Part shown: positions 1 through 64,000 of the stretch, piece after piece | How positions within the stretch are numbered: position 1 is the first letter of the stretch | Layout: every line of letters begins with the position of its first letter | Source of the DNA: an uncultured Chloroflexia bacterium | GTDB taxonomy: Bacteria; Chloroflexota; Limnocylindria; Limnocylindrales; CSP1-4 | Assembly: GCA_963712585.1 (NCBI GenBank) | Contig: CAVQIH010000012.1 | Location: 36,692-100,691, forward strand | Direction: 5' to 3' | Length of the DNA: 64,000 nucleotides | Program-made: the position numbers and the translations under genes | The notes under the pieces: model-generated | What the model was told of the DNA's origin: nothing | The model's input: the letters and a program-made list of their open reading frames with translations, nothing else | Database searches by the model: none

Positions 1-477
1 CGCACCGGCGCCGACTACGTCATCACCCAGGTCGGCTACGACGCCCGCAAGCAGGACGAGCTGCTGCGCTGCATGCGGCCAGGGCGTCGCGATCCCGGTG
101 ATCGCCAACGTCTACATCCTGACGCACGCCGTCGCCCGCATCTTCAACGCGGGCAAGGTCCCCGGCTGCGTGGTCACCGACGAGCTGCTCGCCGTCGTCG
201 AGCGGCCAGGGCAGTCTCGCCCGACAAGGGCCGGGCGTTCTTCCTCGAGCTCGCCGCCAAGCAGGTCGCGATCGCCCGCGGCCTCGGCTACCGCGGGGGT
301 CTACCTCGGCGGGCACCGGGACGGCCGACGGAGGTCGAGCGGATCCTCGAGCTCGCGGACGGCTTCGGGCCGGACGACTGGCGCGACTTCGCCCGGGAGA
401 TCCAGTTCGGCCAGCCGGGCGAGTTCTACCAGTTCGAGCGCGACGCGACGACCGGGCTGGCATCCGACCGACCGTGA
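1..477 (+). pseudogene. metF: methylenetetrahydrofolate reductase (MetF/MTHFR-like), 5'-truncated by the window edge, at least 2 apparent frameshifts
   Basis: Piecing three frames together gives ...TGADYVITQVGYDARKQDELLR...IPVIANVYILTHAVARIFNAGKVPGCVVTDELLAVVE...KGRAFFLELAAKQVAIARGLGYRG..GGH...EVERILELADGFGPDDWRDFAREIQFGQPGEFYQFERD, a typical MTHFR C-terminal half. The ORF track shows it split over frames 1 and 2. Confidence 0.6.
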
Positions 478-1007
478 GCCGTCGCTACCGGCGCTCCTCG
501 ACCACCGGCCGCACGGCGGCGCGCGCGCCGCCGCGTCCCCCTCGCCTACCGCTTCGAACCGGCTCGTCCACGACCTCGTCTTCACGCCGGGGACGCGCGG
601 GCTTCCGGCTCGGCACCGCGCTTCTACGAGCGAGCGGAGCGGCTGCACCTCGCGCGGCCGCTCCACGTGCTCGAGCAGGCGGTCAAGGTCCCGCTCTTCG
701 ACTGCCGCGACTGCGGCGACTGCTCGCTGCCCGACATCGCCTACCTCTGCCCCGAGTCGCAGTGCGCGAAGAACCAGCGCAACGGCCCGTGCGGCGGCTC
801 GCACGACGGCGATCTGCGAGGTCGGGCGACCGCGAGTGCATCTGGGCCCAGGCCTACACGCGACTCAAGCCGTACGGCGAGGAGCTGACGCATGCTCGAC
901 CGCCCGCCCGTCCTGACCGACAACGCGCTGCGCCGCACGAGCGCCTGGGCCAACACGTTCCTCGGCCGCGACCATCGCCTGGCGACGCCGAGACAGGAGA
1001 GCCACTG
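478..1007 (+). pseudogene. metV: MetV-like (MTHFR C-terminal-domain, Cys-rich zinc-binding) protein, frameshifted
   Basis: Composite translation contains VKVPLFDCRDCGDCSLPDIAYLCPESQCAKNQRNGPCGGS...ECIWAQAYTRLKPYGEELTHMLDRPPVLTDNALRRTSAWANTFLGRDHRLATPRQESH. The CxxC...GPCGG motif is typical of the small MetV partner of MetF in acetogen-type MTHFR. Its stop TGA (1005-1007) overlaps the ATG of the next gene. Confidence 0.5.
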
Positions 1008-2109
1008 ATGCGGACGACCCGGACCGGCACGCCCTTCCTCGTCATCGGCGAGAACATCCACGCCACCCGGGTGGTCAAGCGGACGGGCAAGCACATCGTG
1101 GTCGACGCCGACGGCCGGTCGACGCGATCGCGCTTCACCGATCCCGATGGCGAGCGCAACTCCTGGCCATCCCCCGGGCGATCCGCGACGGCCGGGACTT
1201 CGCGGCGGGCAAGGTCAAGCACGTGCGAGCGGCCATTCTCGCCGGCATGAGGGCGACGCGAGCGCGACGCCGCCGACGGCCGGGCCTACCTGCAGTCGAT
1301 GGCCGCCCGCCAGGAGGCGGCCGGCGCCGACTGGCTCGACCTCAACGTCGACGAGGTGAGCCGCCGACCTGGAGACCCAGAAGGCGGCGATGCGCTGGCT
1401 GGTCAGGACGGTGGAGCAGGTCGCCAGTGTCCCGATCTCGCTCGACTCCTCGAATGCCGACGTCATCGCGGCGGGGCTTCAGGCATCTCGGGACGGCACG
1501 CGTGAGGCGGCCGCCGCAGCGCTCGCGGCGGGACCGGCTGGCTTGACCACCCGGCCGCTTCTCAACTCCGCCTCGAAAGACCGCACCGACGTGCTCGACC
1601 TCGCGGCCGCGGCCGGCTGCCCGGTCATCGTGACCGCCGCCGGCGGGACCGCAATGCCTACCAGCGCCGGGGAGCGCGTCGTGAACGCCAGCGCGATGAT
1701 CGAGCGGGCGCTGGCCCTGGGCATCGCCGCTGGGCGCCCTCCACGTGGACACCTCGTTCTGCCCGTCGCCGTCGACCCGGAGGTCGGGACGCATTTCATC
1801 GAAGCGGTCCGCCGCCTGCGTCAGACGTTCGGCCCCGAGCTCCACCTGACGGGCGGGCTTCGCAACGTCTCGTTCGGGCTTCCGCTCCGCCGGCTCCTCA
1901 ACGACGTCTTCATCGACCTGGCCGTCGAGGCCGGGGTGGACAGCGGCATCGTCGACCCGATCGCGACCGACCTCGGACGGGTCTTCGCACTCGATCGCGG
2001 CGCGCGAACGTATGCCCTGGCGGCGGACCTGCTCCTGGGTCGCGATCCCTACGGTGGGGCCTTCATGGCCGCCTACCGGGCCGGCGAGATCGAGGTGGCG
2101 GTCGGCTGA
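1007..2109 (+). pseudogene. pterin-binding (DHPS-like) methyltransferase, methyl-THF:corrinoid methyltransferase-like, multiple frameshifts
   Basis: An RBS (aggaga) precedes ATG 1007. Fragments read FLVIGENIHATRVVKR...HIVVDADGR.., then AYLQSMAARQEAAGADWLDLNVDEV.., then an intact 239-aa C-terminal ORF 1390-2109 carrying VPISLDSSNADVIAAGL...GCPVIVTAAGG, the pterin-binding barrel signature. Confidence 0.55.
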
Positions 2110-2178
2110 CCCACCGCGGCAGCGCGGGGCCGGCGGGCTCGCGATTCGGCGGCGCGGGGCTCGCGGGCTCGCGATCGA

Positions 2179-2865
2179 CTAACGACGGCCGAGGGCGTCC
2201 CGCCGGTCGAGGCCGTCCCGGCGGTCGATGTCGCGCAGCGTCAAGCCGTCCGGGTCGAGGGTCCGCCAGACCGAAGGATCGATGCCGCGCACCTGGATCG
2301 CGTCGAGCAGCCCGACCAGCGAGGCGCGCCCAGACGCCAGGAGCCGCTCGACCACCGGCAGGGCGATCGCGCGACGCAGGGCGCACGGCAGCGGCCGCAG
2401 GGTCCCGTCCTCGACGAGGGCGGTCGCAGCCACGCCCTCGTCGGCCAGGCCGGTCACGAGCGCTCGGAGCACTGCGGGTTGGAGCGACGGCATGTCGCCG
2501 GCGGCAACGACGACGACCTCGGCCCGGGCGGCCCCCAGCCCGGCGCGAACTCCGGCCAGAGGGCCGAGGCCCGCGGCGGCGTCACGGACGACGCCGATCT
2601 TGACGTCCGCGCGGCCGGGCCCCCGGCCGTGCCCGGGCTGGGGCAGTGACGGCCTGGGGCCGTAGGGCGCGATCGCCACCAGGACCTCGTCGCAGACCTC
2701 GGCCAGAGCCAGCACCGGCAAGTGCAGGAGCGGCCGGCCTTCCACGATCACGGCGAGCTTGTTCGAGCCGAACCGGCGAGAGCGGCCGCCGGCGAGCACC
2801 AGACCGCTGACCTCGGGGACCGCGCCACGGGCGCCACCCTGCCGTCCGTGGCGGCCCTCGGTCAT
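2179..2865 (-). CDS. mobA: molybdenum cofactor guanylyltransferase MobA
   Basis: N-terminus has LAGGRSRRFGSNK (GTP-binding signature). It overlaps the selB stop by 4 nt, so it sits in the sel operon. Confidence 0.8.
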   Translation of the reverse strand: MTEGRHGRQGGARGAVPEVSGLVLAGGRSRRFGSNKLAVIVEGRPLLHLPVLALAEVCDEVLVAIAPYGPRPSLPQPGHGRGPGRADVKIGVVRDAAAGLGPLAGVRAGLGAARAEVVVVAAGDMPSLQPAVLRALVTGLADEGVAATALVEDGTLRPLPCALRRAIALPVVERLLASGRASLVGLLDAIQVRGIDPSVWRTLDPDGLTLRDIDRRDGLDRRDALGRR

Positions 2866-4790
2866 CGGGCGGCTCCCGGCGCCCGCGGGCCGGGCAGGTG
2901 GCCATCGGGCGTGCGACGCAGGAGCCCTCGCCGATCGAGATCCTCGAGGATCGCCAGGGCGTAGCGCCGGCTCGTTTTCGTCGCGTCGCGGAAGATGGCC
3001 GGCGAGAGCGGTCCTGCCGCCGCCAGCCGGAGCGCCAGCGCCTCGAGCTCGCCGTACGTCTGCGCGGCATACGCCAGGTCGGGCTCGAGGCGGACGATGC
3101 GCCCGCTCGCCTCGAGGGCCCGGATGCCTTCGGGCGGGCAGCGCGTCGCGCGGACGGCGGCCATGAACGGGGGTGGCGCCGCCAGGGCCAGGGTCGCCTC
3201 GAGTCGGTCCATGGCGATGCGAACCTCCGCCGGCAACCCGGGCGACCGGCGGGGGTCGCGCACGAGGTCGCCGTCACGGGCGAGCCGACCGTTTCGAACC
3301 AGGTCGTCGACGAGCGCTGCCACCGCCGCCGCGGCCTCCGGCGGCGCGATGGTGGCCCTCCGCCGCAGCGAACGGGCCAGCCGCGGCCGCAGCTCGGCCA
3401 GCGCCAGACCGGCGGACTGGGGCTGGCCGGCGTGATGGGCCGCGACCTCGGCCAGCGCCTCATCCGCGAGGGCTTCAGCGAGATCGCCCGCCAGGACCGC
3501 GGGTCCGAAGCGCGCGGCTCGATCGTCAGTGAGCCCGGGGAGGATGCCGGCGTCCGAGGTGATCGCTCCGTGAAGCTCGACGAGGGCCGCCGCACGGGTC
3601 CGCGGATCGCCCGCGTCACGGATTGCCAGGACGGCTGCGTGCGTCAGTCGACGACGCGACGGACCCACGGGCGGTCGCGGGTCGAGGACCCGGCCGCCTC
3701 CCGAAGTGAGGGCGGGCGATGGGCGGCGGAGCGCGAAACGGTCACCGGCGGCGACGGCGACGGGCTCGGCCAGGTGCAGCACCGTCACCAATCGGCCGTC
3801 CGCCTCCACGTCGGCGCGGTTGCGCCGGATCCTCGCGTCGACCTGGGCGGTTCCCAGGTGCAGCCGCAACGGCACTCCATCTCTGAAGGGACGGCCTTCG
3901 AGCCTCGCGGCGCGGCCGAGATCGGCGGCCGGTCGCAGCTCCACCAGGAGGCGATCGGTGACGACGACCTCGGGATCGGCGGTCAGGATGACACCGCGGC
4001 GAACCGACTCGAGCTCGACGCCGGCGAGGTTGAGGGCCACCCGGCCGCCACCCTCGACGCGCTCCCTGGTCTCGCCGTGAACCTGGATCTCGCGGACGCG
4101 GGCCCGGCCGGAACCAGGCTCCACGCGGAGCTCGTCGCCACGCGCGATCGGGCCACCGCGCAGGGTCCCGGTGACCACGACGCCGCGGCCGTGGACGACG
4201 AAGGCCCGATCGACGGCCAGGCGCGGCCGCCCGCCACCCGCCGCCGTAGCGCTCGTCGCGGCCGCCGCGGCGGCCACCTGGTCGCGCACCTCGACGAGCG
4301 CGCGCACCAGCCGGTCGAGCCCCTCGCCGTTCGCGGCCGAGACCGCGACCACCGGCGCCCCGGCGAGGCTCGTCCGCGCCAGCAGCGACCCGACGGACTC
4401 GCGGACCGCGGCCGGTCGGGCGTCGTCGGGCCCGCACAGGTCGATCTTGGTGACAACGGCCAGCCCGTGCGCGATACCCAGGGCATCGAGCAGCTCAAGG
4501 TGCTCGAACGTCTGCGCCCGCGGCCCGTCGTCGACGGCCACCACGAGCATGGCCGCGTCCACTTCACCCGCTCCGACGAGCATGTTCCCGACCAGGCGGT
4601 CATGGCCGGGAACGTCGACGAAGTCGAGCTCGCTCCCGTCGGGGAGGGCCAGGTGGGCGTAGCCGACGTCGATGGTCATGCCCCGCCGACGCTCCTCCGG
4701 CAGGCGATCGGCGTCGATCCCGGTGAGCGCCCGCAGCAGCGCCGTCTTGCCGTGGTCGATGTGGCCGGCCGTCCCAATGGCGACGGTCAT
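2862..4790 (-). CDS. selB: selenocysteine-specific translation elongation factor SelB
   Basis: Starts [29 protein letters not shown] (GTPase G1-G3 motifs). At 642 aa with winged-helix C-terminal extensions it fits SelB rather than EF-Tu. Overlaps selA by 4 nt. Confidence 0.9.
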
Positions 4791-6292
4791 GAGGGGCCGG
4801 CCCGCCGGGACCTTGCCCGTGGTCCAGCTGAGGCGGCCAGAGCCGCCTCCGGTGAACCGGCGAGGACCGGCCCCAGGCTCGTGGCCAGGGCCACCGCGAG
4901 TCGCTCGTCGTCGGCCGGGTCGACCGTTCGCAGGTCGACGACCACGAAGTCATCTTCGATCCGTCCGACCACGGCCGGACTTCCCGACCGGAGGGCGGCC
5001 AGCACGCGCTCCGCCGAGCGGACCCTGAGCGCGAGCCCCCATGATGGGAGTGTCTCGCCCGGCAGCGAGCCCCCACCGACGGTCGAGGACAGGGTCGTGA
5101 TCGTCACGCGCCCGTCGTCCAGCCGCGCCGCCAGCACTTCCGCCCGCGTCCGCAGCTGGGCGGGCCTGGCGGCGATCATCCGCCAGACCGGGATCTCGGT
5201 GGCGGCGACCCCGGCCCGGTAGAGGGCCAGCGTCGCGGCGACCCCCGCCAGGATCGTCTTGTCGGGGCGCATCGCCCGGGCGAGGGGATCGCGACGGATC
5301 CTGGCTACCAGCGTGGCACGGCCGACGATGAGGCCGGCCTGAGGTCCCCCGACCAGCTTGTCGCCGCTGAACGTGACGAGGTCCGCGCCAGCGGCCAGCC
5401 GTTCGGCCGGCGTCGGCTCGTGGGCGAGGCCGAAGCGCTCGGTCGGCAGGAGCGCCCCGCTGCCGAGATCGTCGACCACCGGAGCTCCGAACCGGCGGGC
5501 CAGAGCGGCCAGCTCGGCCGGATCAGGGGCCTCGACGAAGCCCTCCATCCGGAAGTTCGAGGGGTGCACCCGCAGGACGAGAGCGGCCCGCCCCGACTCC
5601 AGCGGTTCGGCGAAGTCGCCCACGCGAGTCCGGTTGGTCGTCCCGACTTCGATCAAGCGGGCTCCCGCCCGCCGCACGATCTCGGGGATTCGCACGCCTC
5701 CGCCGATCTCGACGAGCTCGCTCCGGGCAACCGCGACGCCGCGCCGGCCGGCCAGGCCGACGGCCAGGGCGAGCGCCGCGGCGTTGTTGGTGGCAATGAG
5801 GGCGTCCTCGGCGCCAGTCAGCGCCATGAGGTGCTCCTCGGCAGAACGGAAGCGGGCGCCACGGCGGCCGGTCAGGCGGTCCAGCTCGAGGAGTGACGGC
5901 GCCCTCGCTGCGGCGGTCGCTGCGGCGATCGCGGCAGCGGGCCAAGGAGCGCGGCCGAGGTTCGTGTGGAGGATCACCCCCGTGGCATTGATCGCGGCCA
6001 CTAGGCCGGCGCCGGCCGGGTCGGCGTAGGCCGCGAGGCGCTCGGCCACCTCGCCCGCAAGCCCGGGCAGCGGCGTCGGTGGCAGCCCGCCCGCCAGGCG
6101 GTCGCGCTCGTCGGCGATGACGGCGCGCGCGACGCCGAGCAGTGCCTCGTGCTCGCGGGCGGTGGTGAGCGACCGCGCGGCGGCGAGGAGCCGCTCCACG
6201 CTGGGCGGCCGCGCGGCGGAACGAGCCATCGGCCAAGGATAGGGTGACTTGGGGCGCGCCGTCCTCAGATTCGCCGGATCCGGGCGAGCCAT
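4787..6292 (-). CDS. selA: L-seryl-tRNA(Sec) selenium transferase SelA
   Basis: Carries the PLP-fold SelA signature ...[12 protein letters not shown]...[18 protein letters not shown]. An alternative start MARSAAR at 6229 is possible. Confidence 0.9.
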
Positions 6293-6870
6293 GCGTGCAC
6301 GTACTCATGGGGCATGAGCGTGTCCAGCGACTCCTGGTCGATCGCCTCGACGACCCAGCCCTTTGCGAAGCTCGCCCGAAGGTCCCGTCGAGAGATGCGC
6401 GTCGGACCGTAGCCGAAGGGGTTCCGATCGCTCCAGCAGAGGACGACACAGGTTGCTCCCGGCCGCACCACGGCCCGCAGGCCGGCCACATAGGGCCGAC
6501 GCTGGTCCGGTTCGAGGCAGTGGAACAACCCGACGTCCAGCGCACAATCGAAGACCCGGCCGAGGCTGCCCAGGTCCAGCGCGTCGTGCACCAGGAAGAC
6601 CGGGTTGAGGCCGCGCGCAACGGCCTTGGCCTGTGCCTTCTCGATCGCCGCCGCGGCGAGGTCGACGCCCGTGACCGCGTGGCCCCGAGCCGTGAGGTAC
6701 AGCGCGTGCTCGCCCGTCCCGCAGCCGACATCGAGGACGGAGCCAGTGATCAGGCCTGCCTCGGCGAGCCGGACGATGGCGCCCTGTGGCCGGCCGACAT
6801 CCCACGTCGGCGTGCCTTCATACGCGTGGTCGAAGAAGGTCACCAGCTTGCCTTTCCCGTCGTCGGCGGG
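6265..6870 (-). CDS. class I SAM-dependent methyltransferase
   Basis: Only the C-terminal ~200 aa of the long 6265-8025 ORF look real: LDVGCGTGEHALYL..GHAVTGVDLAAAAIEKA.. (SAM-binding motif I). The start is uncertain (possible GTG near 6844). Confidence 0.55.
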   Translation of the reverse strand, partial: PADDGKGKLVTFFDHAYEGTPTWDVGRPQGAIVRLAEAGLITGSVLDVGCGTGEHALYLTARGHAVTGVDLAAAAIEKAQAKAVARGLNPVFLVHDALDLGSLGRVFDCALDVGLFHCLEPDQRRPYVAGLRAVVRPGATCVVLCWSDRNPFGYGPTRISRRDLRASFAKGWVVEAIDQESLDTLMPHEYVHAWLARIRRI

Positions 6871-6998
6871 GCCGGTCCCGTCGGGCCGGGGGTTCAGCCA
6901 TGGGGCATGGCGGGTCGCTCGGCACAGCCCCAGTCGAGGAACATCATCGCGCCCCCGACCGAGGTCGGGGGCGCGATGGCGCGCTGGGAAGGGTGGAC

Positions 6999-8009
6999 TC
7001 AGAAGACGCGGATCGACACCTCCGCGGGGGCGAGAAGCAGCTTCTTGAGCTCGTCGTCCACTTTGAGCAGCGAGATGTGGGCACCCGCCATCTCGAGCGA
7101 CGTGCAGTACTCGTTCACGTAGCTGCGGAAGACCTTGATGCCCTTCTCGGCGAGCTTCTTGTGGGCGATGCCGTACAGGAGGTAGAGCTCGCTGATCGGC
7201 GTCCCGCCCAGTCCGTTGACCATCAGCGCGACCTCGTCGCCCTTCACGAACGGAAGGTCGGGGACGATCGCGTTGAGCAGGATGTCGACGATCTCGTTGG
7301 CGCTGACGAGCTTGGTCCGCTGACGGCCCGGCTCGCCGTGGATCCCGATCCCGATCTCCATCTCGTCGTCGGCGATCTCGAAGAGCGGGGTCCCGCGGAC
7401 GGGCGGAGTGCACGAGCTGAGGGCGATGCCCATCGTTCGGACCTGGCCGATGACCTTGTTGCCGACCCGCACGAGCTCGTCGAGGCCGGCACCCTTCTCC
7501 GCGGCGGCGCCCACCGCCTTGATCACGAAGAAGTTGCCCGCCACGCCGCGCCGGCCGACCGTCCAGGTCGAGTCCTTGACCGCCACGTCGTCGTTGACGA
7601 GGAGGGTCTCGACCTTGATCCCCTCCGCCTCGCAGAGCTCGCGGCCCATCTCGAAGGCGGCCTTGTCGCCGGTGTAGTTGTTGACGATGTGGAGGACGCC
7701 CTTCGCCGAGTTCATGAGCTTCGACGTCTCGACGACGAACTCGACGGGCGGCCCGGCGAAGACGTCGCCCGGGCAGGCGGCGTCGAGCATGCCGGGGCCG
7801 ACGATCATGGTGTGGGCCGGCTCGTGACCCGAGCCGGAGCCCTGGATGATCGAGACCTTCTTGTCGGACGGCATGTCGGCCCGGTAGATCAGGTTGTACT
7901 TCGGCTCGTACTTGAGCGCACCGCCGCTCGCGAGCTGGATGCCCTCGAGGAACTCGGGGACGAACTGCTTCGGGTCGTTGACGAACTTCTTCACGCCTGT
8001 TCTCCTCAC
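6999..8009 (-). CDS. dhaK: dihydroxyacetone kinase subunit DhaK
   Basis: Intact 336-aa ORF with Dak1-domain motifs: IIQGSGSGHEPAH, GDKAAFEMG. Confidence 0.9.
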   Translation of the reverse strand: MRRTGVKKFVNDPKQFVPEFLEGIQLASGGALKYEPKYNLIYRADMPSDKKVSIIQGSGSGHEPAHTMIVGPGMLDAACPGDVFAGPPVEFVVETSKLMNSAKGVLHIVNNYTGDKAAFEMGRELCEAEGIKVETLLVNDDVAVKDSTWTVGRRGVAGNFFVIKAVGAAAEKGAGLDELVRVGNKVIGQVRTMGIALSSCTPPVRGTPLFEIADDEMEIGIGIHGEPGRQRTKLVSANEIVDILLNAIVPDLPFVKGDEVALMVNGLGGTPISELYLLYGIAHKKLAEKGIKVFRSYVNEYCTSLEMAGAHISLLKVDDELKKLLLAPAEVSIRVF

Positions 8010-8665
8010 TTCCCGTGCTTCTCACGCCATGCGGCCGCGACGGCCTGCAGGATGACGCCGATGGCCGTGGCCCCGGCGTCCACCGAGCCGATGCTCCGCT
8101 CGCCCGTGTACGCGGCCCGGCCGCGCATCGCGAGCATGGACTTGGTCTCTTCGGCCGCCTTCACCGCGACGTCGGCAGCCTTCTGGATCGCCTCGACTCC
8201 AGAGTCCTGCCGCGTCGCGGGGTCGGCAAAGCTGGCTTCGAGGCTGTCGGTCGCCGGGACGAGCGCGTCGAGGAGTGTCTTCTCCCCGAGTGACGCGCCG
8301 CCCCGCGCCATGATCCCGGTGATCGCCGCCCGCAGGATGGCGACCACGTCCTCCGGGGCGAGCTCCGTCTTGTCGCCCGCAGCCGCCCCCGCGCGCAGGA
8401 ACGCGGTCCCCCAGATGGGGCCGCTCACGCCCCCGACCTTGCCCGAGAGGACGATCCCGACCTTCTTGAGGATCGTCCCGACGCTCGTGTGGTCGAAGGT
8501 GTCGTAGTCGCTGAGGACGACCTCCCATCCGTTCCTGAGCGAGTAGCCGAAGTCACCGTCGCCGACGACCGAATCGAGCTGCGCAAAGTAGACCGCGTTG
8601 TCGACGATCGTGCTGGCCGTCGTCTTCAGGACGAGATCGAGATCGTCGAGCGACGACTGCGTCAT
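8006..8665 (-). CDS. dhaL: dihydroxyacetone kinase ADP-binding subunit DhaL
   Basis: Dak2 domain: VGDGDFGYSL..SGGTSGPIWGTAF. Overlaps dhaK by 4 nt. Confidence 0.9.
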   Translation of the reverse strand: MTQSSLDDLDLVLKTTASTIVDNAVYFAQLDSVVGDGDFGYSLRNGWEVVLSDYDTFDHTSVGTILKKVGIVLSGKVGGVSGPIWGTAFLRAGAAAGDKTELAPEDVVAILRAAITGIMARGGASLGEKTLLDALVPATDSLEASFADPATRQDSGVEAIQKAADVAVKAAEETKSMLAMRGRAAYTGERSIGSVDAGATAIGVILQAVAAAWREKHGK

Positions 8666-8704
8666 ACGAACCTCCCTTCTGTGGCGGTGCCACCGGCAGG
8701 GCGA

Positions 8705-9471
8705 TCAGGAAGCGAGGCAGGCTTCCAGGTCGCCCAGGGTGATGTAGTCACCGGGTCGTGCCCCGCTTCGATTCGCGAGCACGACCGTCTTCTCTCCCCC
8801 GGGGTCTCCGAGGGACGACACGACCAGGATTGCTTCGCTGTTGTCCTCCTCTTCGGTGTACCCGTTGACGGTCATGAAGCAACGGAGGCCGGCTCCGATT
8901 GCCGCGAGGAGTCCGTTGCGTGAGTCTTCGATGACGAGCACTTCGGCCGGTCGCACCCCAAGGCGCTCGAGGGCGAGCAGGTAGATGTCGGGGGCCGGCT
9001 TCTTCTTCGCCACCACGTCCCCCGCGAGGATGAGGTCGAAGCGGGCGGCCCGCTCGGGCCCGACCGCCTTGTCGAGGATCGCCTTCACCGACAGTTCAGC
9101 GGACGTGGAAGCGACCGCGAGCGTCCAGCCGGCATCCTGGGCCGCGGTGATGATCCGCTTGATCCCGGGCCGCGGCGGCAGCCTCCCGGCCTCCACCATC
9201 TCCGTGTAGATCTGCGGTCTTGCGCTTGTGCCACTTCGCGAGCTCGGCGGCCTGGCCCTCGGGGTCCCCCGGCAGACCGTTCGCCCGAACGAAGTCGGGC
9301 GTCAAGCAGGCTCGCCATCCGTTCCTTGCCGCCGGCGATCAGGAGCTTCTGGCCGTACTCCTCCTCGGACCACTGCGACCGGTAGCCCGAACTCTCTGAA
9401 GGTCTGGTTGAAGGCAGGCAGGTGGCCGTAGCGCTCGGTGTCCGCGAGGACGCCGTCGCAGTCGAAGATGA
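8705..9471 (-). pseudogene. HAD-superfamily hydrolase (CbbY/phosphatase-like), at least 3 apparent frameshifts in 9200-9400
   Basis: N-terminus is [13 protein letters not shown] (HAD motif I) and C-terminus is LVIEDSRNGLLAAIGAG (motif IV). The middle is spread over three frames. The GTG start overlaps the fba stop. Confidence 0.6.
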
Positions 9472-10330
9472 GGGTGCTCACCAGGCCTTGCCCTCGCTGC
9501 CGAACATCCGGATGTGGTGCTTGGCCATCTCGAGGACGGCCGCCCGCTGGGCCTTGAAGATCGACGGCGGGTCGTACTCGCCCGGGTGCTGCGGTCATGT
9601 AGTCGTAGCCCGACTGCATGAACGCGATCTTCAGAGCGGTGGAGATGTTGACCTTGGCGCAGCCGCGCGCGATGAGGTCGGTGAACTGCTCTGGCGTCAT
9701 GCCCGTGCCGCCATGAAGTGCGACCGGGATGCCGGTCGCGGCAACGATGTCGGTCACACGCTGGTTGTCCAGCTTCGGGGTCGTCTTGTACATGCCGTGG
9801 GCGTTGCCGATGGCGGGGGCGAACACGTCCACTCCGGTCGCCCTGACGAAGTCGACGGCGGCCTCGAGCGACTGCTCGTTCACGCGCTCGTCGTCCGCCA
9901 TGTCCTCGACGCGCTTGAAGCCCTCGATCTCGCCCTCGACCGCGGCGCCGTACCGGCGCGCCTCGGCCACGACCTCGATGCACTGGCGCTTGTTCTCCTC
10001 GACGGACAGCTTCGAGCCGTCGAAGAGCACCGAGTTCCAGCCCGCCTCGAGACAGGTGCTGATGACGTCCCGCTCGGGACAGTGGTCCAGGTGAAGGGCG
10101 ACCGGGACGGTGATGGGACGGGTCATCTCGACCCACATGCCATACAGGACGTCCCGCCCTAACTGCTTGACCGTCTTGACCGACGTTTGAATGATCAGCG
10201 GAGCCCGCAGCTCTTCTGCCGCGGCAAGCACCGCCTCGAGCGTCAGGTCGTTGACTACGTTGATAGCCGCGACACCGAAGTGATCCTTGAACGCCTTTTC
10301 AAGGATCGCCTGGGTAGGCACGACAGGCAC
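9468..10330 (-). CDS. fba: class II fructose/tagatose-bisphosphate aldolase (one apparent frameshift near 9575-9595)
   Basis: Has HLDH and ALHGGTG motifs plus [10 protein letters not shown]. The C-terminus ...[44 protein letters not shown] is recovered in a shifted frame. Confidence 0.75.
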
Positions 10331-10448
10331 GCTGCACCTCCTGCCGGGGACGCAACTCTCTGTTCAGCGCTTCTCGAAGGAATAGGCCGCCAGCCCGACG
10401 CACCTGCCAGCCTGGAGACCCCGACATCGCGCGCGATGTCTCACCGTG

Positions 10449-11471
10449 CTATCGCCGATCACCTCCCCGTGCTGCCGAGCGCCGTCCCAGGGACATCCGA
10501 CCAGTCCCGGCCATCTCTCCGGCCCCGTCCAGGACGGCGCGGGCGTTGCCCTCGTCGACGATCAGGACGTCGATGACGCCCGCTCGCAGGACTCCCAGGA
10601 TCGCCTGTGGCTTCTCTGTCTCGCTGACGACCGCGACGACGGTCTCGATGCGGCGAAGGTCCTCGATGGAGAGGGCGATCAGCCGGCTGCTGTGGGGCGA
10701 AGCGATGAGGTTGCCCCGTGTATCCACGTAGTTGCCCAGCACGTCTCCGACGGCGCCCTGGTCGCGGAGCCAGGCGATCTCCTCGGGGGAGAGACAGCCG
10801 CTGCGCACCATGGTGCAGGCATCGTCGGTACCCCCGATGCCCACCAGCGCCACGCTGGCTTGAGCCGCCAGGCGGAGCGTGTGGGCGACGGCCTCCTGCT
10901 CGAGGAGTCGGTCGCGCATCTCGGCGCTCTCGACGTAGGCGGGCGCGTACAGGGGTTCGGCTCGTCCCCCGCACCTCTCGGCCAGCGCCTGGCAGATCTC
11001 ATTGGGGTTGGTCGGCGTGTCCACGCGGGGTGAGCCACCCATGGCGCTGGCAAACGTGCAGTCGAGCCTGTGCCCGGGTCGGAAGAAGCGAGGGACCTCG
11101 CCAGTGTCACGCCCATGGCTGACTGCCACCACGGTTCCATCGCGAAGCCGCCGCTCGAGGTACTGGGCGGCGCCCCGCGCGACCGCCTCGCGCTGCGACT
11201 GAGGATCGGTTCGGGGTTGGCTGACGATGGCGTCAGAGAGCCGGAAGACTTCGCGGAGCTGCTCTTCCAGGTCGAGGTGGAGCCAGGGCGGGGCCTCGAT
11301 GTGGATGCTCACGACCCCCGACCACCGCGCCCGCTCAAGGAGCCGCTGCACCTTCGGACGGGACAGGCCGAACTCGCGCGCGGTCTCCTGCTGTGTCCGG
11401 CCGTCCATGTAGTACCGGTGGGCGATGCGGGCGAGGAGCTCGTAGTCGTCCAAGCCGAAGTCTTCGGGCAA
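10449..11471 (-). CDS. SorC/DeoR-family sugar-binding transcriptional regulator
   Basis: N-terminal HTH (LARIAHRYYMDGRTQQETAREFGLSRPKVQRLLERAR) followed by a SorC sugar-binding domain. Lies upstream of the fba-HAD-dhaLK cluster. Confidence 0.8.
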   Translation of the reverse strand: MPEDFGLDDYELLARIAHRYYMDGRTQQETAREFGLSRPKVQRLLERARWSGVVSIHIEAPPWLHLDLEEQLREVFRLSDAIVSQPRTDPQSQREAVARGAAQYLERRLRDGTVVAVSHGRDTGEVPRFFRPGHRLDCTFASAMGGSPRVDTPTNPNEICQALAERCGGRAEPLYAPAYVESAEMRDRLLEQEAVAHTLRLAAQASVALVGIGGTDDACTMVRSGCLSPEEIAWLRDQGAVGDVLGNYVDTRGNLIASPHSSRLIALSIEDLRRIETVVAVVSETEKPQAILGVLRAGVIDVLIVDEGNARAVLDGAGEMAGTGRMSLGRRSAARGGDRR

Positions 11472-11599
11472 TGGAACACCTTCGGCGCGTGATCAGATGC
11501 TCACTCGTGGACAGATACGCAGTCTATGCCCAACGCGGAGGCCATACAAGGGCTCGCTGCTGCGATCGTCGGAAACGGGTCGACCGGATGCGGACGACT

Positions 11600-11696
11600 T
11601 GGCGGGAGCGCATGGGAGTCGAACCCACCGCGTCACGTCGAGCGTGGCGCCACCGGTTTTGAAGACCGGGGGACCCACCGGGACCCCTCCGCTCCC
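11600..11696 (-). tRNA. selC: tRNA-Sec (selC), anticodon UCA
   Basis: Reverse complement reads GGGAGCGGAGGGGTCCCGGTGGGTCCCCCGGTCTTCAAAACCGGTGGCGCCACGCTCGACGTGACGCGGTGGGTTCGACTCCCATGCGCTCCCGCCA. It is 97 nt with an 8-bp acceptor stem, a CU-UCA-AA anticodon loop, a long variable arm, and a T-loop GGTTCGACTCC. CCA is encoded. Confidence 0.85.
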
Positions 11697-11777
11697 GCAT
11701 CGGATGGTAGCGCGGGCGTGCCCAGCCCCGGTTGGCCGCCGGGTCCCCGCCGCCCGCCGCCCCCTTATCATCGGCCC

Positions 11778-12903
11778 ATGTCCAGGCAGACCATGTCTGA
11801 GCACCCCGAGCCAACACGGCCCGAACCGCCCCAGGCCGGCCGGCCCCAGCGTGCCGTGGCACAAGCATCCCCGCTCCGCCTGACCGAGCTCACGGATTGC
11901 GGGGGCTGCGCGGCCAAGCTCGGGGCCGACCTGCTCGCCGACGCCCTGGCCGACCTGGGGGCCCAGCGTGCACCCGCGGAGCTCATCGTCGGCCTCACCC
12001 CTCCCGACGATGCCGCGGCATACCTCGTGGCCCCCGATCTGGCGATCATCGGGACGCTCGACTTCTTTCCCCCGCTCGTCGACGATCCTCGAATGTACGG
12101 CGAGATCGCCGCGGCAAACGCGTTGAGCGATGTCTTTGCGATGGGCGGCCGAGTCCTGTTTGCCCTCTCGATCGCGGCCTTCCCCGAGGAGCTGCCGCGG
12201 GAGGCGATGGCGGCGATCTTCGACGGCGCTGCGGCCAAGGTTCGCGAGGCGGGCGGAGCGCTCGCCGGCGGCCACACGATCCGGGATCCGGAGCCGAAGT
12301 TCGGGCTCGCCGTCGTCGGCGCGGCTCACCCCGATCGCCTCCTGCGCAAGGGCGGGGCTCAACCGGGCGACGCCCTTGTCCTGACCAAGCCGCTCGGCAC
12401 GGGGCTCCTCGTCAGCGGCAGCCGCCAGGGCATGACGGAACCGCGACCACCTCGCCCGGGCGATCGATTCGATGTGCCGGCTGAATCGGCCGGCAGCCGA
12501 GACACTCGTCGCCGCAGGCGTGCGCGCGGCGACCGACGTCACCGGCTTCGGCCTGCTGGGGCACGGGCTCGAGATGGCCCGGGCGTCCGGCACCCGGTTC
12601 GTCTTCGAGGCCGCGACCCTGCCGGCGCTCGAAGGAGCGCGGACACTGGCGGCTGCCGGCGTGGAGACCGGCGGGGCGGCCCACAACCGGCGCTACGTGG
12701 CGCCGGCGCTCAGCGTCGGGCCGGAGGTTCAGCCCCCACTGGTGACGCTCGCCCACGACCCGCAGACCTCGGGAGGACTGCTCGCGGCCATCCGGCCCGC
12801 CAGCCTGGCTCGAACCCGGGCCGCCCTGCTAGCCGCCGGCGTGGAGCACTGGGTGATCGGCCGCGTGGAAGCCTCAGCCGAGCCGGCGGTCGCCCTGACC
12901 TGA
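11778..12903 (+). CDS. selD: selenide, water dikinase (selenophosphate synthetase) SelD, Cys-type; one apparent frameshift near 12430
   Basis: N-terminus has LTELTDCGGCAAKLG (the Cys/Sec motif, Cys here). PurM-like body with ...GGHTIRDPEPKFGLAVVG...; the C-terminal 143 aa continue in the neighbouring frame. Confidence 0.8.
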
Positions 12904-12960
12904 CGCCGACCGTCGGCGCCCGGCGCCGATCCCGCGGGGACCGGCCCTGCAGGCACCGGG

Positions 12961-13827
12961 CTACAGCTCGGCGGTGCGCTCGGTCGGGCCCGTCTGCCAG
13001 CGCCAGGTCATGGCCGCCCGAAGCGACGACCCTGGCTCCAACCGAGCCAAGCCCGTCCCCGGGACGCCACGGTCGGCGAGAGCCGGAGCGTTCGGCCAGG
13101 CGGTCTGGGGCTCGACGCAGAACGACTCCGGGCGAGTGTGAACGACGATCGTGCGCAGCGGTCCGTCGGACGCGATCTCGAGCTCGCGATCGGCCCATCG
13201 GATGACGGCCGGCGACGCGACATCGGGATAGACGTGGTCGAGGGCCCGGCCATCGACCGCTGGACCGGCGCGCAGGTCGGTGATCGCGTCCACAGGGTGG
13301 CGCCGGCCTGTCGGGATGAGATCGCGCGTTTCGAGCACCTCGTCGCCTGCCACCCGAACACGCGCCCCGCCGCCCATCCTGAACCAGGGGTGCCAGCCGA
13401 ACGAGGCCGGCATCGAGCGCTCGGCTACCACCTCGGCCTCGGCGACGAGCCCGTCGGGCGATAGCCGGACGCGCTGGCGGACGAGTCCGCCGAACGGCCA
13501 ATCCCCGCCCTCGAGCCGGCAGCTCAGAACAGCCTCCGACGGCGTCACCCGCTCGACGGACCACGGCCGACCGTACACCACCCCGTGGATGGCGTTGGGT
13601 CCGTCGTTCGGCTGGAGCCTGTGGCGGACACCATCCCAGTCGAGAACGGCGCCCGCGATCCTGCCCGCCCAGGGAGCCATGAGGAAACAGCCCCAGGAGA
13701 AGGACCGATCGGTCGGGTCCGGCGGACCGACCAGCAGCTCCCCGGCATCGACCGTCAGCGAGCACCAGCGGCCGCCCCGATCCGGGTCGATCGCGAGTGC
13801 GGTGCCACCGGCGTGGAGCTCAATCAT
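12961..13827 (-). CDS. aldose 1-epimerase family protein (mutarotase-like)
   Basis: 288-aa beta-sandwich epimerase-like sequence with conserved HGVVYGRPW and FGWHPWF. Confidence 0.65.
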   Translation of the reverse strand: MIELHAGGTALAIDPDRGGRWCSLTVDAGELLVGPPDPTDRSFSWGCFLMAPWAGRIAGAVLDWDGVRHRLQPNDGPNAIHGVVYGRPWSVERVTPSEAVLSCRLEGGDWPFGGLVRQRVRLSPDGLVAEAEVVAERSMPASFGWHPWFRMGGGARVRVAGDEVLETRDLIPTGRRHPVDAITDLRAGPAVDGRALDHVYPDVASPAVIRWADRELEIASDGPLRTIVVHTRPESFCVEPQTAWPNAPALADRGVPGTGLARLEPGSSLRAAMTWRWQTGPTERTAEL

Positions 13828-13945
13828 GCGCCCAACCCCGGGTGCCCGGCGCGTCGCCTGCCGTCAGGCAGAGCGGACGGAGGCGCCCGATGACCGTGGA
13901 CCACGGGCAACCCAGGGGCGAGTCCAGACTGCACGCCCATGTCGA

Positions 13946-15008
13946 CTAAGTGGGAATCACGGGACGGCTGCTCTCGCGGACGATGAGCTCGGGCTGGAGC
14001 AGGGTTGGCTGGGAGGTGAACGCGTCTGGGGCCCGCCGCGACTGTCTCGCCTTCTTGATCGATTGATCGATCTCCCGGACCGCCAGGGCGCCAACATCCC
14101 CAAGCGGCTGGTGGACGGTCGTCAGGGGCGGCCAGAAATGGGACGACTCGGCGATGTTGTCGACGCCCACCACCGACAAGTCTTCGGGCACCCGGCGACC
14201 GAGCCGGTGGGCCCCGTGGAGGACCCCGAGCGCCATCTGGTCGTTGCTCGCGAAGACCGCGTCGATGCCGGGCCGCTCCTCCAGAAGCCGGTACAGGCCC
14301 TGCTCACCGCTCTCCGCGCTCCAGTCGCCCTCCACGACCAAATCGTCCGATGCGACGACCCCACGCTCCTCGAGCGCCTCGCGCCACCCTCGCCGGCGCT
14401 GCTGGGCCTCCCACCAGCTGAGCGGGCCGGTGATGATCGCGACCTGGCGGGCCCCGCCCGCGAGGAGGTGCTCGGTGGCCACGCGGCCGATCGCGTGGTT
14501 GTCGATGCCGATCGACGGACAGGCTTGCTCGTCCGGCCGGGCTCGCCGACCAGGATCACCGGCACGGGCAGGTCCGGGCTCCTCGTGTGGACCAGTTGCG
14601 GTTGTCGCCGACCTCGGGGATCGCCCAGATGATGCCGTCGACCTGGCGGGCGACGAGACTGTTGAGCAGCTGTTCGACGTCGTCCGTCTCGGGCTCGTGG
14701 ATGAGGTTGAGGGAGATCGCGTAGCCCATGCTCGGCCGCCTGCTGCTCGATGCCGGTCAGCACGCGCGACGGTCCGAAGTACTCGAGGCCGTAGGCGACG
14801 ACGCCGAGGATGTGACTGCGGCCCTGGGTGAGGCTGCGGGCGAGCATGTTGGGTGCGTAGCCCGTGTCCGTCGATGACCCGCTGGACGCGCTCGAACGTC
14901 TCGGCGGCGACATCGGGCCGGTTGTTCAGGACGCGGGACACCGTCTGCGTCGAGACGCCCGGCGGCCTCCGCCACTTCCTTGATCGTCAGGCGCCGTCGT
15001 AGGGCCAT
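13946..15008 (-). pseudogene. LacI-family transcriptional regulator, several apparent frameshifts
   Basis: N-terminal [43 protein letters not shown]... and a C-terminal periplasmic-binding-like domain ...[29 protein letters not shown]...[13 protein letters not shown].., split over three frames. Confidence 0.7.
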
Positions 15009-15596
15009 CAATACGTGCTCCGATGCTAGCCGGCATCGGTCGGTCGCCGCAATCGACCATCTTGACGGCGGCTGGGCGACGATGCTAGGTTGTTACCGTT
15101 CCCGTTAGCGCTAACGGGAACGGTAACAGGCGCTGCAGCGGCAATCAGGAGTCTCGGTCGAGTCCACGTCCTTCGGGAAGTCGTCGACGCCCGGCCCACG
15201 GCGCTCCCCGTGGCGCGCCAGACCAGCAAGGCCCTCGGGAGGCGTCGAGCCACTCGGCCGGATGGGTTGCAGCGATGCGTTCGCGGAGCGCCGACGCCGG
15301 ATGGAGAGGTCGGCGTCGAACGAGTCGAAGAACCCTGTTCGAGCTCGGGTCGGGGCGTGATCGAGGGACGAATGAGCTCGACTGCATCGGCAATTCCCAG
15401 CGGGTCGCCGAGTGCCTGGCCCGGCGCGGTGATCTTGGAGGAGGTGCCGATGGTGTCAGGGACGGCCTGAACCGCGATCGACGGCAGGCGCCGGCGTGCG
15501 GACTCGAGCCGCTCCGCATCGGCCGGACGCTGAGCCCCTGACCACGGCGCGCTCCAGCGAACTTCGAACCACACCATCGGAGACGGAGACCAGACA

Positions 15597-16662
15597 ATGA
15601 CGAAGTCTGCGATCACTCCCCAGGATCGCGATGGCAGTTCGGTGATGCGCCGTCCTGGTGGCCGCCTGCTCGCTCGGGCAGCCTCGACCGCCGCCAGCGC
15701 GGCGGCGCCGACGCGCGGCCCCGTCCGTCGCAGCGCCGCGGCGCCCACCGCGGCCGCAGCCGCGAAGACCTACAAGGACCTGACGGTCGGCTTCATCCAG
15801 ACCGGCTCCGAGGGCGGCTGGCGCGCCGCCAACACCGCGTCCTTCAAGGAGACGCGCGAGCAAGCTGGGCATCAACCTCAAGTTCTACGACGCCCAGAAC
15901 AAGCTGGAGAACCAGCTCACGGCGTTCCACCAGTTCATCGCCGGACGACGTCGGTCAACGTCATCATCCTCGCCGCGCTCGAGGCGACCGGCTGGGACGA
16001 CGTCCTCAAGGAGGCCAAGGCCGCCGGCAAGATCGTCGTCCTCGAGGACCGCCGCATCGACGCCGCCCGAGGACCTGTACGCCACGTACATCGGCTCCGA
16101 CTTCACCCTCGAAGGGCCGCAAGGCCGCCGTCGAGATGTGCAAGCTGCTCGAAGGCAGCGCCAAGAAGAACGTCGTCGAGCTCGTCGGCAACGTCGGCTC
16201 GTCGGCGGCCATCGACCGCGGCAAGGGCTTCCGCGAGAAGATGGGCGACTGCGGCATCACCATCACCGAGACCCAGACCGGCGAACTGGGGCGTCCACCG
16301 AGGGCAAGGCCGTCATGGAGGCCTTCCTCAAGAAGAGCAAGGACATCCAGGGCGTGTTCGCCCAGAACGACGAGATGGGCCTCGGCGCCGTCCAGGCGAT
16401 CAAGGAAGCCGGCCTCAAGCCCGGCAAGGACATCAAGATCATCACCGTCGACGCCACCAAGGGCGCGCTTCAAGGCGATGATCGCCGGCGAGCATCAACA
16501 CCGTCGTCGAGTGCAACCCGCTGCTCGCCCCGCAGGTCTACGAGGCCGCCCTCAAGGCCGTCAACGGCGAAGACGCTGCCCGAAGTGGGTCCCGTCGCAG
16601 GAGGGCGAGTTCTTCGCGCCAGGCGACGCCGCGCAGAGATCCTGCCGACCCGCAAGTACTAG
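15597..16662 (+). pseudogene. sugar ABC transporter periplasmic substrate-binding protein (ribose/galactofuranose family), at least 6 apparent frameshifts
   Basis: Fragments read [30 protein letters not shown]..; [35 protein letters not shown]; [25 protein letters not shown]..; [36 protein letters not shown]. Confidence 0.65.
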
Positions 16663-16764
16663 AGCCGGCAGTGCAGGCCTGACCGCGTCGAGGAGCGATC
16701 GCGGCGCGGAGCCGCCCGCTCGCCTCCTCGTCCACCGCACGTCCAGGCATCGCAGGGTAGCGCC

Positions 16765-18304
16765 GTGTCAGACACCGGCACGCCTCCTCGTCCATGCACG
16801 GCATCGACAAGGCCTTCCCGGGCGTCCAGGCCCTCGCAGGGCGTCGACTTCGCGCTCTGGCCGCGGCGAGATCCACGCCCTCGTCGGCGAGAACGGCGCC
16901 GGCAAGTCGACGCTGATCAAGGTCCTGACCGGCGTCGAGCGGCCCGACGCCGGCACCATCACCTTCGACGGCCAGGACGGTCGCACGTCCGCTCGCCGCA
17001 GCACGCCCAGACGCTGGGCATCAGCACGGTCTACCAGGAGGTCAACCTCTGCCCCAACCTGCCGGTGGCCGAGAACATCCTGATCGGCCGCGAGCCGCGG
17101 CGCTGGGGCCGGATCGACTGGCGCGCGATGAACCGCCGGGCCCGCGAGATCCTCCGCGGCCTCGACATCGACGATCGACGTCACCCAGCCGCTCGGGCTC
17201 CTACTCGGTCGCGATCCAGCAGATGGCGGCCATCGCCCGGGCGCTCGAGATCTCGTCGGCCAAGGTCCTCATCCTCGACGAGCCGACCTCGAGCCTCGAC
17301 GCCCACGAGACCGAGCAGCTCTTCGGCGTGATGCGCAAGCTGCGCGGCGAGGGCATCGCGATCGTCTTCATCACCCACTTCCTCGACCAGGTCTACGAGG
17401 TCGCCGACCGGATCACGGTCCTGCGCAACGGGCGCGCTGGTCGGGACCTACGCGACGGCCGCGCCTGCCGCGCTTCGAGCTGATCACGCAAGATGCTCGG
17501 GCGGAGCCTGACCGAGCTCGACGACATCGGCCGGCACAAGATGGAGAGCGAGCCAGCGCATCGGCGCCGGCGAGCCGCTGCTCGAGGCCGACGGGCTCGG
17601 CCGGCCGGGCTCGATCGAGCCGTTCGACCTCGAGCTCCACGCCGGCGAGGTCGTCGGCCTGGCCGGCCTGCTCGGCTCGGGCCGGACCGAGATCGCCAGC
17701 CTGCTCTTCGGCATCGACCAGCCCGACCGACGGCACGCTCGACGATCGACGGCAAGCCGGTCGACGACTTCTCGCCGCTCGGCTCGATCGAGCGCGGCGT
17801 CGCGCTCTGCCCGGAGGACCGCAAGGCCGAGGGGATCGTCGCCGACCTGACCGTGCGCGAGAACATCGTCCTGGCCATCCAGGCCGGCCGCGGCTGGCTC
17901 CGCTACCTGAGCCCGGCCGAGCAGTACGAGATCGCCGACGAGTACATCAAGCTGCTCAACATCGCGACGCCCGTCGGCCGACCAGCCGGTCAAGAACCTG
18001 AGCGGCGGCAACCAGCAGAAGGTGATCCTCGCCCGCTGGCTGGCGACGAACCCGCAGGCTGCTGATCCTCGACGAGCCGACCCGCGGCATCGACGTCGGC
18101 GCCAAGGCCGAGATCCAGCGGCTCGTGCTCGTCGCTGGCCGAGGAGGGCATGTCGTGCGTGTTCATCTCGTCCGAGCTCGACGAGGTGCTGCGCACGAGC
18201 CACCGGATCGTCGTCCTGCGCGACCGGGTCAAGGTCGACCGAGTTCGCCGGCGAGGTCGACGAGCAGCGCGATCATGCAGGCGATCGCCGGGGGCGGAGC
18301 ATGA
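16765..18304 (+). pseudogene. sugar ABC transporter ATP-binding protein (two-NBD type), multiple frameshifts
   Basis: Contains [23 protein letters not shown] (Walker A), LDEPTSSLD (Walker B), and a second NBD fragment ...[17 protein letters not shown]. The stop overlaps the ATG of the first permease. Confidence 0.65.
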
Positions 18305-19411
18305 GCACGCTCGGCGCCGTCGCTCAGCCGGCAGCCGGTTCACCGAGAGCCAGGCTCTTCTTCCCGCTCGTCGCCCTGGGGCTCATCCTGCTGTTCGACC
18401 TGATCTTCGTCCCCGGCTTCTTCACGCTCGAGGTGAAGGACGGCCACCTGTACGGCAGCCTCGTCGACATCCTGCGCAACAGCGTCCCGACCGTCATGCT
18501 GCTCGCGATCGGGCATGACGCTCGTGATCGCCACCGGCGGCGTCGACCTGTCGGTCGGCGCGGTCATGGCGATCTCGGCCTCGGTCGCCTGCGATCCTCA
18601 TCGACCCCGGATCGTCGGGGTCGACCTGCAGGCAACATCACGACCGTCGTCGGCGACCCGACCTTCAGCTTCGCGCCGCTGCCGGTCGTGATCCTCGTGC
18701 CGCTGTTCGTCGCGACCCTGTGCGGCGTCTGGAACGGGGTCCTGGTCGCCTACGGCGGGATCCAGCCGATGGTCGCGACGCTGATCCTGATGATCGCCGG
18801 CCGCGGCATCGCCCAGCTGATCACGAACGGCGATCAAGATCCAGCATCTTCTACGAGCCGTTCGCGTTCATCGGCAACGGCTGGATCGTCCTGCCGGTCT
18901 CGCTGTTCATCGTCGCCGTGCGTCTTCGTCGTCGCCTGGCTGCTGACCCGCCGGACGGCGCTCGGGCTGTTCATCGAGTCGGTCGGGATCAACGCCCGGT
19001 CGAGCTTCTACAGCGGCATCAACGAGAAGCGGATCAAGCTCTTCGCCTACACGTTCTGCGGCTTCTGCGCCGGCATCGCCGGGCTCGATCGCGGTCTCGA
19101 GCATCCGGACCTCGGACGCCAACAAGATCGGCCTGTACATCGAGCTCGACGCGATCCTCGCGGTCGTCATCGGCGGGACCGCTGCTCGGGGCCGGCGGCC
19201 GGTTCTCGCTGCTGGGCAGCATCGATCGGCGCGCTCGTCATCCAGGCCACGACCACCTCGATGTACGCCATCGGCGTCCCGGCCAGCGCGATCACTCGCG
19301 ATCAAGGCGCGTCGTCGTCATCATCGTGATCCTGCTGCTACTCGCGACCAGGCGCAGGACCTGCTGCGATCCGCCGGCTCGCGGCTCGCGCGACAGGAGG
19401 CCGGCGCATGA
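18301..19411 (+). pseudogene. sugar ABC transporter permease (RbsC/BPD-type), multiple frameshifts
   Basis: Hydrophobic fragments MTLVIATGGVDLSVGAVMAISASVA.., GIQPMVATLILMIAGRGIAQLITNG. The stop is inside ATGATG, overlapping the next start. Confidence 0.6.
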
Positions 19412-20450
19412 TGCAGACGCTGCGCGCGTCCGGCTCGTCGAACAACCGGCGGTTCCTGCCGCTCGCGGCGACCGATCGCCCTGTTCGCCGTCGCCTACGT
19501 CCTCGGCGCGCTCGTCGTTCGCCGGGCATGCGCGACCGGCAGGTCGTTCTTCAACCTGTTCCTCACGACGCCGTTCCTGCTGATCAGCGTCGTCGGCGAG
19601 ACGTTCGTCATCCTCTCGGGCGGCATCGACCTGTCGGTGAGCGGCGTCGTCGCGCTGACGACCGTCGCCTCCGCCGCCCTGCTCGCGAGGCGGGCTGGGA
19701 CCCGTGGCTCGTGATGCCGCTCATGCTGCTGATGGGCATGGCCATCGGCGCGTCGATGGGCTTCTTCATCACCTACCTGAAGGTGCAGCCGTTCATCGCC
19801 ACCCTGGCCGGCATGTGGTTCGCCCGGGGCCTGTGCTTCTTCATCAGCGACGACGAGATCCGCGATCACGACCCGCCTGTACGACGTCCTGGCCGGGACC
19901 CGAGATCCTGATCCCGGGCCTGGCCGATCCGGTCGACCAAGAAGGGCGACTACATCTCGATCCTCGTCGTCGTCGCGCTGGTCGTCCTCGCGGTGGCGCA
20001 TGTTCGTCGCCCACTACACGCGGCTTCGGCCGGACGGTCTACGCGATGGGCGGGAACAACGGCGCGAACGAGCAGTCGGCGCGGCTGATGGGCCTGCCGG
20101 TCAACCGGACCAAGATGCTGGTCTACACGCTCAACGGGTTCTGCTCGGCGCTGGCCGGCATCGCCTACAGCATCTACGTCGGCTCCGGCCACGGCACCGC
20201 ACGCGACGGGCTTCGAGCTGACGGTCATCGCGCGCGGTCGTCATCGGCGGCACGGCGCTGACCGGCGGCGAGGGCTACCTCCTCGGCACCCTGTTCGGCG
20301 TGCTCATCACGGCGCTCATCCAGACCCTCATCCAGTTCAACGGGCAGCTCAGCTCGTGGTGGACGCAGCATCGTCATCGGCGGCGCTGATGCTCGTCTTC
20401 ATCGGCGTCCAGAGCCTGCTGGCGGCGCGGAACACGCGGCAGCTGCGCGG
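19408..20450 (+). pseudogene. sugar ABC transporter permease (second), multiple frameshifts; 3' end uncertain
   Basis: RBS aggagg, then ATGATG. Fragments LSGGIDLSVSGVVALTTVASAA.., MPLMLLMGMAIGASMGFFITYLKVQPFIATLAGMWFARGLCFFIS, ...SSWWTQ.IVIGGALMLVFIGVQSLLAA. Confidence 0.55.
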
Positions 20451-20639
20451 GATCGAGGCTCGGCGGCGTCGGGACGAGACCTGGCCGGCGCCAGGCGCCT
20501 GCGGCGGTGGCGCGATCGGCGGGTCTGCGATCGGGGCGGCCGCCGTCGTCGTCGCGGTCGTGCGGGCGTCCAGCTCCTCGGTGCCTTCGCGGGGCGGGTC
20601 GCGGGACGGCGCGGTGCCGGCGGATCGACGGCCGGCGCC

Positions 20640-21061
20640 GGCTGCGAGCTCAAGCCGTTCCGCCAGGATCAGGCCGCCGGCCTCGTGCAGGGCGGGTGCG
20701 GTGATCGCCTACGAGCGCAACGGCGGCGCCGCCTGCGTCGACGAGCTGTACGCGATCTACCCGGACGGGCGGATCACCGGGGACAACGGCAGGCCAGACA
20801 GGTCGAGAGGCCAGATCGCGCCGGCCGACGTCGCGGCGCTGCTCGTCCGACATCAGCGCCCTCGGCTGGTTCACCGACAACATGTACTCGACCTCGCACA
20901 CCCCGTGCGGCCAGTGCTTCACGTACTTCACGGCGGTGTCGCACAACGGGCAGGCCAAGACGGTGCAGGCGGTCGACGGCGGCACGGACGCTCCGGCCAA
21001 CTACTGGCTCGTGACCGGCAAGCTGTCGGCGATCCTGCCCAAGTTCACCGCGGCGCCGTGA
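20640..21061 (+). pseudogene. hypothetical protein (apparent frameshift near 20850)
   Basis: Protein-like composite ...AGAVIAYERNGGAACVDELYAIYPDGRITGDNG...DISALGWFTDNMYSTSHTPCGQCFTYFTAVSHNGQAKTVQAVDGGTDAPANYWLVTGKLSAILPKFTAAP. No family recognised. Confidence 0.3.
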
Positions 21062-21239
21062 TGACCGAGGACGAGCGAGGCGATGAACGCGCGGACGGCC
21101 CTCGTTCCCGCTCGTCGCGTGCGCGCTGCTCGTCGGCGCGCTGCGGCTACATCGTGACGCCGGCAGGACGACAGCTCGCCGACGCCGGCGGCTGACCGGC
21201 GGCTGGACGCGCGGTCGCCACGAAGGTCGAGGCAGCCGC

Positions 21240-22020
21240 CGAGCGGCGACCTGCACGTCGACGTCACCATCCGCAACGACACCGGCGACTGGAGCGCGAT
21301 GCAGGCGACGCCGGCGCGGCCGGCCGTCCTCACCACGAGCGACGGCAAGACGACGGACTGCGGCACGGTCTTCGTCGGCACGGGCGGCACGAGCCTCGCG
21401 CCCGGGCTTCCAGATGCGCGGCTACACGGGCGGCACGAAGGCGAAGCCGAGACCCAGCTCCTCTACGTCGAGTGCGCAGGGCGCCGCGGCTGCTGCCGGA
21501 TCGAAGCCTCTCGATCAGCTACAGCTACGTCACGGGCGAGTTCAACTACTACTCGCCGTCGACTCCAACGAGCGCCAAGCTCGACCTCGATCTCGACAAG
21601 GTCGCCACGGACCTGACGTATCCGGTCGCCACGCCGGTCGACGGCCTGATCGAGAAGCCGGGCGACCAAGATCGACGCCATCAACAACTGCCCGCTCACC
21701 CTCACGGGGGTCGACGCGCACCGCCGACGGCCTGGAATTCCGCTGGCACACGGAGAACCCGACCGCGTACCCGACCTACGTCCACATCGGGATCCCGCCG
21801 GTCATCGGCTCCGACGGCATCATCTACGGCCTCTACGAGAGCCCCCATCTCGCGGACACGCCGATCACGCCGGCCGGGCAATCGGCGGACTGGACGACCG
21901 AGGTCGCGGTCCCCAAGGACGTCACCGGCCTGTACATCCTGCGTGAGCGTCGAGTCAAAGCAGCAGAAGAACTTCGTCAGCCATGCCATCGACATCACCG
22001 ACCACGTAGCCTCGGGGAGT
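21240..22020 (+). pseudogene. hypothetical protein, frameshifted
   Basis: Composite ...TIRNDTGDWSAMQATPARPAVLTTSDGKTTDCGTVFVGTGGTSLAPG../..SISYSYVTGEFNYYSPSTPTSAKLDLDLDKVATDLTYPVATPVDGLIEKPG../..LEFRWHTENPTAYPTYVHIGIPPVIGSDGIIYGLYESPHLADTPITPAGQSADWTTEVAVPKDVTGLYILRER. No family recognised. Confidence 0.3.
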
Positions 22021-22028
22021 GAAGCACG

Positions 22029-23554
22029 ATGAAGCCGCTGGGCCAGTTCGAAGTCTGGTTCGTCACCGGCAGCCAGGAGATGTACGGGGACGCGACGCTT
22101 CGCCAGGTCGCGGCGAACGCCCGGCGGATCGCCGACGCGCTCGACGCGCTCGGCAGGCGATCCCGGTGCGGATCGTCTACCGGCCCGGTCGTGACGTCGC
22201 CCGAGAGCATCGCCGCGGCCTGCCGCGAGGCGAACGCGACCGACGCCTGCGTCGGGGTGATCGCTCTGGATGCACACCTTCTCGCCGGCCCGGATGTGGA
22301 TCGGCGGGCCTCCAGGCGCTCCACAAGCCGCTCCTCCACCTCCACACCCAGTTCAACCGCGATCTCCCCTGGGGCGAGATCGACATGGACTTCATGAACC
22401 TCAACCAGTCGGCCCACGGCGACCGCGAGTTCGGGTTCATCGAGACCCGCCTGCGGCTCGCCCGCAAGACCGTCGTCGGCCACTGGCAGGACCCCGACGT
22501 CGCGCGAGCGGATCGGGGCCTGGTCACGGGCGGCCTGCGCCTGGCACGAGGCGCACCGCCTCCGGGTGGCGCGGTTCGGCGACAACATGCGCCACGTCGC
22601 GGACACCGAGGGCGACAAGGTCGAGGCGCAGATCCGTCTCGGCGTGGCGGTCAACGGCTACGGCGTGAGCGACCTCGCCGCCGCGATCGGGTCGGTGTCC
22701 GGAGCCGACGTCGACGAGCTGCGTCGCCGCGCTATGACGCCGACTACGACGTCGTCGCCCGAGCTCGGGCCGGACGGAGCGCGCCGCGCCGAGCTGCGCG
22801 AGGCAGCCCGCATCGAGGCCGGCCTGCGCGTCTTCCTCGAGGTCGGCGGCTTCGGCGCCTTCACCGACACCTTCGAGGACCTCGACGGCCTGCGTCCAGC
22901 TGCCGGGCCTCGCCGTCCAGCGGCTCATGGCCGACGGCTACGGCTTCGGCGCCGAGGGGGACTGGAAGACCGCCGTCCTGGTCCGCCTGCTCAAGGTGAT
23001 GGCGACCGGCCTGCCCGGGCGGGACCTCCTTCATGGAGGACTACACCTACCACCTCGACCCGGAGGGGCCGAAGGTCCTCGGCGCCCACATGCTCGAGGT
23101 CTGCCCGTCGATCGCCGCCGAGCGACCCGCGCTGCGAGATCCATCCGCTCTCGATCGGCGCGCAAGCCGGACCCGGTCCGGCTCGTCTTCGACGCCGCGC
23201 CCGGCGACCGGCGGTCGTGGTCGGCCATGATCGATCTCGGCGACCGCTTCCGGCTCGTCGCCAACGAGATCGACATCGTCGAGCCGACCGAGCCGCTGCC
23301 CACGCCTGCCGGTCGCCCGGGCGGTCTGGCGAGCCGCGGCCCGACCTGCGACCGGCGACCGAGGCGTGGCTGATCGCCGGTGGGTCGCACCACACCGTCC
23401 TCAGCCAGGCGATCGGGATCGGAGCCCCTCGCCGACTTCGCCGAGATGGCGCGCATCGAGCTCCTCTCGATCGACGAGGACACGACCGTGCGCGCCGTCC
23501 GCAACGAGACTGCGCTGGAACCAGGCGTACTACCGCCTGGCCGGCGGACTCTGA
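22029..23554 (+). pseudogene. araA: L-arabinose isomerase AraA, several apparent frameshifts
   Basis: N-terminus [21 protein letters not shown] matches AraA. Later fragments ..[36 protein letters not shown].., ..[41 protein letters not shown].. are in other frames. Confidence 0.75.
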
Positions 23555-23573
23555 GGCCGCAGGAGGGATCCAC

Positions 23574-25296
23574 GTGGCTGCGAAATGCGCGATCGGCATC
23601 GACTTCGGGACAGAGTCGGGCCGCTCGGTCCTCGTGTCGCTGGCGGACGGCCGAGAGCTGGCCCAGTCGGTCTACGGATACCGGAACGGGGTGATCGACG
23701 ATCACCTGCCCGCTCCGCACGGGGGGCAACGCCTGCCGCCTGACTGGGCGTTGCAGGATCCCGAGGATTACGTGCGGACTGTTCAGCAGACCGTGCCGGC
23801 CGTGCTCCGGGCCTCCGGTGTGGATCCGGTCGACGTCGTGGGCGTCGGCATCGACTTCACCGCCTGCACGATGATGCCCACGACCGCCGACGGGACACCG
23901 CTCTGCGTCCTGCCGGAGTGGCGGGCGAATCCGACACGCCTGGGTCAAGCTGTGGAAGCATCACGCGGCCCAGCCGGAGGCGGACCTGATCAATGCGACA
24001 GCCCGGCGCCTGGGTGAGAGCTGGCTGGCGAGGTACGGCGGCAAATACTCCTCGGAGTGGTTCTTCAGCAAGGCGCTCCAGATCCTCGACGAGGCCCCGG
24101 AAGTTTACGCGGCGGCGGACCGGCTCCTCGAAGCCGCCGACTGGATCGCCTGGCAGCTCACCGGCTCGGAGACACGTAACCTGACGACCGCCGGCTACAA
24201 GGCGATGTGGTCCAAGCGCGACGGCTTCCCCCGCGGCGAGTACTTCGCGGCGCTCGACCCACGGTTCGCCCGAATCGTGGACGACAAGATGAGCCGCGAC
24301 ATCCGCGCCCTGGGAGAGCCTGCCGGCGGGCTCTCGCCCCAGGCGGCCGCCTGGACGGGCCTGCCCGCCGGGACGCCCGTCGCCATCGCCAACGTCGATG
24401 CCCACGTGTCCGTCCCCGCGGTAGGGGTAACCGGGCCAGGAACGCTCGTCGCGATCATGGGGACGAGCATCTGCCACATGGTCCTCGGCAGCGAACTGCA
24501 CGACGTCGAGGGGATGTGCGGCGTCGTCGATGGCGGCATCCTGCCCGGCATGTTCGGGTACGAGGCAGGCCAGTCGGGGGTCGGCGACATCTTCGCGTGG
24601 TTCGTCGACAACTGCGCTCCCGGCGCCATGCGCGACGAGGCCGCGACCCGGGGCGTCGACCTCCACGCGCTCCTCGAGGCCGAGGCGGCGAAGCTGCGGC
24701 CCGGCGAATCGGGCCTCCTCGCACTCGACTGGTGGAATGGCAATCGCTCCGTGTTGGTCGACGTCGACCTGAGTGGCGTGCTGCTTGGCGCCACGCTCGC
24801 GACGCGGGCACCGGACGTCTATCGCGCGCTCATCGAGGCGACCGCGTATGGGACGCGGGTCATCTGCGACACCTTCGCCGAGAACGGAGTCGCGGTCGAC
24901 GACATCGTCGCCTGCGGCGGACTCCCGGAGCGCAATCGACTCCTCATGCAGATCTACGCCGACGTCACCGGGAGGCGCATCCGGGTGAGCGCGTCGTCAC
25001 AAACGCCGGCGCTCGGGTCCGCGATGTGGGCGGCGGTCGCTGCGGGCGGGCGCGCCGGAGGCTACGACACGATCGAGGACGCCGCGGCGCGGATGGCCCA
25101 CCTGCGCGACGAGGCGTACGAACCCATCGCCAGTCACCACGCGACGTACGACCGCCTCTACCGCGAGTACGTGCGCCTGCACGACTACTTCGGGCGCGGG
25201 GAGAACGACGTCATGAAGACGCTTCGGGGGATCCGCGCGGATGCCGTCGGGCATGGGGGCGCCGGACCAGCCGGCGCGGGTGCCCCGCATGTCTGA
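23574..25296 (+). CDS. araB: ribulokinase AraB (one apparent frameshift near 23940-23990)
   Basis: RBS aggaggg, then GTG. FGGY-kinase N-terminus CAIGIDFGTESGRSVLV.., ..GYKAMWSKRDGFPRGEYFAALDPRF.., C-terminal ..CGGLPERNRLLMQIYADVTGRRI... The stop overlaps the araD start (ATGTCTGA). Confidence 0.8.
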
Positions 25297-26005
25297 GCGC
25301 TCCACGGACAGCGGGAATCTCCGCGAGCGCGTCTGCGCAGTCAACCTCGGCCTGGTGAAGGCGGGGCTCGTGGTCCTGTCGTTCGGCAACGCCAGCGCGG
25401 TCGACCGCGATCGAGGGATCGTCGCCATCAAGCCGAGCGGGGTCGCCTACGAATCGTTGCGTCCGGAGGACATCGTCCTGGTCTCGCTCGAGGACGGCCG
25501 GCTCATCGAGGGAACGAAGCGTCCGTCCTCCGACACACCGACCCATCTGATCCTCTATCGGGCGTTCCCGTCGGCGGGAGGCATCGTCCATACGCATTCG
25601 GTCCATGCCTCGAGCTGGGCCCAGGCTGGACGAGAGATCCCCTGCCTGGGGACGACCCATGCGGATCACTTCCGGGGAGCCGTGCCGGTGACGCGGGCAC
25701 TCTCCGATCAGGAGATCGCCGGAGACTACGAGACGCATACCGGCCTGGTGATCGTGGAGCGCTTCCAAGCCGGCGGGATCGATCCTGCCGAAGTCCCGGC
25801 TTGCCTGGACGTCAGGCACGGCCCCTTCGTGTGGGGAGCGTCGCCAGAAGAGGCACTGGCGAACGCGATCGCGCTGGAGCATGTCGCGGCCATGGCGCTC
25901 AAGACGCTGGCGCTTGCCCCGGGGATCGGTGCCGCGCCCGAGGCGCTGGTGGAGCGCCATTTCCATCGCAAGCACGGAGCCGGCGCCTACTACGGCCAGC
26001 CCTGA
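25291..26005 (+). CDS. araD: L-ribulose-5-phosphate 4-epimerase AraD
   Basis: Class II aldolase/epimerase fold: ..VVLSFGNASAVDRDRGIVAIKPSGVAYESL...GGIVHTHSVHAS... Intact. Confidence 0.85.
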
Positions 26006-26025
26006 CAGCGGGGTCGCCCTCGACG

Positions 26026-26056
26026 CCGCGGCCGCAGCCGACTTCCTCGGCCGCGG
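26026..26056 (+). terminator. GC-rich hairpin downstream of araD (stem CCGCGGCCG/CGGCCGCGG), no U-tract
   Basis: 9-bp perfect inverted repeat 20 nt after the araD stop. Terminator-like but weak, since no T-run follows. Confidence 0.3.
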
Positions 26057-26228
26057 ACAGAGACTCCTGAGCTCGCTCGGCTCGACCTTCGGCTCGTAGT
26101 GCTGTCGCGCTCTCCCGTCGGCTGCTTCGCCGACGCGGTCCCGGAGCGCCACGGCGTCGTCACCGGCCGGATGGGCCGTCTGGCCCCAAACCACGGGACT
26201 ACCGGCTCATCCCATCTATACGCCTAAG

Positions 26229-26255
26229 GCATATATAAGCTCTGTACGTATATGC
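26229..26255 (+). promoter_or_regulatory. AT-rich imperfect palindrome GCATATATAAGCTCTGTACGTATATGC, candidate ArsR-family operator/promoter
   Basis: The only AT-rich island in about 5 kb of 70% GC sequence, 50 nt upstream of the arsR-family GTG start. Inverted half-sites GCATATA...TATATGC. ArsR/SmtB repressors typically bind 12-2-12 type AT-rich inverted repeats overlapping their own promoter. Confidence 0.45.
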
Positions 26256-26306
26256 GCCCTGGGCGAATACCTCCCGGGACCACGCCAGGGCGCAAAGGAG
26301 CGGACC

Positions 26307-26678
26307 GTGCTGCGTGGCGACGACATCGACGAGCTCCAGGCCTCGCTGCTGCGGACACTGGCGAGCGCACAGCGGCTCAAGATCATCCACCTGCTTGGCG
26401 TCGGGCCGTCTGAGGTCAGCGAGATCGCGCGCGATCTCGGCCTGAGCCAGACGGCTGCCTCCCAGCACCTGGCCGCCATGCGTTCGGCGGGCCTCGTCAC
26501 TGCCCTGCGCGACGGGCGGACGGTCCGTTACTGCCTGACCGATCCGGAGATCCCGGCGGTGTGCGGTCTCATGCGCGACGTGCTGGTCCGCCGGCTGTCG
26601 CGCCTGGGCGACCTCGCGGCAGCGGCCAATCGGCCAACCGATTCCGTCGTCCACACCGATCAGGCGGGGCATCGATGA
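26307..26678 (+). CDS. ArsR/SmtB-family transcriptional regulator (two-Cys, possibly persulfide- or redox-sensing)
   Basis: RBS aaaggag, then GTG. wHTH ..LASAQRLKIIHLLGVGPSEVSEIARDLGLSQTAASQHLAAMRSAGLV..DGRTVRYCL.. with two Cys (RYC...AVCG). The stop overlaps the dsrE-like ATG (ATGA). Confidence 0.85.
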   Translation: MLRGDDIDELQASLLRTLASAQRLKIIHLLGVGPSEVSEIARDLGLSQTAASQHLAAMRSAGLVTALRDGRTVRYCLTDPEIPAVCGLMRDVLVRRLSRLGDLAAAANRPTDSVVHTDQAGHR

Positions 26679-27082
26679 GCGATTGCCTGTCCCTCGTGCT
26701 CTTCTCGGGGACCGCCGACAAGCTCCACGCCGCGGCCACCCTGGCCGCCGGTGCCGCCGCCATGGGTCGACCAGTCAACGTGCTGCTCATGTACTGGGCC
26801 CTGGACGCATTCCGCGCGGACGGCATCACCGCGGACCACGGCCTCGCCTATGACTCCGAACGGCCCGGATCCAGTGAGCCGGTCGACGGCGCGGGGGCGA
26901 TCCCGTGGCTGGAGACCTTCAGGCAGGCGAAGGAGCTCGGCGAGGTGACGATCTGGGCCTGCTCCGGATCGCTCTCCACGCTCGGGATCGATGCCGCGGC
27001 CCTCGATCCGCTGGTCGACGGGTCCGGCGGGGTCGCCACGTTCCTGCTGGCCGCCGACGACGGCCAAATCCTGTTCATCTGA
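26675..27082 (+). CDS. DsrE/DsrF-like family sulfur-relay protein
   Basis: 135-aa protein MSDCLSLVLFSGTADKLHAAATLAAGAAAMGRPVNVLLMYWALDAF...IWACSGSL.. The DsrE-fold signature (VLFSG..DK...A...A.A.G..V.V) and a candidate active-site Cys are present. Confidence 0.65.
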   Translation: MSDCLSLVLFSGTADKLHAAATLAAGAAAMGRPVNVLLMYWALDAFRADGITADHGLAYDSERPGSSEPVDGAGAIPWLETFRQAKELGEVTIWACSGSLSTLGIDAAALDPLVDGSGGVATFLLAADDGQILFI

Positions 27083-27136
27083 TCGCGCGCCACATCGCCG
27101 CAACGAACAGCCTCGTCTACTGAAGGAGACGCCGTC

Positions 27137-27403
27137 ATGACCGCCACCGCAGCCGAAAGCGCCCTCGAGACCATCGCCGCCGACAAGGTCGTCGACGCCC
27201 GGGGCGCCGCCTGTCCAGGCCCGCTCCTGGAGGCCAAGAAGGGCATCGGCACGCTGCCGATCGGCTCCGTCCTCGAGCTCTGGTCGAGCGATTCGGTGAC
27301 CAAGGCCGACGTCGCCGCGTGGGCCGGCAAGGTGGGCCATGCCTACCTCGGCTCGTTGGCCGCAGACGGCTACGACCGCGTCTTCGTCCGCCGCGAGAAG
27401 TAG
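27137..27403 (+). CDS. tusA: TusA-like sulfurtransferase (CPxP motif)
   Basis: 88-aa protein with ..VDARGAACPGPLLEAKKGI... ACPGP is the TusA/SirA persulfide-carrying Cys motif. Confidence 0.85.
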   Translation: MTATAAESALETIAADKVVDARGAACPGPLLEAKKGIGTLPIGSVLELWSSDSVTKADVAAWAGKVGHAYLGSLAADGYDRVFVRREK

Positions 27404-27480
27404 GTGGTCGAAGGCAACCGGCCAAGGCTGGGGCACCGGACTATGCCGCCGGCAGCCACCCGGCCAGGAGCAGCCGCCCG

Positions 27481-27939
27481 ATGACCGCGCTCGCCGCCAC
27501 CGAGGTGCCGCGGAGCACGAAGCCAGGGTTCGCCCCCCGGATCCTGGTCTTCTCCACCAACAACATCTCGGACCCCGGGATCGACCTGGCCGGGAGCTCG
27601 CACCTGCACTACTCCCCGGGCGTCGTCGTCATCGGGCTGCCCTGCACGAGTGGGATCAGGCCGTCGTGGATCCTCCACGCCATCGAGCGCGGGTTCGACG
27701 GCGTCTTCATCGCCGCGGACGGCGACGAGTGCGCCTACCTGGTGGATTGTGCGAAGCGGGCCTCGCGGATCGTGGCTGACGCGCAAGCGCTCCTGCGGGC
27801 GAACGGCCTCCAGACCCAGCGGTTGAAGATGGCCGCCATCTGCTCCGTCTGCGCCGATCCGTTCACCAAGTATGTCCAGCAGTTCACGCAGGCGCTCGCC
27901 GAGCTGGACCGGCCGGAGGAGGCACGTCATGGACTATGA
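27481..27939 (+). CDS. mvhD: MvhD/FlpD-like hydrogenase iron-sulfur subunit domain protein (partly degenerate Cys set)
   Basis: ..RILVFSTNNISDPGIDLAG..YSPGVVVIGLPCTSGIRPSWILHAIERGFDGVFIAADGDECAYL... aligns to the MvhD pattern (FxCNWCxYxGADLAG ... VMCSGR ... DGVLVxGCHxGDCHY), but the first two Cys are replaced by N/S. The stop overlaps the downstream HdrA ATG. Confidence 0.65.
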   Translation: MTALAATEVPRSTKPGFAPRILVFSTNNISDPGIDLAGSSHLHYSPGVVVIGLPCTSGIRPSWILHAIERGFDGVFIAADGDECAYLVDCAKRASRIVADAQALLRANGLQTQRLKMAAICSVCADPFTKYVQQFTQALAELDRPEEARHGL

Positions 27940-30631
27940 CGTGCTGGTCGTGGGGAGCGGGATCGGCGGAATGGAGTCCGCGCTCAAGCTCGGCGACATG
28001 GGCTACCGCGTCCTCCTGGTCGAGAAGGAGGCCAGCGTGGGCGGGAAGATGATCCTGCTCAGCAAAGTCTTCCCCACCCTCGACTGCGCGAGCTGCATCT
28101 CGACTCCCAAGATGGCGGCCACGATCCACCATCCCAACATCACCGCACTCACCTACAGCGAGGTTGGAGGGATCACCCAGAGCGGCGAGGGGCATTTCAG
28201 GGCCAGCATCCGCCAGAAGGCGCGCTTCGTCGACGAGGCGCGCTGCACGGGGTGTCAGCTCTGCGAGATCGCCTGCACCGTGGCTGTGCCCGATCAGTTC
28301 AACGCCGACCTCGTGGCCAGGCGGGCCGCCTACATCGCCTTTCCCCAGGCGGTGCCGAAAAAGGCGGTCATCGAGCGCGCGGGCGCCTCGCCCTGCTCGC
28401 ATACCTGCCCGGCCGGGATCCCTGCCCATGGTTACGTCTCGCTGATTCGGAGTGGCGAGTTCGAGAAGGCTTTCCAGCTGGTTCTCGACGTCACGCCCCT
28501 CGTGGGGACGCTGGGTCGGGCCTGCTACGCGCCGTGCGAGGCCGACTGCACACGCGGCCTGCTCGAGGGGACGCTCCCGATTCGGCGCCTGAAGCGCTTC
28601 GCCGCGGACACCCATTACCGGGGCGCGGACGGCCCGGGGATCACCGCCCCGGCTCCCAACGGACGAAAGGTGGCGGTCGTCGGCTCCGGGCCGGCCGGCC
28701 TGACCGCCGCCTGGCAGCTGGCGCGGAAGGGCTACCTGGTCAAGATCCTCGAGGCCGCCCCGGAGCCCGGAGGCTTCCTGCGCCTGGCCATTCCCGCCTA
28801 TCGCCTGCCGGCCGAGGTCGTCGAGCGCGACATCGAGAACGTCACGGCGCTGGGCGTGGAGATTGCCACCGGCACGCGGGTCGACGACCTCGAGGACCTG
28901 CGCGGCCAGGGGTTCGACGCGGTCCTGGTGGCGACCGGAACGCCGCGGTCTACGACGCTGGGACTGACTGGGCAGGACCTTCACGGCGTCGTCACCGGCC
29001 TGGAGTTCCTCCGTGGAGTGAGACTCGGCCAGGCGGCCGACCTGCAGGCAAAGCACGTGGTCGTGGTCGGCGGAGGCAACGTGGCCATGGACGCCGCCCG
29101 CACCGCTCGACGCATGGGGGCCCGCCAGACGACCGTTCTCTACCGGCGCGGCCACCAGGAGATGCCGGCCCACGTCGCCGAGGCGGAGGACGCCCGCCAG
29201 GAGGGCGTCGAATTCCAGTTCCAGGTCGCTCCCGTCGAGGTGCTCGATGACGGTCGCGGCAGTGTGGGCGGTGTGCGCTGTCGCCGCATGGCGCTCGGCG
29301 CGCCCGACCAGTCCGGTCGCCGGCGCCCGGCGCCAATCCCCGGCAGCGAGTTCACCATCGACTGCGAGGCGGTGATCATCGCCATCGGCATGGCCCCCGA
29401 CACCGAGACGTTCGCGACGCGAGTGTCGGCCAACGCGGACGGCACACTCCGTGTCAACCCCCAGACACTCCAGACTCCCGTCCCGTACATCTTCGCGGCG
29501 GGCGATGTCGTGACCGGTGCCACCGACATCACGCGGGCCGTCGGGCAGGGCCGCCGGGCCGCCTTCATGATCGACCGTTGGCTCCAGGGTCACGAGCTCA
29601 GCGGCTTCGACGACGAGCTCCCGGTCGTCGACAAGCTGCACGTCCTGGAGCGACAGCGGCAGTACACGCATCGCGAGCCGCCCGCGCCAGCCGTGCGGCC
29701 ATCCGTCGCACCTGGCGATTTCGCAGAGCTGGAGCCGCCGATGGGCGAGGCCGAGGCGCGCGAGGCCGCCGGGCGGTGCCTCGACTGCGGTGTGTGCTCG
29801 GAGTGCGGTGAGTGCGTGGCTGCCTGCCCTGCCTTTGCCATCGACCTGAGGATGCGCGAGCGAGAGCGCAAGGTCGAGGTCGGTGCAGTCGTCGTCGCCA
29901 CCGGCTTCAGGCTGTTCCCGGCCGATCTCAAGCCGGAATACGGGTACGGCACGTTCAAGAACGTGATCACCGGGCTGCAGATGGACCGCCTCCTCGCCCC
30001 GACCCGACCGTTCCACACGATCCTCCGGCCGGGCGACGGCAAGGTTCCCGAGCGCATCGCCTACGTGATGTGCACGGGCTCCCGCGACGAGACCGTTGGC
30101 AACCCGCTGTGCTCCAAGTTCTGCTGCATGTACTCGATCAAGCAGAACCAATTGATCATGGGGGCCCTGCCGCTGGCCGACGTGACCGTGCACTACATGG
30201 ACATCCGCGCGGCCGGCAAGCGCTACGACGAGTTCTACGAGCAGGCCAAGTCCATGGGGGCCACCTATGTCAAGGGCCGGGTGGCCAAGATCACCGAGAA
30301 GGACGACGGCAACCTCGTCCTGCACTACGAGGACATCGAGCACGGGGGAGCCCTTGCCGAAGCTGAGTACGACCTGGTGGTGCTGGCGGTCGGCGTTCAA
30401 CCGAACAGCGACGCCCAAGCCCTGTTCCCGGCCGGCGAGCTGTCGCTCGACGAGTACCACTTCGTGGCAGAGCCGGACGAGGACCTGAATCCCGGCCAGA
30501 CCAGCATCCCCGGGGTCTACGTGGCCGGCGCCGCCTCCGGGGCCAAGGACATCACCGACTCGATCCTGCACGCGGGCGCGACCGCGGCGCAGGTCGCGGC
30601 CCACCTCGAGCGGCTGAAGGTGCCGGCATGA
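27929..30631 (+). CDS. hdrA: HdrA-like flavoprotein with an inserted NfnB/GltD-type NAD(P)H:FAD oxidoreductase module (HdrL-like fusion, 900 aa)
   Basis: Starts MDYDVLVVGSGIGGMESALKLGDMGYRVLLVEKEASVGGKMILLSKVFPTLDCASCISTPK (HdrA FAD site plus the PTxDCxxC motif). Then a ferredoxin motif CTGCQLCEIAC. Then the GltD/NfnB N-terminal Fe-S signature PCSHTCPAGIP...GRACYAPCEADC. Then two Rossmann motifs (KVAVVGSGPAGLTAAWQLARKG ... HVVVVGGGNVAMDAART) and YIFAAGDVVTG. Then 4Fe-4S CLDCGVCSECGECVAACP. Then the HdrA C-terminal signature CTGSRDETVGNPLCSKFCCMYSIKQ ... GVYVAGAASG. Uninterrupted ORF. Confidence 0.8.
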   Translation: MDYDVLVVGSGIGGMESALKLGDMGYRVLLVEKEASVGGKMILLSKVFPTLDCASCISTPKMAATIHHPNITALTYSEVGGITQSGEGHFRASIRQKARFVDEARCTGCQLCEIACTVAVPDQFNADLVARRAAYIAFPQAVPKKAVIERAGASPCSHTCPAGIPAHGYVSLIRSGEFEKAFQLVLDVTPLVGTLGRACYAPCEADCTRGLLEGTLPIRRLKRFAADTHYRGADGPGITAPAPNGRKVAVVGSGPAGLTAAWQLARKGYLVKILEAAPEPGGFLRLAIPAYRLPAEVVERDIENVTALGVEIATGTRVDDLEDLRGQGFDAVLVATGTPRSTTLGLTGQDLHGVVTGLEFLRGVRLGQAADLQAKHVVVVGGGNVAMDAARTARRMGARQTTVLYRRGHQEMPAHVAEAEDARQEGVEFQFQVAPVEVLDDGRGSVGGVRCRRMALGAPDQSGRRRPAPIPGSEFTIDCEAVIIAIGMAPDTETFATRVSANADGTLRVNPQTLQTPVPYIFAAGDVVTGATDITRAVGQGRRAAFMIDRWLQGHELSGFDDELPVVDKLHVLERQRQYTHREPPAPAVRPSVAPGDFAELEPPMGEAEAREAAGRCLDCGVCSECGECVAACPAFAIDLRMRERERKVEVGAVVVATGFRLFPADLKPEYGYGTFKNVITGLQMDRLLAPTRPFHTILRPGDGKVPERIAYVMCTGSRDETVGNPLCSKFCCMYSIKQNQLIMGALPLADVTVHYMDIRAAGKRYDEFYEQAKSMGATYVKGRVAKITEKDDGNLVLHYEDIEHGGALAEAEYDLVVLAVGVQPNSDAQALFPAGELSLDEYHFVAEPDEDLNPGQTSIPGVYVAGAASGAKDITDSILHAGATAAQVAAHLERLKVPA

Positions 30632-32364
30632 GCGAGCGGCGGATCGGGGTCTACGTCTGTCACTGCGGCGGGAACATCTCCGACTACGTCGACGTGGACG
30701 AGGTCGTGGCCCAGGTCAGGGGCGATGCCGACGTGGTCGTGGCCCGCACGGCCATGTTCGCCTGCTCGGACGCCACCCAGCAGGAGATGCTCCAGGACAT
30801 CGCGGAGCACAAGCTCGACGGCCTGGTCGTCGCCTCGTGCTCGCCCAAGCTGCACACCTACACCTTCCGCGGAGTGGCGGCCCGGGCCGGTCTGAACCCC
30901 TACGAGTACTCCCAGGTGAACATCCGGGAGCAGTGCTCCTGGGTGCACACCGACGACCCAAAAGGGGCCACCAGCAAGGCAACCGGCCTGGTGAAGGCGG
31001 GCATCGCCCGAACCAGGCTGACGACGCCCCTCGAGCCGATCGTCGTCGAGACGGTCCCCAAGACGCTGGTGATCGGGGGTGGCATCGCCGGCCTGCGGGC
31101 GGCGATCGGGCTGGCGAGGATCGGGCTCGGCGTCTTCCTGGTCGAACGCGAGGCGGAGCTCGGGGGCTGGGTGGGCCGCTTCGGCCCGATGTACCCCCAC
31201 GGGCGGGACGGCGCAGAGCTGATCGCCGGCCTCGTGCAGGAGGTCCGGGCCAACCCTTCGATCACCGTGTTCATGGGGGCCGAGGTCGTCAGCAAGGCGG
31301 GCAGTTTCGGCAACTACCAGGTCGGCATCCGGGTCAAGTCGACGCCGCCGCAGACGATCCAGCTCGAGGTCGGCTCGCTGGTCGTGGCCACCGGGTTCGA
31401 TGCCTACCAGCCGGAAGCCGGGGAGTATGGCTACGGGATCGGAGGCGTGCTGACGCTGCCGGAGTTCAAGGAGCTGATCGACCGGTCGGCGGGACGGCTC
31501 ACCTACCAGGGGAGGCCGGTCGGGACCGTCGTCTATGTCTACTGCGTCGGCAGTCGGCAGGCCGCCGAACCGCCCGGGGCCAACGCGTACTGCTCGCGCT
31601 ACTGCTGCGCGGCCACCGTCCAGGCCTCGATCCAGGTCGCGGGGCTCGACCCGAAGGTCCACCAGTACCACCTCTACCGCGACATGCGGACGTACGGCCG
31701 GTACGAGCTGCTGTACACGGAGTCTCGGAAGAAGGGCTCGGTGTACGTGAAGTTCGCCGATGGTGCTCCACCCGCCGTGACCAGGCTGGATGACGGGCGG
31801 CTGATGGTCAACGTGCGAGATCTCTTGACAGGCGGCGAGGAGCTCGCGATCCCGGCAGACCTGGTCGTCCTGGTCACCGGCATGGTCCCCCGGAGCAACG
31901 CCGATCTGGTGCGGGCCCTCAAGGTGCCGGTGGGTACGGACGGGTTCTTCAACGAGATCCACCCCAAGTTGCGGCCGGTCGAAACCGTAGTGGATGGCGT
32001 CCTCATCGCCGGGGCCTGTCAGGGGCCGAAGAGCTCGGCCGAGGCGGTGGCTTCCGGTCTGGCCGCCGTCACCCAGAGCGCCGCCGTCTTGAAGAAGGGC
32101 TATGCCGAGCTGGATCCGCTGATCGCGGAGGTCGACACCGACGCCTGCAGTGGATGCGGCGAATGCCTCGCGGCCTGCCCGTACGAGGCCATCCAGATGG
32201 CCGACCTGAACGGCCGGGCGGTCGCCGTCATCAGCGAGACCGGCTGCAAGGGCTGTGGCGGATGCGTGCCCCTCTGCCCGGAGAACGTGATCGATCTGCG
32301 GGGCTATGCCGATGCCCAGATCACCGCCATGATCGACAGCCTGCTCGAGGTCCCGGTCGGATGA
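30628..32364 (+). CDS. HdrA/QmoB-like flavoprotein with N-terminal Cys-cluster (MvhD-like) domain and C-terminal 2x[4Fe-4S] ferredoxin domain
   Basis: N-terminus RIGVYVCHCGGNISDYVD...FACSDAT...VVASCSPKLH is the HdrA N-terminal cluster domain. FAD site TLVIGGGIAGLRAAIGLARIGLGVFLVERE. HdrA signature CVGSRQAAEPPGANAYCSRYCCAAT. C-terminal motifs CSGCGECLAACP and CKGCGGCVPLCP. ATGA overlap with the upstream gene. Confidence 0.8.
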   Translation: MSERRIGVYVCHCGGNISDYVDVDEVVAQVRGDADVVVARTAMFACSDATQQEMLQDIAEHKLDGLVVASCSPKLHTYTFRGVAARAGLNPYEYSQVNIREQCSWVHTDDPKGATSKATGLVKAGIARTRLTTPLEPIVVETVPKTLVIGGGIAGLRAAIGLARIGLGVFLVEREAELGGWVGRFGPMYPHGRDGAELIAGLVQEVRANPSITVFMGAEVVSKAGSFGNYQVGIRVKSTPPQTIQLEVGSLVVATGFDAYQPEAGEYGYGIGGVLTLPEFKELIDRSAGRLTYQGRPVGTVVYVYCVGSRQAAEPPGANAYCSRYCCAATVQASIQVAGLDPKVHQYHLYRDMRTYGRYELLYTESRKKGSVYVKFADGAPPAVTRLDDGRLMVNVRDLLTGGEELAIPADLVVLVTGMVPRSNADLVRALKVPVGTDGFFNEIHPKLRPVETVVDGVLIAGACQGPKSSAEAVASGLAAVTQSAAVLKKGYAELDPLIAEVDTDACSGCGECLAACPYEAIQMADLNGRAVAVISETGCKGCGGCVPLCPENVIDLRGYADAQITAMIDSLLEVPVG

Positions 32365-32606
32365 GCGCCCCGCGAGAGACCCGCGAGATCGTCCGCGAGG
32401 AACCCCTCATGCGGCGGCGGATCCTGGCCGTGCTCGCGGAAGGGCCGCGGACGATCCCCGAGATCGGCGCCGCGATCGGCAGCCCTACCCATGAAGTCCT
32501 GCTTTGGGTGATGGGCATGCGCAGGTACGGCTACATCGCCGAGGTCAAGGGCGACAGCGAGGACGGCTACTTCCGATACCGGGCCCTGGAGAGGGTCGCG
32601 CCATGA
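32361..32606 (+). CDS. small winged-helix (MarR/ArsR-like fold) protein embedded in the hdr operon
   Basis: 81-aa protein MSAPRETREIVREEPLMRRRILAVLAEGPRTIPEIGAAIGSPTHEVLLWVMGMRRYGYIAEVKGDSEDGYFRYRALERVAP. ATGA start overlap with the upstream stop, and its stop overlaps the next start, so it is translationally coupled on both sides. Confidence 0.5.
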   Translation: MSAPRETREIVREEPLMRRRILAVLAEGPRTIPEIGAAIGSPTHEVLLWVMGMRRYGYIAEVKGDSEDGYFRYRALERVAP

Positions 32607-33808
32607 CCAGCGTGACCGTGCAGCAGCTGGATCCGGACCTGTACTCGCAGCTCCAACGGTTCGGCGCGACCGACATCTCGGCCTGCTTCAACTGCGGCAC
32701 TTGCACCGCGATCTGCCCATTGTCGGAGCACGACGCGACCTTCCCCCGGCGGATCATCCGCTACGCACAGGTCGGCATGAAGGACGCCCTCCTCTCGAGC
32801 AAGGAGCTCTGGAGCTGCTACTACTGCGGCGAATGCTCGGAGACCTGCCCCACGCAAGCCGGTCCGAGCGAGTTCATGGCCGCCGCCCGGCGCTTCGCGA
32901 TTGCCAGCTACGACCGAACGCGACTGGCGCGGACGATGTATACGAGCCCCATCGTCGGGACCCTGGTCGCCGTGCTCCTGGCGGCCTTCTTCGCCCTCTT
33001 CATGTACGCCGGTCGGGGCCCTCAGAACACCCGATCGCTAGCCCTCTTCGAGTTCGTGCCAGCCGAGCTCGTTCACGACATCGGCATCGCGGTCATGATC
33101 GCCGTCTTCCTGGCCGGCCTCGTTGGCGTGGCCAGCATGGCGAGACGGATCGGGCGCTCCGAGGGCGTCGGCTGGCGAACGGTAATCGGCAGTCGCCCGG
33201 CGATTGGCCGATCGCTGCGAGCGCTCTGGGTCGCGCTTGGGCGCGAGTCGCTCGGCCAGCGGCGCTACCGGAACGAGTGCGAGTCCGCCCAGGAGCCGTT
33301 ACCCTGGTACCGCCGTCGGTGGCTGCTCCACGCGACCATCATGTGGGGCTTTCTGGGTCTGTTGGGCGCCACGATCCTCGACTATGGCCTGGCCCTGGCC
33401 GGCGTCAAGGCGACCGGGACCCCGGTGCCGATCTGGTACCCCGTTCGTTTGCTGGGGACCGTCGCAGGCGTAGCCCTCATGTACGGCACGACCATGGTCA
33501 TCAGCGACCGGCTGCGCGGCGCCAACCGGTCGGTCGTCCATTCCACGTCCGCGGACTGGACGTTGCTGACGCTCCTCTGGCTGGCCGGCGTGACCGGCTT
33601 TGTGCTGGAGCTCGCGCTCTATCTGCCGGACGCCCCGACCTGGGGCTACTGGGTATTCCTGTTCCACGTGGCGGTCGCCATGGAGCTCGTGCTGCTGGCC
33701 CCGTTCATGAAGCTCGCCCATGCCGTCTATCGGCCGGTCGCCCTCTTCTTCGTGGCGCTCGCCCAGGCGCCCGGAGACGGTGGCTCCGGCCACCCGACCG
33801 GCAGCTAG
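32603..33808 (+). CDS. QmoC-like protein: HdrC-type 2x[4Fe-4S] domain fused to HdrE/NarI-type six-helix membrane (putative dihaem cytochrome b) domain
   Basis: N-terminal CFNCGTCTAICP and CYYCGECSETCP (HdrC pattern), then six hydrophobic helices with conserved His (HDIGIAVM, LHATIMWG, FHVAVAMEL, LAHAVY). Same architecture as QmoC. Confidence 0.7.
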   Translation: MTSVTVQQLDPDLYSQLQRFGATDISACFNCGTCTAICPLSEHDATFPRRIIRYAQVGMKDALLSSKELWSCYYCGECSETCPTQAGPSEFMAAARRFAIASYDRTRLARTMYTSPIVGTLVAVLLAAFFALFMYAGRGPQNTRSLALFEFVPAELVHDIGIAVMIAVFLAGLVGVASMARRIGRSEGVGWRTVIGSRPAIGRSLRALWVALGRESLGQRRYRNECESAQEPLPWYRRRWLLHATIMWGFLGLLGATILDYGLALAGVKATGTPVPIWYPVRLLGTVAGVALMYGTTMVISDRLRGANRSVVHSTSADWTLLTLLWLAGVTGFVLELALYLPDAPTWGYWVFLFHVAVAMELVLLAPFMKLAHAVYRPVALFFVALAQAPGDGGSGHPTGS

Positions 33809-33897
33809 CGAGGCGACTTGTGACGACGTCAACCGTGATCCCGGGCTTGGATCGGAACCAGCAGGCCCCGACCGCCTGACTACCGAGGAGGTATCTG

Positions 33898-34390
33898 ATG
33901 ATGTCGATTCTGCCGCGGGTGGCGCACGAACACCACGAGCGACTCCTGCACCACGTCGATCAACTCCCAACCGTGGGCGACCTGATCGGGGTACTCCCGC
34001 TCGCCGAACTCCGCCCGGATCGGCGAGGCGTGCGGCTTCCTGAGCGGGCTCCTCATTCCCCACATGGAGGCCGCTGAAGGGACCCTCTACCCGGAGCTCG
34101 AGCGCCTCCTCCAGAACCGTCATTCGATGACACCGATGCGGCGCGAGCACGCCGAGATCCGGCGGCTGGTGGGCGAGCTCGGGCGGTTGCAGGAGGAGAT
34201 GGACGGCGGCCGGTTCTCGACCGGCGAAGCGGTCGCGCTCCGTCGTGTCATCTTCCGCCTCTACGCGCTGCTGAAGGTCCATCTCGCCGAGGAGCAGCTC
34301 TACATCGGGATCGTCGAGCACGGGGTCTCCGCCGAGGCCGCCGACGCCCTGGCGAAAGCGATGGAGCACGTCGGGACCGCGGAGTTCTGA
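33898..34390 (+). CDS. hemerythrin-like (HHE cation-binding) domain protein, one apparent frameshift near 34010
   Basis: RBS ggagg. MMSILPRVAHEHHERLLHHVDQLP.., then after the shift ..HMEAAEGTLYPELERLL..REHAEIRRLVGEL..LKVHLAEEQ (H-x3-E repeats). Paralog of the 35018-35539 gene. Confidence 0.55.
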
Positions 34391-34640
34391 TCGAAGCCAG
34401 CCGCTTCGGCACACCCCGCTCGAGGCCGCTATGCTCCAGACGCATATGGATGCGTCGAGCCAGAGAGCGCGGAGGACCGGCGGACGACCCGGGGCTCAGC
34501 ACGACCTCGAGCCTGGCGAGGAGCCTGCGGGACTCGACGACGGGACCGGGGTCGACTCCGCGACCGTGGCGTCCGACCGCGACGCAGCCGGCGTGCCGGT
34601 CCATCGCGGATGGGCTCCGCTCGGCGGGCGACGGCGGTGG

Positions 34641-34994
34641 ATGGAGCCGTTCGTGCTCGTCCTTCTCGCGGGTGGTGGCGCCCATGGCTACGCGATCACC
34701 GGCCAGCTCGAGGAGATGGGCATCACCGGTGGTTCGGTCGATCTCGGACAGGTGTACCGCACCCTGCGCGACCTCGAGCAGGCCGGCCAAGTGACCTCGA
34801 GCTGGTCAACCGAATCCGTGGGTCCCCAGCGGCGCGACTACGAGCTGACCGAGGCCGGCTACACGGCCCTCGACGAGTGGGCAGCGGTCATGAAGGCGCG
34901 AGCACGACTCGTCGCCGAGTTCGAGGCGCGCTACCTCGAGTCGGTCGCCAGCCCCAGGCGGTGGGCCCAGGGGGGCGATCCTCCGCGGCCCTGA
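34641..34994 (+). CDS. PadR-family transcriptional regulator
   Basis: MEPFVLVLLAGGGAHGYAITGQLEEMG...GQVYRTLRDLEQAGQVTSSW...RRDYELTEAGYTAL. The ORF extends upstream to 34431 with an Arg/Pro-rich region of doubtful reality. Confidence 0.75.
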   Translation: MEPFVLVLLAGGGAHGYAITGQLEEMGITGGSVDLGQVYRTLRDLEQAGQVTSSWSTESVGPQRRDYELTEAGYTALDEWAAVMKARARLVAEFEARYLESVASPRRWAQGGDPPRP

Positions 34995-35017
34995 CGGTAC
35001 CGGCCGCCAGCCGCCGC

Positions 35018-35539
35018 CTACAAGGGCTCGGCGACGGCGTGCTCGATGCCCCGGGCGAGCAGGTCCTTCTCCTGCACCGACAGGTTGTGGTCGAGGACGC
35101 CCAGGTAAAGCTCTTCTTCCGCAAGGTGGACCTTGAGGATCGCGTAGAGGCGGTAGAGAGCGCGCCGCAGGCCCATGCCCTCGGCCGGGTTGAGGCCTCC
35201 CGTGGCAAGGTCGGCCCGGTACTCACCGAGAGCGTCGATGAGCCGACGGAGGTCGGCGTGCTCGCGACGCATCGGGGCCATCGAGTGGCGGCCCTCCATG
35301 AGCCTTTCGAGCCGCCCGTAGAGGGTCGTCTCGATCGCTTCCATGTGCGGGACGAGCTGACCGACGATGAAGCGGTATTCCGCCTCGAAGCTCACGCGGA
35401 AGGCGGCCGGGGGCTCACGGCCGATCATCTCCGCGAGCTCGGGCAGACGATCGACGTGCGCCTCGATCCTCTCGTGATGCTGGTGGCTGGTCCGCGCGAG
35501 CGACTCGGCGTCTGGCGTGTCCGTGGGCTCCGGGGGCAT
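35018..35539 (-). CDS. hemerythrin-like (HHE cation-binding) domain protein, paralog 2
   Basis: MPPEPTDTPDAESLARTSHQHHERIEAHVDRLPELA...HMEAIETTLYGRLERLM..REHADLRRLIDALG..LKVHLAEEELYLGVL. Roughly 45% identical to the 33898 gene. Divergent orientation. Confidence 0.6.
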   Translation of the reverse strand: MPPEPTDTPDAESLARTSHQHHERIEAHVDRLPELAEMIGREPPAAFRVSFEAEYRFIVGQLVPHMEAIETTLYGRLERLMEGRHSMAPMRREHADLRRLIDALGEYRADLATGGLNPAEGMGLRRALYRLYAILKVHLAEEELYLGVLDHNLSVQEKDLLARGIEHAVAEPL

Positions 35540-35644
35540 GGCCAACAGTGTACGGGGCAACGGACGCACTCTTCGCGCCTGACTCACGGCCCTTGCGGTG
35601 GCGCCCGCGCCGCCCGAGGATGACGGTCTCGGGAGGTGCCGCCC

Positions 35645-36657
35645 ATGACCGACTGGCGCGACCGGCTCAACGCCGATCCCCTGCCCTGGCTCCTCGAAGA
35701 CGAGACGCCCGCCGTCCGGCACCTGGCACTCCGCCAGCTGCTCGACCGGTCGGCCGACGACCCCGACGTGATGGCGGCGCGGGACGCCGCGACGCGCGCC
35801 GACCCGATCGCGGCGATCTTCGCCGCCCAGGATCCGGCCGGCTGGTGGGCCAAGCCGGGACCCGGCTACGCCCCAAGTACAGCGGCACGGCCTGGCAGCT
35901 CATCTTCCTCGACCAGCTGGGGGCCGACCCGGACCAACCCGCGGTCGCCGCGGGCTGCGACTACGTCCTCTCCCACTCCCAGGCGACCTCGGGCGGCTTC
36001 GGGGCGTCATCGGTGCGTACCTCGTCTGCACCGCCGCCGTCGATGGTCATCCACTGCCTCAACGGCAACCTCCTGCGCGCCCTGGTGGGCTTCGGTCGCC
36101 TGGACGACGAGCGGGTTCAACGGGCCGTCGAATGGCAGGCTGCCGCCATCACCGGCGAGGGTGAGATCCGCTTCAACGCCATCACCCCCGGACCGGGCTT
36201 CCGCTGCGGCGCGAACGAGGGGCTCCCGTGCGGCTGGGGGGCCACCAAGGCAGTCCTCGGCCTGGCCCGCATCCCGCCCGAACGGCGCGGCCCGCGCGTC
36301 CAGCGGGCCCTCGACGCCGGGGTCGACTTCCTCCTCAGCCGCGACCCTGCCACCGCGGACTACCCAATGGGCTACGGGAACACCAAGCCGAGCAGCTCGT
36401 GGTTCAGGCTCGGCTTCCCCTCAGGCTACGTCGGCGACGTCCTCCAGGTGCTCGAGGCCCTCTGCGAGGCCGGCGCGGCCCACGATGGTCGCCTCGGCCC
36501 AGCCGTGGCGTGGCTGCTCGGCCAGCAGGACCGCGCCGGCCGCTGGGAGAACCGCTACGCCTACGCGGGCAAGATGATCGTCGACATCGACCAGCCGGGC
36601 CGCCCGAGTCGCTGGGTCACCCTGCGCGCTTGTCGCGTCCTCAAGGCCGTCGCTTAA
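35645..36657 (+). CDS. hypothetical protein, possible prenyltransferase/terpene-cyclase-like alpha-alpha toroid repeat protein (one apparent frameshift near 35873)
   Basis: MTDWRDRLNADPLPWLLEDETPAVRHLALRQLL...WWAKPGPGYAP|KYSGTAWQLIFLDQLGADP...GWGATKAVLGLARIP...GRWENRYAYAGKMIVDIDQPGRPSRWVTLRACRVL. The fold assignment is tentative. Confidence 0.35.
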
Positions 36658-36756
36658 CCATGCGAGCCTCGACCGCCGGCGCGATCCGGGGGTCCCAGCC
36701 TGTCCGCATCCGGACCGCGTTACACTCCCGGCAACCGCCGTGGGAGGAGGCACCCG

Positions 36757-38680
36757 ATGCCGAAGGGCTACGTCCGGCTCACCCACCCGCTCGTGCGCGA
36801 TGCCCGCAGCGCGCCGTTCCGGCAGGCGACCTGGGAAGAGGCGCTCGACCGGACGGCCGCCGGTTTGCGCGTCGCCAGCGAGCGGGGCGGGACGCGGAGC
36901 TTCGGGCTGTTCAGCTGCTCGAAGGCGACCAACGAAATGAACTTCGCGGCCCAGAAGTTCGCTCGGGCCGTCATCGGCAGCAACAACGTCGATAGCTGCA
37001 ACCGAACCTGACACGCTCCCAGCGTCGCCGGTCTGGCGACAGTCTTCGGAGCCGGGGGCGGCACCAGCTCCTTCCGTGAGGTGGAGGAGACGGATCTCGT
37101 CGTCCTCTGGGGCTCGAATGCCCGCGAGACGCATCCGATCTTCTTCCATCACCTCCTCAAGGGGATCCACAACGGGGCGCGCCTCTACGCGGTCGATCCG
37201 CGCCGGACGAGCTCGGCGGCCTGGGCGGACGGCTGGCTCGGGCTCGACGTGGGAGCGGACATTGCGCTCGCCAACGCGATCGGTCGCGAGATCATCGCTG
37301 CCGGCCTGGAGCATCGCGGCTTCATCGAGCACGCCACGACAGGCTTCGAAGCCTACCGGGCCAAGGTCGAGCCCTACACCCTCGCCCACGCCGAGCGGGA
37401 GACGGGCGTCCCGGCCGACCTGATCCGCGAGCTCGCCCACGCCTACGCCACGGCCCCCCGGGCGATGATCTGCTGGACGCTCGGCATCACCGAGCATCAC
37501 AACGCGGTCGACAACGTCCTGGCCCTCATCGACCTGGCCCTCCTCACCGGCCACGTCGGCCGCTACGGGAGCGGCCTCAACCCGCTCCGCGGCCAGAACA
37601 ACGTCCAGGGCGGCGGTGACATGGGCGCCATCCCCGATCGGCTGCCGGGCTTCCAGCACGTCGAGAACGAGGAGCTGCGGGCGAAGTTCGAGGCGGCCTG
37701 GGGAGTGACCATCCCGCCCAAGCGGGGCTGGCACCTCTCGGCGATGTTCGAGGCGATGGAACGGCGCGAGCTCACCACCCTCTACGTGATCGGCGAGAAC
37801 CCGCTTCAATCCGAGGCCGACCAGGCCAAGGCCCGGCACGCGCTCGAGGGTCTCGACTTCCTCGTCGTGCAGGACATCTTCCTGACCGCCACCGCCCGAG
37901 CTCGCCGACGTCGTCCTACCAGCCTCCGCGTCCTGGGCCGAATCGGAGGGCACGGTCACCAACAGCGAACGTCGCGTCCAGCGCGTCCGGCGCGCGCTGG
38001 ACGCCCCCGGCGAGGCTCGCGACGACCTGGCGATCCTCTTCGAGCTGGCCCGCCGCCTCGGGGCCGACTGGGGTGCCCCCGATCCGGAACGCGTCTGGGA
38101 CGAGCTGCGCTCCCTGAGCCCGATGCACGCAGGGATGAGCTACGCCCGCCTGGATGCCCTCGGCGGCATCCAGTGGCCCTGCTACGACGAGGACCACCCG
38201 GGCGAGCTGTTCCTCCATTCGCGGCTCTGGGAGGACCCGCTACCCGGCCGGCGGGTGCCCTTCGTGCCGGTCGACCACAAGCCGCCGGTCGACCGGCTCG
38301 ATGACGACTTCCCGATCCGCCTGACGACCGGCCGCCGCCTCGACTCCTACAACACCGGCGTCCAGACGGCCGGCTATCGGTCCCCGTTGCGGCGCGGCGA
38401 ATCACTCGACATCTCGCCGGAGGACGCGGCCCGCCATGGCCTCGCCGAGGGCGAGAAGGTCCGCGTCGTGTCGCGACGGGGCGAGCTCGTGGCTCCGGTC
38501 CGGATCGATAAATCGCTCCGTCCGGGCCTGACCTTCATGACCCTCCATTTCCAGGACGACGTGGCGACCAACCTGCTGACGATCGACGCGACGGACCCCA
38601 AGTCCGGCACGGCCGAGTTCAAGGCGACGGCGATCCGGATCGAGAAGCTCACCGCCGCGGCGAGTGGCGGGGCAGGTTGA
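36757..38680 (+). CDS. fdhA: formate dehydrogenase catalytic (molybdopterin) subunit, selenocysteine-containing (in-frame UGA at 37009-37011); lacks the N-terminal Fe-S domain; one apparent frameshift near 37900
   Basis: RBS gggaggagg. ...[32 protein letters not shown]... aligns residue-for-residue with E. coli FdhF [32 protein letters not shown] (Sec140). Downstream ..NPLRGQNNVQGGGDMGA.., then after a 1-nt shift ..ELADVVLPASASWAESEGTVTNSERRVQRV.. and the C-terminal capping domain. Confidence 0.85.
37012..37050 (+). promoter_or_regulatory. putative bacterial SECIS element (hairpin GUCGCC-GGUCU-GGCGAC, 12 nt after UGA)
   Basis: The sequence after UGA is CACGCUCCCAGC, then the stem-loop. The E. 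coli fdhF SECIS has the same layout (UGA, CACGGCCCAUCG, stem, GGUCU apical loop). Confidence 0.6.
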
Positions 38681-38692
38681 CCGGAGGCGGCG

Positions 38693-38974
38693 ATGGCCGA
38701 GTGGATCTACTTCATTCACCCGCCCCGCGAGAACTTCGCGGACACCATGACCGACGAGGAGATCGAGGTCTGGGGCGTTCACTTCGAGCGCTTCGAACGC
38801 CTCCTGGCTGAGGGAGTCCTGGTCCTCGTCGGCCCGACGCTCGGCCAGGTGAACACCGGCATCGCCATCTTCGAGGCCCCCGACGAGGCGAGCGCCCGCC
38901 GGCTCATGGAGGAGGACCCGGTCATGCCGGCGGATTCGCGCGAGGCGAGCTTCGGCCGTTCCGCGTCTCGCTGA
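38693..38974 (+). CDS. YciI-like / dimeric alpha-beta-barrel family protein (C-terminus may be frameshifted)
   Basis: MAEWIYFIHPPRENFADTMTDEEIEVWGVHFERFERLLAEGVLVLVGPTLGQ... fits YciI-like domain length and pattern. The alternative frame gives a more typical ..GGFARGELRPFRV C-terminus. Confidence 0.45.
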   Translation: MAEWIYFIHPPRENFADTMTDEEIEVWGVHFERFERLLAEGVLVLVGPTLGQVNTGIAIFEAPDEASARRLMEEDPVMPADSREASFGRSASR

Positions 38975-39052
38975 TGCGCGGACGCGACGGGTAGGCGCGG
39001 ACGCGACCTGCGCCGGCGGCTCCACGCCCGGACTGGCGCCTGGTCCGATGCC

Positions 39053-39271
39053 TCAGGGATGGGCGTCTCTGGAGGGACCGCCCGGCTCGCCCTGGCCGGG
39101 GGCGACCACGACCTCGTCCTCGCAGGTCGCGCAGCGGTAGAGCTGCGCTCCGTGGGCAAGCGCGCGCTCCACGTCGTGGTCGGTCGGCGAGTGGTGCTCA
39201 CGGCGCTCCATGCGGACCTTCTTGCCGCCATGCAGGTGGAACAGCTCCATCGACGGGAGCGGGTTGATCAC
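39053..39271 (-). CDS. hypothetical small protein with a single CxxC (YRCATCEDE)
   Basis: 72-aa ORF MINPLPSMELFHLHGGKKVRMERREHHSPTDHDVERALAHGAQLYRCATCEDEVVVAPGQ.. Weak support; possible zinc-ribbon. Confidence 0.25.
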   Translation of the reverse strand: MINPLPSMELFHLHGGKKVRMERREHHSPTDHDVERALAHGAQLYRCATCEDEVVVAPGQGEPGGPSRDAHP

Positions 39272-39387
39272 GTTGACCCTCCTTCGGCGCTGGTGGAACC
39301 AGCCTAGCGGCGCGGGTCAACGGAACGGCCCGCCGTGGCGCCGATCCAGCATCGGACGCTGGCCCGGGGTGGCTACACTCGTCGTGG

Positions 39388-41412
39388 ATGGACCTCCACG
39401 TCATCGCGCCGCTCGCGTCCCCGGCGGAACGTGCCGCGGTGGACGCCGTGCTCGATCCGGAGATCGGGCCGGCGAGATCGCGCTGGTTCGGGGCTCCCCG
39501 CGACGCGAGCGCCGACGGGCGAGCCGCTCGCGGGGGCCACGGGGCCCGAGCGCGCCGCGACCTGCTCCTCCCCGCGTTGCTCGCCGTGCAGGGCCGGGCC
39601 GGCTGGATCAGCCAGCCAGCGCTCGGCTACATCTGCCGCCGGCTGACCGTTCCACCCGCCGAGGCGTATGGCGTGGCGACGTTCTACGCCCTCCTGTCGC
39701 TCGAGGAGCGACCACCAGTGGTGGCCCACGTCTGCGAGGATCTCGCCTGCCGCCTGGCGGGATCGGAGGCGATCTGCGCGGACCTCGAGCGAACCCTCGG
39801 GCCCGAGAACGCTCCGGCCCGCAATGGGACGGTGGCCTGGCGGCGGAGCCCGTGCCTGGGTCGGTGCGAGCGGGCCCCCGCCGCCCTGTACACGGTTGCC
39901 GGTGAGGAGCCCGAGATGGTAACCGCGGCGCCGGTCGATGCCGCGCTGGTCATCGGCGCCCTCGACGCGGCAGCCGCCGGGCAGCAGCTCGCTCCCGTGG
40001 GCGTGGCGACGGCTCCGACGCCAGAGCGCCTGGCCGAACTCCGGCGCTCGATTCCGCAAGCGGGCTCGGGGGACCTGCTCCTACTGGGCCGGATCGGCCT
40101 TGCCGACCCGCGAAGCCTCGCGGACTACCTGGCTCGGGGAGGCTATCGCGGCCTCCGGCGGGCCCTCGAGCTCGGCCCCGAGGCGGTCGTCGAGGAGGTC
40201 ACTGCGGCGGGCCTGCTCGGCCGCGGCGGGGCTGCCTTCCCGACCGGCCGCAAGTGGGCCGCGGTGGCCGCTGCCCCTGCCCGTCCCCACTACACGGTCT
40301 GCAACGCCGACGAGTCCGAGCCCGGCGCGTTCAAGGACCGCGCCCTCATGGAGGACGACCCGTTCGCGGTGGTAGAGGCCATGACGATCGCGGGCTTCGC
40401 CACCGGCTCCCAGCGCGGCTACCTCTACCTGCGCGCCGAATACCCGCCTTGCGCCGAGCGTCTGGCGAACGCCCTGACCCAGGCCCGGGAGGCCGGCTAC
40501 CTCGGGCCGGACATCCTGGGCTCCGGCTTCGCCTTCGACATCGAGCTCCGGCGCGGAGCCGGGGCCTACGTCTGCGGCGAGGAGACGGCCCTCTTCGAGT
40601 CGATCGAGGGGCGGCGCGGCGAGCCCCGCAACAAGCCGCCGTTTCCGGTCGACGTCGGCCTCTTCGGCAAGCCGACCGTGGTCAACAACATCGAGACGCT
40701 GGTCAACGTCCTTCCGATCGTGGCCGATGGTTCCGCCGCCTTCAGCCGCATCGGAACCGCCGGCTCGAGCGGCCCCAAGCTCTTCTGCCTCTCGGGCGAC
40801 GTCGCCCGCCCGGGCCTCTACGAGGTCCCCTTCGGGACGACCCTTCGGGAGCTCCTCGAGCTCGCCGGCGGGGTACGGGACGAGGACCCGGCCCACGTCC
40901 CTGCAACCGCGGGCACCAACGACGCGAGCGGTCCGGGCCCGCTGGAGGTGTCGATCCAGGCCGTCCTCATCGGCGGAGCTGCGGGCACGTTCGTGGGCCC
41001 CGAGAGCCTCGACCTGCCGCTCACCTTCGAGGCAACACGGGAGGCCGGGGTGTCGCTCGGGTCCGGCGTCGTGATGGTCTACGGCCGCAACGCGGACCTC
41101 GGCGAGGCACTTCGGCGCATCGCGGCGTTCTTCCGTGACGAATCGTGCGGCCAGTGCGTGCCCTGTCGGGTCGGCACCGTCCGCCAGGAGGAGCTCGTGG
41201 CTCGCGTCCTGGCTGGGCGCCCGAACGGCTCGCTCGAGGCCGAGCTGGCGCTCTTCCGGGACCTCGCCCAGGCGATGCGCGACGCCTCGATCTGCGGGCT
41301 TGGCCAGCTCGCCTCGATCGCCATCGCCTCCGCGTTCGAACAATTCGACGTTGTCCCGGGTCGGGGCGCAGCTTCGGATAGGCCCGCCTCCCCCTCGGGG
41401 ACGCCGCGATGA
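39388..41412 (+). CDS. NuoE-NuoF fusion: NAD(P)H-binding flavoprotein/diaphorase subunit of formate dehydrogenase (FdsGB-like)
   Basis: N-terminal NuoE 2Fe-2S motifs (HVCEDLACRLAG...RSPCLGRCERAPA). C-terminal NuoF: GRGGAAFPTGRKW, GAGAYVCGEETALFESIEGRRGEPRNKPPFP (FMN/NADH site), ESCGQCVPCRVG (4Fe-4S). Intact 674 aa. Confidence 0.85.
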   Translation: MDLHVIAPLASPAERAAVDAVLDPEIGPARSRWFGAPRDASADGRAARGGHGARARRDLLLPALLAVQGRAGWISQPALGYICRRLTVPPAEAYGVATFYALLSLEERPPVVAHVCEDLACRLAGSEAICADLERTLGPENAPARNGTVAWRRSPCLGRCERAPAALYTVAGEEPEMVTAAPVDAALVIGALDAAAAGQQLAPVGVATAPTPERLAELRRSIPQAGSGDLLLLGRIGLADPRSLADYLARGGYRGLRRALELGPEAVVEEVTAAGLLGRGGAAFPTGRKWAAVAAAPARPHYTVCNADESEPGAFKDRALMEDDPFAVVEAMTIAGFATGSQRGYLYLRAEYPPCAERLANALTQAREAGYLGPDILGSGFAFDIELRRGAGAYVCGEETALFESIEGRRGEPRNKPPFPVDVGLFGKPTVVNNIETLVNVLPIVADGSAAFSRIGTAGSSGPKLFCLSGDVARPGLYEVPFGTTLRELLELAGGVRDEDPAHVPATAGTNDASGPGPLEVSIQAVLIGGAAGTFVGPESLDLPLTFEATREAGVSLGSGVVMVYGRNADLGEALRRIAAFFRDESCGQCVPCRVGTVRQEELVARVLAGRPNGSLEAELALFRDLAQAMRDASICGLGQLASIAIASAFEQFDVVPGRGAASDRPASPSGTPR

Positions 41413-42419
41413 CGCTCGACCCGATCATCCTCGAGCCGCCGGCGCGACCGAGCCGGCCGCCCGAGGCGCCCGGGCAACCCGTCCGGCCCTTGGTGGAGCT
41501 CATGCTCGACGGACAGCCGGTCGCGGTGCCCGCAGGGTCGACGATCCTCGACGCGTGTCGGGCGGCTGGCCTCGACGTGCCGACGCTCTGCTTCCTCGAG
41601 ACGCTCACCCCGGTGAATGCCTGTCGCATCTGTGTCGTCGAGGTCGCCGGCGCTCGCGCGCTCGTGCCGGCCTGCTCGCGACCGGTGGAGCCCGGGATGG
41701 CCGTTTCCACCGACTCCGAGCGCGTCCGCCTGAGCCGGCGCCTCGTCCTCGAACTGCTGGGGTCCTCGGTCGACCTCTCGACCGCGCCCGAGGTCGCCGG
41801 CTATCTGGGCCGCTACGGCGCCGATCCGGGACGCTTCGGCCCACCGGGCCCGGCCATGGCCCCCGCTGAGCGCGACCGGCGCGAGGCCGGTCGCCATGGC
41901 CCCGTCGGCGGAGAGACGGCCGAGACGGTCGCCCAGCCAGTCAAGGTCGACAACGAGCTGTACGTCCGCGACTACGCCAAGTGCATCCTCTGCTACAAGT
42001 GCGTAGAGGCGTGCGGGGTCGATGCCCAGAACACGTTCGCCATCGCGGTGGCCGGGCGCGGCTTCGACGCCCACATCTCGACCGAGGCGGGCGTCCCGCT
42101 CCCCTCGTCGGCGTGCGTCTATTGCGGCAACTGCATCGGGGTCTGCCCGACGGGCGCCCTGATGTTCCGAAGCGAGCACGAGATGCGGGCCGCAGGTACC
42201 TGGAACGACGCCTCCCAGGCCCGGACCGACACGATCTGCCCGTACTGCGGCGTCGGCTGCGCGGTGACCGTGCACGTCCAGGACGACCGGATCGTCAAGG
42301 TCACCTCGCCCCAGGAGTCGTTCATCACCGGCGGCCACCTCTGCATCAAAGGCCGCTTCGGCTTCTCCTTCGTCCAGGAGCGTCCGCCCGAGACGACGGC
42401 CGAGGCCCAGCCAGGGTAG
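41409..42419 (+). CDS. NuoG-like Fe-S protein: the N-terminal electron-transfer half of an NAD-dependent FDH alpha subunit ([2Fe-2S], 2x[4Fe-4S], Mo-enzyme N-terminal [4Fe-4S]), as a separate polypeptide
   Basis: 2Fe-2S motif ..DVPTLCFLETLTPVNACRICVVEV... Ferredoxin motifs CILCYKCVEACG and CVYCGNCIGVCP. Then ICPYCGVGCAVTVHVQDDRIVKVTSPQESFITGGHLCIKGRFG matches the FdhF N-terminus VCPYCASGCKINLVVDNGKIVR...GTLCLKGYYG. Overlaps the NuoEF stop by 4 nt. Confidence 0.8.
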   Translation: MTLDPIILEPPARPSRPPEAPGQPVRPLVELMLDGQPVAVPAGSTILDACRAAGLDVPTLCFLETLTPVNACRICVVEVAGARALVPACSRPVEPGMAVSTDSERVRLSRRLVLELLGSSVDLSTAPEVAGYLGRYGADPGRFGPPGPAMAPAERDRREAGRHGPVGGETAETVAQPVKVDNELYVRDYAKCILCYKCVEACGVDAQNTFAIAVAGRGFDAHISTEAGVPLPSSACVYCGNCIGVCPTGALMFRSEHEMRAAGTWNDASQARTDTICPYCGVGCAVTVHVQDDRIVKVTSPQESFITGGHLCIKGRFGFSFVQERPPETTAEAQPG

Positions 42420-42504
42420 CCGGGACGCTCCGCAGATCCGCCGCGGACGCGGTTTGAGCGCACCGAGGGACCTCCGGGACGAAGGAGAACGCTGTCATGT
42501 CGCC

Positions 42505-42710
42505 CCGTGCAAGGGGCCGGCCCTCGTTTGCACCTGGTGCAAACAACGGCGGCGCCAGGCCGGCCAGCGCTCCCGGGTTTGCACCCCATGCAAGAAGATG
42601 GACCGAGCCACCGTGTCCGTGGCGGGTCTTGCACGGGCTGCTCAGGAACCGACGCCTTGGGCCCTCCTGAACCCGGGCCGGTGCTGTTGTGTGCACGGCG
42701 TGCAAAGCGA
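42505..42710 (+). repeat. array of five imperfect TGCA-core palindromes (GTGCAAGGGG / TTTGCACCTGGTGCAAAC / TTTGCACCCCATGCAAG / CTTGCACGGGCTGC / GTGCACGGCGTGCAAAG), spaced 20-50 bp apart, in the convergent intergenic region
   Basis: Read directly from the sequence. The motif TTGCAC-N(1-5)-(G/A)TGCAA recurs five times between the end of the fdh operon and the end of fdhD. A GGGCCGGCCC palindrome is also present at 42514-42523. Confidence 0.5.
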
Positions 42711-42770
42711 GTCTAGCCAGACGATCGCAGTGGAGGTCCGCCGCTCGGCACCCGGACCGCCGCGGGCGGC

Positions 42771-43649
42771 TCAGCCAGCCAGGTCGATGCGATCCGGACG
42801 GGTGTAGACGTTGAAGCCGTCGCCTCGCAGGAAGCCAACGAGCGTCATCCCCAGCCGCCCCGCGGTTTCCACCGCGAGGTCGCTCGGCGCCGAGACCGCA
42901 GCCAGGATGGGAACACCGGCCACGGCTGCCTTCTGGACCAGCTCGAAGCTGAGGCGACCCGAGACGAGCACGATCCGCTCGTGCAGCGGCAGCTCGCCCG
43001 CCAGGAGCGCCGCGCCGATCAGCTTGTCCAGGGCGTTATGGCGGCCGACGTCCTCGCGGACCGCCAGGAGCCGCCCACCCGGCTCGAAGAGCCCGGCCCC
43101 GTGGAGTCCGCCCGTCACCTCGAACACCGGCTGGGCCGCCCGCAGCATGCCTGGCATTCCTACGAGGGCCGCCCGTCCCACCGTCGGTCCGGGCGGCAGC
43201 GGCTCACAGCGCAGCACCACCTCGTCGATCGAGGCCTTGCCGCAGATGCCGCAGCTCGCGGTCGCCACGAAGTGCCGCTCCGCCACGGCCGAGGGGTCGA
43301 AGGCCGAGCGGAGCCGGACGGTCAGCTCGTTCTCGGGCCGGGCGAGCGTACCCGGGTCGCCGTACTCGAAGCCGCCGATCGCAGCACGCTCGATCAGGCC
43401 CTCGCTGAGGAGGAAGCCCGCGGCAAGCTCCTCGTCCGCGCCGGGGGTGCGCATCGTGACCGCCACGGCCGTCGGCGGCTGGCCCGGCCCGGCGGCCCGG
43501 ATCTCAAGCGGCTCCTCGCCGACCAGCCGGTCGATCACCTCGTCGATCGCCGGGCCGCGGACCCGCAGGGTCGGCCGCACCCCCACATCGTGCTCCGGAC
43601 CGGTCCCGACCCCACTCGAGGCCGCCTGGGCTCCTCGTGCCTGGCTCAT
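42771..43649 (-). CDS. fdhD: formate dehydrogenase accessory sulfurtransferase FdhD
   Basis: Conserved ..ATASCGICGKASIDEV.. active-site Cys loop and ..REDVGRHNALDKLIGAAL... Confidence 0.85.
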   Translation of the reverse strand: MSQARGAQAASSGVGTGPEHDVGVRPTLRVRGPAIDEVIDRLVGEEPLEIRAAGPGQPPTAVAVTMRTPGADEELAAGFLLSEGLIERAAIGGFEYGDPGTLARPENELTVRLRSAFDPSAVAERHFVATASCGICGKASIDEVVLRCEPLPPGPTVGRAALVGMPGMLRAAQPVFEVTGGLHGAGLFEPGGRLLAVREDVGRHNALDKLIGAALLAGELPLHERIVLVSGRLSFELVQKAAVAGVPILAAVSAPSDLAVETAGRLGMTLVGFLRGDGFNVYTRPDRIDLAG

Positions 43650-43785
43650 CCGGGTCCACCTCGCGGCGCCGGCTCGCGTTTCCCGAGCCGTCCGGCCAGT
43701 CTAGCTTGGGCCCCCATTCCGCCCGCTCCGGGAGCATCATGGAGACGGCCCGGAACCACCATCAGGAGACCATGCGTGGATCCCA

Positions 43786-44948
43786 AGACGATCGCCCGTG
43801 CTCGCATCGAGGAGGCGCGCCCCGCGCTCATCGAGATCAGCCATCGGATCCACGCCCATCCTGAGCTCGGCTTCGAGGAGATCGAGGCGAGCCGGCTCCT
43901 GGCCGGGACGCTCGAAGGAGCGGGCTTCGCGGTCGAGCAGGGAGTCGGCGATCTGCCGACGGCCTTCGCTGCCCGCTCCGGACCGGGTCCGCTGAGGGTG
44001 GCAGTCTGCGCCGAATACGACGCCTTGCCGGAGGTCGGCCACGCCTGCGGCCACAACATCATCGCGGCCGCCGCGGTGGGCGCCGGCCTGGGGCTCGCCG
44101 CGGTCGCACCCGAGGTCGGCCTCGAGATCGACGTCATCGGGACGCCGTCCGAGGAGGGCGGTGGCGGGAAGATCCTCCTTCTCGAGCGGGGGGCCTTCGC
44201 GGGGGTCCACGCGGCGATGATGGTCCACCCGTTCCCCTTCGAGGCCGCGGAGTCGCCGATCATCGCTGCCTCGCATTTCGAAGTCCGGTACCTGGGCCGC
44301 GAGGCCCACGCGGCGGCCTACCCCGAGCGCGGGCTGAACGCCGGGGATGCCCTCGTCGTCGCCCAGACGGCGATCGCGCTGCTGCGCCAGCAGCTCCCCG
44401 CCGCCGCCCGAGTCCACGGGATCGTCACGCGGGGCGGCGCGGCCATGAATATCATCCCGGCCGACACCGCGGCAGAGTACATGGTCCGCAGCACGACCCT
44501 CGCGGAGCTCAACGACGTGAAAGCTCGCGTCCTTCGCTGCTTCGAGGCGGGGGCCGTGGCGACCGGCTGCCAGGTGGCGATCCGGGACATCGGCCCGCCC
44601 TACGCCGAGATGCGCCCCGATCCGGACCTGCTGGCCGCCTATGCGGCCAATGCCCGGACCCTGGGGCGGCGGCTCTGGCCCGACGGCGACGGACCCGCGC
44701 CCTCGCCGGTCTCGACCGACATGGGCAACGTCTCACTGGTGATCCCCGCAATCCATCCCGCGCTGTCGATCGACTCCTACCCCGCCGTCAACCACCAGCC
44801 GGGATTTACCGCCGCCTGTGTCACAGATGCCGCGGATCAGGCGGTCGTCGATGGCGCGATCGCAATGGCCTGGACTGCCATCGACGCGGCGACCGACGAG
44901 CGCCTCCGGGCACGCCTGCTGGACGCAACCGAGCGCCGCCCTTCCTGA
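43786..44948 (+). CDS. M20-family amidohydrolase (M20D, aminoacylase/hippurate hydrolase-like)
   Basis: RBS aggagac, then GTG. ..HRIHAHPELGFEE...AVCAEYDALPEVGHACGHNIIAAAAVGAGL...GTPSEEGGGGKILLL.. metal-binding motifs. Confidence 0.75.
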
Positions 44949-45020
44949 TCGAGGGCGCGGAGCCGCCTTTCATCGCCGGCCACGGCCAGCTGCGCGATAC
45001 TTGGGGGCGGAGGCGCACCC

Positions 45021-45740
45021 TTGACTTCCCCCCGCGACCTGAGCTCCGCGCTCGCCGACCGCCTGATCACCCCGCACGAGGCCGCCGACCTCATCGCCCA
45101 CCTGGGTTTCGAGCTCGTGCACGGCGACCGGCCCGACGGCCCGGGCGGGGCGAACCTCCTGGTCGCCCTCCGCGCGAAACCGACGCTCGTTCATTTCGAT
45201 CCCGAGACGATCTCGTACTGGACGTTCACCGACGGCCACGGTCGGCTGGAGCAACTCGATCGGGCGACACACCTGCCGCTCGAGCGCGCCTTCTCCTGGG
45301 GCCAGATCCGAATCGTCGATCGGCTCGGGGTCTCCAACGTCTTCCTCGGTTTCGGGGGCGCCCTACATGCCGAGGCGGTAAACGCGAACACTACGGTCGC
45401 GGTCTTCGCGACACCCGCGCCCATCTTCCGCGCCGGTGGCCATAGCCAGGAATCCGATCTCCGAGCACTCGAGGTCGGGGCGTTCTTCGCGCGGGTCAAG
45501 ATCCCGATCGACTTCCAGGCCGGCGTGGAGAGCTCCGTCGGTCAGGTGACTCCGTTGGCGCTCTACGCGACCGCGATCGGCGACCTCCGCGCACGTCTCG
45601 GGGCATCCGAGGCCCTCCGCGAGACCCGGCCCGAGGTGAACCAGTGGAGCCGCCGCGAGGCGCTCCGGCTGCAGGCGACTGCTCCCGAAGAGTGGCGCGC
45701 CGGCGCGGCACTGCTGCATAAGCTCGGGCTCAGCACCTGA
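45021..45740 (+). CDS. hypothetical protein (TTG start)
   Basis: 239-aa uninterrupted ORF with balanced composition. No recognisable family. Confidence 0.35.
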   Translation: MTSPRDLSSALADRLITPHEAADLIAHLGFELVHGDRPDGPGGANLLVALRAKPTLVHFDPETISYWTFTDGHGRLEQLDRATHLPLERAFSWGQIRIVDRLGVSNVFLGFGGALHAEAVNANTTVAVFATPAPIFRAGGHSQESDLRALEVGAFFARVKIPIDFQAGVESSVGQVTPLALYATAIGDLRARLGASEALRETRPEVNQWSRREALRLQATAPEEWRAGAALLHKLGLST

Positions 45741-45806
45741 GCGCTCGCAGATGAGGAGGCCGCGTGCGCTCAGGTGGCGCCGCGCAGCGCGGCCGACCGC
45801 GGCGAA

Positions 45807-46178
45807 TCAGTACGAAGTCGACCGGCGGCTGGCGAAGCAGTCGTTGCAGTAGACCGGCTTGCCGCTCGTCGGCCGGAACGGCACCTGGGCTTCGCGGCCG
45901 CAGGACGAGCAGGTGGCGGTGAACATCTCGCGCGGGCCGCGCGAGCCACCGTTGGAGCCACCGCCGCGTGAGCCGTAGCCACCCCCGCCGTCCCCGTAGC
46001 CGCCTCCCGCGGCGCTGTAGCCGCCCGAGTCGCCACGGGCGGCCTTGCGGCTGGATCGGCAGGAGCTGCAGCGACGCGGCTCGGTGAAGCCACGGCTGGC
46101 GAAGAACTCCTGCTCGCCCGCGGTGAAGGTGAACTCCTGCCCGCAGTCCGCGCAGGTCAGAGTTCGGTCCGTATACAA
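45807..46178 (-). CDS. double zinc-ribbon (CxxC...CxxC x2) small protein with Gly/Arg/Tyr-rich linker; possible nucleic-acid-binding protein (copy 1)
   Basis: (M)YTDRTLTCADCGQEFTFTAGEQEFFASRGFTEPRRCSSCR...GGYGDGGGGYGSRGGG...REMFTATCSSCGREAQVPFRPTSGKPVYCNDCFASRR. SD GAGGAG 8 nt before a TTG start. Confidence 0.6.
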   Translation of the reverse strand: MYTDRTLTCADCGQEFTFTAGEQEFFASRGFTEPRRCSSCRSSRKAARGDSGGYSAAGGGYGDGGGGYGSRGGGSNGGSRGPREMFTATCSSCGREAQVPFRPTSGKPVYCNDCFASRRSTSY

Positions 46179-46260
46179 GGAGATCACTCCTCTCGTGCGC
46201 GGCGTCCGCGACTCGTTCTCGCGGAAGCCGTGAGAGGAGCGATCGTGTTGCCGTGCAGGT
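46179..46260 (-). promoter_or_regulatory. conserved structured 5' leader of the zinc-ribbon gene: CUCCUCUC anti-SD pairs with the GAGAGGAG SD region, plus an inner hairpin UCCGCGA-GAACGAG-UCGCGGA
   Basis: RNA reading ..GCUCCUCUCACGGCUUCCGCGAGAACGAGUCGCGGACGCCGCGCACGAGAGGAGUGAUCUCCUUG. A second copy (46805-46890) has the same pairings, with a compensatory change in the inner loop and an extended inner stem. Confidence 0.45.
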
Positions 46261-46454
46261 CTGGCCCCGGCGTTCCGGGCGTTGTCGGCGGGGATGCTAC
46301 CGGAACGGATCGCGAATGGGAAGATGGGATTTGAATGACAACTGATCAGGCCCCGGGAGCTGTGCCCGGGGCCTGATCAGTTCGCGTCCTTGGTGGGCCG
46401 CCGGCGCCCGGATCGCGGCATCCTCACCGCGGGTCCGAGCCCAGCCGCCAGGCC

Positions 46455-46804
46455 TTAGTACGCCGTGGCGCGCCGGCTGGCGAAGCAGTCGTTGCAGTAG
46501 ACCGGCTTGCCGCTCGTCGGCCGGAACGGCACCTGGGCCTCGCGGCCGCAGCTGGAGCAGGTGGCGGTGAACATCTCGCGCGGGCCGCGCGAGCCACCGC
46601 TGTAGCCACCGCCGGCGCGCCGTAGCCGCCCGAGCTGGCGCCGTAGCCGCCGCAGTCGCCACGGGCCGCCTTGCGGCTCGCGCGGCACGACGTGCAGCGA
46701 CGCGGCTCGGTGAACTGGCGGCTGGCGTAGAACTCCTGCTCGCTCGCCGTGAAGACGAACTCCTGGCCGCAGTCGGCACAGGTCAGGGTCTTGTCCGTAT
46801 ACAA
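46455..46804 (-). pseudogene. double zinc-ribbon / Gly-rich small protein, tandem paralog (copy 2) with apparent frameshift(s) in the Gly-rich linker
   Basis: (M)YTDKTLTCADCGQEFVFTASEQEFYASRQFTEPRRCTSCRASRKAARGD.GGYGA.. | ..GGYSGGSRGPREMFTATCSSCGREAQVPFRPTSGKPVYCNDCFASRRATAY. About 85% DNA identity to copy 1 including the leader. Confidence 0.5.
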
Positions 46805-47003
46805 CGAAGAACACTCCTTCTCGTGCCGGCTTCCGCGACCTGGTCTCGCGGAAGCCGTGAGAGGAGCGTCGTGTGCGCCGTGCAATCTCTGATGCCCGCT
46901 CTGCGGGTGCAATCGACTCTACCCGAAAGGAGCCGTCGAAGGCAATAGCCCTGCGGCGCCGTCTGTCATGGCCGGTTGGGGAGCTACCGTCGGTCGATGA
47001 CGA

Positions 47004-47852
47004 TCACCTGGGCGGGCCCCGGCGGATCCTCGCGCGCATGTCGTCGAGCGCGCCCCGCATGCCGTGGATCGCCTCGAGCCACCAGGTGGCGCCCGCCGCG
47101 GCATAGGCAGCCGGATCGCCGGATCCGGAGGCGTCACCGCCGGAGGTCTCGCCCCCGACGACCACCTCGAAGGGCCGATCGCTCTGCCGCAGGCCGGCGA
47201 TCAGGGCGCCCATCTCCCGGATCTCGTCGGGGCTGAGCATCCAATCCTCGGGCCCCACCGATCCGGCGCGGAGCGGGAAGACGCCGTCCCAGCGCGCGGC
47301 GCGCCGGAAGGGCGCCTGGCGCGGCCATCCGCCGGCCACCCAGATCGGAATCCGCGGGCGCTGGACCGGCCGAGGCACGAAGGTCGTCTCGTGGACTTGG
47401 AAATGCGTGCCCATGAAGCCGAACGGCTCGCCCGACCAGAGCCCGTCGATGATCGCCAGCGCCTCGTCCAACTTCGCCGCCCTGACTCGGCGGTCGGCGT
47501 CCTCGCCGAACTGGCTGAAGTCGGTGGGTGGCTCGCCGAGCCCGACACCGAGAACGAACCGGCCGTTCGACAGCACGTCGAGCGAGGCCGCCTGGCGGGC
47601 CACGATCCAGGGGCGCTGGCGGGCCGGTGGCGTGACCAGGGGTCCGAACACGAGCCGTTCCGTAGCGGTGGCGATGGCTGTCAGGGCGATCCAGGGGTCG
47701 ACGATCGGGACCGCCCAGGCGGGATCGAAGACAACGGTGTCCCAGATGAAGAAGCCGTCCCAACCGGCCTCCTCCGACTCACGGGCGAGGGTGGCCAGCG
47801 TGGCCGCGTCGCCGTACTCGCCGAAGTTCGGGGCGTAGATCCCGTAACGCAT
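47004..47852 (-). CDS. LLM-class (luciferase-like monooxygenase) F420-dependent oxidoreductase
   Basis: RBS gggagg. MRYGIYAPNFGEYGD...GWDGFFIWD...GRFVLGVGLGE.. is typical of the LLM F420 family. Confidence 0.7.
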   Translation of the reverse strand: MRYGIYAPNFGEYGDAATLATLARESEEAGWDGFFIWDTVVFDPAWAVPIVDPWIALTAIATATERLVFGPLVTPPARQRPWIVARQAASLDVLSNGRFVLGVGLGEPPTDFSQFGEDADRRVRAAKLDEALAIIDGLWSGEPFGFMGTHFQVHETTFVPRPVQRPRIPIWVAGGWPRQAPFRRAARWDGVFPLRAGSVGPEDWMLSPDEIREMGALIAGLRQSDRPFEVVVGGETSGGDASGSGDPAAYAAAGATWWLEAIHGMRGALDDMRARIRRGPPR

Positions 47853-47932
47853 GGAGCCTCCCGGCGGGGTCAACGGGACGCGTCGACACGTCCCATGATG
47901 CCAGCCCCGGGCGGACGCCATACCATGAACCG

Positions 47933-48610
47933 ATGACCGCCGCCCGCCGAAGGACCAGGCCGCCGACCCCGCCGTCGGCGCCGGTCGACGGTCACGTCGC
48001 CGACCCCATCCTGCCAGCCGGTGCATTCGAGCCGGTCATCCTGGAGGGGCGCTTCGTCCGGCTGGAGCCGTTGACCCTCGCCCACGTCGAGCCACTCGTG
48101 GCCGTGGGGCTCGATCCCGAGCTGTGGCGCTGGATCCCCTGGCCAGTCCGAACGGCAGGCGACATGCGGGCCTACGTGGAGGCGGCCCTCGCGATGCAGG
48201 CGGCCGGGACCGGGTTGCCCTTCGCCACGATCGAACTCGCTTCCGGGCGAGTGGTCGGCAGCACCCGCTTCGGCAACATCGACCGACCGGACCGGCGGGC
48301 CGAGATCGGCTGGACCTGGCTCGCCCCGCCCTGGCAGCGCACCCGCCTCAACAGCGAGGCGAAGCTCCTCATGCTCGAGCATGCCTTCGAGCGCCTGGGC
48401 TGCGTCCGCGTCGAGTTCAAGACCGACTCCCTCAACGAGAAATCGAGGGCGGCTTTGCTCCGCATCGGTGCTCGCGAAGAGGGCATCTTCCGCAACCACA
48501 TGCTGACCTGGAGCGGGCGGCTCCGGCACTCGGCCTACTACAGCGTTATCGCCGAGGAGTGGCCGGCGGTGAAGGCGGCCCTCGTCGAGGGACTCAGCCG
48601 GGGCAGCTGA
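47933..48610 (+). CDS. GNAT-family N-acetyltransferase (RimJ/RimL-like)
   Basis: ..FVRLEPLTLAHVEPL...RVVGSTRFGNIDRPDRRAEIGWTWLAPPWQRTRLNSEAKLLMLEHAFERLGCVRVEF.. Confidence 0.8.
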   Translation: MTAARRRTRPPTPPSAPVDGHVADPILPAGAFEPVILEGRFVRLEPLTLAHVEPLVAVGLDPELWRWIPWPVRTAGDMRAYVEAALAMQAAGTGLPFATIELASGRVVGSTRFGNIDRPDRRAEIGWTWLAPPWQRTRLNSEAKLLMLEHAFERLGCVRVEFKTDSLNEKSRAALLRIGAREEGIFRNHMLTWSGRLRHSAYYSVIAEEWPAVKAALVEGLSRGS

Positions 48611-48620
48611 TCGGCAGAGG

Positions 48621-49904
48621 GTGACGCCCGCCCCGACCGACACGGGCCGAACGACTCTGGGGCCGGCCCCGCCGAAGCGCCATTCTGAGAGCATCGTGGC
48701 CGAGCTGATTCCCGTGGACCTCACCGAACCCCGCGCCCAGCTGAGCGAGGCCTATACGACCGCCCCGCGCGACCACTCGCGACACGCCTTCCACGTGCGT
48801 GGAAGTGGCGGGGGCGGCGAGTCGGATCATCGCGACCGGGCTCCCCGGCCAGAGCGTGGCGTCGCGCCGGCCCTACTCTGGGAGCCGGTCGAGGATCCCT
48901 TCGCCCCGGAGCCGGGGCAGAGCGTCCGTTGCCGGGCCTGCGCCCATCGCTGCGTCATCCGGCCAGGGCGGCGCGGGATCTGCGGCGTGCGCGAGAACCG
49001 CGGCGGCCGCCTGGTGACGCTGGTCCACGGCGAGGTCGTCGCCGCCCACGTCGATCCGGTCGAGAAGAAGCCGCTCTTTCACTTCCTGCCGGGTAGCAGC
49101 TCGTTCTCGATCGCGACCCGCGGCTGCTGCTTCCGATGTCGCTTCTGTCAGAACTGGGAGATCGCCCAGGCGCCGCGGGAGGGCCTCGAGATCCCGAGCG
49201 AGACGCTACCCCCGGAGGCCGTGGTCCGGCGGGCTCAGGTCGCCGGCGCCCGGAGCATCGCCTACACGTACGTCGAGCCGACCGTCTTCGTCGAGTACGC
49301 CTTCGACACCGCGCGGCTCGCCCGCGCCGTGGGGCTGCGCAACGTCTTCGTGACGAACGGCTACGAGACGCGTGAGGCCCTCGACCTGCTCAGTCCCGTC
49401 CTCGACGCCGCCAACGTTGATCTCAAGTCCTTCAACGACGCCTTCTACCGCAAGTACTGCGGAGCCCGACTCGAGCCAGTCAAGGAGACGCTCGTCACCA
49501 TGCGGGAGCTCGGCATCTGGCTCGAGGTGACGACGCTGCTGATCCCGGGTCTCAACGACGACCGCGCCGAGCTGACGGCGATGGCCCGCTGGATCCACGA
49601 CCGGCTCGGGGCGGACACGCCCTGGCACCTGTCGCGGTTCTTCCCGGCCTATCGCATGGGCGACGTCCCGCCGACACCGATCTCGACCCTGGAGCTGGCG
49701 GCCGCGATCGGCCAGGCGGCCGGACTCAAGTACGTCTACCGGGGAAACCTGCCGTCCGAAGCGGAGGACACCGACTGCGCGCGATGCGGGCGGGCGCTCC
49801 TCAGGCGGCGCGGGTTCCGCCTCATCGAGAACGCCCTCCGCGATGGCGCCTGCCCCCACTGCGGGACACCGCTCGCGGGCGTCTGGGAGACCGCCACGGA
49901 GTAG
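48621..49904 (+). CDS. AmmeMemoRadiSam-system radical SAM enzyme (PFL-activase-like); true start probably downstream of 48621
   Basis: ..CRACAHRCVIRPGRRGICGVREN.GGRLV...VDPVEKKPLFHF.PGS..FSIATRGCCFRCRFCQNWEI.. The CxxxCxxC site and the upstream Cys cluster are typical. Confidence 0.75.
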   Translation: MTPAPTDTGRTTLGPAPPKRHSESIVAELIPVDLTEPRAQLSEAYTTAPRDHSRHAFHVRGSGGGGESDHRDRAPRPERGVAPALLWEPVEDPFAPEPGQSVRCRACAHRCVIRPGRRGICGVRENRGGRLVTLVHGEVVAAHVDPVEKKPLFHFLPGSSSFSIATRGCCFRCRFCQNWEIAQAPREGLEIPSETLPPEAVVRRAQVAGARSIAYTYVEPTVFVEYAFDTARLARAVGLRNVFVTNGYETREALDLLSPVLDAANVDLKSFNDAFYRKYCGARLEPVKETLVTMRELGIWLEVTTLLIPGLNDDRAELTAMARWIHDRLGADTPWHLSRFFPAYRMGDVPPTPISTLELAAAIGQAAGLKYVYRGNLPSEAEDTDCARCGRALLRRRGFRLIENALRDGACPHCGTPLAGVWETATE

Positions 49905-49917
49905 CCCGGTCCCACCC

Positions 49918-50823
49918 ATGAGCGACCTTCGGGAGCGTCAAGCTCGAGAGCGCCGAGCGGCACATGCCGGGAGCTTCTACCCGGCGGATCCGGTCGCCCT
50001 GGCGGCACTTGTCGACCGACTCGCGAGCCCGGGTCACCCAGAGCACCCGGAGCGCTCGGATCGCCCGGATCGCGCCCTCGCTCCCGTCGGTGTCCTCGTC
50101 CCCCACGCCGGCCTGCAGTTCTCGGGAGCCGTCGCTGCTGCCGGCTGGCGCTTCCTGGCCGCCGATCCGCCGACGACGGTGATCGTGGCAGGCACCAACC
50201 ATTTCGCGGGCTGGCTCGATGGCATCGGCGTCTGGACCGGCGGCGCGTGGGCCACGCCGCTCGGACCCATCGAGATCGACGGCGAGCTCGCCGAGGCGAT
50301 CGCGGGCCTCGGCGAGCCCTTCCGTTCCGAGCTCGACGCCCACCTCGGCGAGCACTCCATCGAAGTCCAAACGCCCTTCCTCGCTCGGCTCCTGCCAGGC
50401 GTGCGGATCGTCCCGCTACTGGTTTCGCCGGGCGCCGACCGCTGCGCCGTGGCCGGATCCCGCCTGGGACGGTGGCTGGCGGACGCCGCCCCGCTCGCTC
50501 GCGTCGCCCTCGTGGCGAGCTCGGATTTCGCCCACTACCCGCCGGCTCGCACGGCAGAGCTGGTCACCGACCGTCTCCTGGGGTCGATCTTGGGCCTCGA
50601 CCCCGAGCGGCTGGTCACGGAGGAGCGGACCCTGCGGGTGGCCGGCCTGCCGGGCCTCGTCTGCGGGCTCTGTGGGCTGGAGCCCGTCACCTTTGCCCTG
50701 GCCGCCTGGCAAGCCATGGGCGGCCGGGAAGTGCGACTGTTGGCCGCCGCGACATCAGCTGACGTTCCCGAGGGCGACGCGCGGCGGACGGTGGGCTACG
50801 CTGCGGTAGCCTGCGTGCCCTGA
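49918..50823 (+). CDS. AmmeMemoRadiSam-system protein B (Memo1-like)
   Basis: MSDLRERQARERRAAHAGSFYPADP...VLVPHAGLQFSGAVAA...IVAGTNHFAG...HSIEVQTPFLARLLPG.. is a Memo-family signature. Confidence 0.8.
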   Translation: MSDLRERQARERRAAHAGSFYPADPVALAALVDRLASPGHPEHPERSDRPDRALAPVGVLVPHAGLQFSGAVAAAGWRFLAADPPTTVIVAGTNHFAGWLDGIGVWTGGAWATPLGPIEIDGELAEAIAGLGEPFRSELDAHLGEHSIEVQTPFLARLLPGVRIVPLLVSPGADRCAVAGSRLGRWLADAAPLARVALVASSDFAHYPPARTAELVTDRLLGSILGLDPERLVTEERTLRVAGLPGLVCGLCGLEPVTFALAAWQAMGGREVRLLAAATSADVPEGDARRTVGYAAVACVP

Positions 50824-50851
50824 CCACGAGCACGCCGCCTCGGAGGAACCG

Positions 50852-51211
50852 ATGTCCGCCCAGCCCGTGACCGCCGCCTACTTCTACCGAGTGCGCTGGG
50901 GCCACCACGCCGAGTGGCTCGAGCTCTTCGAGCGCAACCACCTGCCGATCCTGCGAGCGCAGATGGAAACCGGTCGGATGCTCGACGTCCGGGTCTATGA
51001 GCCGCGCTTCCACGGCGATGGGCGGGCCGACTGGGACATCATGGTCACCATCACGTATCGCGACTGGGGGGCCATGGAGGAGCACTCCGACGCGGCGATC
51101 GCCGAGCGACTCTACCCCGACCGGGAACGCTTCAAGGCCGAGGAGCGGCGCCGCTTCGAGCTCCTCGACGCCCACTGGGACGTGCCGCTCCAGGAGCTCC
51201 GGCTGGCCTGA
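50852..51211 (+). CDS. hypothetical protein (small alpha/beta protein)
   Basis: 119-aa intact ORF. No confident family. Confidence 0.35.
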   Translation: MSAQPVTAAYFYRVRWGHHAEWLELFERNHLPILRAQMETGRMLDVRVYEPRFHGDGRADWDIMVTITYRDWGAMEEHSDAAIAERLYPDRERFKAEERRRFELLDAHWDVPLQELRLA

Positions 51212-51297
51212 TGCCGGCGGTCCGGCTTGACGCGCGCGGCACGGCCGATGTACGTATGAGCGGTGCGGACTGAGAGCGGTCGACCCGCCCCCCGGCG

Positions 51298-52098
51298 TTG
51301 AGGACCGCCCCGCCCTCCCCCGAAGTCGAGCGCCTGGCCATCGCAGCGCGGGCGTGGGAGCCAGCCGGCCGCTCACTGCTGGCCCGACTCCCGGATGGCG
51401 CCGGGGCACGCGCTCTGGACGTCGGTTGCGGCCCCCTTGGCTGGTTGCGAATCCTGGCCGACTGGGTGGGTCGTCACGGCTCGGTGGTCGGCAGCGAGCC
51501 CGATCCGGCGGCGCGCGAAGCGGCGACCGCGCTCATCGCCCGCGAACGGCTCGGCCGGGTCACGCTGGTCGATGACACCCTGCTCAGCAGTCGCCTCGAG
51601 CGAAGCTCGTTCGACCTCGTGCACCTCCGCTTCCAGCTCGGGCTCCTGGGCCATGTCGAGGCGAGGATCGCGGCCTGCCGGCGTCTGCTGCGGCCCGGTG
51701 GTTGGCTTGTCCTCGAGGACGCGGACACCGGTTCATGGCACTTCAACCCGCCCGCTCCGGCGACCGAGCGGCTCATCTCCCTGGCGGCCGAGGCGATTCG
51801 GGCGGGCGGCGGCGACCTGGACGCAGGCCGCTCGCTGCCCGAGATCCTGCGGGGCCACCGGATCGTGGCCGCAATGGATGCCCACGTCCTGGTCCTGCCG
51901 ACCGGCGATCCGTACCTGCGCTGGCCGATCCAGCTCGCGAGCTCGCTCTCCGCTCGAATCGGCGCCCGCGTCGGCGCCGGCGAGCTCGGCCTGCTGAGGT
52001 CCGCGGCGGACGCCGAGCTTGCCGACCCGACCCGCTGGGGCACGACGGTGACGCTGATCCAGGCCTGGGGTCGGGTCCCGCCTCAGCCCAGCCGCTGA
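51298..52098 (+). CDS. class I SAM-dependent methyltransferase
   Basis: ..ARALDVGCGPLGWLRILADWVGRHGSVVGSEPDPAAREAA.. (motif I), ..LVLED.. (motif II region). Confidence 0.6.
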   Translation: MRTAPPSPEVERLAIAARAWEPAGRSLLARLPDGAGARALDVGCGPLGWLRILADWVGRHGSVVGSEPDPAAREAATALIARERLGRVTLVDDTLLSSRLERSSFDLVHLRFQLGLLGHVEARIAACRRLLRPGGWLVLEDADTGSWHFNPPAPATERLISLAAEAIRAGGGDLDAGRSLPEILRGHRIVAAMDAHVLVLPTGDPYLRWPIQLASSLSARIGARVGAGELGLLRSAADAELADPTRWGTTVTLIQAWGRVPPQPSR

Positions 52099-52175
52099 GA
52101 CCCTCCGCCCGAGCCCGGCCGGCCGCCCCGGAGCGCAGCCGGCCGCCCCGCCCCCGGGTCCGGGAGCACGACGGG

Positions 52176-52637
52176 TCAGCCCATGCCGCCGATGTCGATC
52201 GAGTAGGCCTCCCAGACGAGGTCGGCCCCGTGTTGGCGGTGACGAACGATCGTGCCCATCAGGCGCTGCATCTGATCGCGCACCTCGTCGACCGGACGCT
52301 CCGGGGCCCGCGTCATCATCTCGAGCTCGGCTGCAATCGTCGCCTGGATCTTGGGATGCTCGTCGCGGAGGTGACGGACCTTGCCCGACAGGTTCGAGGC
52401 GAGCTCCAGGATCTCAGCGTAGAGGCCGTGCTCGCCCTCGGTGCTCCGAACGTGCTCGTCGACGGCGTTCGCCAGCTCGGCCAGCTCGTCGGCGACGGTC
52501 GCGCGCCAGGCGCTCTCCCGGCCGGGCGCCGGGGCCGAGAGTGCCGCCTCGAGGCCGATGAGGGCGTCGCGCATCTCGATCCTGCGCTCGCGAGCGTCGC
52601 GAAGCGCCGGCGTCAGCTCCGTCTCGTCGTGCTCCAT
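52176..52637 (-). CDS. hemerythrin-like domain protein (hypothetical)
   Basis: MEHDETELTPALRDARERRIEMRDALIGLE...VDEHVRSTEGEHGLYAEILE...RHLRDEHPKIQ.. has H/E-rich helical repeats. Weak assignment. Confidence 0.4.
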   Translation of the reverse strand: MEHDETELTPALRDARERRIEMRDALIGLEAALSAPAPGRESAWRATVADELAELANAVDEHVRSTEGEHGLYAEILELASNLSGKVRHLRDEHPKIQATIAAELEMMTRAPERPVDEVRDQMQRLMGTIVRHRQHGADLVWEAYSIDIGGMG

Positions 52638-52724
52638 CGCATGAGTGTGAGCCGCTCGGACGCCACCGTCCAGGGCCGCGTGCGCAGGGCGGCCCACGCC
52701 CGCTCGGCCGCGCTCGCGCCCCGC

Positions 52725-54140
52725 TTAGCCCAGGGTCGGGTGGGTCATCGCCTCGGGCCGTACGAGCTCGTCGAACTCCTCGCCGGTCAAGTAGCCGCTC
52801 GCCAAGGCGGCCGCCCGGAGCGTCGTGCCCTCGTGATGGGCCTTCTTGGCGATCTCGGCCGCCCGGTCGTAGCCGATCCGGGGCGAGAGCGCCGTGACCA
52901 GCATCAGGGAGTTGCGGACGTGCTCATCGATCCGCTCGACGTTGGCCTCCAGGCCGACCACGCAGTGCTCGGTGAAGGAGCGGCAGCTGTCGGTCAGGAG
53001 ATCGATGGCATGGAGCAGGTCGAAGGCGATCACCGGCTTGAAGACGTTGAGCTCGAAGTTGCCCTGCGAGCCCGCGAAGCCGATGGCGACGTCGTAGCCG
53101 AAGACCTGGACGCAGACCATCGTCAGCTGCTCGCTCTGGGTCGGGTTCACCTTGCCCGGCATGATCGAGGAGCCCGGCTCGTTCTCCGGCAGCTTGAGCT
53201 CGCCGAGACCGGCCCGCGGCCCCGAGCCAAGCCAGCGGATGTCGTTGGCGACCTTCATCAGGCTCGTGGCGAGGGCCCGGAGGGCGCCCGAGGCGAAGAC
53301 CGTCGCCTCCTGGCCGGCCAGTCCGGCGAACTTGTTGGGCGCCGACTCGAACGGCAGGCCGGTGAGGCTCGCGATCCGCGCGGCGACCCGCTCGCCGAAC
53401 TCGGGATGGGCGTTGAGCCCGGTCCCGACGGCCGTCCCCCCGAGGGCGATGCGATGGAGGCCTGGCAGGGTGGCCTCGATGTTGCCGAGGCCCTGGTCGA
53501 GCTGGTCGACGTAGCCCGAGAACTCCTGGCCGAGGGTGAGCGGGACCGCATCCTGGAGGTGCGTGCGGCCGATCTTCACGATCCCGGCGAAGGCCGCCCG
53601 CTTGGCGTCCAATGCGTCGCGGAGCTCGCGAACGGCCGGGATCAGGCGGGTCTCGATCTCCGTCGCCACCGCGATATGGAGCGCGGTCGGGAAGGTGTCG
53701 TTCGACGACTGGCTCATGTTCACGTGGTCGTTGGGGTGGATCGGCTTCTTGCCGCCCCGGACCCCGGTCGCGACCTCGTTGGCGCGCGCCGCGATCACCT
53801 CGTTGACGTTCATGTTCGACTGGGTTCCCGACCCGGTCTGCCAGACCCGCAGCGGGAACTCGCCGGCCAGCGCCCCCGCGACGACCTCGTCGGCCACACG
53901 CACGATGAGGTCGCGCTTCTCCGGAGGAAGTAGCCCGAGGTCGGCGTTGACCTCCGCCGCGGCCCGCTTGAGGACGCCGAAGGCCCTGATGATGCCGACC
54001 GGCATCCGGTCGTCGCCGATGTCGAAGTGAAGCAGGGAGCGCTGAGTCTGGGCGCCCCAGTAGTGGTCGGCCGGCACGTCGATCGGACCCATGCTGTCGG
54101 TCTCGACGCGGATCGCCGGCGGGGCGATGGTCTCGGTCAT
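52725..54140 (-). CDS. fumC: class II fumarate hydratase FumC
   Basis: ..[15 protein letters not shown]...[15 protein letters not shown].. (fumarase/aspartase signature GSxxMxxKxN). Intact. Confidence 0.9.
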
Positions 54141-54406
54141 ACGGGGTCCTCGATTCGCCTGCGGCGGCCGCGGGCACCCGCCTGCGGGGCGGCCGGCCGT
54201 CGCGTCACCAGTATCGTCCAGAAGGCCGGCCGCAGGCTGCCGAGTACGCCTCCCGCTCGGCGCGTTCAGCCGGTCCCACCAGGCGGGGCCACTACGCTCG
54301 GGACCCCCCATCGACCACCCGCCCCGAATCCCGTCCGGCAGGCTAGGATCATCGGGCAGCGTGGGCTTCGGCGTCCCGGCGTCGCTGCAAGCCCCGGAGG
54401 TACCGC

Positions 54407-55409
54407 ATGCTGACTCTCGGCTACAAGGCGTCGGCGGAGCAGTTCGGGCCGCGCGAGCTGCTCGAGTTCGGGGTGGAGGCCGAGCGCTGTGGGTTCGACA
54501 GCGTCCTCGTCAGCGACCACTACCAGCCGTGGCGCCACACCGATGGGCACGCGCCGTTCGTGTTCGCCTGGCTCGGCGCCCTGGCCGCCCGGACCGAGCG
54601 GGTCGCCATCGGGACGAGCGTGGTGACCCCGACCTTCCGCTATCACCCCGCCATCGTCGCCCAGGCGATGGCCACGATCGGCTGCCTCGTTCCCGGGCGT
54701 CCGGTGATCCTGGGCGTCGGAACGGGCGAGTCGATGAACGAGGCGCCCCTGGGCATCGAGTGGCCCGACCAGAAGGAGCGCTTCGCCCGCCTCAGGGAGG
54801 CGGTCGAGCTGATCCGCCAGCTCTGGGCGAGCGAGTTCGTGACCTTCGAGGGCGAGTTCTACCGGACCCGTAACGCGACGGTCTACGACCGGCCCGACGA
54901 TCCGGTCCGGCTCTACATCGCGGCCTCGGGGCCCGCCGCCGCACGGCTCGCCGGGCGAGTTGGCGACGGCTTCATCTGCACGTCCGGCAAGGGCATGGAC
55001 CTCTACGCCGAGACCCTCCTGCCGGCGGTCGCGCGACGGCGCAATGAAGGCAGGCCGCGCCTACGACTCGATCGAGAAGACGATCGAGATGAAGGTCTCC
55101 TTCGACAAGGATCGCGATCGAGCCCTGGGGGACACCCGGATCTGGTCGGCCCTGGCGCTCCCCGGCGAGGCCAAGATGGGCGTCGAGGACCCCCGCGAGA
55201 TGGAGCGGCTGGCGGCCACGGTGGTCGATCAGGCCCATCGGCGCTGGCTGGTGTCGGCCGACCCGGAAGAGCACGTCGAGCAGCTCAGGCCCTACCTCGA
55301 GCTCGGCTTCACCCATCTCGTCTTCCACGGCCCCGGTGACGACCAGGTCCGCTTCCTGCGCACGTACGGTAGCGAGATCCTGCCTCGCCTACGGGCCCGC
55401 TGGGGCTGA
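54407..55409 (+). CDS. fgd: F420-dependent glucose-6-phosphate dehydrogenase (Fgd-type LLM oxidoreductase), one apparent frameshift near 55040
   Basis: [49 protein letters not shown]... matches mycobacterial Fgd1 ([18 protein letters not shown]...VSDHFQPWRH) along its length. The C-terminal third is in the +1 frame. Confidence 0.8.
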
Positions 55410-55433
55410 CCGGGCCAATCCGGGCCGCAGGGC

Positions 55434-56618
55434 TCAGCCCTCAGCTGGAGTCCGGGTCACCGTCAGGCTGAACCCGCGTCGCCTCAGCTCCTCGGCGTAG
55501 AGCGGTCCGGGGACGGCGATTTCCGCGGGGACGACGCCCCGCGGCGTGATTCCCCGGGCGTTCATGATCGCCTTGATCGAGCCGTCCCAGCCGGTGGTGC
55601 GCTCCATGGCCGTGAAGCCCGTTGCCTCGTCGAAGCGGTCGATGAGCTCGACGAGGACCTCCGCCGCATGTCCGTCCCGACGGCCCTTCGCCAGGACCCG
55701 GACGATGACGAGGTCGGGCTCGCCCGGCTTGGCCCGCAGCTTCGGGTCGAGAAGCGCGTGGAGCACGTCGCGTGGCACGACCCGCACTCCACCGACCTCG
55801 ATCGGCTCGGTCTCCAGGAGGCCCGCCTGCATGTAGGCCTTCCACTCCGCAAAGTGGCCCGGCCAGCGAAGGGTCTTGTTCCAGAGCGTCCTGAGCTCGC
55901 CCTCGAACGTCCAGGGCATGGTCGAGGTCCCGCCGCCGGCGACGAAAGCCTCCATTCGCCCGATCGGTTCGGGGAACTCGACGAACTCGTAGTCCTCCTC
56001 CTGGAAGGTCGGAACGTCGACCCGCTGGCCGTCCCGGATGAAGTGGGCGACCCCGTAGTACTCGTTGGTCAGGCCGGCGATGTTGAAGGTCAGGATGTAG
56101 CGGAAGGGGGGCTCGGGATGGAGCGGGTTGCCGCCGTCCCAGAAGGTCACCTCGTCGGTCTCGTCGAGGAGCGACATGGCGTAGGTCGTCAGGCTCGTGC
56201 CCATCCCCGGCACCTGGCCGCAGTCGGGCACGACGGCGATTCCGGCCGCCTCGGCCTGGGGGCTCAGGGTGAGCTGCTCGCGGACGAGGTCGGTGCTGCC
56301 ACCGAGGTCCGTCATGCACGCCCTCGCCTCGATCGCCACGCGGGTGATCGCCGGGTTGTGCCAGTAGGGCACCGCCGACAGGAACGAGTCGACCCCGTCG
56401 AGAAACGCCTTGAGCCCCGGCCGATCGGTCACGTCGACCCGGCGGGCTGAGGCGATCTCGCGGCCGACAAGGGCGTTGATGCGCGAGGCCGCCGCGCGGG
56501 CCACCTCGAGATCGGCGTCGGCGACGAGGACCCTCGCGGCGTCGCCGAACCGGGCCATGTCGAAGGCCGCCGCCGTCCCCTGCCGACCCGCCCCGACCAC
56601 CGCGTACGTGTAGCTCAC
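55434..56618 (-). CDS. saccharopine-dehydrogenase-family NAD(P)-binding protein
   Basis: MSYTYAVVGAGRQGTAAAFDMARFG (Rossmann GxGxxG) and overall saccharopine DH-like length and pattern. Confidence 0.6.
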   Translation of the reverse strand: MSYTYAVVGAGRQGTAAAFDMARFGDAARVLVADADLEVARAAASRINALVGREIASARRVDVTDRPGLKAFLDGVDSFLSAVPYWHNPAITRVAIEARACMTDLGGSTDLVREQLTLSPQAEAAGIAVVPDCGQVPGMGTSLTTYAMSLLDETDEVTFWDGGNPLHPEPPFRYILTFNIAGLTNEYYGVAHFIRDGQRVDVPTFQEEDYEFVEFPEPIGRMEAFVAGGGTSTMPWTFEGELRTLWNKTLRWPGHFAEWKAYMQAGLLETEPIEVGGVRVVPRDVLHALLDPKLRAKPGEPDLVIVRVLAKGRRDGHAAEVLVELIDRFDEATGFTAMERTTGWDGSIKAIMNARGITPRGVVPAEIAVPGPLYAEELRRRGFSLTVTRTPAEG

Positions 56619-56813
56619 GGTCGCCTCTCAGTCTGCGCCCACGGACCCTTCTGCGGTCCATTGTCCCAGCGCAGCCAGGCCGTGGTGCAACCGGTGCGCC
56701 AACCGGGCCAGGCGCGATCACGGGGGCAGCCCCGGCCGCTCCCGGCGTCCGCTATCGTGGGGACCCGGACCACGTGTTCGAGGCGGGCCCGGTCCGCATC
56801 AGGGAGGCCGGCG

Positions 56814-58274
56814 ATGGTAGTCCGGGGGCTGCCACTGGAGCGATGGACGCATCGGGTCCTCGACGACGAGGGGCTCGCGGCGATCCACGCTGCCACGCTG
56901 CGGATCCTGGAGCGGACGGGCGTCGAGGTCGGCTCGGGCGGAATTCGCGCCGCGCTTGCCCGGGAAGGCGCGATCGTCGACGACGCAGCCCGCCGCGTCC
57001 GCTTCCCCGCCGGGATGGTGGAGTCGGCCTTGGGGCGGGCGCCACGCTCGTACACCCTGGCGGCCCGCGACCCCTCCTGTGACCTGCCGCTCGACGGGCG
57101 GGTCGGCTACCTCTCCGTCGACGGCAGCGCGGCCGAGATCCTCGACCCGGAAACCGGGCTGCGGCGCGCCTCCACGGGAGCCGACCTGGCGCTCGTCACG
57201 CGGCTCGGTGACGCGCTGCCGGAGATCGGCTTCCTCTGGCAGGGTGTCGAAGCCGGCGACACTCCCGCGGCGGTCCGCCCGCTGCACGAGCTCCGGATCC
57301 AGTTCTCGAACAGCTCGAAGCACGTGCAGCTGATGACGGCGACCACGCCGATCGCGGCGGAAGGCGCGGTGGCGATGGCCGCCGCGGTCGCCGGTGGCGC
57401 CGCCGCGCTCCGCCAGCGCCCCATCCTCTCGAGCTTCCAGGTGAGCCTCAGCCCACTGGCCTTCGACGGCAGCGCCCTCGAGGCGGCGCTGGTGTACGCC
57501 AAGGCCGGCGTGCCGGCCGGCTTCGTGGTCATGTCGATCGCCTGCGCCACGGCGCCGGCGACACCGGCGGGCGTCCTCGCCCAGTCCAACGCGGAGGTGC
57601 TGGCCGGGGTCACGATCCTGGAGACGCTCGTGCCGGGCGCACCGACGTTCTACGGGGCGTGCCCCACGGTGATGGACCTGCGGACCGGCCTGGTCGCCTG
57701 CGGCGGACCCGAGGACTTCCTCTTCCAGATCGCCCTGAGCCAGCTCGGGCATCGCTACGGGCTGCCCACCAGCATCGGCACGTTCGCCCCGGGCGCCAAG
57801 CAGTCCGACTGGCAGGCCGGGCTCGAGAACGGTCTCTCCGGCCTGGCCAGCCTGCTTGGCGGCGCCGACATGATCTCGGGGGCCGGCCTCCTGCACGCCG
57901 CGGCGGTCTTCTCGCTCGAGGAGCTCGTCCTCGACGCCGAGATCTTCGGGCTCCTCTGCCATTTGGCCGAGCCCATTACGATGACCGTGGCGGACCTCGC
58001 CGAGGAGCTCATCGACGAGGTCGGCCCCCGGGGGACCTTCCTCGCCGAGCGCCACACCGCCGCCAACATGCGCCGCCTGTGGATGCCCAAGCTGTTCGAT
58101 CGCGGCTCATGGGAGGACTGGGAAGCTGGCGGTCGGCGCGGTCCACGCGACCGGGCCGGCGACCGGGTTCGAGCGCTGCTGGCCAGCCACGTCCCCATAG
58201 CCCTTCCCGGCGGCGTGGCAGATGAGCTGGACCGGATCGTCGCCGAGTACGCCCGGTTGGCGGAGGCCGGCTAG
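56814..58274 (+). CDS. MttB-family (trimethylamine methyltransferase superfamily) protein, non-pyrrolysine member (no in-frame amber)
   Basis: ..LSDEGLAAIHAATLRILERTGVEV... N-terminal signature and 487-aa TIM-barrel-length body. Uninterrupted. Confidence 0.7.
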   Translation: MVVRGLPLERWTHRVLDDEGLAAIHAATLRILERTGVEVGSGGIRAALAREGAIVDDAARRVRFPAGMVESALGRAPRSYTLAARDPSCDLPLDGRVGYLSVDGSAAEILDPETGLRRASTGADLALVTRLGDALPEIGFLWQGVEAGDTPAAVRPLHELRIQFSNSSKHVQLMTATTPIAAEGAVAMAAAVAGGAAALRQRPILSSFQVSLSPLAFDGSALEAALVYAKAGVPAGFVVMSIACATAPATPAGVLAQSNAEVLAGVTILETLVPGAPTFYGACPTVMDLRTGLVACGGPEDFLFQIALSQLGHRYGLPTSIGTFAPGAKQSDWQAGLENGLSGLASLLGGADMISGAGLLHAAAVFSLEELVLDAEIFGLLCHLAEPITMTVADLAEELIDEVGPRGTFLAERHTAANMRRLWMPKLFDRGSWEDWEAGGRRGPRDRAGDRVRALLASHVPIALPGGVADELDRIVAEYARLAEAG

Positions 58275-58606
58275 CGAGCCCGAACCCGGTTGTTCTTGGG
58301 GTTGTGCTCGAGCTCGACCAGGCCCAGGGCCTCCAGCAGCGGCGGCACGTACATCCCGAAGCGGCCGCGGAGGCCCTTCTTGAGGCCGTACCAGCCGCCG
58401 ACCGGGTTGTCCGGCGAGCGGCCCCAGGCCTCGACCGTTCCCTCGGCGGCCGGCTTCTGTTCGTCGGCGATGCCGAGCGGCATCCAGTCGCCGTGGGCCT
58501 TGAGCATGGCCGCAAGGTCGTCGACGCAGCGCAGGTGGTAGCGAAGCTGGGTCGTGCCGACCTGGCAGACGAGGGCCGGCGGGTCGGCGGCCTCGTCCCG
58601 CCACAT
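58271..58606 (-). CDS. hypothetical small protein
   Basis: 111-aa intact ORF MWRDEAADPPALVCQVGTTQLRYHLRCVDDLAAMLKAHGDWMPLGIADEQ.. No family recognised. Confidence 0.3.
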   Translation of the reverse strand: MWRDEAADPPALVCQVGTTQLRYHLRCVDDLAAMLKAHGDWMPLGIADEQKPAAEGTVEAWGRSPDNPVGGWYGLKKGLRGRFGMYVPPLLEALGLVELEHNPKNNRVRAR

Positions 58607-58780
58607 CTGGTAGTCAGAGCGCCCCGGTCGGGGTCTTCAGGAGCCACGGCTGCTCGCGCGTGCCGAGGCCTTGGGCGCCACTCACTTCGATCTCCCCTCC
58701 TCGCTCCGCCCCGGCGTCGTCCGAGTGTAGCGTCTTGCGCGCAGCCTCCCTCGCCGGCGCGGGCGCGACCCGGCCAGGCC

Positions 58781-61700
58781 TTACTGGTAGCGGACCTGGA
58801 GCGAGTCCCGATAGATGTCGCCGGGGGCGATGTAGGCGGCCATCGCCTTGTTGGCCGGCCGGAAGATGACGACCTGCTCGGCCCGTTGCTCGAAGCTCGT
58901 CTGGTGGACGGTGCCGCCGGCGACATCCGAATCGCGGATCTTGCCGACTCGCAGCCACACGTAGACCGCGACGTTGCGGGCGTCGAGACCCGGCGTCGTC
59001 ACGTTGTAGTGGCGCTGGTTTGCGTGATCGGCGGCCCCGTTGGGGCCCTGCCAGCTGAACCACGTCCCCGACGACGACCAGAGGGTCTCGCGGGTCGTGA
59101 CGTCGACGATGTCGACCTGGTCGACCCGCACGGACGCCTTCTCGACACTGCTCCCGCCGATGACGACCGGGATGGCGAAGCCAAGCGGGATCGAGGTCAC
59201 GATGTCGAAGATCGACTCGAGCGGGTTGGAGGAATCGAACTCGGGGATGACCCGGAAGTCCTCCTTGGCCTCTTTCCAGGTGAGGAGCGCCGGACCCTGG
59301 CCGGTGATGACCGCATCGTTGGCCGACTCCCCGGTAACTAGGTCCTTCACCGAGCCGGCGATGTCGATCACGTCCTGCCAGTGGTCGGTCACGAAGGAGA
59401 CCGCGAAGCTGCCCAGCGAGGCGTCCTTGCCGCTGAACTTGGTGACCTCGAAGAGCTCCTTGTAGTCCTTGTTCATGTTGGTGAAGTCGACCTCGGAAGT
59501 CGTGGCGTGGCTCTCGTACGTGCCACCCTGGACCGCCACGTCGACGCCCGAGATCTCGTGGGTGTCGCCCCAGTACTCGGTGCTGATCTTGATCGAGTAG
59601 TTACCCGACCAGACGTACATGGCTGCGGACGGCCAGTCGAGGAAGCCGGGCCAGGAGGCCTTCACCATCCAGGTCGTGTAGCCCTCGGTGGCCGAGACGC
59701 CCTTCAGCGAGTCTGACGAGGTGACCCCTGGTGCGATCACCAGGTACTCGGAGTCCTCGTCGCCGCCGTAGACCTTCGGGGAGGCCGTCCCCGACAGGCC
59801 GGCATGGCTCGGCGAGGTCGCCACGATGTTGTACGTCGCGCTGGGGTCGGCCGGAACCTCGGCCGGCCCGAAGCGGCCCTCGGCGTCGACGGCGAGGGTG
59901 GCGAGCGCCGGGCCACCGGTCGACTTCGTGATCGTGACTGTGGCATCGGAGATCGGGACGCCGTGCCGATCGACGACCAGGCCGGAGATGCTGGCCTTGG
60001 TGGCCTTCTCGAGCGAGATCGTCCGAGTCACGTCCTGGCTCACCACCACGCTGAACTCCTGGTCGGGGACGCTCCAGTAGCCGTGCTTGACGACGGCGAA
60101 CGAGTAGGTCCCGGTGGGCAGGTCGTAGACGAGCGTGCCGTTCGAGCCAGTGCGGTCTTTGAGGTCGGTCCCCACGAGGTAGACGTCGGCGCCGGAGAGC
60201 GCCTTGCCGGCCTGGTCCACCACCTTCAGGCGCAGCACCCCGTGGTTGTCGGTGGAGAGCGACACCCGGGCGATGGGTTTGTCGCGGGACAGGGTCAGGC
60301 TCTTTGGCGAGGTCGGTTTATAGCCGGCCTTGGTGGCCGCCACGGCATACGCTCCGAATGGCAGCTCCTCGTAGGTGAAGAAGCCGTTGGCATCGGTGGT
60401 CTTGGCCGGCTGCCCGCCGCCAATCGTCACGGACGCGCCCGCCAGGCCCGGATGCCAGTCGCTCTTCCCCGTGATGTCCGCCGAGGTGTCCGCGACGTAG
60501 CCGTAGACGACACCCTTCTGGCGGACGAAGGCGGTGAAGGTGGCGGCGTTGTTGCCGGTCGTGTACTCGGCGCTGGTGGTCGTGACCGTGTAGCGCACCG
60601 GGACGGACTCGTTGGCCAAGGCGAGCGGCGGCGTCCAGTCGGTGGCGAAGTGGATTCGCTTGCCTGGGGCGACCGACCCGATGCTCAGCGTGGCGACCGC
60701 GCTGCCATCGACGGTGACCGTCACCTTGACGCTCTTGGCGGTCTGCGTGCCCCGGTTAAGGAGCGAGCCCTCCAGGATCGTGCGATGGGTGACGATCGCC
60801 TTGCGCGGGTTCTGGGCGAACGTGTCGAGCTCGACCAGGACGTCCGCCCGCAGAGGGAACCCCCCGTCGAGCATGAGGGGGCTCGCCTGGAGCTGGCCAT
60901 TCGCGAGCGGCCACAGCTTGAAGCGGGCCCGCTTGATCTTGTCGATGGTGACGGCCGCGTCGTCGATGGCGAGGAGGCGGAGCGCTCCGCCCACGGTCGC
61001 CAGCTCCGTGGCGTGCTCGGGGTTCACGGCGTGGAAGGGGCTCGTGGGAGGCACCGAGGCCACATCGGGCAGCTGGGTCACCCCGCCCGACCCGAGGTCG
61101 ATGGCGGCGACCCGCAGATGGAGGTTCTGGGTGTCGGTCCACTCGGCATAGGCCTTGCCGCCGGCCGTCCCCATCGAGACCTGGGTGTTGCCGCCGCCGT
61201 TGTGGTCGGAGCCGAGGAGGCCATCGACGACGAGCACGTCCCGCTGGACCTGGCCGCTCGCCGTGTCGACGATCGCGGCCCGGATCGCGAGCGTCGGCGT
61301 CGGGCCCGAGCCCGAGCTGCGTTCGTAGCCGACGACGAGGCGCGTCCCGTCGAGCGCGAGGTCCGCGTACCCGACCCGCCAGCCGCTCGGCACTTCTGTC
61401 ACCGGGTACTGGCGCTGGAACCAGACCTGGCCGTCGGTGATCCGGAACTCGGTGACGAAAAGCCGCCAGTCCTTGCCGGTGACCGCCCAGACGCGGTCGG
61501 CGGACGCGGCGAGGGCGACCGAATGATGACCCTGGAGCACGAACGGGGCGCCCGTCGACTGCATCGAGGCGTCATAGGCCGCAACGACGACGCCCCACTT
61601 GCTCCCCGTCGGATTGCCCGTACCCTCCGATCCCGCAACGCCCACGACGTCCTGGGCGATGACGACGCCGCCCGGCACGGCGGCCGCGTCATGGTTGCCG

Positions 61701-62065
61701 ACGACGAGCTTCTCGCCCATCGGGCGCTCCAGGACGCCGACCCCGAGGCTGGGGGCCTTGACGAGCGCGCCGGCCGACGTGTAGCGCTCCCAGCGGGTGC
61801 GCTTGTCCTTCCCGACGTAGGTCAGTAGCAGCGACCCGTCTGCGAGCTGGACGACCGAGGCGTCCGGCCCGCAGCCGCACCAGCCCTCGCTCCCGAAGGG
61901 CGCGTAGCCGCCCGCGGTGGAGAAGCCCGTCTCGTCCCAGCCGGGGCTCACCGCGCTGGAGGATGGAGCCCACGCGGCCACGCACGAGATGGCAAGCACC
62001 GCGACCAGCACAGAACGCGCGACTCGATGAGCACGCATCAGACGCTCCCTGGGTCGACGGCGCAC
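58781..62065 (-). CDS. large secreted multi-domain protein (signal peptide, N-terminal beta-rich region, three carboxypeptidase-regulatory-like/CarbopepD_reg-type repeats)
   Basis: N-terminus MRRRPRERLMRAHRVARSVLVAVLAISCVAAWAPSSSA (signal). Repeated ~70-aa modules GVVYGYVADTS...GASVTIGG...TDANGFFTYEELPFGAYAVAATKAGY / GVLRLKVVDQAGKALSGADVYLVG...GTYSFAVVKHGY / ISGLVVDRHGVPISDATVTI..DAEGRFG. Uninterrupted 1094 aa. Confidence 0.55.
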   Translation of the reverse strand: MRRRPRERLMRAHRVARSVLVAVLAISCVAAWAPSSSAVSPGWDETGFSTAGGYAPFGSEGWCGCGPDASVVQLADGSLLLTYVGKDKRTRWERYTSAGALVKAPSLGVGVLERPMGEKLVVGNHDAAAVPGGVVIAQDVVGVAGSEGTGNPTGSKWGVVVAAYDASMQSTGAPFVLQGHHSVALAASADRVWAVTGKDWRLFVTEFRITDGQVWFQRQYPVTEVPSGWRVGYADLALDGTRLVVGYERSSGSGPTPTLAIRAAIVDTASGQVQRDVLVVDGLLGSDHNGGGNTQVSMGTAGGKAYAEWTDTQNLHLRVAAIDLGSGGVTQLPDVASVPPTSPFHAVNPEHATELATVGGALRLLAIDDAAVTIDKIKRARFKLWPLANGQLQASPLMLDGGFPLRADVLVELDTFAQNPRKAIVTHRTILEGSLLNRGTQTAKSVKVTVTVDGSAVATLSIGSVAPGKRIHFATDWTPPLALANESVPVRYTVTTTSAEYTTGNNAATFTAFVRQKGVVYGYVADTSADITGKSDWHPGLAGASVTIGGGQPAKTTDANGFFTYEELPFGAYAVAATKAGYKPTSPKSLTLSRDKPIARVSLSTDNHGVLRLKVVDQAGKALSGADVYLVGTDLKDRTGSNGTLVYDLPTGTYSFAVVKHGYWSVPDQEFSVVVSQDVTRTISLEKATKASISGLVVDRHGVPISDATVTITKSTGGPALATLAVDAEGRFGPAEVPADPSATYNIVATSPSHAGLSGTASPKVYGGDEDSEYLVIAPGVTSSDSLKGVSATEGYTTWMVKASWPGFLDWPSAAMYVWSGNYSIKISTEYWGDTHEISGVDVAVQGGTYESHATTSEVDFTNMNKDYKELFEVTKFSGKDASLGSFAVSFVTDHWQDVIDIAGSVKDLVTGESANDAVITGQGPALLTWKEAKEDFRVIPEFDSSNPLESIFDIVTSIPLGFAIPVVIGGSSVEKASVRVDQVDIVDVTTRETLWSSSGTWFSWQGPNGAADHANQRHYNVTTPGLDARNVAVYVWLRVGKIRDSDVAGGTVHQTSFEQRAEQVVIFRPANKAMAAYIAPGDIYRDSLQVRYQ

Positions 62066-62151
62066 CCGCCGCGCCGTGTCGACGCGCTTGGATCATCGCC
62101 AAGCGCGGCCCGGTTCGGGTAGAGCCGAATGTCCCGCCGTGGGCCGGGCGA

Positions 62152-63136
62152 TTACCAGCGCTGGTGGACGAGCGGCGCGATCAACTCCGCGTAGAGCTCC
62201 CGGATCGCCTCCATCGTCGCCGGCGGCAGCTCGGGCAAGTCGGACGCCGCTGCGTTGGCGCGGGCCTGCTCCTCCGTCTTCGCCCCGGGGATGACCGTGC
62301 TGACGCCCTCGTTCATCAGGATCCAGCGGAGCGCCCAGGCGCTCATCGGCTGGTCGGGCGGGAGGAGCGCCCGCAGCCGTTCGACCGCCGCCAACCCTCG
62401 TTCGTAATCGACGCCCGAGAACGTCTCGCCCACGTCGAAGGACTCGCCGTGGCGGTTGTAGGCGCGATGGTCGGTCTCCTCGAACCGGGTGTCGGGGCGC
62501 ATCTTGCCCGAGAGCAGGCCGGACGCCAGCGGGACCCGCACGATGACCCCGACGTCGCGTGCCTTGGCCTCGGCCAGGAACCGGTCGGCCGGTCGCTGGC
62601 GGAACATGTTGTAGATGATCTGGACCGAGGCGACGCCTGGGAACTCGATCGCCTTGAGCGCCTCCTCCACGCGCTCGACGCTGACGCCGTAGTGGGCCAG
62701 GATGCCGGTCGGCCTTGAGCTCGTCGAGGTAGCCGAAGATCTCCGGCCGGTAGTAGGTGTCGGGATGCAGACAGTGCAGCTGCACGAGGTCGAGGGTGGC
62801 GACGCCCAGGTTCTCGCGGCACCGCTCGGCCCAGTCGCGGAAGTTGGCGAGGGTGTAGTTGGCGACGTCGACCGGCGCCCGCCGGCCGATCTTGGTGGCC
62901 ACCACGAGGCGCTCGCCTGACCGCTCGCGAAGGAAGCCGGCGAGCAGCTTCTCGCTTCGTCCGTCGCCGTAGACATCGGCCGTGTCATAGAAGGTCACGC
63001 CCGCGTCGGCCGCCGCATGGAGCGCCCGCAGGCTGGCGGTATCGTCGACCGTGCCCCAGCTTCCGCCGATGGCCCATGAGCCAAAGCCGATTTCACTCAC
63101 CATGTAGCCGGTGCGGCCGAGTCGCCGGTGGCGCAC
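62152..63136 (-). CDS. aldo/keto reductase family oxidoreductase (one apparent frameshift near 62700)
   Basis: MRHRRLGRTGYMVSEIGFGSWAIGG..YDTADVYGDGRSEKLLAGFL... and a C-terminal ..IPGAKTEEQARANAAA.. AKR signature in the adjacent frame. Confidence 0.75.
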
Positions 63137-63283
63137 TGCTCACCTCCGAAGTAGGGCGGGTGTCCCGTCGGCCCGATTCTGCGCCCGGCCGCGAACGTCC
63201 GTCGGCCGGCCTGAAAGCGGACCGCAGAGGCGGGCAAGTTGGGGACCAACGGCCCTTGGGCTCTGGCAGCACCGCACCGGAGA

Positions 63284-64000
63284 GTGCGACCATCACCGCG
63301 GATCAGCCGGACACTGGAGGACCAGCGCCCATGGCCAGGCACGCAGAAGCTCGACGCGTGGGTCGGAGAAGTCGCCGCACTGTGCCAGCCCGACCGCGTC
63401 CAGTGGTGCGACGGCTCGCCAGCCGAGTACCAGGAGATGCTGCGGCTGATGGTCCAGGCGGGCACGGCGATCCCGCTCGATGCCGCCCGGCGCCAGACAG
63501 CATCCTCGTCCGCTCCGATCCGGCCGACGTGGCGCGCGTCGAGGACCGCACGTTCATCTGCTCGAGGACGCCAGGAGGACGCCGGCCCGACCAACAACTG
63601 GGCCGACCCGGACGAGATGAAGGCCACGCTTGCGCGGGCTCTTCACGGGCTCGATGAAGGGGCGCACGCTGTACGTCATCCCCTACAGCATGGGCCCGAT
63701 CGGCTCGCCCATCGCCAAGATCGGCGTCGAGCTGACCGACTCGCCGTACGTCGTCGCCAACATGCACATCATGACCCGCGTCGGGACGCAGGTGCTCGAC
63801 GTGCTCGGCGAGGACGGCGAGTTCGTGCGCGGCCTGCACTCGGTCGGCGCGCCGCTCGGCCCGAGCCGACCCCGACGTGCCCTGGCCGTGCAACGCGCGA
63901 GCACAAGTACATCTGCCACTTCCCGGAGACGCGCGAGATCTGGTCGTTCGGCTCGGGCTACGGCGGCAACGCGCTGCTCGGCAAGAAGTGCCACGCGCTG
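63284..64000 (+). CDS. pckG: phosphoenolpyruvate carboxykinase (GTP) PckG, 3'-truncated by the window edge, at least 3 apparent frameshifts
   Basis: ..[116 protein letters not shown]...[34 protein letters not shown] aligns with mycobacterial PckG across three frames. Confidence 0.75.

Follow-up and report, generated by a model that had tools for sequence, protein, structure and literature searches.

A conserved selenocysteine-insertion gene island and its formate dehydrogenase client in Limnocylindria-like Chloroflexota

Selenocysteine-insertion genes and tRNA-Sec

The window, by which we mean the whole 64,000-nt stretch of DNA analyzed here, contains an ordinary, complete bacterial selenocysteine (Sec)-insertion gene set together with one Sec-containing formate dehydrogenase (FDH) as its client. 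An earlier sequence-only reading of this DNA had listed a complete sel toolkit (selA, selB, selC and selD), and Pfam, NCBIfam, ARAGORN, Rfam and ORF translations place all features on its list at the positions it had given. The four sel functions were borne out by matches to TIGR00474, TIGR00475, RF01852 and, after removal of one base, TIGR00476.

Selenocysteine synthase is encoded by selA (4787..6292, minus strand). Its 501-aa product matches PF03841 with 368 bits, passes the curated cut-off of TIGR00474 (426 vs. 267.9 bits) and aligns to relatives as a single segment. The gene for the Sec-specific elongation factor, selB (2862..4790, minus strand), specifies 642 aa and scores 290.8 bits with TIGR00475, for which the cut-off is 242.25 bits. 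The Pfam domains GTP_EFTU, Beta-barrel_SelB, SelB-wing_2 and SelB-wing_3 make up the architecture of an EF-Tu-like GTPase with a C-terminal winged-helix SECIS-binding part, and residues 1-642 align to relatives without interruption. The next gene is mobA-like (2179..2865, minus strand). Both the selA/selB and the selB/mobA junctions are 4-nt ATGA overlaps, in which the selB ATG lies over the selA stop and the mobA ATG over the selB stop. These ORFs and junctions agree with the earlier description of selA, selB and mobA as one operon with 4-nt overlaps, and the three genes are probably co-transcribed; a scan for sigma-70 promoters and terminators was uninformative.

The tRNA-Sec gene selC (11600..11696, minus strand, 97 nt) was called tRNA-SeC(tca) by ARAGORN and scored 72.3 bits with Rfam RF01852, well above the gathering score of 47. 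Its anticodon is UCA, the variable arm is long, the acceptor/T branch is of the extended (8/5) kind and the CCA end is encoded. Length, anticodon and variable arm had all been described correctly, but the acceptor stem, thought to consist of 8 bp, has seven Watson-Crick pairs and a G.G at the eighth position. This G.G is kept in the tRNA-Sec of relatives across the lineage. The tRNA-Sec in the window is 100% identical to that of a relative belonging to another species (L012). In the tRNA-Sec of relative L081, the anticodon stem has undergone a compensatory change.

The gene for selenophosphate synthetase, selD (11778..12903, plus strand), was recognized from three-frame translations and, once one base is removed, from TIGR00476. 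Its product has Cys44 and Lys47 at the sites equivalent to Cys17 and Lys20 of the E. coli enzyme and is therefore of the Cys type, as had been proposed. The ATG at 11778 lies 81 nt (not 80) from the 5' end of tRNA-Sec on the opposite strand; judging from alignment with homologues, GTG at 11856 may be the true start.

MobA-like protein encoded behind selB

The 228-aa product of the third gene matches PF12804 with 94 bits, and its best NCBIfam models are those of MobA (NF001457, 74 bits; TIGR02665, 61 bits), with MocA reaching just 43 bits. We use the name MobA-like since these scores lie under every NCBIfam MobA equivalog cut-off (164 bits for NF001457 and 152 bits for TIGR02665). MobA models nevertheless beat MocA models in all 17 orthologues scored, and a profile of 17 orthologues matched the solved structures of MobA (2e8b, 4e-17; the E. 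coli protein 1e5k, 1e-13) far better than the MocA-related 2we9 (2e-7). A search of solved structures with the single sequence gave no match. The protein has the motifs LAGG (24-27), GPLAG (101-105) and GDMP; the first two are presumably the motifs that specify GTP in MobA, and their MocA counterparts are TAAG and GLLTS. Taken together, these comparisons point to a probable molybdenum cofactor guanylyltransferase.

A different role is conceivable: the protein might be another NTP transferase, such as the MocA/YgfJ-type cytidylyltransferase that belongs to the selenium-dependent molybdenum hydroxylase trait, or an enzyme with a new Sec-specific function. The distance to the equivalog cut-offs (74 vs. 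164 bits at best) would fit such a role, and MobA-related COG2068 proteins are known to neighbor selD in this "third selenium trait" (PMC2432076). We consider it unlikely given the consistent preference of the orthologues for MobA models and structures, the presence of LAGG and GPLAG with their presumed meaning, and a neighborhood that holds selB, a bis-MGD-requiring FDH and fdhD, while none of the examined window genes stood out as an enzyme of the xanthine dehydrogenase type. The resemblance to the trait is that a MobA-family nucleotidyltransferase is linked in the genome to selenium-utilization genes. The differences are that the window protein resembles true MobA more than MocA, that its partners are selB and selA rather than an orphan selD, and that the associated enzyme is an FDH rather than one of the xanthine dehydrogenase type. 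With the guanylyltransferase as the preferred reading, the functional tie between MobA and a bis-MGD Sec-FDH proposed earlier holds in its logic.

Sec-containing formate dehydrogenase

The client gene fdhA (36757..38680, plus strand) was identified by TIGR01591, translations and conservation of its UGA, and is predicted to encode a catalytic subunit of 640 aa with Sec at position 85. The in-frame UGA is found at 37009-37011 in the motif SCNRT-U-HAPSV, where the Sec ligand is followed by His as in the FDH active-site motif NRT-U-HAPSV. A Sec-FDH had been noted earlier about 25 kb away, and the UGA is 24 kb from selD. It is kept in 53 of 53 sequences, and the closest homologues are all called from just past it.

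An apical SECIS hairpin of the fdhF type follows at 37024-37040 (plus strand). This hairpin, GUCGCC-GGUCU-GGCGAC, spans nt 16-32 relative to the UGA, and G23 and U24 lie in its loop GGUCU, as far from the UGA as they do in E. coli fdhF. Fifteen of the 17 hairpin positions never vary, among them all five third-codon positions; the other two, both in the stem, differ in one or two sequences, and wobble positions in the flanks vary. Our case for the SECIS is built on conservation because folding energy does not single the hairpin out in GC-rich coding sequence (the 60 nt after the UGA fold no better than shuffled sequence, z-score -0.6). The UGA at 37009 with its hairpin has no second example in the window. 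Four more in-frame TGAs (8707, 9302, 38678 and 44946) were weighed as Sec codons and dismissed: they are normal ends of genes or artefacts of frameshifts, and a SECIS hairpin accompanies none of them.

The catalytic subunit does not contain the N-terminal Fe4S4 domain. Its match to TIGR01591 (Fdh-alpha) covers positions 53-672 only and reaches 647 bits, below the cut-off of 666 bits for this model. Degradation of the N-terminus was considered as a cause and rejected, since the start residue is shared by all relatives and another subunit carries the missing domain. Downstream of fdhA lies a NuoE/NuoF fusion (39388..41412, plus strand; nuoF_fam, 422 bits) with the Pfam domains 2Fe-2S_thioredx, Complex1_51K, SLBB and NADH_4Fe-4S, the predicted diaphorase module of the FDH that would bind NAD(H), FMN and Fe-S clusters. 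Its stop is overlapped by 4 nt by the start of a gene for a NuoG-like Fe-S subunit of 336 aa (41409..42419, plus strand) with the domains Fer2_4, Fer4 and Molybdop_Fe4S4 (aa 281-332). The C-terminus of this subunit corresponds to TIGR01591 positions 1-51, that is, to the Molybdop_Fe4S4 domain missing from the catalytic subunit. Based on this domain layout, the FDH may act like Fdh-alpha, but as two polypeptides. The FDH accessory sulfurtransferase gene fdhD (42771..43649, minus strand) is also present, with scores of 217 bits for PF02634 and 163 bits for TIGR00129 (cut-off 141 bits).

Conservation of the island in related genomes

Dozens of species-level metagenome-assembled genomes of Limnocylindria-like Chloroflexota have the same arrangement, in which tRNA-Sec, selA, selB and mobA follow one another divergently from selD and the same Sec-FDH lies downstream. 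Upstream of selD, selA, selB and mobA are found in most of 80 related loci, and mobA comes directly after selB in 41 of the 46 relatives with enough flanking sequence. A tRNA-Sec is present in 57 of 60 scanned loci, and an FDH is located 0.1-9 kb downstream of selD in 52 of 81. The island is real, functional-looking and conserved in the lineage, and very probably represents a vertically inherited module of Limnocylindria-like Chloroflexota. The suggestion that its arrangement in this window is unusually compact did not hold up: such an island is the norm in the lineage and is tighter in relatives, with everything contiguous within 7.5 kb in L081. The copy in the window is in fact more dispersed, with 5.3 kb between selA and tRNA-Sec and 24 kb between selD and fdhA.

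The ancestral position of tRNA-Sec is immediately upstream of selA, where most relatives have it. A block of genes on the minus strand (6265..11492), identified by Pfam and, for the broken genes, translations, separates the two only in the genome studied here. It begins with a TPMT/TehB-like SAM methyltransferase (6265-6843), which overlaps the selA start by 28 nt, and continues with dhaK (6999-8021), dhaL (8006-8704), a HAD hydrolase (about 8705-9480), a class II aldolase (about 9480-10363) and a SorC-type regulator (10449-11492). These inserted sugar-metabolism genes have pulled the module apart in this genome.

Frameshifts in selD and fdhA

Three-frame translations show that selD switches frame at about 12436-12445, where there is a surplus base near 12439; a single frameshift had been noted earlier at about 12430. 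Taking one base out of GAA-C-CGC yields a 374-aa SelD that aligns with no gaps to homologues as much as 80% identical and retains every column invariant among them. The corrected protein scores 349 bits with TIGR00476 (cut-off 125 bits), while the deposited frame is broken. When aligned to the window, the ORFs of 86 relatives split at this site. The relatives themselves have a selD that is intact at this site, or that breaks at other sites. Metagenome contigs scanned for the exact pattern around the site, with 3 or 4 bases allowed, gave no match, and no identical record turned up for SelA, SelB or two selD products. On related contigs, nearly all of which have MFD contig names, selD, selA and selB are broken at varying positions. 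The frame of fdhA is also interrupted, by one extra C within a C run at about 37897, and the ORFs of 44 relatives mark this frameshift.

Other stretches of the window are rich in indels. An ABC ATPase gene (16868-18267) can be read through only with at least 10 frame switches, although every piece of it is well conserved, and the HAD hydrolase and the aldolase described above need three and one, respectively. Phase plots of GC3 flicker in the genes richest in GC, for example in selB, so these plots were not used alone to count frameshifts. We favor assembly error because of the frame switches in these three genes, the position of the extra C of fdhA in a C run and the preservation of the SelD columns. 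Consensus errors of a long-read-type assembly are the most likely source of the frameshifts in selD and fdhA, and the earlier suggestion of a sequencing error in selD is well supported by the indels across the window and by the intactness of the corrected protein.

Genuine frameshifts would tell of a recent loss of Sec use, with the island as a set of early-stage pseudogenes. It could be argued that, within about 13 kb of genes common with relatives, the two frameshifts backed by many relatives hit precisely the gene for the selenium donor enzyme and that of the sole visible selenoprotein, and that loss of the Sec trait, if very recent, would leave selA, selB, mobA and nuoEF intact as they are here. 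However, many more frameshifts lie in the unrelated genes listed above, and these come without the substitutions or stop codons expected of decay. After correction, no conserved residue is missing from SelD or FDH, which share about 80-86% identity with their best homologues; the tRNA-Sec is identical to the copy of another species, and the SECIS is intact. Loss of the trait seems quite improbable. Programmed +1 ribosomal frameshifting to regulate SelD synthesis was also considered, as an otherwise perfect gene is broken by a single base. This possibility is effectively refuted because the shift site is not conserved: homologues read through it unshifted, and wherever selD of a relative is split, it breaks elsewhere. 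The site also has neither a zero-frame stop nor a slippery context, the zero frame being open to 13205, which leaves this mechanism with next to no credibility.

The observations are very probably best explained jointly by a standard Sec pathway with a single visible client, inherited vertically as a Chloroflexota module that was pulled apart here, and by consensus errors as the source of the frameshifts. In practical terms, selD and fdhA of this record should not be labeled pseudogenes without a read-level check, and the UGA of fdhA should be annotated as Sec.

Proposed pathway and comparison with known systems

The steps of the pathway can be outlined by analogy with E. coli, where the system is well established. 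SelD would make selenophosphate and SelA would convert Ser-tRNA-Sec to Sec-tRNA-Sec. SelB with GTP would then bind the SECIS hairpin that starts 13 nt after UGA85 of the fdhA mRNA and bring Sec-tRNA-Sec to the ribosome, where the UGA would be read as Sec. In the finished enzyme Sec would ligate Mo or W in the bis-MGD cofactor, for which the MobA-like protein, translationally coupled to SelB via ATGA, may supply the guanylylated form and FdhD would carry out sulfuration. Such a scheme would tie guanylylation of the cofactor (mobA) and delivery of Sec (selB) together within one operon. An abundant uncultured lineage of soil and freshwater consistently keeps Sec for one formate dehydrogenase, providing a clean natural case of a recoding apparatus co-inherited with a single client.

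The same four components, including coupled selA and selB, are known from the selAB/selC/selD/fdhF system of E. coli, and the window FDH has Sec in the conserved U-H-x-P-S motif of FdhF-type enzymes. In E. coli, however, selC, selD and fdhF lie apart from one another and mobA is at yet another place, whereas here they form one lineage-wide island. The eighth acceptor pair of tRNA-Sec, which is G.G here, is a Watson-Crick pair in E. coli.

Clusters of sel genes beside Sec-FDH genes have already been described in other phyla. According to the descriptions of the respective gene regions, sel genes are clustered beside a Sec-FDH gene in Corynebacterium aurimucosum (cauri_0962-0968; PMC2830990), and Streptomyces incarnatus has a selABCD cluster near FDH-O (PMC4498112). 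These actinobacterial regions resemble the island in that selA, selB, selC and selD of a high-GC bacterium are clustered next to a Sec-FDH gene. As described there, their FDHs are of the membrane-bound FdnG or FDH-O type, in contrast to the NuoE/F-linked soluble enzyme with a split alpha subunit found here. A mobA joined to the selAB operon, as in the window, is likewise not reported for C. aurimucosum or S. incarnatus in these descriptions (PMC2830990, PMC4498112).

We offer a more specific reading tentatively, at somewhat less than even confidence: Limnocylindria-like soil Chloroflexota may keep their entire Sec machinery together as a heritable module for a single enzyme, with a divergent MobA translationally coupled to SelB. 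The client would then be an undescribed NAD-linked FDH architecture, in which the Sec Mo/W-bisMGD subunit would have lost its proximal Fe4S4 (FS0) domain, now located at the C-terminus of a separate NuoG-like subunit. The split alpha subunit may be of interest for FDH electron-transfer architecture. Among known enzymes, it can be compared with the NAD-linked, NuoEFG-like FDHs of the FdsABG type (TIGR01591), which resemble the window enzyme in the catalytic domain, in the NuoE, NuoF and NuoG-like modules alongside it and in the adjacent FdhD. Unlike these enzymes, the window FDH has its alpha subunit split exactly after the Fe4S4 domain, with model positions 1-51 on the Fe-S subunit and 53-672 on the Sec subunit, and it combines a Sec active-site ligand with a fused NuoE/NuoF.

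Organization of the selenocysteine genes

The bacterial selenocysteine pathway itself is textbook knowledge. Clusters of selA, selB, selC and selD adjoining a gene for a selenocysteine formate dehydrogenase (Sec-FDH) are described for Corynebacterium aurimucosum (PMC2830990) and Streptomyces incarnatus (PMC4498112). No literature linking Limnocylindria with selenocysteine was found, and the new elements reported here are modest: the lineage, the joining of mobA into the selAB operon and a split FDH alpha subunit. The closest SelD and FDH homologs belong to metagenome-assembled genomes (MAGs) that bear the labels Chloroflexota, Candidatus Limnocylindrales or Limnocylindria, with a top identity of ~86%, and exact-sequence look-ups returned no database record of the window's own proteins.

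Three minus-strand ORFs, selA (4787-6292), selB (2862-4790) and a mobA-like gene (2179-2865), were confirmed in the ORF table where the sequence-only reading had placed them. The 4-nt overlaps it had proposed are visible in the junction sequences ...CCCG-ATGA-CCGAG... and ...CTC-ATGA-CCGTC..., where the ATGA means that the downstream ATG shares four nucleotides with the upstream TGA. SelA scored 426 bits on the NCBIfam model TIGR00474 (cut-off 268). SelB scored 291 bits on TIGR00475 (cut-off 242) and contains the SelB beta-barrel and two winged-helix domains (NCBIfam, Pfam), and both collections place the third ORF among MobA-like NTP transferases.

We compared the window with 80 related genomic loci around selD using tblastn with window proteins. 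In most of them selA, selB and the mobA-like gene lie directly upstream of selD on the opposite strand. Where the 3' end of selB is complete and at least 750 nt follow it (46 loci), the mobA-like gene comes directly after selB in 41. Scanning 60 loci for tRNA-Sec located the gene in 57, where it shares the strand of selA and mostly lies just upstream of it; the three loci without tRNA-Sec are Acidimicrobiia or Actinomycetota outgroups. This synteny therefore points to an ancestral layout tRNA-Sec>selA>selB>mobA, divergent from selD. At one related locus, L081, the called genes mobA (211 aa)-selB-selA / selD-SHOCT-fdhA (86 aa)-UGA-fdhA (544 aa) fit within 7.5 kb, with operon overlaps identical to those of the window. 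In the window, 5.3 kb separate selA from tRNA-Sec and 24 kb, much of it sugar-uptake and sugar-catabolism genes and an Hdr-like cluster, separate selD from fdhA. The window therefore holds a more spread-out version of an island found across the lineage, and the earlier description of it as unusually compact does not hold.

The interval between selA and tRNA-Sec carries genes for a TPMT/TehB-like methyltransferase, dhaK, dhaL, a HAD hydrolase, a class II aldolase and a SorC-type regulator. The SAM methyltransferase (6265-6843, minus strand; PF05724 42 bits, PF03848 31 bits) starts at a GTG with GGAAAGG ahead of it and overlaps the selA start by 28 nt at its 3' end. TPMT/TehB-type families methylate selenium and tellurium compounds. 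Two related loci, L071 and L025, have methyltransferases of weak similarity (32%) in the interval from tRNA-Sec to selD. A GC-rich inverted repeat (CGCCCCCGACC..GGTCGGGGGCG) directly past the dhaK stop codon (6955-6985, minus strand) may be a terminator between the dha genes and the methyltransferase-selA-selB-mobA unit.

tRNA-Sec and the MobA-like protein

The sole tRNA that ARAGORN detected within the 64-kb window is a minus-strand tRNA-SeC(tca) at 11600-11696, which also scored 72.3 bits on Rfam RF01852 (gathering score 47). In its cloverleaf the D stem is 6 bp and the T stem 5 bp, the variable arm is long, and the terminal GCCA is encoded. The position and UCA anticodon in the sequence-only reading are thereby upheld, but its 8-bp acceptor stem is not: there are seven Watson-Crick pairs, and position 8 is a non-canonical G.G. 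Since this G.G occurs in essentially all of 64 related tRNA-Sec genes, it is a lineage-wide feature and not an error. The gene is 100% identical to that of L012, another species-level MAG, and the L081 gene shows a compensatory change in the anticodon stem (CCGG/CCGG to CUGG/CCAG).

The MobA-like protein contains the motifs VLAGGRSRRFG, GPLAG and AAGDMP, all three kept in 17 orthologs. Its best NCBIfam matches are MobA models (74, 69 and 61 bits, versus 43 bits for MocA/YgfJ), all scores being under the equivalog cut-offs. The top matches of a profile of the 17 orthologs are the MobA crystal structures 2e8b (4e-17), 3ngw (3e-14) and E. coli 1e5k (1e-13), against 2e-7 for the MocA-related structure 2we9. 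We class the protein as MobA-like and probably the guanylyltransferase. The selenium-dependent molybdenum hydroxylase trait features MobA-related COG2068 genes next to an orphan selD (PMC2432076). The window protein, in contrast, is nearer to true MobA, its partner is selB instead of an orphan selD, and its gene accompanies a bis-MGD enzyme and FdhD.

Formate dehydrogenase

A Sec-containing FDH had been placed about 25 kb away, and this was borne out by fdhA, 24 kb from selD, which runs on the plus strand from ATG 36757 to 38680 with an in-frame UGA at 37009 (NNVDSCNRT-U-HAPSVAGL). The best 120 database homologs (82-86% identity, 539-555 aa) all align to just the final 84-85% of the query, so gene callers must have begun them directly after the UGA. 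An FDH gene lies 0.1-9 kb downstream of selD in 52 related loci, and in nearly all of these the match starts at one of residues 1-5 of the window protein. The homologous codon is TGA in 53 of 53 sequences.

The hairpin GUCGCC-GGUCU-GGCGAC spans nt 16-32 after the U of UGA. Fifteen of its 17 positions are invariant among the 53 sequences, and the remaining two vary in one or two sequences each. All five third-codon positions inside the hairpin are invariant (53/53), while those flanking it vary freely, with the majority base in 17-45 of 53. Such a contrast in wobble positions is the signature of RNA-level constraint. Loop residues G23 and U24 occupy the same places as in the E. coli fdhF SECIS. 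Thermodynamic folding alone of the region after the UGA was not significant (z-score -0.6). In a scan of the window, whose frameshift-dense parts are poorly scannable, only UGA 37009 combined a two-sided coding signal with a suitable hairpin.

On TIGR01591 the catalytic subunit scores 647 bits and covers positions 53-672, while positions 1-51 (Molybdop_Fe4S4, PF04879) lie at the C-terminal end of a different polypeptide, a NuoG-like Fe-S subunit of 336 aa (41409-42419, plus strand). Upstream of this subunit is a NuoE/NuoF fusion (39388-41412, plus strand), the stop of which overlaps the subunit's start. With a YciI-like gene (38693-38974), the order is fdhA(cat)-yciI-nuoE/F fusion-FeS subunit, and fdhD (42771-43649, minus strand) is reversed. 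ORFs of relatives span 39304-42392 with up to 27 overlapping matches, and FDH alignments of relatives share the N-terminus of the window protein; both indicate that the fission is real and conserved. The FDH alpha subunit is thus split into two polypeptides, an arrangement shared by the relatives.

Frameshifts and assembly quality

Three-frame translation of selD (11778-12903, plus strand) bore out the earlier call of one apparent frameshift. The N-terminal AIRS half is in frame with ATG 11778, the C-terminal half is in the next frame, open from 12436, and the frames join at ...CAG GGC ATG ACG GAA C CGC GAC CAC CTC.... Removal of one base yields a 374-aa protein scoring 349 bits on TIGR00476 (cut-off 125), which aligns to eleven homologs (74-79% identity) with zero gaps and keeps all their invariant columns. 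In the motif LTELTD-C-GG-C-AA-K, we take Cys44 and Lys47 to correspond to E. coli SelD Cys17 and Lys20 by alignment, in line with the earlier Cys-type assignment. Because homologs begin ~26-30 residues further in than ATG 11778, GTG 11856 is the more likely start.

A +1 frameshift in fdhA, absent from the sequence-only reading, consists of one extra C in a C run at 37895-37897 (...ACC GCC ACC GCC C GAG CTC...). Among ORFs of relatives aligned to the window, 86 are split at ~12440 (selD) and 44 at ~37890 (fdhA). The class II aldolase has one frame switch near its C-terminus and the HAD (CbbY-like) hydrolase has three within ~300 nt; as a result the two genes (8705-10363, minus strand) merge into a single spurious ORF in which the TGA at 9302 looks in-frame. 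In a sugar ABC ATPase (16868-18267), eleven successive conserved pieces alternate among three frames, which requires at least ten switches in 1.4 kb. From ~14.5 to 23.9 kb, ORFs of coding composition never exceed ~70 codons, and LacI and ABC permease pieces are still recognizable. Dense single-base indels at 14500-23900 bear on every gene call in the window.

Good conservation and the absence of stop codons in each piece of the frameshifted genes argue against pseudogene decay. As judged from the assembled sequence, the indel pattern is that of a long-read consensus that was unpolished or of low coverage. Related loci with split selA, selB or selD nearly all carry MFD contig names and are split at differing positions; a programmed frameshift in selD is excluded by this lack of a conserved site. 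The many lesions of the same type in unrelated genes (aldolase, HAD hydrolase, ABC ATPase) as well as in fdhA, together with the conserved stop-free pieces, support the earlier suggestion of a sequencing error and make it very probable that the selD frameshift is an assembly artefact, with genuine, very recent loss of selD and fdhA function as the residual alternative.

Other genes in the window

No in-frame UGA was seen in the Hdr-like cluster (26900-34400). It includes a TusA-family sulfur carrier (27083-27403), an MvhD/FlpD-like ORF and a 934-aa flavin/Fe-S oxidoreductase with an HdrA-like start (both by eye), further Fe-S/flavin oxidoreductases and a hemerythrin-domain protein. A methyltetrahydrofolate:corrinoid methyltransferase-like gene (1390-2109) and mobA are convergently oriented. 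The segment 56451-58274 holds an MttB-family (trimethylamine methyltransferase-like) gene, and ORFs of relatives cover this region with up to 15 overlapping matches.

Follow-up and report, generated by a model that had tools for sequence, protein, structure and literature searches.

Genes and features of the locus

The window, i.e., the whole stretch of 64,000 nucleotides analyzed here, originates from an uncultured Chloroflexia bacterium and contains a run of genes that encode a LacI-family regulator, a sugar ABC transporter, a conserved protein of ~305 residues, and enzymes of arabinose metabolism (Table 1). After repair of their reading frames, the four transporter proteins have YtfQ, YtfR, YtfT, and YjfF as their top NCBIfam matches, each of them full-length. 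The order of the genes, with the binding protein followed by the double ATPase and two permeases, is that of the galactofuranose ABC transporter YtfQRT-YjfF of E. coli, although YtfQ, YtfR, and YtfT score here under the equivalog cut-offs (267 vs 510, 709 vs 850, and 306 vs 535, respectively). The YjfF-like permease exceeds its cut-off (374 vs 363); unlike in E. coli, it carries an extra C-terminal domain and is followed by the conserved gene for the ~305-residue protein, for which searches of Pfam and NCBIfam returned no match. The repaired substrate-binding protein shares 81–85% identity with over 100 intact homologues, and the repaired translation of the ATPase has undamaged Walker A, Walker B, and signature motifs in both halves. 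Repaired AraA also exceeds its equivalog cut-off (798 bits vs 622), with the match extending over profile positions 2–498 of 499. The transporter genes adjoin genes of the araBAD type.

At the start of the window, a second tract comprises the 3′ end of metF, metV (DUF5981), and a gene for a pterin-binding methyltransferase (MeTr).

Table 1. Positions of the error-dense stretches and of the genes within or next to them.
Feature	Coordinates	Strand	Frame errors and remarks
Second error-dense tract	1..1752	+	~16; extends past the window start
Small patch	9215..9592	-	3 extra bases in HAD hydrolase, 1 in class II fructose-bisphosphate aldolase (fba)
LacI-family regulator	13952..15008	-	5–6, all within 14516–14960
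Error-dense tract	14516..23934	.	94 events: 80 '+1', 9 '+2', 5 '-1'; 9.4 kb, sharp borders
YtfQ-like sugar substrate-binding protein	15598..16662	+	11; 0 stops
YtfR-like double ABC ATPase	16791..18301	+	16; 0 stops
YtfT-like permease (permease-1)	18336..19390	+	13
YjfF-like permease (permease-2), C-terminal extension of ~200 aa	19408..21061	+	16
Conserved ~305-aa protein, lipoprotein-like N-terminus	21083..22002	+	13
araA (L-arabinose isomerase)	22023..23554	+	18; 0 stops
araB (ribulokinase)	23559..25296	+	1; one extra base at ~23934, in the first quarter of the gene
araD-like class II aldolase, same pathway as araA/araB	25304..26005	+	0
Small patch, prenyltransferase/squalene-cyclase-like gene	35873..36042	+	3
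Small patch in pckG, close to the window end	63494..63891	+	4

Distribution of the frameshifts

Frame events were counted with a codon-usage Viterbi decoder and by frameshift-aware protein-to-DNA alignment against intact orthologues. As already claimed in a preliminary description of this DNA, their density across the window is extremely non-uniform. Alignment to intact orthologues requires 94 frame corrections in the 9.4-kb tract, about 1 per 100 bp, as opposed to ~32 in the other 54.5 kb of the window (binomial p = 1e-55 and index of dispersion 7.2, as computed with 24 events outside the tract, before their number rose to ~32). Inside the tract, the spacing of the events is that of a Poisson process, with a mean of 101 bp and a CV of 1.02. 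The same description was right in calling selB, selA, dhaKL, both hdrA genes, nuoEF, and the 3.3-kb ORF of a secreted protein clean, since 14.9 kb containing these genes are free of interruptions. It was also right about the disruption of the transporter and of araA, but its figures of at least 15 and at least 4 frame changes, respectively, are large underestimates.

The tract disregards the limits of genes and pathways. The 3′ 564 bp of lacI are error-free, placing the left border inside this gene, and the right border lies inside araB, where the 1,362 bp located 3′ of position ~23934 (after codon ~125) are likewise free of errors. Other errors affect C1, glycolytic, and PEPCK genes. The shifts ascribed earlier to the HAD hydrolase, fba, and pckG are genuine features of the sequence, as Pfam matches continue across the junctions; the PEPCK_N match spans all four frame errors of pckG. 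The event density in metF/metV/MeTr (~16 in 1.75 kb) equals that of the sugar genes. Since these C1 genes are equally affected and smaller patches are found elsewhere, the contrast drawn initially between riddled sugar genes and clean redox genes is accidental, a matter of chance in the placement of the patches.

As a control, the same aligner was run on the intact operon of contig L029, where it found no event, and 80 araB orthologues (~135 kb) yielded eight, six of them at alignment ends and two internal, together with a single stop, also at an alignment end. The same operon in contigs that carry 'contig_N' names, in the style of long-read assemblers, has sporadic, mostly '+1' frameshifts (eight in L081 and three in L014). 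No conspecific sequence is present in the collections searched, the top non-self match of NuoEF among 5.8 billion proteins being 69% identical; the best relative of araB among the genome-contig matches listed is 74% identical.

Spectrum and context of the indels

Among the events in the tract, 89 of 94 (95%, ~18:1) consist of one or two extra bases, and only five are deletions. Genuine bacterial pseudogenes were found to carry 300 insertions and 396 deletions, with many multi-base events (PMC6054270), a ratio from which the spectrum of the tract departs with a binomial p of 1e-26. Short-read polishing of a nanopore metagenome assembly, in turn, corrected 172,854 insertions and 12,674 deletions (PMC6487183).

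The indels had been described as located in G/C homopolymers, which is not what we find. Only 7 of the 73 localizable insertions (9.6%) clearly lengthen a run, compared to 24.9% for random insertions (p = 0.0016), and the inserted base is usually unlike its neighbors. Long homopolymer runs number 3.9 per kb in the tract versus 9.2 per kb in its flanks. The orthologous intact operons of L029 and L081 are likewise poorer in runs than their flanks; the low homopolymer content of the tract is thus partly natural, although gene content accounts for it only in part. With run-extending insertions scarce and the tract poor in runs, an origin of the events in homopolymer slippage or homopolymer error was rejected.

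The fact that inserted bases differ from their neighbors could also be explained, together with the sharp borders, if two diverged strains had been merged into one consensus in the tract, or a duplicate collapsed, with the extra bases representing both alleles of a SNP written in tandem or indels caused by alignment shifts. Several insertions in the gene of the substrate-binding protein do resemble doubled alleles of the third codon position, and collapsed alleles are a cause of INDEL errors in long-read consensus sequences (PMC8445201). However, insertions derived from polymorphism should be strongly enriched at synonymous third positions, whereas the codon-phase classes of the insertions (5.5/23.3/2.7%) are close to those of simulated random insertion (5.3/23.2/4.5%). 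Tandem doubling of synonymous SNPs was rejected, as the random simulation yields third-position doublets just as often. Furthermore, no second copy of the tract was detected within the window, where blastn returned only a 38-bp palindrome. We consider this explanation unlikely.

It is extremely improbable that the extra bases are truly present in the DNA, whether introduced by a local, insertion-biased hypermutation too recent for substitutions to have followed or tolerated through decoding or editing such as quadruplet or +1 recoding. The more specific proposal that the genes are functional as written, with the extra bases read by quadruplet/+1 recoding or removed at the RNA level, would agree with the observation that nearly all events add a single base and remove no residue, the proteins being otherwise undamaged. 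Nevertheless, the sites show no preference for a codon phase, they occur only in patches that cut through genes, not genome-wide, and they lack a common motif: their contexts are diverse, and no 4-mer is enriched at them after correction for 256 k-mers. CG is slightly over-represented upstream of the insertion (9/23, p = 0.006) and GCGC reaches p = 0.002, but neither signal withstands this correction, and errors linked to motifs (GATC, CG) were rejected on the same grounds. We know of no bacterial system that decodes or edits out such extra bases, and this proposal is barely conceivable.

Tests for gene decay

Two explanations had been offered, without a choice between them: consensus errors arising in long-read or metagenome assembly, and a pseudogenization still under way, by which an organism specialized in C1, formate, and sulfur redox metabolism would be losing its genes for sugar import and arabinose use. 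Pseudogenization would be in keeping with the repeated disruption of every gene from lacI through araA relative to intact orthologues, as well as with the affected genes forming a single functional cluster. In the six genes examined, however, none of 2,504 repaired codons is an in-frame stop. In simulations of neutral decay, the probability of finding no stops is 0.02 at two substitutions per indel, and at five or more not one of 300 simulations was without stops, with 10–20 stops expected at 5–10 substitutions per indel. The substrate-binding protein keeps 147 of its 149 conserved columns, the two mismatches lying within the range of its homologues (mean 0.8, maximum 6), and AraA keeps 144 of 148, with four mismatches against a baseline of 9.4; clean AraB has two mismatches in 206 columns.

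Damage also does not track function, since araA is full of errors while araB after its first quarter and araD, both of the same pathway, are pristine. Pseudogenization is thus contradicted on five counts: the lack of stops, the retention of conserved residues, a spectrum made up almost only of insertions where genuine pseudogenes lean toward deletions and show multi-base events, borders that fall within lacI and araB, and the equally riddled metF/metV/MeTr. We regard it as very unlikely.

Proposed explanation and its consequences

It is highly probable, in our view, that the frameshifts are sequence-quality errors located in discrete, poorly corrected stretches of a long-read contig, and that the underlying genes are intact. 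The spectrum of the errors, the lack of decay by substitution, and the tract borders are established observations, and consensus error fits every test run here, the homopolymer and insertion profile aside. In the textbook profile of nanopore errors, deletions and homopolymers prevail, and neither the 18:1 excess of insertions nor the small number of homopolymer-extending ones matches it; association with homopolymers is a trait of some platforms, not of consensus errors as a class.

The 268,829-bp metagenome contig was most likely assembled from single-molecule long reads, a platform that we infer. Most of it would have reached good consensus accuracy, whereas discrete stretches would have stayed near the accuracy of raw reads, with ~1% of spurious single-base insertions. 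Such stretches would comprise the interval 14.5–23.9 kb, the window start over a length of at least 1.75 kb, and three patches, each 0.2–0.4 kb long. In the organism itself, lacI, the ytfQRT-yjfF-like transporter genes, the conserved gene for the ~305-residue protein, and araA would be undamaged. We can speculate that the local failure of the consensus was due to very low read depth, to a polisher that discarded reads owing to their ambiguous mapping, or to a gap spanned by a single read or a handful of them.

If the frameshifts were accepted as they stand, a metabolic reconstruction would lack the LacI regulator, the full sugar ABC transporter, and araA, along with fba, pckG, and the metF/metV/MeTr part of the methyl branch. 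In a poorly sampled, Chloroflexota-like lineage, such a literal reading invites a false story of reductive specialization. It should not be concluded that sugar uptake has been lost, and the affected genes should be treated as intact; ~19% of the window requires re-polishing or frameshift-aware annotation. Error can be separated from decay without reads, by means of the direction of the indels, the number of stops, the retention of conserved columns, the randomness of codon phase, and the position of the borders relative to genes.

Comparison with known systems

The pseudogene clusters of the Ca. Burkholderia leaf-nodule symbionts (Danneels et al. 2018, PMC6054270) resemble the tract in having several frame disruptions per gene compared to functional orthologues. 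Their indels, however, are balanced or lean toward deletions, span multiple bases, and are accompanied by substitutions and stops, whereas here 95% are insertions of 1–2 nt and stops are absent. The INDELs created by collapsed alleles, described by Cosentino et al. 2021 (PMC8445201), are similar in being regional, apparent frameshifts that disappear upon proper resolution, although in the present case the codon-phase test gives no sign of natural polymorphism.

Watson and Warr reportedly noted in 2019 that residual indel errors of long-read assemblies fragment genes. Such nanopore or PacBio errors (PMC6487183) share with the tract the presence of single-base indels without substitutions, the predominance of insertions over deletions, and shattered gene calls with the protein sequence otherwise kept, while homopolymer context is under-represented here. 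The unpolished assembly of Warwick-Dugdale et al. 2019 carried 474 per 100 kb (PMC6487183), compared to ~1,000 per 100 kb inside the discrete tracts of a contig that is otherwise nearly clean, which argues for a local failure rather than for uniform residual error.

Distribution of frame errors

The G+C content of the window is ~70%, and the phase with the highest third-position G+C flips repeatedly in 15.6–23.7 kb and is stable elsewhere. A Viterbi decoder on codon usage, trained on the window's long ORFs and penalising frame jumps, placed ~53 jumps in 15.6–23.6 kb and very few elsewhere. The tract 14516–23934 (part of lacI, a ytfQRT-yjfF-like sugar ABC transporter, a 305-aa protein, araA, and the start of araB) was compared with intact orthologues using a purpose-written frameshift-aware protein-to-DNA aligner. 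References for the transporter came from the syntenic operon of the public locus L082 (NCBI GCA_040960625.1; binding protein, 334 aa; ATPase, 506; permeases, 360 and 549; the last protein, 305), and those for araA, lacI, and araB were ORFs from fetched loci. Alignment required 94 corrections in the tract (Table), whereas a first count outside it gave 24 events (binomial p = 1e-55 for tract vs rest), raised to ~32 after reference-based realignment of 1–2100. The aligner found 0 frameshifts in the intact operon of another locus, L029, of similar divergence, and 8 frame events (6 at alignment ends, only 2 internal), besides one stop, at an alignment end, in ~135 kb from 80 araB orthologues; it thus does not invent frameshifts. 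Since, in addition, the ORFs named as clean in the preliminary description are uninterrupted across 14.9 kb, the non-uniform density reported there is real, and much stronger than was stated.

Table. Frame corrections and coordinates of features (window coordinates unless another contig is named)
Feature	Coordinates	Frame events
Substrate-binding protein		11
ATPase		16
Permease-1		13
Permease-2		16
305-aa protein	21083–22002	13
araA		18
lacI		5–6
araB		1
YjfF-like permease (permease-2 above)	19408–21061	
38-bp palindrome	15091–15128	
Patch, HAD + fba	9215–9592	
Patch, prenyltransferase-like gene	35873–36042	
In-frame TGA, formate dehydrogenase alpha	37009–37011	
Zinc-finger gene, isolated event	46605	1
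Patch, pckG	63494–63891	
L081 (ENA ERZ25039462 contig_52787), same operon	11171–14762	8
L014 (Microflora Danica nanopore MAG contig), same operon	13030, 13640, 16013	3
L054, araB	9826	1 (internal)
L036, araB	4065	1 (internal)
Permease extension/305-aa protein, L082	13752–16362	
Same, L029	3714–6249	
Same, L081	13649–15626	
Same, L014	15451–17045	

Borders of the tract and other patches

The left border of the tract falls inside lacI, where events strike the 5' 450 bp and none falls in the 3' 564 bp (P = 0.004 given the event rate of the tract). The right border falls inside araB, where one event at ~23934 is followed by 1,362 clean bp, and araD, the next gene, has 0 events; a single pathway thus has both riddled and clean genes. 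In the window's first 1.75 kb, alignment with the fused MetF-MetV-MeTr homologue P0241 called for ~16 corrections, mostly '+1', at a density as in the tract. As these are C1 genes, whose integrity the idea of a C1 specialist presupposes, the proposed contrast between riddled sugar genes and clean redox genes fails in the reverse direction too. P0241, a 751-aa protein of another genome, is a fusion of MetF, a MetF C-terminal/MetV-like domain (DUF5981), and a pterin-binding methyltransferase; within 1–2109 of the window, metF has its own stop at 475–477, and separate metV-like and methyltransferase genes follow.

Of the single shifts proposed earlier, those in selD, fdhA, araB, fgd, and AKR are borne out, all but that in araB as isolated '+1' events, while those in fba and pckG lie in smaller error patches. 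A further isolated event, in a zinc-finger gene, could be typed only as a two-base skip. Pfam matches cross the junctions of the smaller patches and isolated events uninterrupted. The formate dehydrogenase alpha gene carries its real '+1' error at ~37897, downstream of an in-frame TGA (DSCNRT-TGA-HAPSVAGL) that is the expected selenocysteine position, neither frameshift nor premature stop; selA, selB, and selD are located in the same window.

Character of the events

Among the 94 events, 80 consist of one extra base without residue loss, 9 of two extra bases, and 5 of one missing base, with Poisson spacing (mean 101 bp, CV 1.02). For 73 localisable insertions, the single-base deletion best restoring the alignment was sought, with simulated random insertions in the same genes as the null. 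Unique sites in codon phases 0/1/2 (5.5/23.3/2.7% observed vs 5.3/23.2/4.5% simulated) match random insertion, which disfavours a strain mixture or collapsed alleles (cf. PMC8445201) as the source of the extra bases; the window contains no other copy of the tract. No sequence motif that was looked for marks the insertion sites. The sole class off the simulation, run-lengthening insertions, is rarer than random (9.6% vs 24.9%, p = 0.0016, n = 73), and runs of at least four bases are fewer in the tract than in its flanks; the errors therefore do not fit their earlier description as homopolymer G/C indels.

Such runs number 3.9 per kb in the error-dense stretches (14500–23950, 1–2000, 62001–64000), about half the 9.2 of clean ones. 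Intact orthologous operons are likewise somewhat run-poor (5.6 and 6.5 vs 7.5 and 8.9), so that natural gene content accounts for part, and only part, of the scarcity.

State of the repaired genes

After frame repair, 0 stops remain in 2,504 codons of six tested genes; with simulated random substitutions, zero stops occurred in 2% of runs at two per indel and never at five or more. The repaired binding protein is, along its entire length, 81–85% identical to >100 intact homologues, departing at 2/149 columns conserved at ≥97% (leave-one-out homologues: mean 0.8, maximum 6). Repaired araA departs at 4/148 conserved columns (baseline 9.4), and clean araB at 2/206 (baseline 3.0). Repaired araA also scores 798 bits against the NCBIfam L-arabinose isomerase cut-off of 622, covering profile positions 2–498 of 499, and the YjfF-like permease exceeds its own cut-off. 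Genuine pseudogenisation of sugar-import and arabinose genes, the biological reading offered previously, is extremely improbable given these intact residues, the mostly clean araB, the clean araD, and the riddled metF/metV/MeTr.

The YjfF-like permease has a conserved C-terminal extension of ~200 aa with conserved cysteines (e.g. 'CGQCF') and is followed by the conserved 305-aa protein, whose N-terminus is lipoprotein-like; neither extension nor protein has a Pfam or NCBIfam match. The operons of L082, L029, and L014 have the complete extension (the L081 match ends at residue 445), and the protein is found in L082, L029, and L081, being cut off in L014 by the end of the scanned stretch. The two may be an as yet uncharacterised module accessory to these sugar transporters. 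The perfect palindrome TGTTACCGTTCCCGTTAGC|GCTAACGGGAACGGTAACA, between the divergent lacI and binding-protein genes, is a candidate LacI-family operator or hairpin.

Origin of the errors

Other public contigs with long-read-assembler-style names show sporadic frameshifts, mostly '+1', where they encode orthologues of this operon or araB. Both internal araB events of the 80 loci belong to such contigs; events at alignment ends are found also in some short-read-style contigs. Microflora Danica, the project of L014, used Flye and one Medaka round (PMC12313526). The window's 674-aa NuoEF-like protein is 100% identical to P0121, encoded on a single 268,829-bp contig in NCBI and ENA. Its best non-self match is 69% identical, with named NuoEF matches from Candidatus Limnocylindrales and other Chloroflexota ranking slightly below, and that of araB is 74% identical among the matches listed; from such matches the source organism appears poorly sampled. 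Very many sequences from a diversity of metagenomes match the binding protein at 85% identity, making the operon unusually conserved and widespread.

With no stops, conserved columns kept, 89:5 insertions to deletions, and borders inside genes, the frameshifts are very probably an assembly artefact, the first of the two readings proposed earlier. Discrete stretches of a single-molecule contig would have kept near raw-read accuracy, perhaps because depth there was very low, because the polisher left reads out, or because one or a few reads spanned a join, while the remainder reached good consensus. The clustering is no biological feature, and its value is as an annotation warning, namely to regard the transporter, araA, lacI, metF/metV/MeTr, fba, and pckG as intact.

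True bacterial pseudogenes differ from the tract, as they lean towards deletions (300 insertions vs 396 deletions; p = 1e-26 against 89:5) and include many multi-base events (PMC6054270), whereas the insertions here are of 1–2 bases. Long-read assemblies, in turn, are known for insertion-dominated indels that shatter gene calls, and in one nanopore metagenome assembly, insertion-dominated like the tract, short-read polishing fixed 172,854 insertions and 12,674 deletions (PMC6487183).

Follow-up and report, generated by a model that had tools for sequence, protein, structure and literature searches.

The 64 kb window (the whole stretch of DNA analysed here) carries an intact operon of eight plus-strand genes, predicted to encode an uncharacterised iron–sulfur flavoprotein complex. 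In order, the genes are arsR, dsrE-like, tusA, mvhD-like, an hdrA::gltD fusion of the HdrL type, hdrA2, a winged-helix (wHTH) gene and a qmoC-like gene. We favour, at roughly even odds, a flavin-based bifurcating or confurcating complex that would join NAD(P)H, menaquinone and a low-potential partner, served by a TusA/DsrE sulfur relay.

Operon layout and regulation

The operon and its candidate operator comprise the following features:

26229–26255, no strand: AT-rich inverted repeat GCATATA-N13-TATATGC, 5′ of arsR, candidate operator
26307–26678, plus strand: ArsR/SmtB-family winged-helix regulator, 123 aa, GTG start (Pfam HTH_5, 3e-13)
26675–27082, plus strand: DsrE2-like (DrsE_2, PF13686) sulfur-transferase-fold protein, 135 aa (Pfam DrsE_2, 1.8e-9)
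27137–27403, plus strand: TusA sulfur carrier, 88 aa, CPxP motif (ACPGP) (Pfam TusA, 1.5e-15)
27481–27939, plus strand: MvhD/FlpD-like protein, 152 aa, remodelled Cys pattern (Pfam FlpD, 3.7e-27)
27929–30631, plus strand: HdrL-type fusion hdrA::gltD, 900 aa (Pfam Pyr_redox_2, Fer4_20 and HdrA; NCBIfam)
30628–32364, plus strand: HdrA2, 578 aa (NCBIfam HdrA models; Pfam HdrA and two Fer4)
32361–32606, plus strand: minimal winged-helix protein, 81 aa, devoid of Cys, translationally coupled on both sides
32603–33808, plus strand: QmoC-like protein, 401 aa (NCBIfam qmoC model NF038018, matched end to end)

All eight co-directional ORFs of the preliminary description are present and intact, with strong GC3 periodicity throughout (0.81–0.92), and Pfam and NCBIfam matches support the domain call of every gene, bearing out its domain-by-domain anatomy. 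Four of the five ATGA overlaps it listed are exact (26675, 30628, 32361 and 32603), but the mvhD/hdrL junction at 27929 reads ATGG and overlaps by 11 nt; four 4-nt overlaps and one of 11 nt together indicate coupled translation.

The AT-rich palindrome reported ahead of arsR is confirmed at 26229–26255, where its 7-nt arms are 100% complementary and local GC content is 40% against ~70% for the genome; CATATA/TATATG-type repeats also lie 5′ of arsR in related Chloroflexota loci (L006, L007, L018, L024, L049 and L065). The regulator scores 74.8 bits against NCBIfam HTH_metalloreg (cutoff 55), and an ArsR-family gene occurs in 34/81 related loci; an ArsR-family repressor probably controls the operon. 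SqrR and YgaV are among its closest solved relatives. The window protein does have the two Cys on which the earlier analogy to the two-Cys sensors SqrR/BigR was drawn, but C76 is kept in 1/31 orthologues (C86 in 29/31) and the two-Cys state is particular to this window. The protein aligns to SqrR 26–99 without the α2 Cys, its sole conserved Cys, C86, lying in α5, and on these grounds we reject the analogy.

Three neighbours follow the operon, each of uncertain membership in the system:

33898–34390, plus strand: hemerythrin-domain gene, frameshifted near 34016 (Pfam Hemerythrin)
34431–34994, plus strand: PadR-family regulator (Pfam PadR, 4e-15)
35018–35722, minus strand: second hemerythrin-domain gene (Pfam Hemerythrin)

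A tblastn search with the orthologue of the first hemerythrin gene from locus L002 gives a match split over two frames at 34016, and the second hemerythrin protein is 69% identical to its L002 counterpart. Hemerythrin (just 3′ of qmoC in 18 related loci) and PadR (in 19) are both conserved neighbours in Chloroflexota relatives.

HdrA-type subunits and the QmoC-like protein

The HdrL-type fusion consists of an HdrA TrxR-like FAD domain and an inserted ferredoxin domain split by a complete GltD/NfnB-type FAD, NAD(P)H and Fe–S module (about residues 152–606), upholding the idea of an HdrA with a built-in NAD(P)H module. Its PDB matches are HdrA and NfnB/GltD-type chains; with residues 152–606 swapped for a linker, the remainder gives one continuous alignment, to residues 143–564 of methanogen HdrA only. 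The cluster Cys, both Rossmann motifs and a YRR motif (Y405-R406-R407) are all invariant, and conservation of the last suggests NADPH as the substrate.

HdrA2 is formed by an N-terminal Cys4 domain, a TrxR-like FAD domain and a C-terminal 2x[4Fe-4S] ferredoxin domain, with 5odc_A as best PDB match (2e-116) and C11, C13, C46, C71, C306, C322, C326 and C327 invariant. Its matches to the NCBIfam HdrA models (residues 5–236 to profile 1–232; 242–574 to profile 322–652) indicate that the inserted ferredoxin domain is missing. Judged from their sequences, HdrL and HdrA2 are complementary, HdrA2 having the N-terminal cluster and C-terminal ferredoxin domains absent from HdrL, in the same manner as QmoA and QmoB. 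The NCBIfam model NF040770 is strong for HdrL, HdrA2 and the MvhD-like protein (top for the latter two, second for HdrL). It describes HdrA2 of Methanosarcina, whose HdrA2B2C2 has been shown by experiment to be a bifurcating enzyme; the authors of that work predicted bacterial homologues using NADH (PMC5296606).

Remodelling of the MvhD-like protein goes further than the two cluster Cys first read as N/S: the Cys loss stands, but alignment to solved MvhD/VhuD chains reveals that the whole canonical N-terminal CCxxC is replaced by STNNI, and five other Cys (C55, C84, C90, C121 and C124) are invariant together with H41 (79/79 orthologues). We count the lack of the canonical cluster motif against the bifurcation reading. 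The winged-helix protein (AF2 model, pLDDT 87.7) matches SmtB/ArsR/MarR/Zalpha winged helices in Foldseek with probability 1.0 (E about 2e-3) and has a highly conserved WVMGMRRYG motif. Of the 74 related loci long enough to show its position, 73 have the gene after hdrA2 and ahead of qmoC or hdrC; in the exception (L076) the match comes after hdrC/hdrB. Both small proteins may be further subunits or tight accessories; that the winged-helix protein may instead act in regulation, and be no subunit, also weighs against the bifurcation reading.

The QmoC-like protein fuses an HdrC-type 2x[4Fe-4S] N-domain to a multi-helix NarI-like membrane domain, and its full-length match to NF038018 agrees with the QmoC-type anchor proposed earlier. 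Its structure model, of moderate confidence (pLDDT 71) and with no significant Foldseek match, resembles NarI and cytochrome b561. The Fe–S Cys are universal, as are three of the four haem-ligand His looked for by comparison with QmoC, but the fourth is off the canonical position (Q219 there). Given this displacement, the pLDDT and the Foldseek outcome, two-haem binding is putative, and this too tells against the bifurcation reading.

Distribution and the two forms of the terminal module

The HdrL-type fusion occurs in at least 593 GTDB species, from which 80 related loci were drawn, and the system is therefore widespread, not rare. Named loci come from Chloroflexota, Actinomycetota, Bacillota, Gemmatimonadota and Acidobacteriota, and the core tusA-mvhD-hdrL-hdrA2-wHTH is syntenic in all 80; on this comparison a chance origin is far outweighed by a gene order repeated across several phyla. 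The terminal module takes one of two forms among the 69 informative loci, QmoC-like in 50 and, in its place, HdrC plus a CCG-domain HdrB in 19. The absence of HdrB remarked in the preliminary description holds for the window operon, but defines a variant and not the whole family. Such alternation is the pattern expected if the terminal position is an exchangeable high-potential leg, and it mirrors a swap known for canonical Qmo (PMC4149029, PMC10504309), in which Gram-positive sulfate reducers have HdrCB in place of QmoC (PMC4149029).

No published description of the exact gene combination was found in the literature searched, consistent with its having been put forward as undescribed. A wholly new HdrL-type system it is not: complexes of HdrL, HdrA and MvhD (with or without HdrBC) have been described and found in sulfate-reducer proteomes (PMC2702500, PMC4759654, PMC5947623), and in S. 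fumaroxidans and D. reducens HdrABC/HdrL complexes are induced by sulfate and reach high abundance, with bifurcation or confurcation proposed (PMC5947623, PMC4759654). Among published systems, these sulfate-reducer HdrABC/HdrL complexes come closest, together with 'type II Qmo'.

The operon might encode a type II Qmo serving APS reductase or sulfite metabolism whose genes lie elsewhere in the genome, which would amount to canonical Qmo function performed by unusual subunits. Its full-length qmoC match and Qmo layout (an MvhD module beside two subunits of HdrA type) fit this, as does the type II QmoABC, HdrA-like in QmoAB, that is noted for two sulfate reducers, Vulcanisaeta moutnovskia and Ammonifex degensii, but type II Qmo is also found in organisms that lack Dsr/Apr (PMC10504309). 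No AprA, AprB, Sat or Dsr domain appears in the subset of ORFs scanned in the window, and Apr/Sat/Dsr is not a conserved neighbour in the 80 related loci, the partners that stay constant there being TusA/DsrE and not Apr. Most named hosts, moreover, are not known as sulfate reducers, and we regard a type II Qmo as highly improbable.

Sulfur carriers and redox function

The earlier association of TusA/DsrE with Hdr-type genes is upheld across the family. TusA C26 is invariant (80/80) and tusA lies directly 5′ of mvhD in most related loci, a subset having dsrE2 between mvhD and hdrL; a DsrE2/DsrE gene of varying position occurs in 73/81 loci, with C96 invariant in 57/57 orthologues. That tusA occurs in 80/80 loci, and DsrE2 in nearly all of them, across phyla argues for a direct functional role, and the pair would act as a sulfur relay bringing sulfur to the complex or removing it. 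The same co-conservation speaks against a sulfur-independent NAD(P)H:menaquinone:ferredoxin bifurcating enzyme like FixABCX/EtfABCX, in which TusA/DsrE would be cofactor or cluster maturation factors or regulatory passengers. So does the exchange for HdrCB, a module of thiol/disulfide catalysis that ties the family to sulfur chemistry; although the three-legged redox architecture and a QmoC variant without an obvious sulfur-chemistry site would suit such an enzyme, we think it very unlikely. That the QmoC variant lacks an HdrB-type catalytic site for TusA/DsrE sulfur, yet keeps TusA and DsrE, also counts against the bifurcation reading.

A simpler sulfur chemistry is conceivable, if unlikely: a non-bifurcating persulfide/polysulfide reductase in which NAD(P)H and/or menaquinol reduce TusA/DsrE sulfane sulfur to sulfide for reactive-sulfur homeostasis, under an ArsR-type sulfane-sulfur sensor, on the pattern of cst/BigR/SqrR-type operons in non-sulfur bacteria. 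The occurrence of TusA and DsrE2-like genes, each with its invariant Cys, in essentially all loci, and the adjoining ArsR-family gene in 34 of them with SqrR and YgaV among its closest solved relatives, are consistent with this. Dissimilatory sulfur metabolism is not known from several of the named hosts, and by established redox potentials NAD(P)H should be able to reduce persulfides directly; that such reduction has no thermodynamic need of bifurcation is a further point against the bifurcation reading. The design (two HdrA, MvhD and HdrC-type parts with >10 Fe–S clusters) is nevertheless far more complex than that of the known NAD(P)H persulfide reductases of one subunit, the Cys pair of SqrR/BigR is missing, and neither persulfide dioxygenase, SQR nor rhodanese is consistently linked in the related loci (a rhodanese-like family occurs in only 9).

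Electrons could also flow the other way, in an sHdr-like oxidative pathway that passes them from TusA/DsrE sulfane sulfur to menaquinone through QmoC and to NAD(P)+ through the GltD module. Named relatives include genera described as aerobes, and the quinone anchor and NAD(P) module are possible electron sinks; the TusA/DsrE association and ArsR-type regulators parallel sHdr systems (PMC11094781). We judge this distinctly unlikely: the defining catalytic parts of sHdr are the HdrB non-cubane site, a lipoate-binding protein, a second HdrB/HdrC pair and ETF (PMC11094781, PMC6776052), whereas the QmoC variant lacks the first, and the other three are absent from the window cluster and none is recurrent in the 80 related loci.

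In the bifurcation reading, a membrane-anchored complex would be built on a heterodimer of the complementary subunits HdrL and HdrA2 and wired to the menaquinone pool by the QmoC-like protein, with its two [4Fe-4S] clusters and NarI-like b-type cytochrome domain. Flavin-based electron bifurcation, or its reverse, is predicted to use NAD(P)H as the mid-potential two-electron partner and menaquinone as the high-potential leg, a role that an HdrCB disulfide/persulfide site would take in the sister loci. The low-potential partner, presumably reached via the ferredoxin domain of HdrA2 or via the MvhD-like protein, could be ferredoxin or protein-bound sulfane sulfur. The reading is weakened by the presence among the named relatives of Thermaerobacter, Phycicoccus and Propionicimonas, genera described as aerobes or facultative, in which low-potential ferredoxin would be less clearly required. 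Were the oxidative, sHdr-like pathway to prove true, the system would offer its hosts a direct route to NADPH.

The operon and its cofactor-binding subunits

The cluster consists of eight ORFs, all on the + strand (26307–33808), in a window of ~70% GC; their third-position GC bias is strong (0.81–0.92), and gene starts were chosen to agree with homologues.

26307–26678, +, arsR
26675–27082, +, dsrE-like
27137–27403, +, tusA
27481–27939, +, mvhD-like
27929–30631, +, hdrA::gltD fusion (HdrL, 900 aa)
30628–32364, +, hdrA2 (second HdrA, 578 aa)
32361–32606, +, 81-aa ORF (wHTH, a winged-helix protein)
32603–33808, +, qmoC-like (401 aa)
Upstream of the operon: araA/araB/araD-type genes
Downstream of the operon: hemerythrin-domain gene, PadR gene, second hemerythrin gene

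With ara-type genes on one side and hemerythrin and PadR genes on the other, the eight genes form a discrete unit and encode subunits that bind cofactors, conserved as a set and coupled in translation. Apart from minor corrections, the organization given in the preliminary description holds: Pfam and NCBIfam uphold every domain assignment, and the palindrome GCATATA-N13-TATATGC is present at 26229–26255, inside a 40% GC patch. The ATGA overlaps listed there exist at 26675, 30628, 32361 and 32603, but the fifth, at 27929, is an 11-nt overlap of other sequence. A promoter and terminator scan of 26000–34400 returned nothing informative.

The araA-like gene in the region 22019–25296 (+) is apparently split over overlapping ORFs (22019–22999 and 22566–24017), and the FGGY kinase ORF of the same region matches in its C-terminal domain only. 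The hemerythrin gene just downstream of qmoC (33898–34390, +) has a frameshift at ~34016; relative to its orthologue in the related locus L002, residues 1–40 lie in one frame and 41–165 in another. The hemerythrin–PadR–hemerythrin order is a conserved neighbourhood in Chloroflexota relatives. Together with other frameshifts, the split araA and partial FGGY suggest indel errors typical of long-read assembly.

In the PDB, HdrL finds matches among HdrA as well as GltD/NfnB-type proteins, and it combines the PTxDCxxC and CSxxCC motifs of the HdrA FAD domain with a GltD/NfnB module in one polypeptide. This module is formed by an FAD Rossmann fold, an NAD(P)H Rossmann fold with an invariant YRR and Fer4_20 clusters. 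When residues 152–606 are exchanged for a linker, the remainder aligns in one piece to residues 143–564 of methanogen HdrA; the GltD-type module therefore sits inside the inserted ferredoxin domain of HdrA, between its two Cys motifs, HdrL lacks the N-terminal and C-terminal domains of HdrA, and C56 matches the HdrA Cys/Sec position. Invariant among orthologues are C53, C56, C715, C728, C732, C733, both GxGxxG motifs and the YRR. HdrA2 has an N-terminal Cys4 domain, the FAD domain and a C-terminal 2x[4Fe-4S] domain, and is short of ~90 profile positions, those of the inserted ferredoxin domain. The domains of HdrA2 complement those of HdrL, as if the HdrA homodimer had been divided into a heterodimer in the manner of QmoA and QmoB.

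None of the eight genes encodes selenocysteine, Cys occupying the HdrA Sec position. Elsewhere in the window, a formate-dehydrogenase-like molybdopterin oxidoreductase gene (36757–38680, +) has an in-frame TGA (37009–37011) in the motif SCNRT-U-HAPSVAG, by which its product is probably a selenoprotein. Selenocysteine machinery encoded in the window fits this Sec codon:

2865–4790, −, SelB
4790–6292, −, SelA
11600–11696, −, tRNA-Sec (anticodon TCA)

We rejected frameshifting as the sole cause of the split in this gene, part of which is the TGA for selenocysteine; it also shifts from frame 1 to frame 2 near 38105–38125, indicating a pseudogene or an assembly error. Beyond it lies an NAD-linked formate-dehydrogenase-type module (39388–43649), the catalytic molybdopterin part of which has its own gene upstream:

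39388–41412, fused NuoE/NuoF-like protein
41409–42419, NuoG-like N-terminal Fe-S protein, ending right past the Molybdop_Fe4S4 domain
42771–43649, opposite strand, FdhD

An MttB-family (trimethylamine methyltransferase-like) gene at 56661–58274 (+) has no obvious in-frame stop, so this homologue is likely of the non-pyrrolysine type.

The MvhD-like protein matches the FlpD fold well (Pfam, 95 bits) with remodelled cluster ligands. The canonical N-terminal CCxxC of the [2Fe-2S] subunit MvhD/FlpD is absent: STNNI stands opposite CCNWC, and Asp opposite one later Cys. Of the canonical Cys, C55 and C84 are retained, and these, C90, C121, C124 and H41 are invariant across 79 orthologues. TusA (PF01206, 57 bits) has the CPxP motif as ACPGP, with C26 invariant in 80 of 80 sequences, and the DsrE2-like protein has a single invariant Cys (57/57). 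In most close Chloroflexota relatives a second, classical DsrE gene (PF02635-type) stands between the dsrE2-like gene and tusA (L002:6825–7175, with equivalents in L003, L004, L015, L018 and others); in the window the dsrE2-like gene and tusA are separated by just 54 nt (27083–27136). Pfam and NCBIfam assign no family to the 81-aa protein, and its fold was accordingly obtained by modelling: it is a confidently predicted minimal winged helix (pLDDT 87.7) that has no Cys and whose motif WVMGMRRYG is kept across phyla.

The ArsR protein had been likened to the two-Cys persulfide switches SqrR and BigR, in which a conserved Cys in α2 and another in α5 join in a tetrasulfide or disulfide. Its sole conserved Cys is C86 (29/31), C76 being conserved in 1 of 31 sequences; in an alignment with SqrR, I27/H28 fall at the α2 Cys position, and C86 is not aligned to the α5 Cys of SqrR, Cys107. 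The match to the NCBIfam BigR model is 39 bits (cutoff 155). With only C86 conserved and the α2 Cys of SqrR/BigR absent, a two-Cys switch is unsupported as stated.

The QmoC-like protein aligns end to end with the NCBIfam qmoC model NF038018 (13–383 to 5–360 of 360, E 1.7e-60), at 205.4 bits, below the equivalog cutoff of 300. It has eight invariant Cys in two CxxCxxCxxxC motifs, HdrC chains match residues 9–102, and in its AF2 model long helices span residues 116–388. These features bear out the assigned QmoC architecture, an HdrC-like 2x[4Fe-4S] domain joined to a multi-helix membrane domain. Searching 1.84 billion representatives yielded 2,929 relatives. At the far end of this set, the full-length proteins are bona fide QmoC; among ten distant representatives, nine score 360–475 bits, with only 23–30% identity to the window protein. 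Essentially universal across the family are the eight Fe-S Cys, C226, H243, H355, H373, R303, D318 and K370. The four putative haem-ligating His looked for are thus only partly accounted for: H243, H355 and H373 are in place, and the fourth alternates between two positions, column 219 in canonical QmoC (within EILxHxRF; Gln in the window protein) and H158 in the window lineage (46/49). A few members of the wider family have His at both 158 and 219, or at neither. C226 is a cytoplasmic-side Cys, nearly universal, canonical QmoC included.

Distribution of the module and exchange of its terminal unit

The fusion has more than 7,000 homologues at E ≤ 1e-20 (90%-identity cluster representatives), the top 120 of which, apart from the window's own sequence (100%), are 74–79% identical to HdrL. 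Scanning one genome per GTDB species, we found it encoded in at least 593 species. Named loci include members of the Chloroflexota, Gemmatimonadota, Acidobacteriota and Ignavibacteriales, of the Actinomycetota (Propionicimonas, Phycicoccus, Gaiellales, Thermoleophilia and Acidimicrobiales) and of the Bacillota (Desulfofundulus thermobenzoicus, Symbiobacterium, Peptococcaceae and also Thermaerobacter). Among the carriers are the cultured strains Propionicimonas sp. T2.31MG-18 and Desulfofundulus thermobenzoicus DSM 14055, as well as MAGs assigned to Thermaerobacter and Symbiobacterium.

The order tusA–mvhD–hdrL–hdrA2–wHTH is kept in all 80 best loci, and wHTH is followed by a QmoC-like gene in 50 loci. 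In another 19 the next genes encode a 100-aa HdrC and a 319-aa CCG-domain HdrB (for example, L044:7459–8415, PF02754), 11 loci are truncated and one, L063, has neither. In this Bacillota MAG (L063:9812–11280) the core is directly followed by dsrE2 and arsR, with the contig running on beyond; it may be a third variant. The terminal module is therefore exchangeable, either a quinone-linked or a thiol/disulfide catalytic unit, and since both variants occur within the Chloroflexota and within the Actinomycetota, the swap has happened repeatedly. The claim that HdrB is lacking stands for the window, where no CCG domain, the mark of HdrB with its non-cubane [4Fe-4S] clusters, was found in the eight ORFs or the neighbours scanned, but does not extend to the family, in which HdrB replaces QmoC in the 19 sister loci.

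All-versus-all clustering of the ORFs in 81 loci brought up few further partners. DsrE2/DsrE genes are nearly always present, in varying positions, ArsR-family genes occur in 34 loci, and hemerythrin and PadR genes recur in Chloroflexota relatives only. No Apr, Sat, Dsr, SQR, persulfide dioxygenase, ferredoxin or other catalytic partner recurs. An alternative in which the complex simply reduces or detoxifies persulfides would suit the constant TusA and DsrE genes with their invariant Cys and the ArsR genes of 34 loci. The elaborate NAD(P)H- and quinone-linked core, the lack of recurring SQR or persulfide dioxygenase and the unsupported ArsR switch speak against it, and we consider it unlikely.

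Relation to known Hdr and Qmo systems

Canonical QmoABC (type I; sulfate reducers and Chlorobi) shares with the window cluster a pair of flavoproteins related to HdrA, a module of MvhD type and a QmoC formed by an HdrC-like 2x[4Fe-4S] domain and a NarI-like cytochrome b membrane domain. There too QmoC is exchangeable for HdrCB in some lineages (PMC4149029, PMC10504309). The differences are several. QmoA is a small HdrA-like protein and QmoB an HdrA fused to MvhD, whereas in the window one HdrA incorporates an entire GltD/NfnB NAD(P)H module, a 152-aa ORF of its own encodes an MvhD with remodelled Cys, and an 81-aa winged-helix protein is added; the QmoC proteins differ in identity (23–30%), model score (205 bits in the window, the cutoff being 300) and fourth His (219 versus 158); and canonical Qmo is linked to aprBA/sat, the window cluster to tusA/dsrE. 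The type II Qmo of Neukirchen et al. 2023 (PMC10504309, citing work on Vulcanisaeta moutnovskia) is described with a QmoAB nearer to typical HdrA than to bacterial QmoAB, a distinct QmoC forming a separate similarity cluster, and hosts with or without Dsr/Apr; Ammonifex degensii is, like V. moutnovskia, a sulfate reducer that carries it. In description this fits the window cluster, and the paper mentions neither an NfnB/GltD fusion, nor a TusA/DsrE linkage, nor a winged-helix subunit. That the complex is a type II Qmo serving Apr agrees with this description; Apr, Sat and Dsr domains were found neither in the window ORFs scanned nor as a family in the flanks of the 80 related loci, and we hold it to be very improbable.

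HdrL was defined in Db. autotrophicum (PMC2702500), and sulfate-induced HdrABC/HdrL loci are known from D. reducens (Dred_1325-30, PMC4759654) and S. fumaroxidans (Sfum_0819-0824, PMC5947623), for which NAD(P)H bifurcation or confurcation towards DsrC has been proposed (PMC4759654, PMC5947623). These loci likewise combine a large NAD(P)H-module HdrA with a second HdrA and MvhD, and have HdrC/HdrB in common with the soluble sister variant of the window family. Unlike the window cluster, they are soluble and arranged in another order, their links are to formate dehydrogenase-like, Fe-S or DsrC functions, and tusA, dsrE2, the winged-helix gene and QmoC are all missing from them; in the window a membrane anchor takes the place of HdrBC. 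The Desulfurivibrio HdrL locus (PMC12142623) was set aside as a counterpart, being tied to formate dehydrogenase and the Wood–Ljungdahl pathway, not to tusA/QmoC.

Methanosarcina HdrA2B2C2 (PMC5296606) and methanogen HdrABC-MvhAGD (PDB 5ODC) give the best matches for the window's HdrA2 and MvhD-like proteins and the best HdrA-type match for HdrL. In these systems flavin-based bifurcation between a two-electron donor, heterodisulfide and ferredoxin is established by experiment (PMC5296606, PDB 5ODC), and the authors of the M. acetivorans HdrA2B2C2 work, where bifurcation was demonstrated, predicted NADH-using bacterial homologues (PMC5296606). Their donor is F420H2 or a hydrogenase, against a GltD/NfnB-type NAD(P)H module in the window, where the HdrA functions are moreover divided over two complementary polypeptides, and their high-potential leg is HdrBC with CoM-S-S-CoB rather than a quinone-linked QmoC.

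The sulfur-oxidizing sHdr systems (TusA/DsrE3, ArsR-type sHdrR) also tie an HdrA complex genetically to TusA, a DsrE-family protein and an ArsR-family regulator (PMC11094781), which would suit an sHdr-like oxidation. However, their HdrA is without an NAD(P)H module and QmoC is missing from them, while the window cluster lacks HdrB1/B2 and HdrC1/C2 pairs, lipoate-binding proteins and ETF. Of the defining sHdr parts, two HdrB/HdrC pairs and lipoate-binding proteins with their maturation genes (PMC11094781, PMC6776052), none occurs in the window cluster or recurs as a conserved family in the related loci, and such an oxidation is decidedly unlikely. The hdr/tusA/dsrE cluster of T. roseum (PMC6776052) was rejected as the same system, since it is a type II sHdr that carries ETF and lipoate-binding proteins.

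A further comparison is functional. FixABCX/EtfABCX enzymes, built from ETF and ETF-QO families, bifurcate electrons from NADH to quinone and to ferredoxin or flavodoxin. The analogy lies only in a pyridine nucleotide as mid-potential donor, a quinone as high-potential and an Fe-S/flavin protein as low-potential acceptor; the protein families are unrelated and have no sulfur-carrier link. A sulfur-independent, Fix-like enzyme would accord with this electron path; the TusA retained in every one of the 80 best loci speaks against it, and we judge it quite improbable.

Proposed mechanism and significance

The preliminary description proposed an undescribed NAD(P)H- and quinone-linked complex, an interpretation supported in part. 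The system is not categorically new, because its modules are all known, HdrL/HdrA/MvhD complexes are known and Qmo-like complexes outside sulfate reducers have been noticed. The very widespread TusA/DsrE–HdrL–HdrA–wHTH–(QmoC or HdrCB) module nonetheless appears to be uncharacterised: our full-text literature searches turned up no description of the combination, and an earlier account may exist in subscription-only papers.

From the arrangement of cofactor domains we infer a three-legged, flavin-based, bifurcating or confurcating enzyme. NAD(P)H would be the mid-potential partner; the high-potential leg would be menaquinone in the window variant and an HdrB substrate in the sister loci; and the low-potential leg would run through the HdrA2 ferredoxin domain, the MvhD-like protein or both. 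TusA and DsrE would carry a sulfur substrate or product. This sulfur relay is the main weakness of the mechanism: TusA/DsrE persist even where QmoC is the terminal module and no HdrB site is present to offer them a point of action. It is conceivable, though the odds are well against it, that the persulfide of TusA/DsrE2 is itself a redox leg, processed at the five-Cys MvhD-like protein or the C226 loop of QmoC, which would constitute a new class of bifurcating enzyme. Sulfur processing would then not take place at an HdrB site, and NADPH, the menaquinone pool and persulfide chemistry would be coupled in the energy metabolism of Chloroflexota and Actinomycetota that abound in soil and freshwater and are not counted among the sulfur respirers.

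Flavin-based electron bifurcation has its archetype in the HdrA-based complexes, and Qmo is a still poorly understood link from the quinone pool to cytoplasmic sulfur reduction. Here one conserved operon joins an HdrL as entry point for NAD(P)H, a QmoC linked to quinone (or HdrCB in its place) and a TusA/DsrE sulfur relay. It occurs in at least ~600 species, among them Chloroflexota and Actinomycetota that are abundant in soil, peat and freshwater. Homologues of the cluster genes are labelled QmoC or heterodisulfide reductase subunits in some sources, labels that may mislead metagenome surveys into inferring sulfate reduction or methanogenesis-type metabolism. The module is experimentally tractable. 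If the three-legged mechanism is correct, it would represent a widespread, unrecognised tie that joins pyridine nucleotides to respiratory quinones and to sulfane sulfur, and the natural pair of QmoC and HdrCB variants would offer a direct handle on the roles of both legs in Qmo-type complexes.

Follow-up and report, generated by a model that had tools for sequence, protein, structure and literature searches.

The region analysed here lies within a 64-kb stretch of DNA (the window) and very probably encodes a cytoplasmic, selenocysteine (Sec)-dependent formate dehydrogenase (FDH) with a Mo- or W-bisPGD cofactor, of the NAD(H)-linked type and built from three polypeptides. In the best explanation of the region these are a catalytic subunit free of clusters, a NuoE-NuoF fusion (NuoEF), and a NuoG-like Fe-S subunit. 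What the sequence data demonstrate are the genes with their domains and ligand motifs, the Sec codon, the conservation of the SECIS, and the synteny throughout the family. Sec dependence, an alpha subunit that is both split and permuted, and the location of the proximal cluster and relay lysine on a second polypeptide set the enzyme apart from those described. Much of this outline had been proposed in a first-pass annotation, which read the region as a Sec FDH with TGA at the Mo-ligand position, a catalytic gene lacking the N-terminal Cys cluster, and an alpha subunit split into two genes on either side of a NuoE-NuoF fusion, the second gene being a separate one of 336 aa with a 2Fe-2S, two 4Fe-4S, and a Mo-proximal cluster; the domain, alignment, and codon data below bear out each of these elements.

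Metal-dependent FDHs are intensively studied as CO2-reduction catalysts and serve as markers of C1 metabolism. To our knowledge, the NAD-linked FDHs characterized so far (FdsABG and FDH1) use Cys and a single large alpha subunit. The split-FDH family joins a Sec active site with an NAD-type diaphorase, and its carriers include the soil-dominating lineages Limnocylindria, Acidobacteriota, Planctomycetota, and Rokubacteria. In automatic annotation the enzyme falls apart into an 84- to 87-aa piece, a "YjgC-like oxidoreductase" of ~540 aa, and a "2Fe-2S cluster-binding protein," and surveys of metagenomes will therefore probably overlook or miscount split FDHs. The natural, clean division between the Mo-proximal 4Fe-4S cluster (FS0) and the Mo domain also provides a test case for enzyme assembly and for electron transfer over an interface.

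An alpha subunit encoded by two genes

The features of the region are as follows.

36757..38680, forward strand: catalytic Mo/W-bisPGD subunit of the FDH (Pfam Molybdopterin and Molydop_binding; TIGR01591, 647 bits)
37009..37011, forward strand: in-frame UGA encoding Sec, residue 85, followed by His (TGA in 64/64 related loci)
37024..37040, forward strand: SECIS hairpin with a stem of 6 bp and the loop GGUCU, 12 nt downstream of the UGA
37895..37897, forward strand: C-run with one extra C, a +1 frameshift (from comparison with relatives)
38693..38974, forward strand: YciI-like gene, spacer cargo (weak Pfam YCII match, 28.8 bits against a cut-off of 24)
39053..39271, reverse strand: small antisense ORF with CxxC, status unverified (coding-like GC3 of 0.89)
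39388..41412, forward strand: NuoE-NuoF fusion, diaphorase (Pfam 2Fe-2S_thioredx, Complex1_51K, SLBB, and NADH_4Fe-4S)
41409..42419, forward strand: N-terminal Fe-S subunit, NuoG/FdsA-like, 336 aa (Fer2_4, two Fer4, and Molybdop_Fe4S4)
42771..43649, reverse strand: FdhD sulfurtransferase for cofactor sulfuration (Pfam FdhD-NarQ, 217 bits)

The catalytic ORF starts at ATG 36757, with its own ribosome-binding site (GGGAGGAGG) 6 nt upstream, and once one C is removed it encodes a protein of 640 aa that ends at 38680 and is 68 to 84% identical to its counterparts in 64 related loci. This protein has no Fe-S cluster of its own. It aligns to positions 53 to 672 of the Fdh-alpha model TIGR01591, and the FS0 4Fe-4S domain missing from its N terminus (CPYCGVGC...CIKG) is found on the gene at 41409 to 42419, which matches positions 1 to 51. 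Its score of 647 bits falls under the model cut-off of 666.25 because model positions 1 to 52 are encoded by the Fe-S gene (49.2 bits), and a simple sum of both halves would exceed the cut-off. Alignment of the halves to FdsA and FdhF, suggested earlier as a check, gave colinear coverage of Rhodobacter capsulatus FdsA (6tg9_A), with residues 21 to 304 covered by the small gene and 308 to 932 by the catalytic gene (which also covers residues 61 to 689 of Escherichia coli FdhH); the split is therefore clean, with nothing missing. In an alpha subunit of the usual kind, the part equivalent to the Fe-S subunit makes up the N-terminal third.

That the active-site arginine has a role in FDHs is established knowledge. 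The corresponding motif, LNPLRGQNNVQG, is present in the catalytic protein (R333 of E. coli FdhH, in NPVRGQNNVQG), and the function of this residue is documented (PMC8808070).

The Fe-S subunit carries a 2Fe-2S cluster, two ferredoxin-type 4Fe-4S clusters, and FS0, together with the CIKG lysine, which adjoins the last FS0 cysteine. All 16 ligand cysteines are invariant in 120 homologues, and the gene ends 8 to 35 residues past CIKGRFG in these sequences, most often 10 to 14. Fused relatives of more than 800 aa were at most 46% identical to the subunit in a representative search that returned mostly fragments. An AlphaFold2 model from a 32-sequence alignment had a mean pLDDT of 52.8, too poor for use. 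The NuoEF stop codon overlaps the start of the Fe-S gene as ATGA, and the predicted cofactors of NuoEF are a 2Fe-2S cluster, FMN, an NAD(H) site, and a 4Fe-4S cluster. Its only invariant cysteines among 58 homologues are residues 116, 121, 156, and 160 and residues 587, 590, 593, and 636, which suffice for one 2Fe-2S and one 4Fe-4S cluster.

Selenocysteine codon and recoding signal

The ORF stays in frame past the TGA at 37009 to 37011, reading HAPSVAGL, and the metal-ligand motif T-U(TGA)-H-A-P-S (residues 84 to 89) is the same in the 64 relatives, none of which has Cys at the Sec position. The stem of the adjoining hairpin (GUCGCC/GGCGAC, 37024-37029/37035-37040) is perfectly paired around its 5-nt loop, and G23 and U24 of the loop lie at an offset equal to that in E. 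coli fdhF, for which the reference SECIS sequence was verified in 5,413 genomes. Across 57 distinct sequences, 100% of the stem cells are paired, with two compensatory pairs, against 15 to 83% for slid controls. The covariation score was reached by none of 500 shuffles, for sequences that are related and coding. The RNAalifold consensus supports the hairpin, and synonymous sites inside it are frozen.

Thermodynamic folding z-scores were -0.5 to -2.1, not significant in a sequence of 71% GC, and comparative evidence was therefore relied on. None of the Rfam SECIS families passed its gathering threshold; SECIS_3 gave 14.9 bits (E of about 1) at the expected place, 37006 to 37064. Folding and covariance analysis had been put forward as a way to verify the element, and of these the folding energies and Rfam gave nothing significant, whereas comparative pairing and covariation support the hairpin. 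The proposed fdhF layout of the SECIS itself is upheld by spacing, by loop G23/U24, and by covariation. Recoding of the TGA and the presence of the hairpin exceed chance, given the invariance of the codon in all 64 loci and the pairing across 57 sequences. A covariance model gave a single strong match within the 64-kb window, this SECIS, and no further FDH-type SECIS. SelB would recode UGA 37009 at the fdhF-type hairpin, and selA, selB, selC, and selD are all within the window.

2862-4946 (stop-to-stop), reverse strand: selB (Pfam GTP_EFTU, SelB beta-barrel and wing domains)
4787-6301 (stop-to-stop), reverse strand: selA (SelA, 368 bits)
11600..11696, reverse strand: tRNA-Sec, selC (ARAGORN; Rfam RF01852, 72.3 bits)
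11874..12900, forward strand: selD, selenophosphate synthetase of the Cys type (AIRS and AIRS_C in consecutive frames)

The frame of selD breaks near 12436, with one net extra base relative to its relatives. In related genomes, sel genes are found directly upstream of the operon (selD in 16 loci, selA in 10, and selB in 7).

The frameshift in the catalytic gene

A single-nucleotide frameshift near 37900 had been noted from the sequence, and comparison with relatives places it at the C-run 37895 to 37897, where the reading frame passes from frame 1 to frame 2 through one extra C (window, ACCGCCCGAGCTC; relatives, ACCGCCGAGCTC). The corrected peptide, QDIFLTATAELADVVLP, is the commonest version in the family. 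The extra C is most likely an assembly (consensus) error, since dozens of other frame breaks occur in the window, that in selD included; about 40 lie within 15.7 to 23.1 kb, and others affect aldolase, LacI-type, and FGGY-kinase genes. Programmed frameshifting at 37897 was considered and ruled out, as the shift is there in no relative.

As both the catalytic gene and selD are frameshifted in the assembly, the enzyme may be non-functional in this organism. It could accordingly be asked whether the frameshift is real and the genome is losing its selenoprotein system, with fdh and selD as young pseudogenes. Single-base breaks do fall in selD and in the one gene of the window identified as an FDH-type selenoprotein; the covariance model gives no second SECIS of this type there. 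Unrelated window genes, however, have dozens of frame breaks as well, and related long-read metagenome-assembled genomes are broken at other, scattered positions of the catalytic gene. The gene is also ~80% identical to relatives on both sides of the break, with no second lesion and with a frame-corrected peptide that is the family consensus, and selA, selB, tRNA-Sec, and the SECIS are intact. We therefore regard recent gene loss as unlikely.

Proposed electron transfer and relationship to known enzymes

When the domain content is placed in order, a path for electrons can be proposed. Formate would be oxidized at the Sec85/His86/Arg site, and electrons would cross the subunit interface to FS0, run along the small Fe-S subunit through its pair of ferredoxin-type 4Fe-4S clusters and its 2Fe-2S cluster, and enter the NuoF part, where the 4Fe-4S cluster and then the FMN would relay them to NAD+, possibly in a reversible manner. 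That the three proteins form a complex, that electrons take this path, that NAD+ accepts them, and that the reaction runs in this direction we infer from sequence. The split Sec FDH is probably NAD linked.

Searches of the open-access literature turned up no account of an FdsA-type alpha subunit that is split or permuted, and mention elsewhere is possible. It could be speculated, at rather long odds, that the family constitutes an undescribed and widespread class of Sec-dependent, NAD-linked FDH of soil bacteria in which FS0 and the relay lysine act in trans and the selenoprotein-first cistron is a selenium checkpoint. With the UGA at codon 85 of the first cistron, a recoding failure would leave no more than a short peptide, and polarity might then also reduce how much of the flavin and Fe-S subunits is made; from a gene fused in the normal way, the product would be a 390-residue, Fe-S-loaded dead-end fragment. 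A promoter and terminator scan of the region returned nothing that resembled a promoter, and its terminator-like hits were as frequent as expected by chance.

The arrangement of the genes could also be read as an independent NADH:acceptor module of NuoEF and the Fe-S subunit, for which the FDH catalytic subunit is one client among several. The gap between the catalytic gene and NuoEF is below 100 nt in about 40 of 64 loci; about 24 related genomes hold 0.4 to 4.9 kb of unrelated genes there, some on the opposite strand, so that co-transcription is not universal. In many Limnocylindria such cargo genes part the catalytic gene from the NuoEF/Fe-S pair, while the pair itself is always adjacent (gap of at most 224 nt, usually below 170 nt), and the separation of FS0 from the Mo domain makes a docking module. 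Against this, no informative locus lacks the catalytic gene upstream and in the same orientation, each FS0 domain is fitted to a single Mo domain, and no second cluster-free Mo subunit was found in the window or in the related loci. A shared module is improbable on these grounds, and a dedicated three-subunit FDH is the reading we retain.

Among solved enzymes, the tungsten FDH1 of Methylorubrum extorquens (Fdh1A/Fdh1B; PDB 7vw6 and 7e5z), which is likewise cytoplasmic and NAD linked, has the same cofactor inventory as the window enzyme. NuoE and NuoF are fused in its beta subunit, which has FMN, a single 4Fe-4S, and a single 2Fe-2S cluster, and its alpha subunit holds three clusters of the 4Fe-4S and one of the 2Fe-2S type without a His-ligated cluster (PMC13397495). 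Fdh1A consists of a single chain in which Cys is the ligand, whereas the window has an alpha subunit of two genes, a Sec ligand, and the catalytic gene before the diaphorase. Sequence identity to 7vw6_A is modest, with a score of 432 bits for the catalytic part and a match of the N-terminal part that is confined to residues 191 to 324.

The best solved match of the Fe-S subunit is instead FdsABG(D) of R. capsulatus and Cupriavidus necator (PDB 6tg9 and 6vw7), which shares NuoF-like and NuoE-like partners and a nearby FdhD/FdsC-type maturation factor. FdsA is fused and Cys-using and FdsB and FdsG are separate proteins, in contrast to the split alpha subunit, Sec, and fused NuoEF of the window, and no FdsD counterpart was found. 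Cluster A4 of FdsA, bound by His117 and Cys121/124/130, sits at the dimer interface (PMC7171172). All four of its ligands are replaced in the Fe-S subunit (V for H117, T for C121, E for C124, and G for C130), and no Cys or His occupies those columns in any of the 120 homologues. With E. coli FdhH (fdhF), the window enzyme shares the Sec-His site, the conserved Arg motif, the UGA-hairpin distance, and GGUC in the loop; FdhH differs in having its own FS0 and belonging to formate hydrogenlyase, and a U bulges out of the fdhF stem, whose loop is 4 nt long, where the stem in the window has 6 perfect bp and a 5-nt loop.

A further comparison concerns HylABC-FdhF2 (Bfu), as the enzyme had been suggested to be possibly bifurcating on this pattern. 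The two systems are alike in placing a stand-alone NuoG-like Fe-S protein, which resembles HylA, and a NuoF-like flavoprotein beside an FDH, and HydB-type chains from bifurcating hydrogenases (7t2r_B and 7p5h_B) score among the closest solved relatives of NuoEF. FdhF2 keeps its own FS0; in the window FS0 is on the Fe-S protein and not on the catalytic subunit, and the His-ligated cluster is missing from the NuoG-like part. The Bfu B subunit has additional clusters, B2 to B5, part of them in a C-terminal 2x4Fe-4S domain; bifurcation requires B3/B4, and non-bifurcating homologues are defined by the absence of B2 to B5 (PMC11829005). The window system has no such extra clusters and a single thioredoxin-like 2Fe-2S domain. 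The HydB-chain alignment stops ~20 residues before the C terminus of NuoEF, which therefore has no C-terminal ferredoxin domain, and with only its eight cluster cysteines, enough for two clusters, NuoEF lacks those needed by bifurcating Bfu enzymes. The suggestion of bifurcation is not sustained, and an electron-bifurcating or ferredoxin-linked FDH of this type is very improbable. The cofactor set, as predicted from sequence, fits the non-bifurcating NAD-linked enzymes FDH1 and FdsABG and not HylABC-FdhF2.

Conservation of the gene order and neighboring genes

The order catalytic gene, NuoEF, Fe-S subunit had been called uncommon in the first-pass annotation, and this did not hold. It is found in 64 of the 64 related loci whose length lets the order be seen, which span about nine phyla (including Chloroflexota, Planctomycetota, Acidobacteriota, Rokubacteria, and Actinomycetota), and the split layout is kept across dozens of uncultured soil bacteria, with at least 515 candidate loci among species-representative genomes. 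For either half, every one of the 120 best homologues stands alone. The nearest relatives are metagenome-assembled genomes of Limnocylindria (Chloroflexota), and a giant paralogue is present in two loci. The order is ancestral for a widespread family and not a local rearrangement. Misassembly, named at the outset as a way in which the split could prove false, has next to no chance of being the explanation: the contig is clearly error-prone at the level of single bases, but the identical split, order, and gene ends in 64 independent assemblies of several technologies, the consistent end of the small gene after CIKGRFG in 120 homologues, and the catalytic gene's own ribosome-binding site and ATG already refute the view that the halves are really contiguous.

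The YciI-like and antisense CxxC ORFs noted earlier between the catalytic gene and NuoEF are present, although not as conserved parts of the system, the spacer being occupied by variable cargo genes in related genomes. A homologue of the YciI-like gene is found in only one related locus, at a different position. The antisense CxxC ORF matches no Pfam family and, with no homologue in 81 related loci, is ruled out as a component. Downstream, FdhD reaches 162.8 bits for TIGR00129 (cut-off, 140.9) and 267.2 bits for NF001943, just below the curated cut-off of 269, and it adjoins the operon in many relatives.

The split alpha subunit and its gene order

Domain content, profile coverage, and comparison with a solved structure all point to a formate dehydrogenase (FDH) with an alpha subunit that is divided between two genes and a NuoE-NuoF fusion (NuoEF) placed between the halves, as the first-pass annotation had proposed. 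In this window, which has a G+C content of 71%, the following features are relevant.

36757-38680, +, catalytic gene (start ATG 36757, stop 38680; upstream motif GGGAGGAGG)
38693-38974, +, YciI-like ORF (Pfam threshold exceeded narrowly)
39053-39271, -, antisense ORF (no Pfam family matched)
39388-41412, +, NuoE-like and NuoF-like fusion, 674 aa (Pfam), between the alpha halves
41409-42419, +, small gene, 336 aa, N-terminal Fe-S part
42771-43649, - (convergent), FdhD (family profile matches)

The catalytic ORF begins MPKGYVRLTHPLVR...NVDSCNRT, meets a TGA at 37009-37011 (Sec85), and resumes beyond it, with no change of frame, as HAPSVAGL.... After deletion of one C, it yields a protein of 640 aa with the Pfam domains Molybdopterin and Molydop_binding, which matches positions 53-672 of the NCBIfam model TIGR01591 (formate dehydrogenase alpha; 647 bits). 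Positions 1-51 of this model are matched by the small gene, where Fer2_4, Molybdop_Fe4S4, and two 4Fe-4S motifs of the ferredoxin type also occur; the start of this gene overlaps the NuoEF stop as ATGA. When both products are aligned to the solved Rhodobacter capsulatus FdsA (6tg9_A), residues 21-304 correspond to the small gene and 308-932 to the catalytic gene. By this coverage, the two genes together make up exactly one canonical alpha subunit, with the break falling between the domain of the Mo-proximal 4Fe-4S cluster (FS0) and the remainder.

The same division is found among relatives. The best 120 matches to the small subunit (72 to 78% identity; P0002 without an identity value) are all stand-alone proteins of 327 to 422 aa with an identical domain list and no Molybdopterin domain, and the best 120 matches to the catalytic protein are ORFs of 539 to 555 aa starting after the TGA. 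Among fused relatives of >800 aa, identity does not exceed 46%. When a single genome of each species was scanned, at least 515 relatives emerged, and the best 80 loci come from MAGs labeled Chloroflexota (Limnocylindria, Thermomicrobiaceae, and Anaerolineaceae), Planctomycetota (Gemmata and Isosphaeraceae), Rokubacteria, Acidobacteriota, Actinomycetota, Verrucomicrobiia, Binatia, Gemmatimonadaceae, and Candidatus Cybelea. The order catalytic gene, NuoEF, small subunit on a single strand, previously called uncommon, is present in all 64 loci long enough to judge. Across these loci, the split and the permuted order are a family-level feature and no peculiarity of the window.

The catalytic gene lies <100 nt from NuoEF in about 40 loci, and in about 24, mostly Limnocylindria, 0.4 to 4.9 kb of unrelated genes lie between them; no such insertion splits NuoEF from the Fe-S gene. 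The Limnocylindria spacer is a hot spot of cargo, sometimes on the opposite strand (e.g., 3044-7962 of L050 and 4575-8121 of L009, two loci from other genomes), which includes glyoxalase-type, GYD, and SRPBCC proteins, an antitoxin, a protease, a two-component system, and an ABC transporter. The YciI-like and antisense ORFs noted earlier are indeed present, but they count among the variable cargo genes and not among the conserved members of the system.

Selenocysteine codon and SECIS

Both the in-frame TGA and the fdhF-type SECIS are upheld by comparison. The Sec codon is TGA in 64 of 64 related loci and Cys in none. The hairpin shares the layout of Escherichia coli fdhF (reference sequence verified against 5,413 genomes), with UGA, 12 nt, stem GUCGCC/GGCGAC, and loop GGUCU, and G23 and U24 of the loop lie at an identical offset from the UGA. 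Across 57 distinct sequences, standard pairing holds at the six stem positions in 100% of cells, against 15 to 83% in controls with the 3' partner shifted by 1 to 3 columns. Two compensatory stem changes are seen, C-G to U-A via U-G and C-G to G-C by two synonymous third-position changes, and third codon positions are nearly invariant within the hairpin and freely variable outside it. RNA folding had been suggested as a check; the energy by itself is not significant in sequence this rich in GC, but RNAalifold independently predicts the same hairpin. A covariance model derived from the alignment gives one strong match in the 64-kb window and also picks out, in two related loci, the SECIS of FDH paralogues. 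The comparative evidence for the SECIS is much stronger than the folding energy.

A complete selenocysteine machinery is encoded inside the window, about 24 kb from the catalytic gene.

2862-6301, -, selB and selA
11600-11696, -, tRNA-Sec
11874-12900, +, selD, Cys type (frame break near 12436)

In relatives, sel genes immediately precede the catalytic gene (selD in 16 loci, selA in 10, and selB in 7). A weaker match to the FDH-SECIS model (28.9 bits) lies inside another molybdoenzyme-like gene of the related locus L065 (13337-13402, +) and may mark a further selenoprotein.

Cofactors and proposed electron path

The 16 Cys that serve one 2Fe-2S and three 4Fe-4S clusters show no variation in 120 small-subunit homologues, none of which has Cys or His at the four positions that in R. 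capsulatus FdsA bind cluster A4 (His117, Cys121, Cys124, and Cys130). In FdsA, this His-bound cluster is located at the dimer interface, outside the main pathway (PMC7171172). The invariant cluster Cys of NuoEF number only eight, and alignments of NuoEF to HydB-type subunits stop about 20 residues before its C terminus. The resulting inventory equals that of Methylorubrum extorquens FDH1, in which alpha holds three 4Fe-4S and one 2Fe-2S and beta holds FMN, one 4Fe-4S, and one 2Fe-2S (PMC13397495). Nonbifurcating homologues are marked by missing B2-B5, and bifurcation depends on B3/B4 as essential sites (PMC11829005). With the B2-B5 sites missing and eight cluster Cys in NuoEF, the earlier suggestion of a possibly bifurcating, HylABC-FdhF2-like enzyme is not borne out; the cluster content that defines Bfu/HylABC is missing.

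As the inventory is that of FDH1, without B2-B5, electrons could be expected to pass from formate to Mo/W (Sec85) in the catalytic subunit, across the subunit interface to FS0 of the small subunit, through two 4Fe-4S clusters to the 2Fe-2S, and then via the 4Fe-4S of NuoF and FMN to NAD+. We infer the assembly, NAD+ as the acceptor, and the reaction direction. The HLCIKG motif, which holds the last FS0 Cys, is on the small subunit, so that the first electron-transfer step would have to cross the interface; its Lys is presumably the lysine located between pterin and FS0 in FdhH.

The split enzyme is predicted to work like FDH1 or FdsABG, from which it differs in using Sec and in having two genes for a single alpha subunit, and it lacks the A4 cluster of FdsA. 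The Sec codon, SECIS, and NuoEF fusion are ordinary features; noteworthy are the conserved FS0 domain supplied in trans, the permuted order, and, for an NAD-type enzyme from soil lineages, the strict use of Sec. In the open-access papers searched, we found no description of an alpha subunit of such type that is split or permuted. Automatic annotation divides the enzyme among three pieces with different names, which probably conceals it in surveys. The first-pass annotation was sound in its observations and in part of its interpretation.

The frameshift in the catalytic gene

The single-base frameshift reported near 37900 is an extra C in the run 37895-37897, where the conserved reading moves to the next frame (...ELADVVLPASASWAESEGT...) until the stop at 38680. 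The window has ACCGCCCGAGCTC, versus ACCGCCGAGCTC in relatives, and deletion of one C gives QDIFLTATAELADVVLP, the commonest peptide of the family at that place. A real frameshift, and with it a young pseudogene, seems unlikely, given how many frame switches occur elsewhere. A codon-usage Viterbi model permitting frame switches places about 40 in 7.4 kb (15735-23120, +), where the pieces clearly belong to real proteins (an arabinose-isomerase-like gene and the binding protein, ATPase, and permeases of a sugar ABC transporter) and the GC content does not differ from that of other parts; this stretch looks like indel-rich consensus. Further switches fall in genes for an aldolase, a LacI-type protein, an FGGY kinase, and selD, breaks elsewhere in the same genes are seen in related long-read MAGs, and selA, selB, tRNA-Sec, and SECIS are intact. 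On these grounds, a consensus error is quite probably the explanation.

Neighboring and paralogous genes

In two related loci, L001 (11018-17548, -) and L003 (about 8800-14522, -), a second Sec-containing FDH paralogue adjoins the split operon. Its N-terminal Fe-S part, with the His-cluster domain PF10588, reads through a TGA into a fusion protein of 1791 aa, which unites a catalytic domain with NuoE, NuoF, and a flavoprotein of the GltD-like kind. In the window, three large flavin/Fe-S genes (27827-33805, +) lie about 3 kb upstream of the FDH.

First gene of 27827-33805, +, GltD-like protein, Fer4_20 and Pyr_redox_2, 934 aa
Within 27827-33805, +, HdrA-like protein, 665 aa
Within 27827-33805, +, Fer4_8 protein, 437 aa

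Compared with the GltD-like tail that the giant FDH carries in L001, the 934-aa protein shows 46% identity. In the stretch immediately before the FDH (33986-35722), reading of translations alone suggests a putative PadR-like regulator between two hemerythrin-like ORFs, with no counterpart of any of them in related loci. The gene directly upstream (35548-36657, +) has a weak squalene-cyclase/prenyltransferase-like repeat (20.5 bits) and is apparently frame-broken near 35873.
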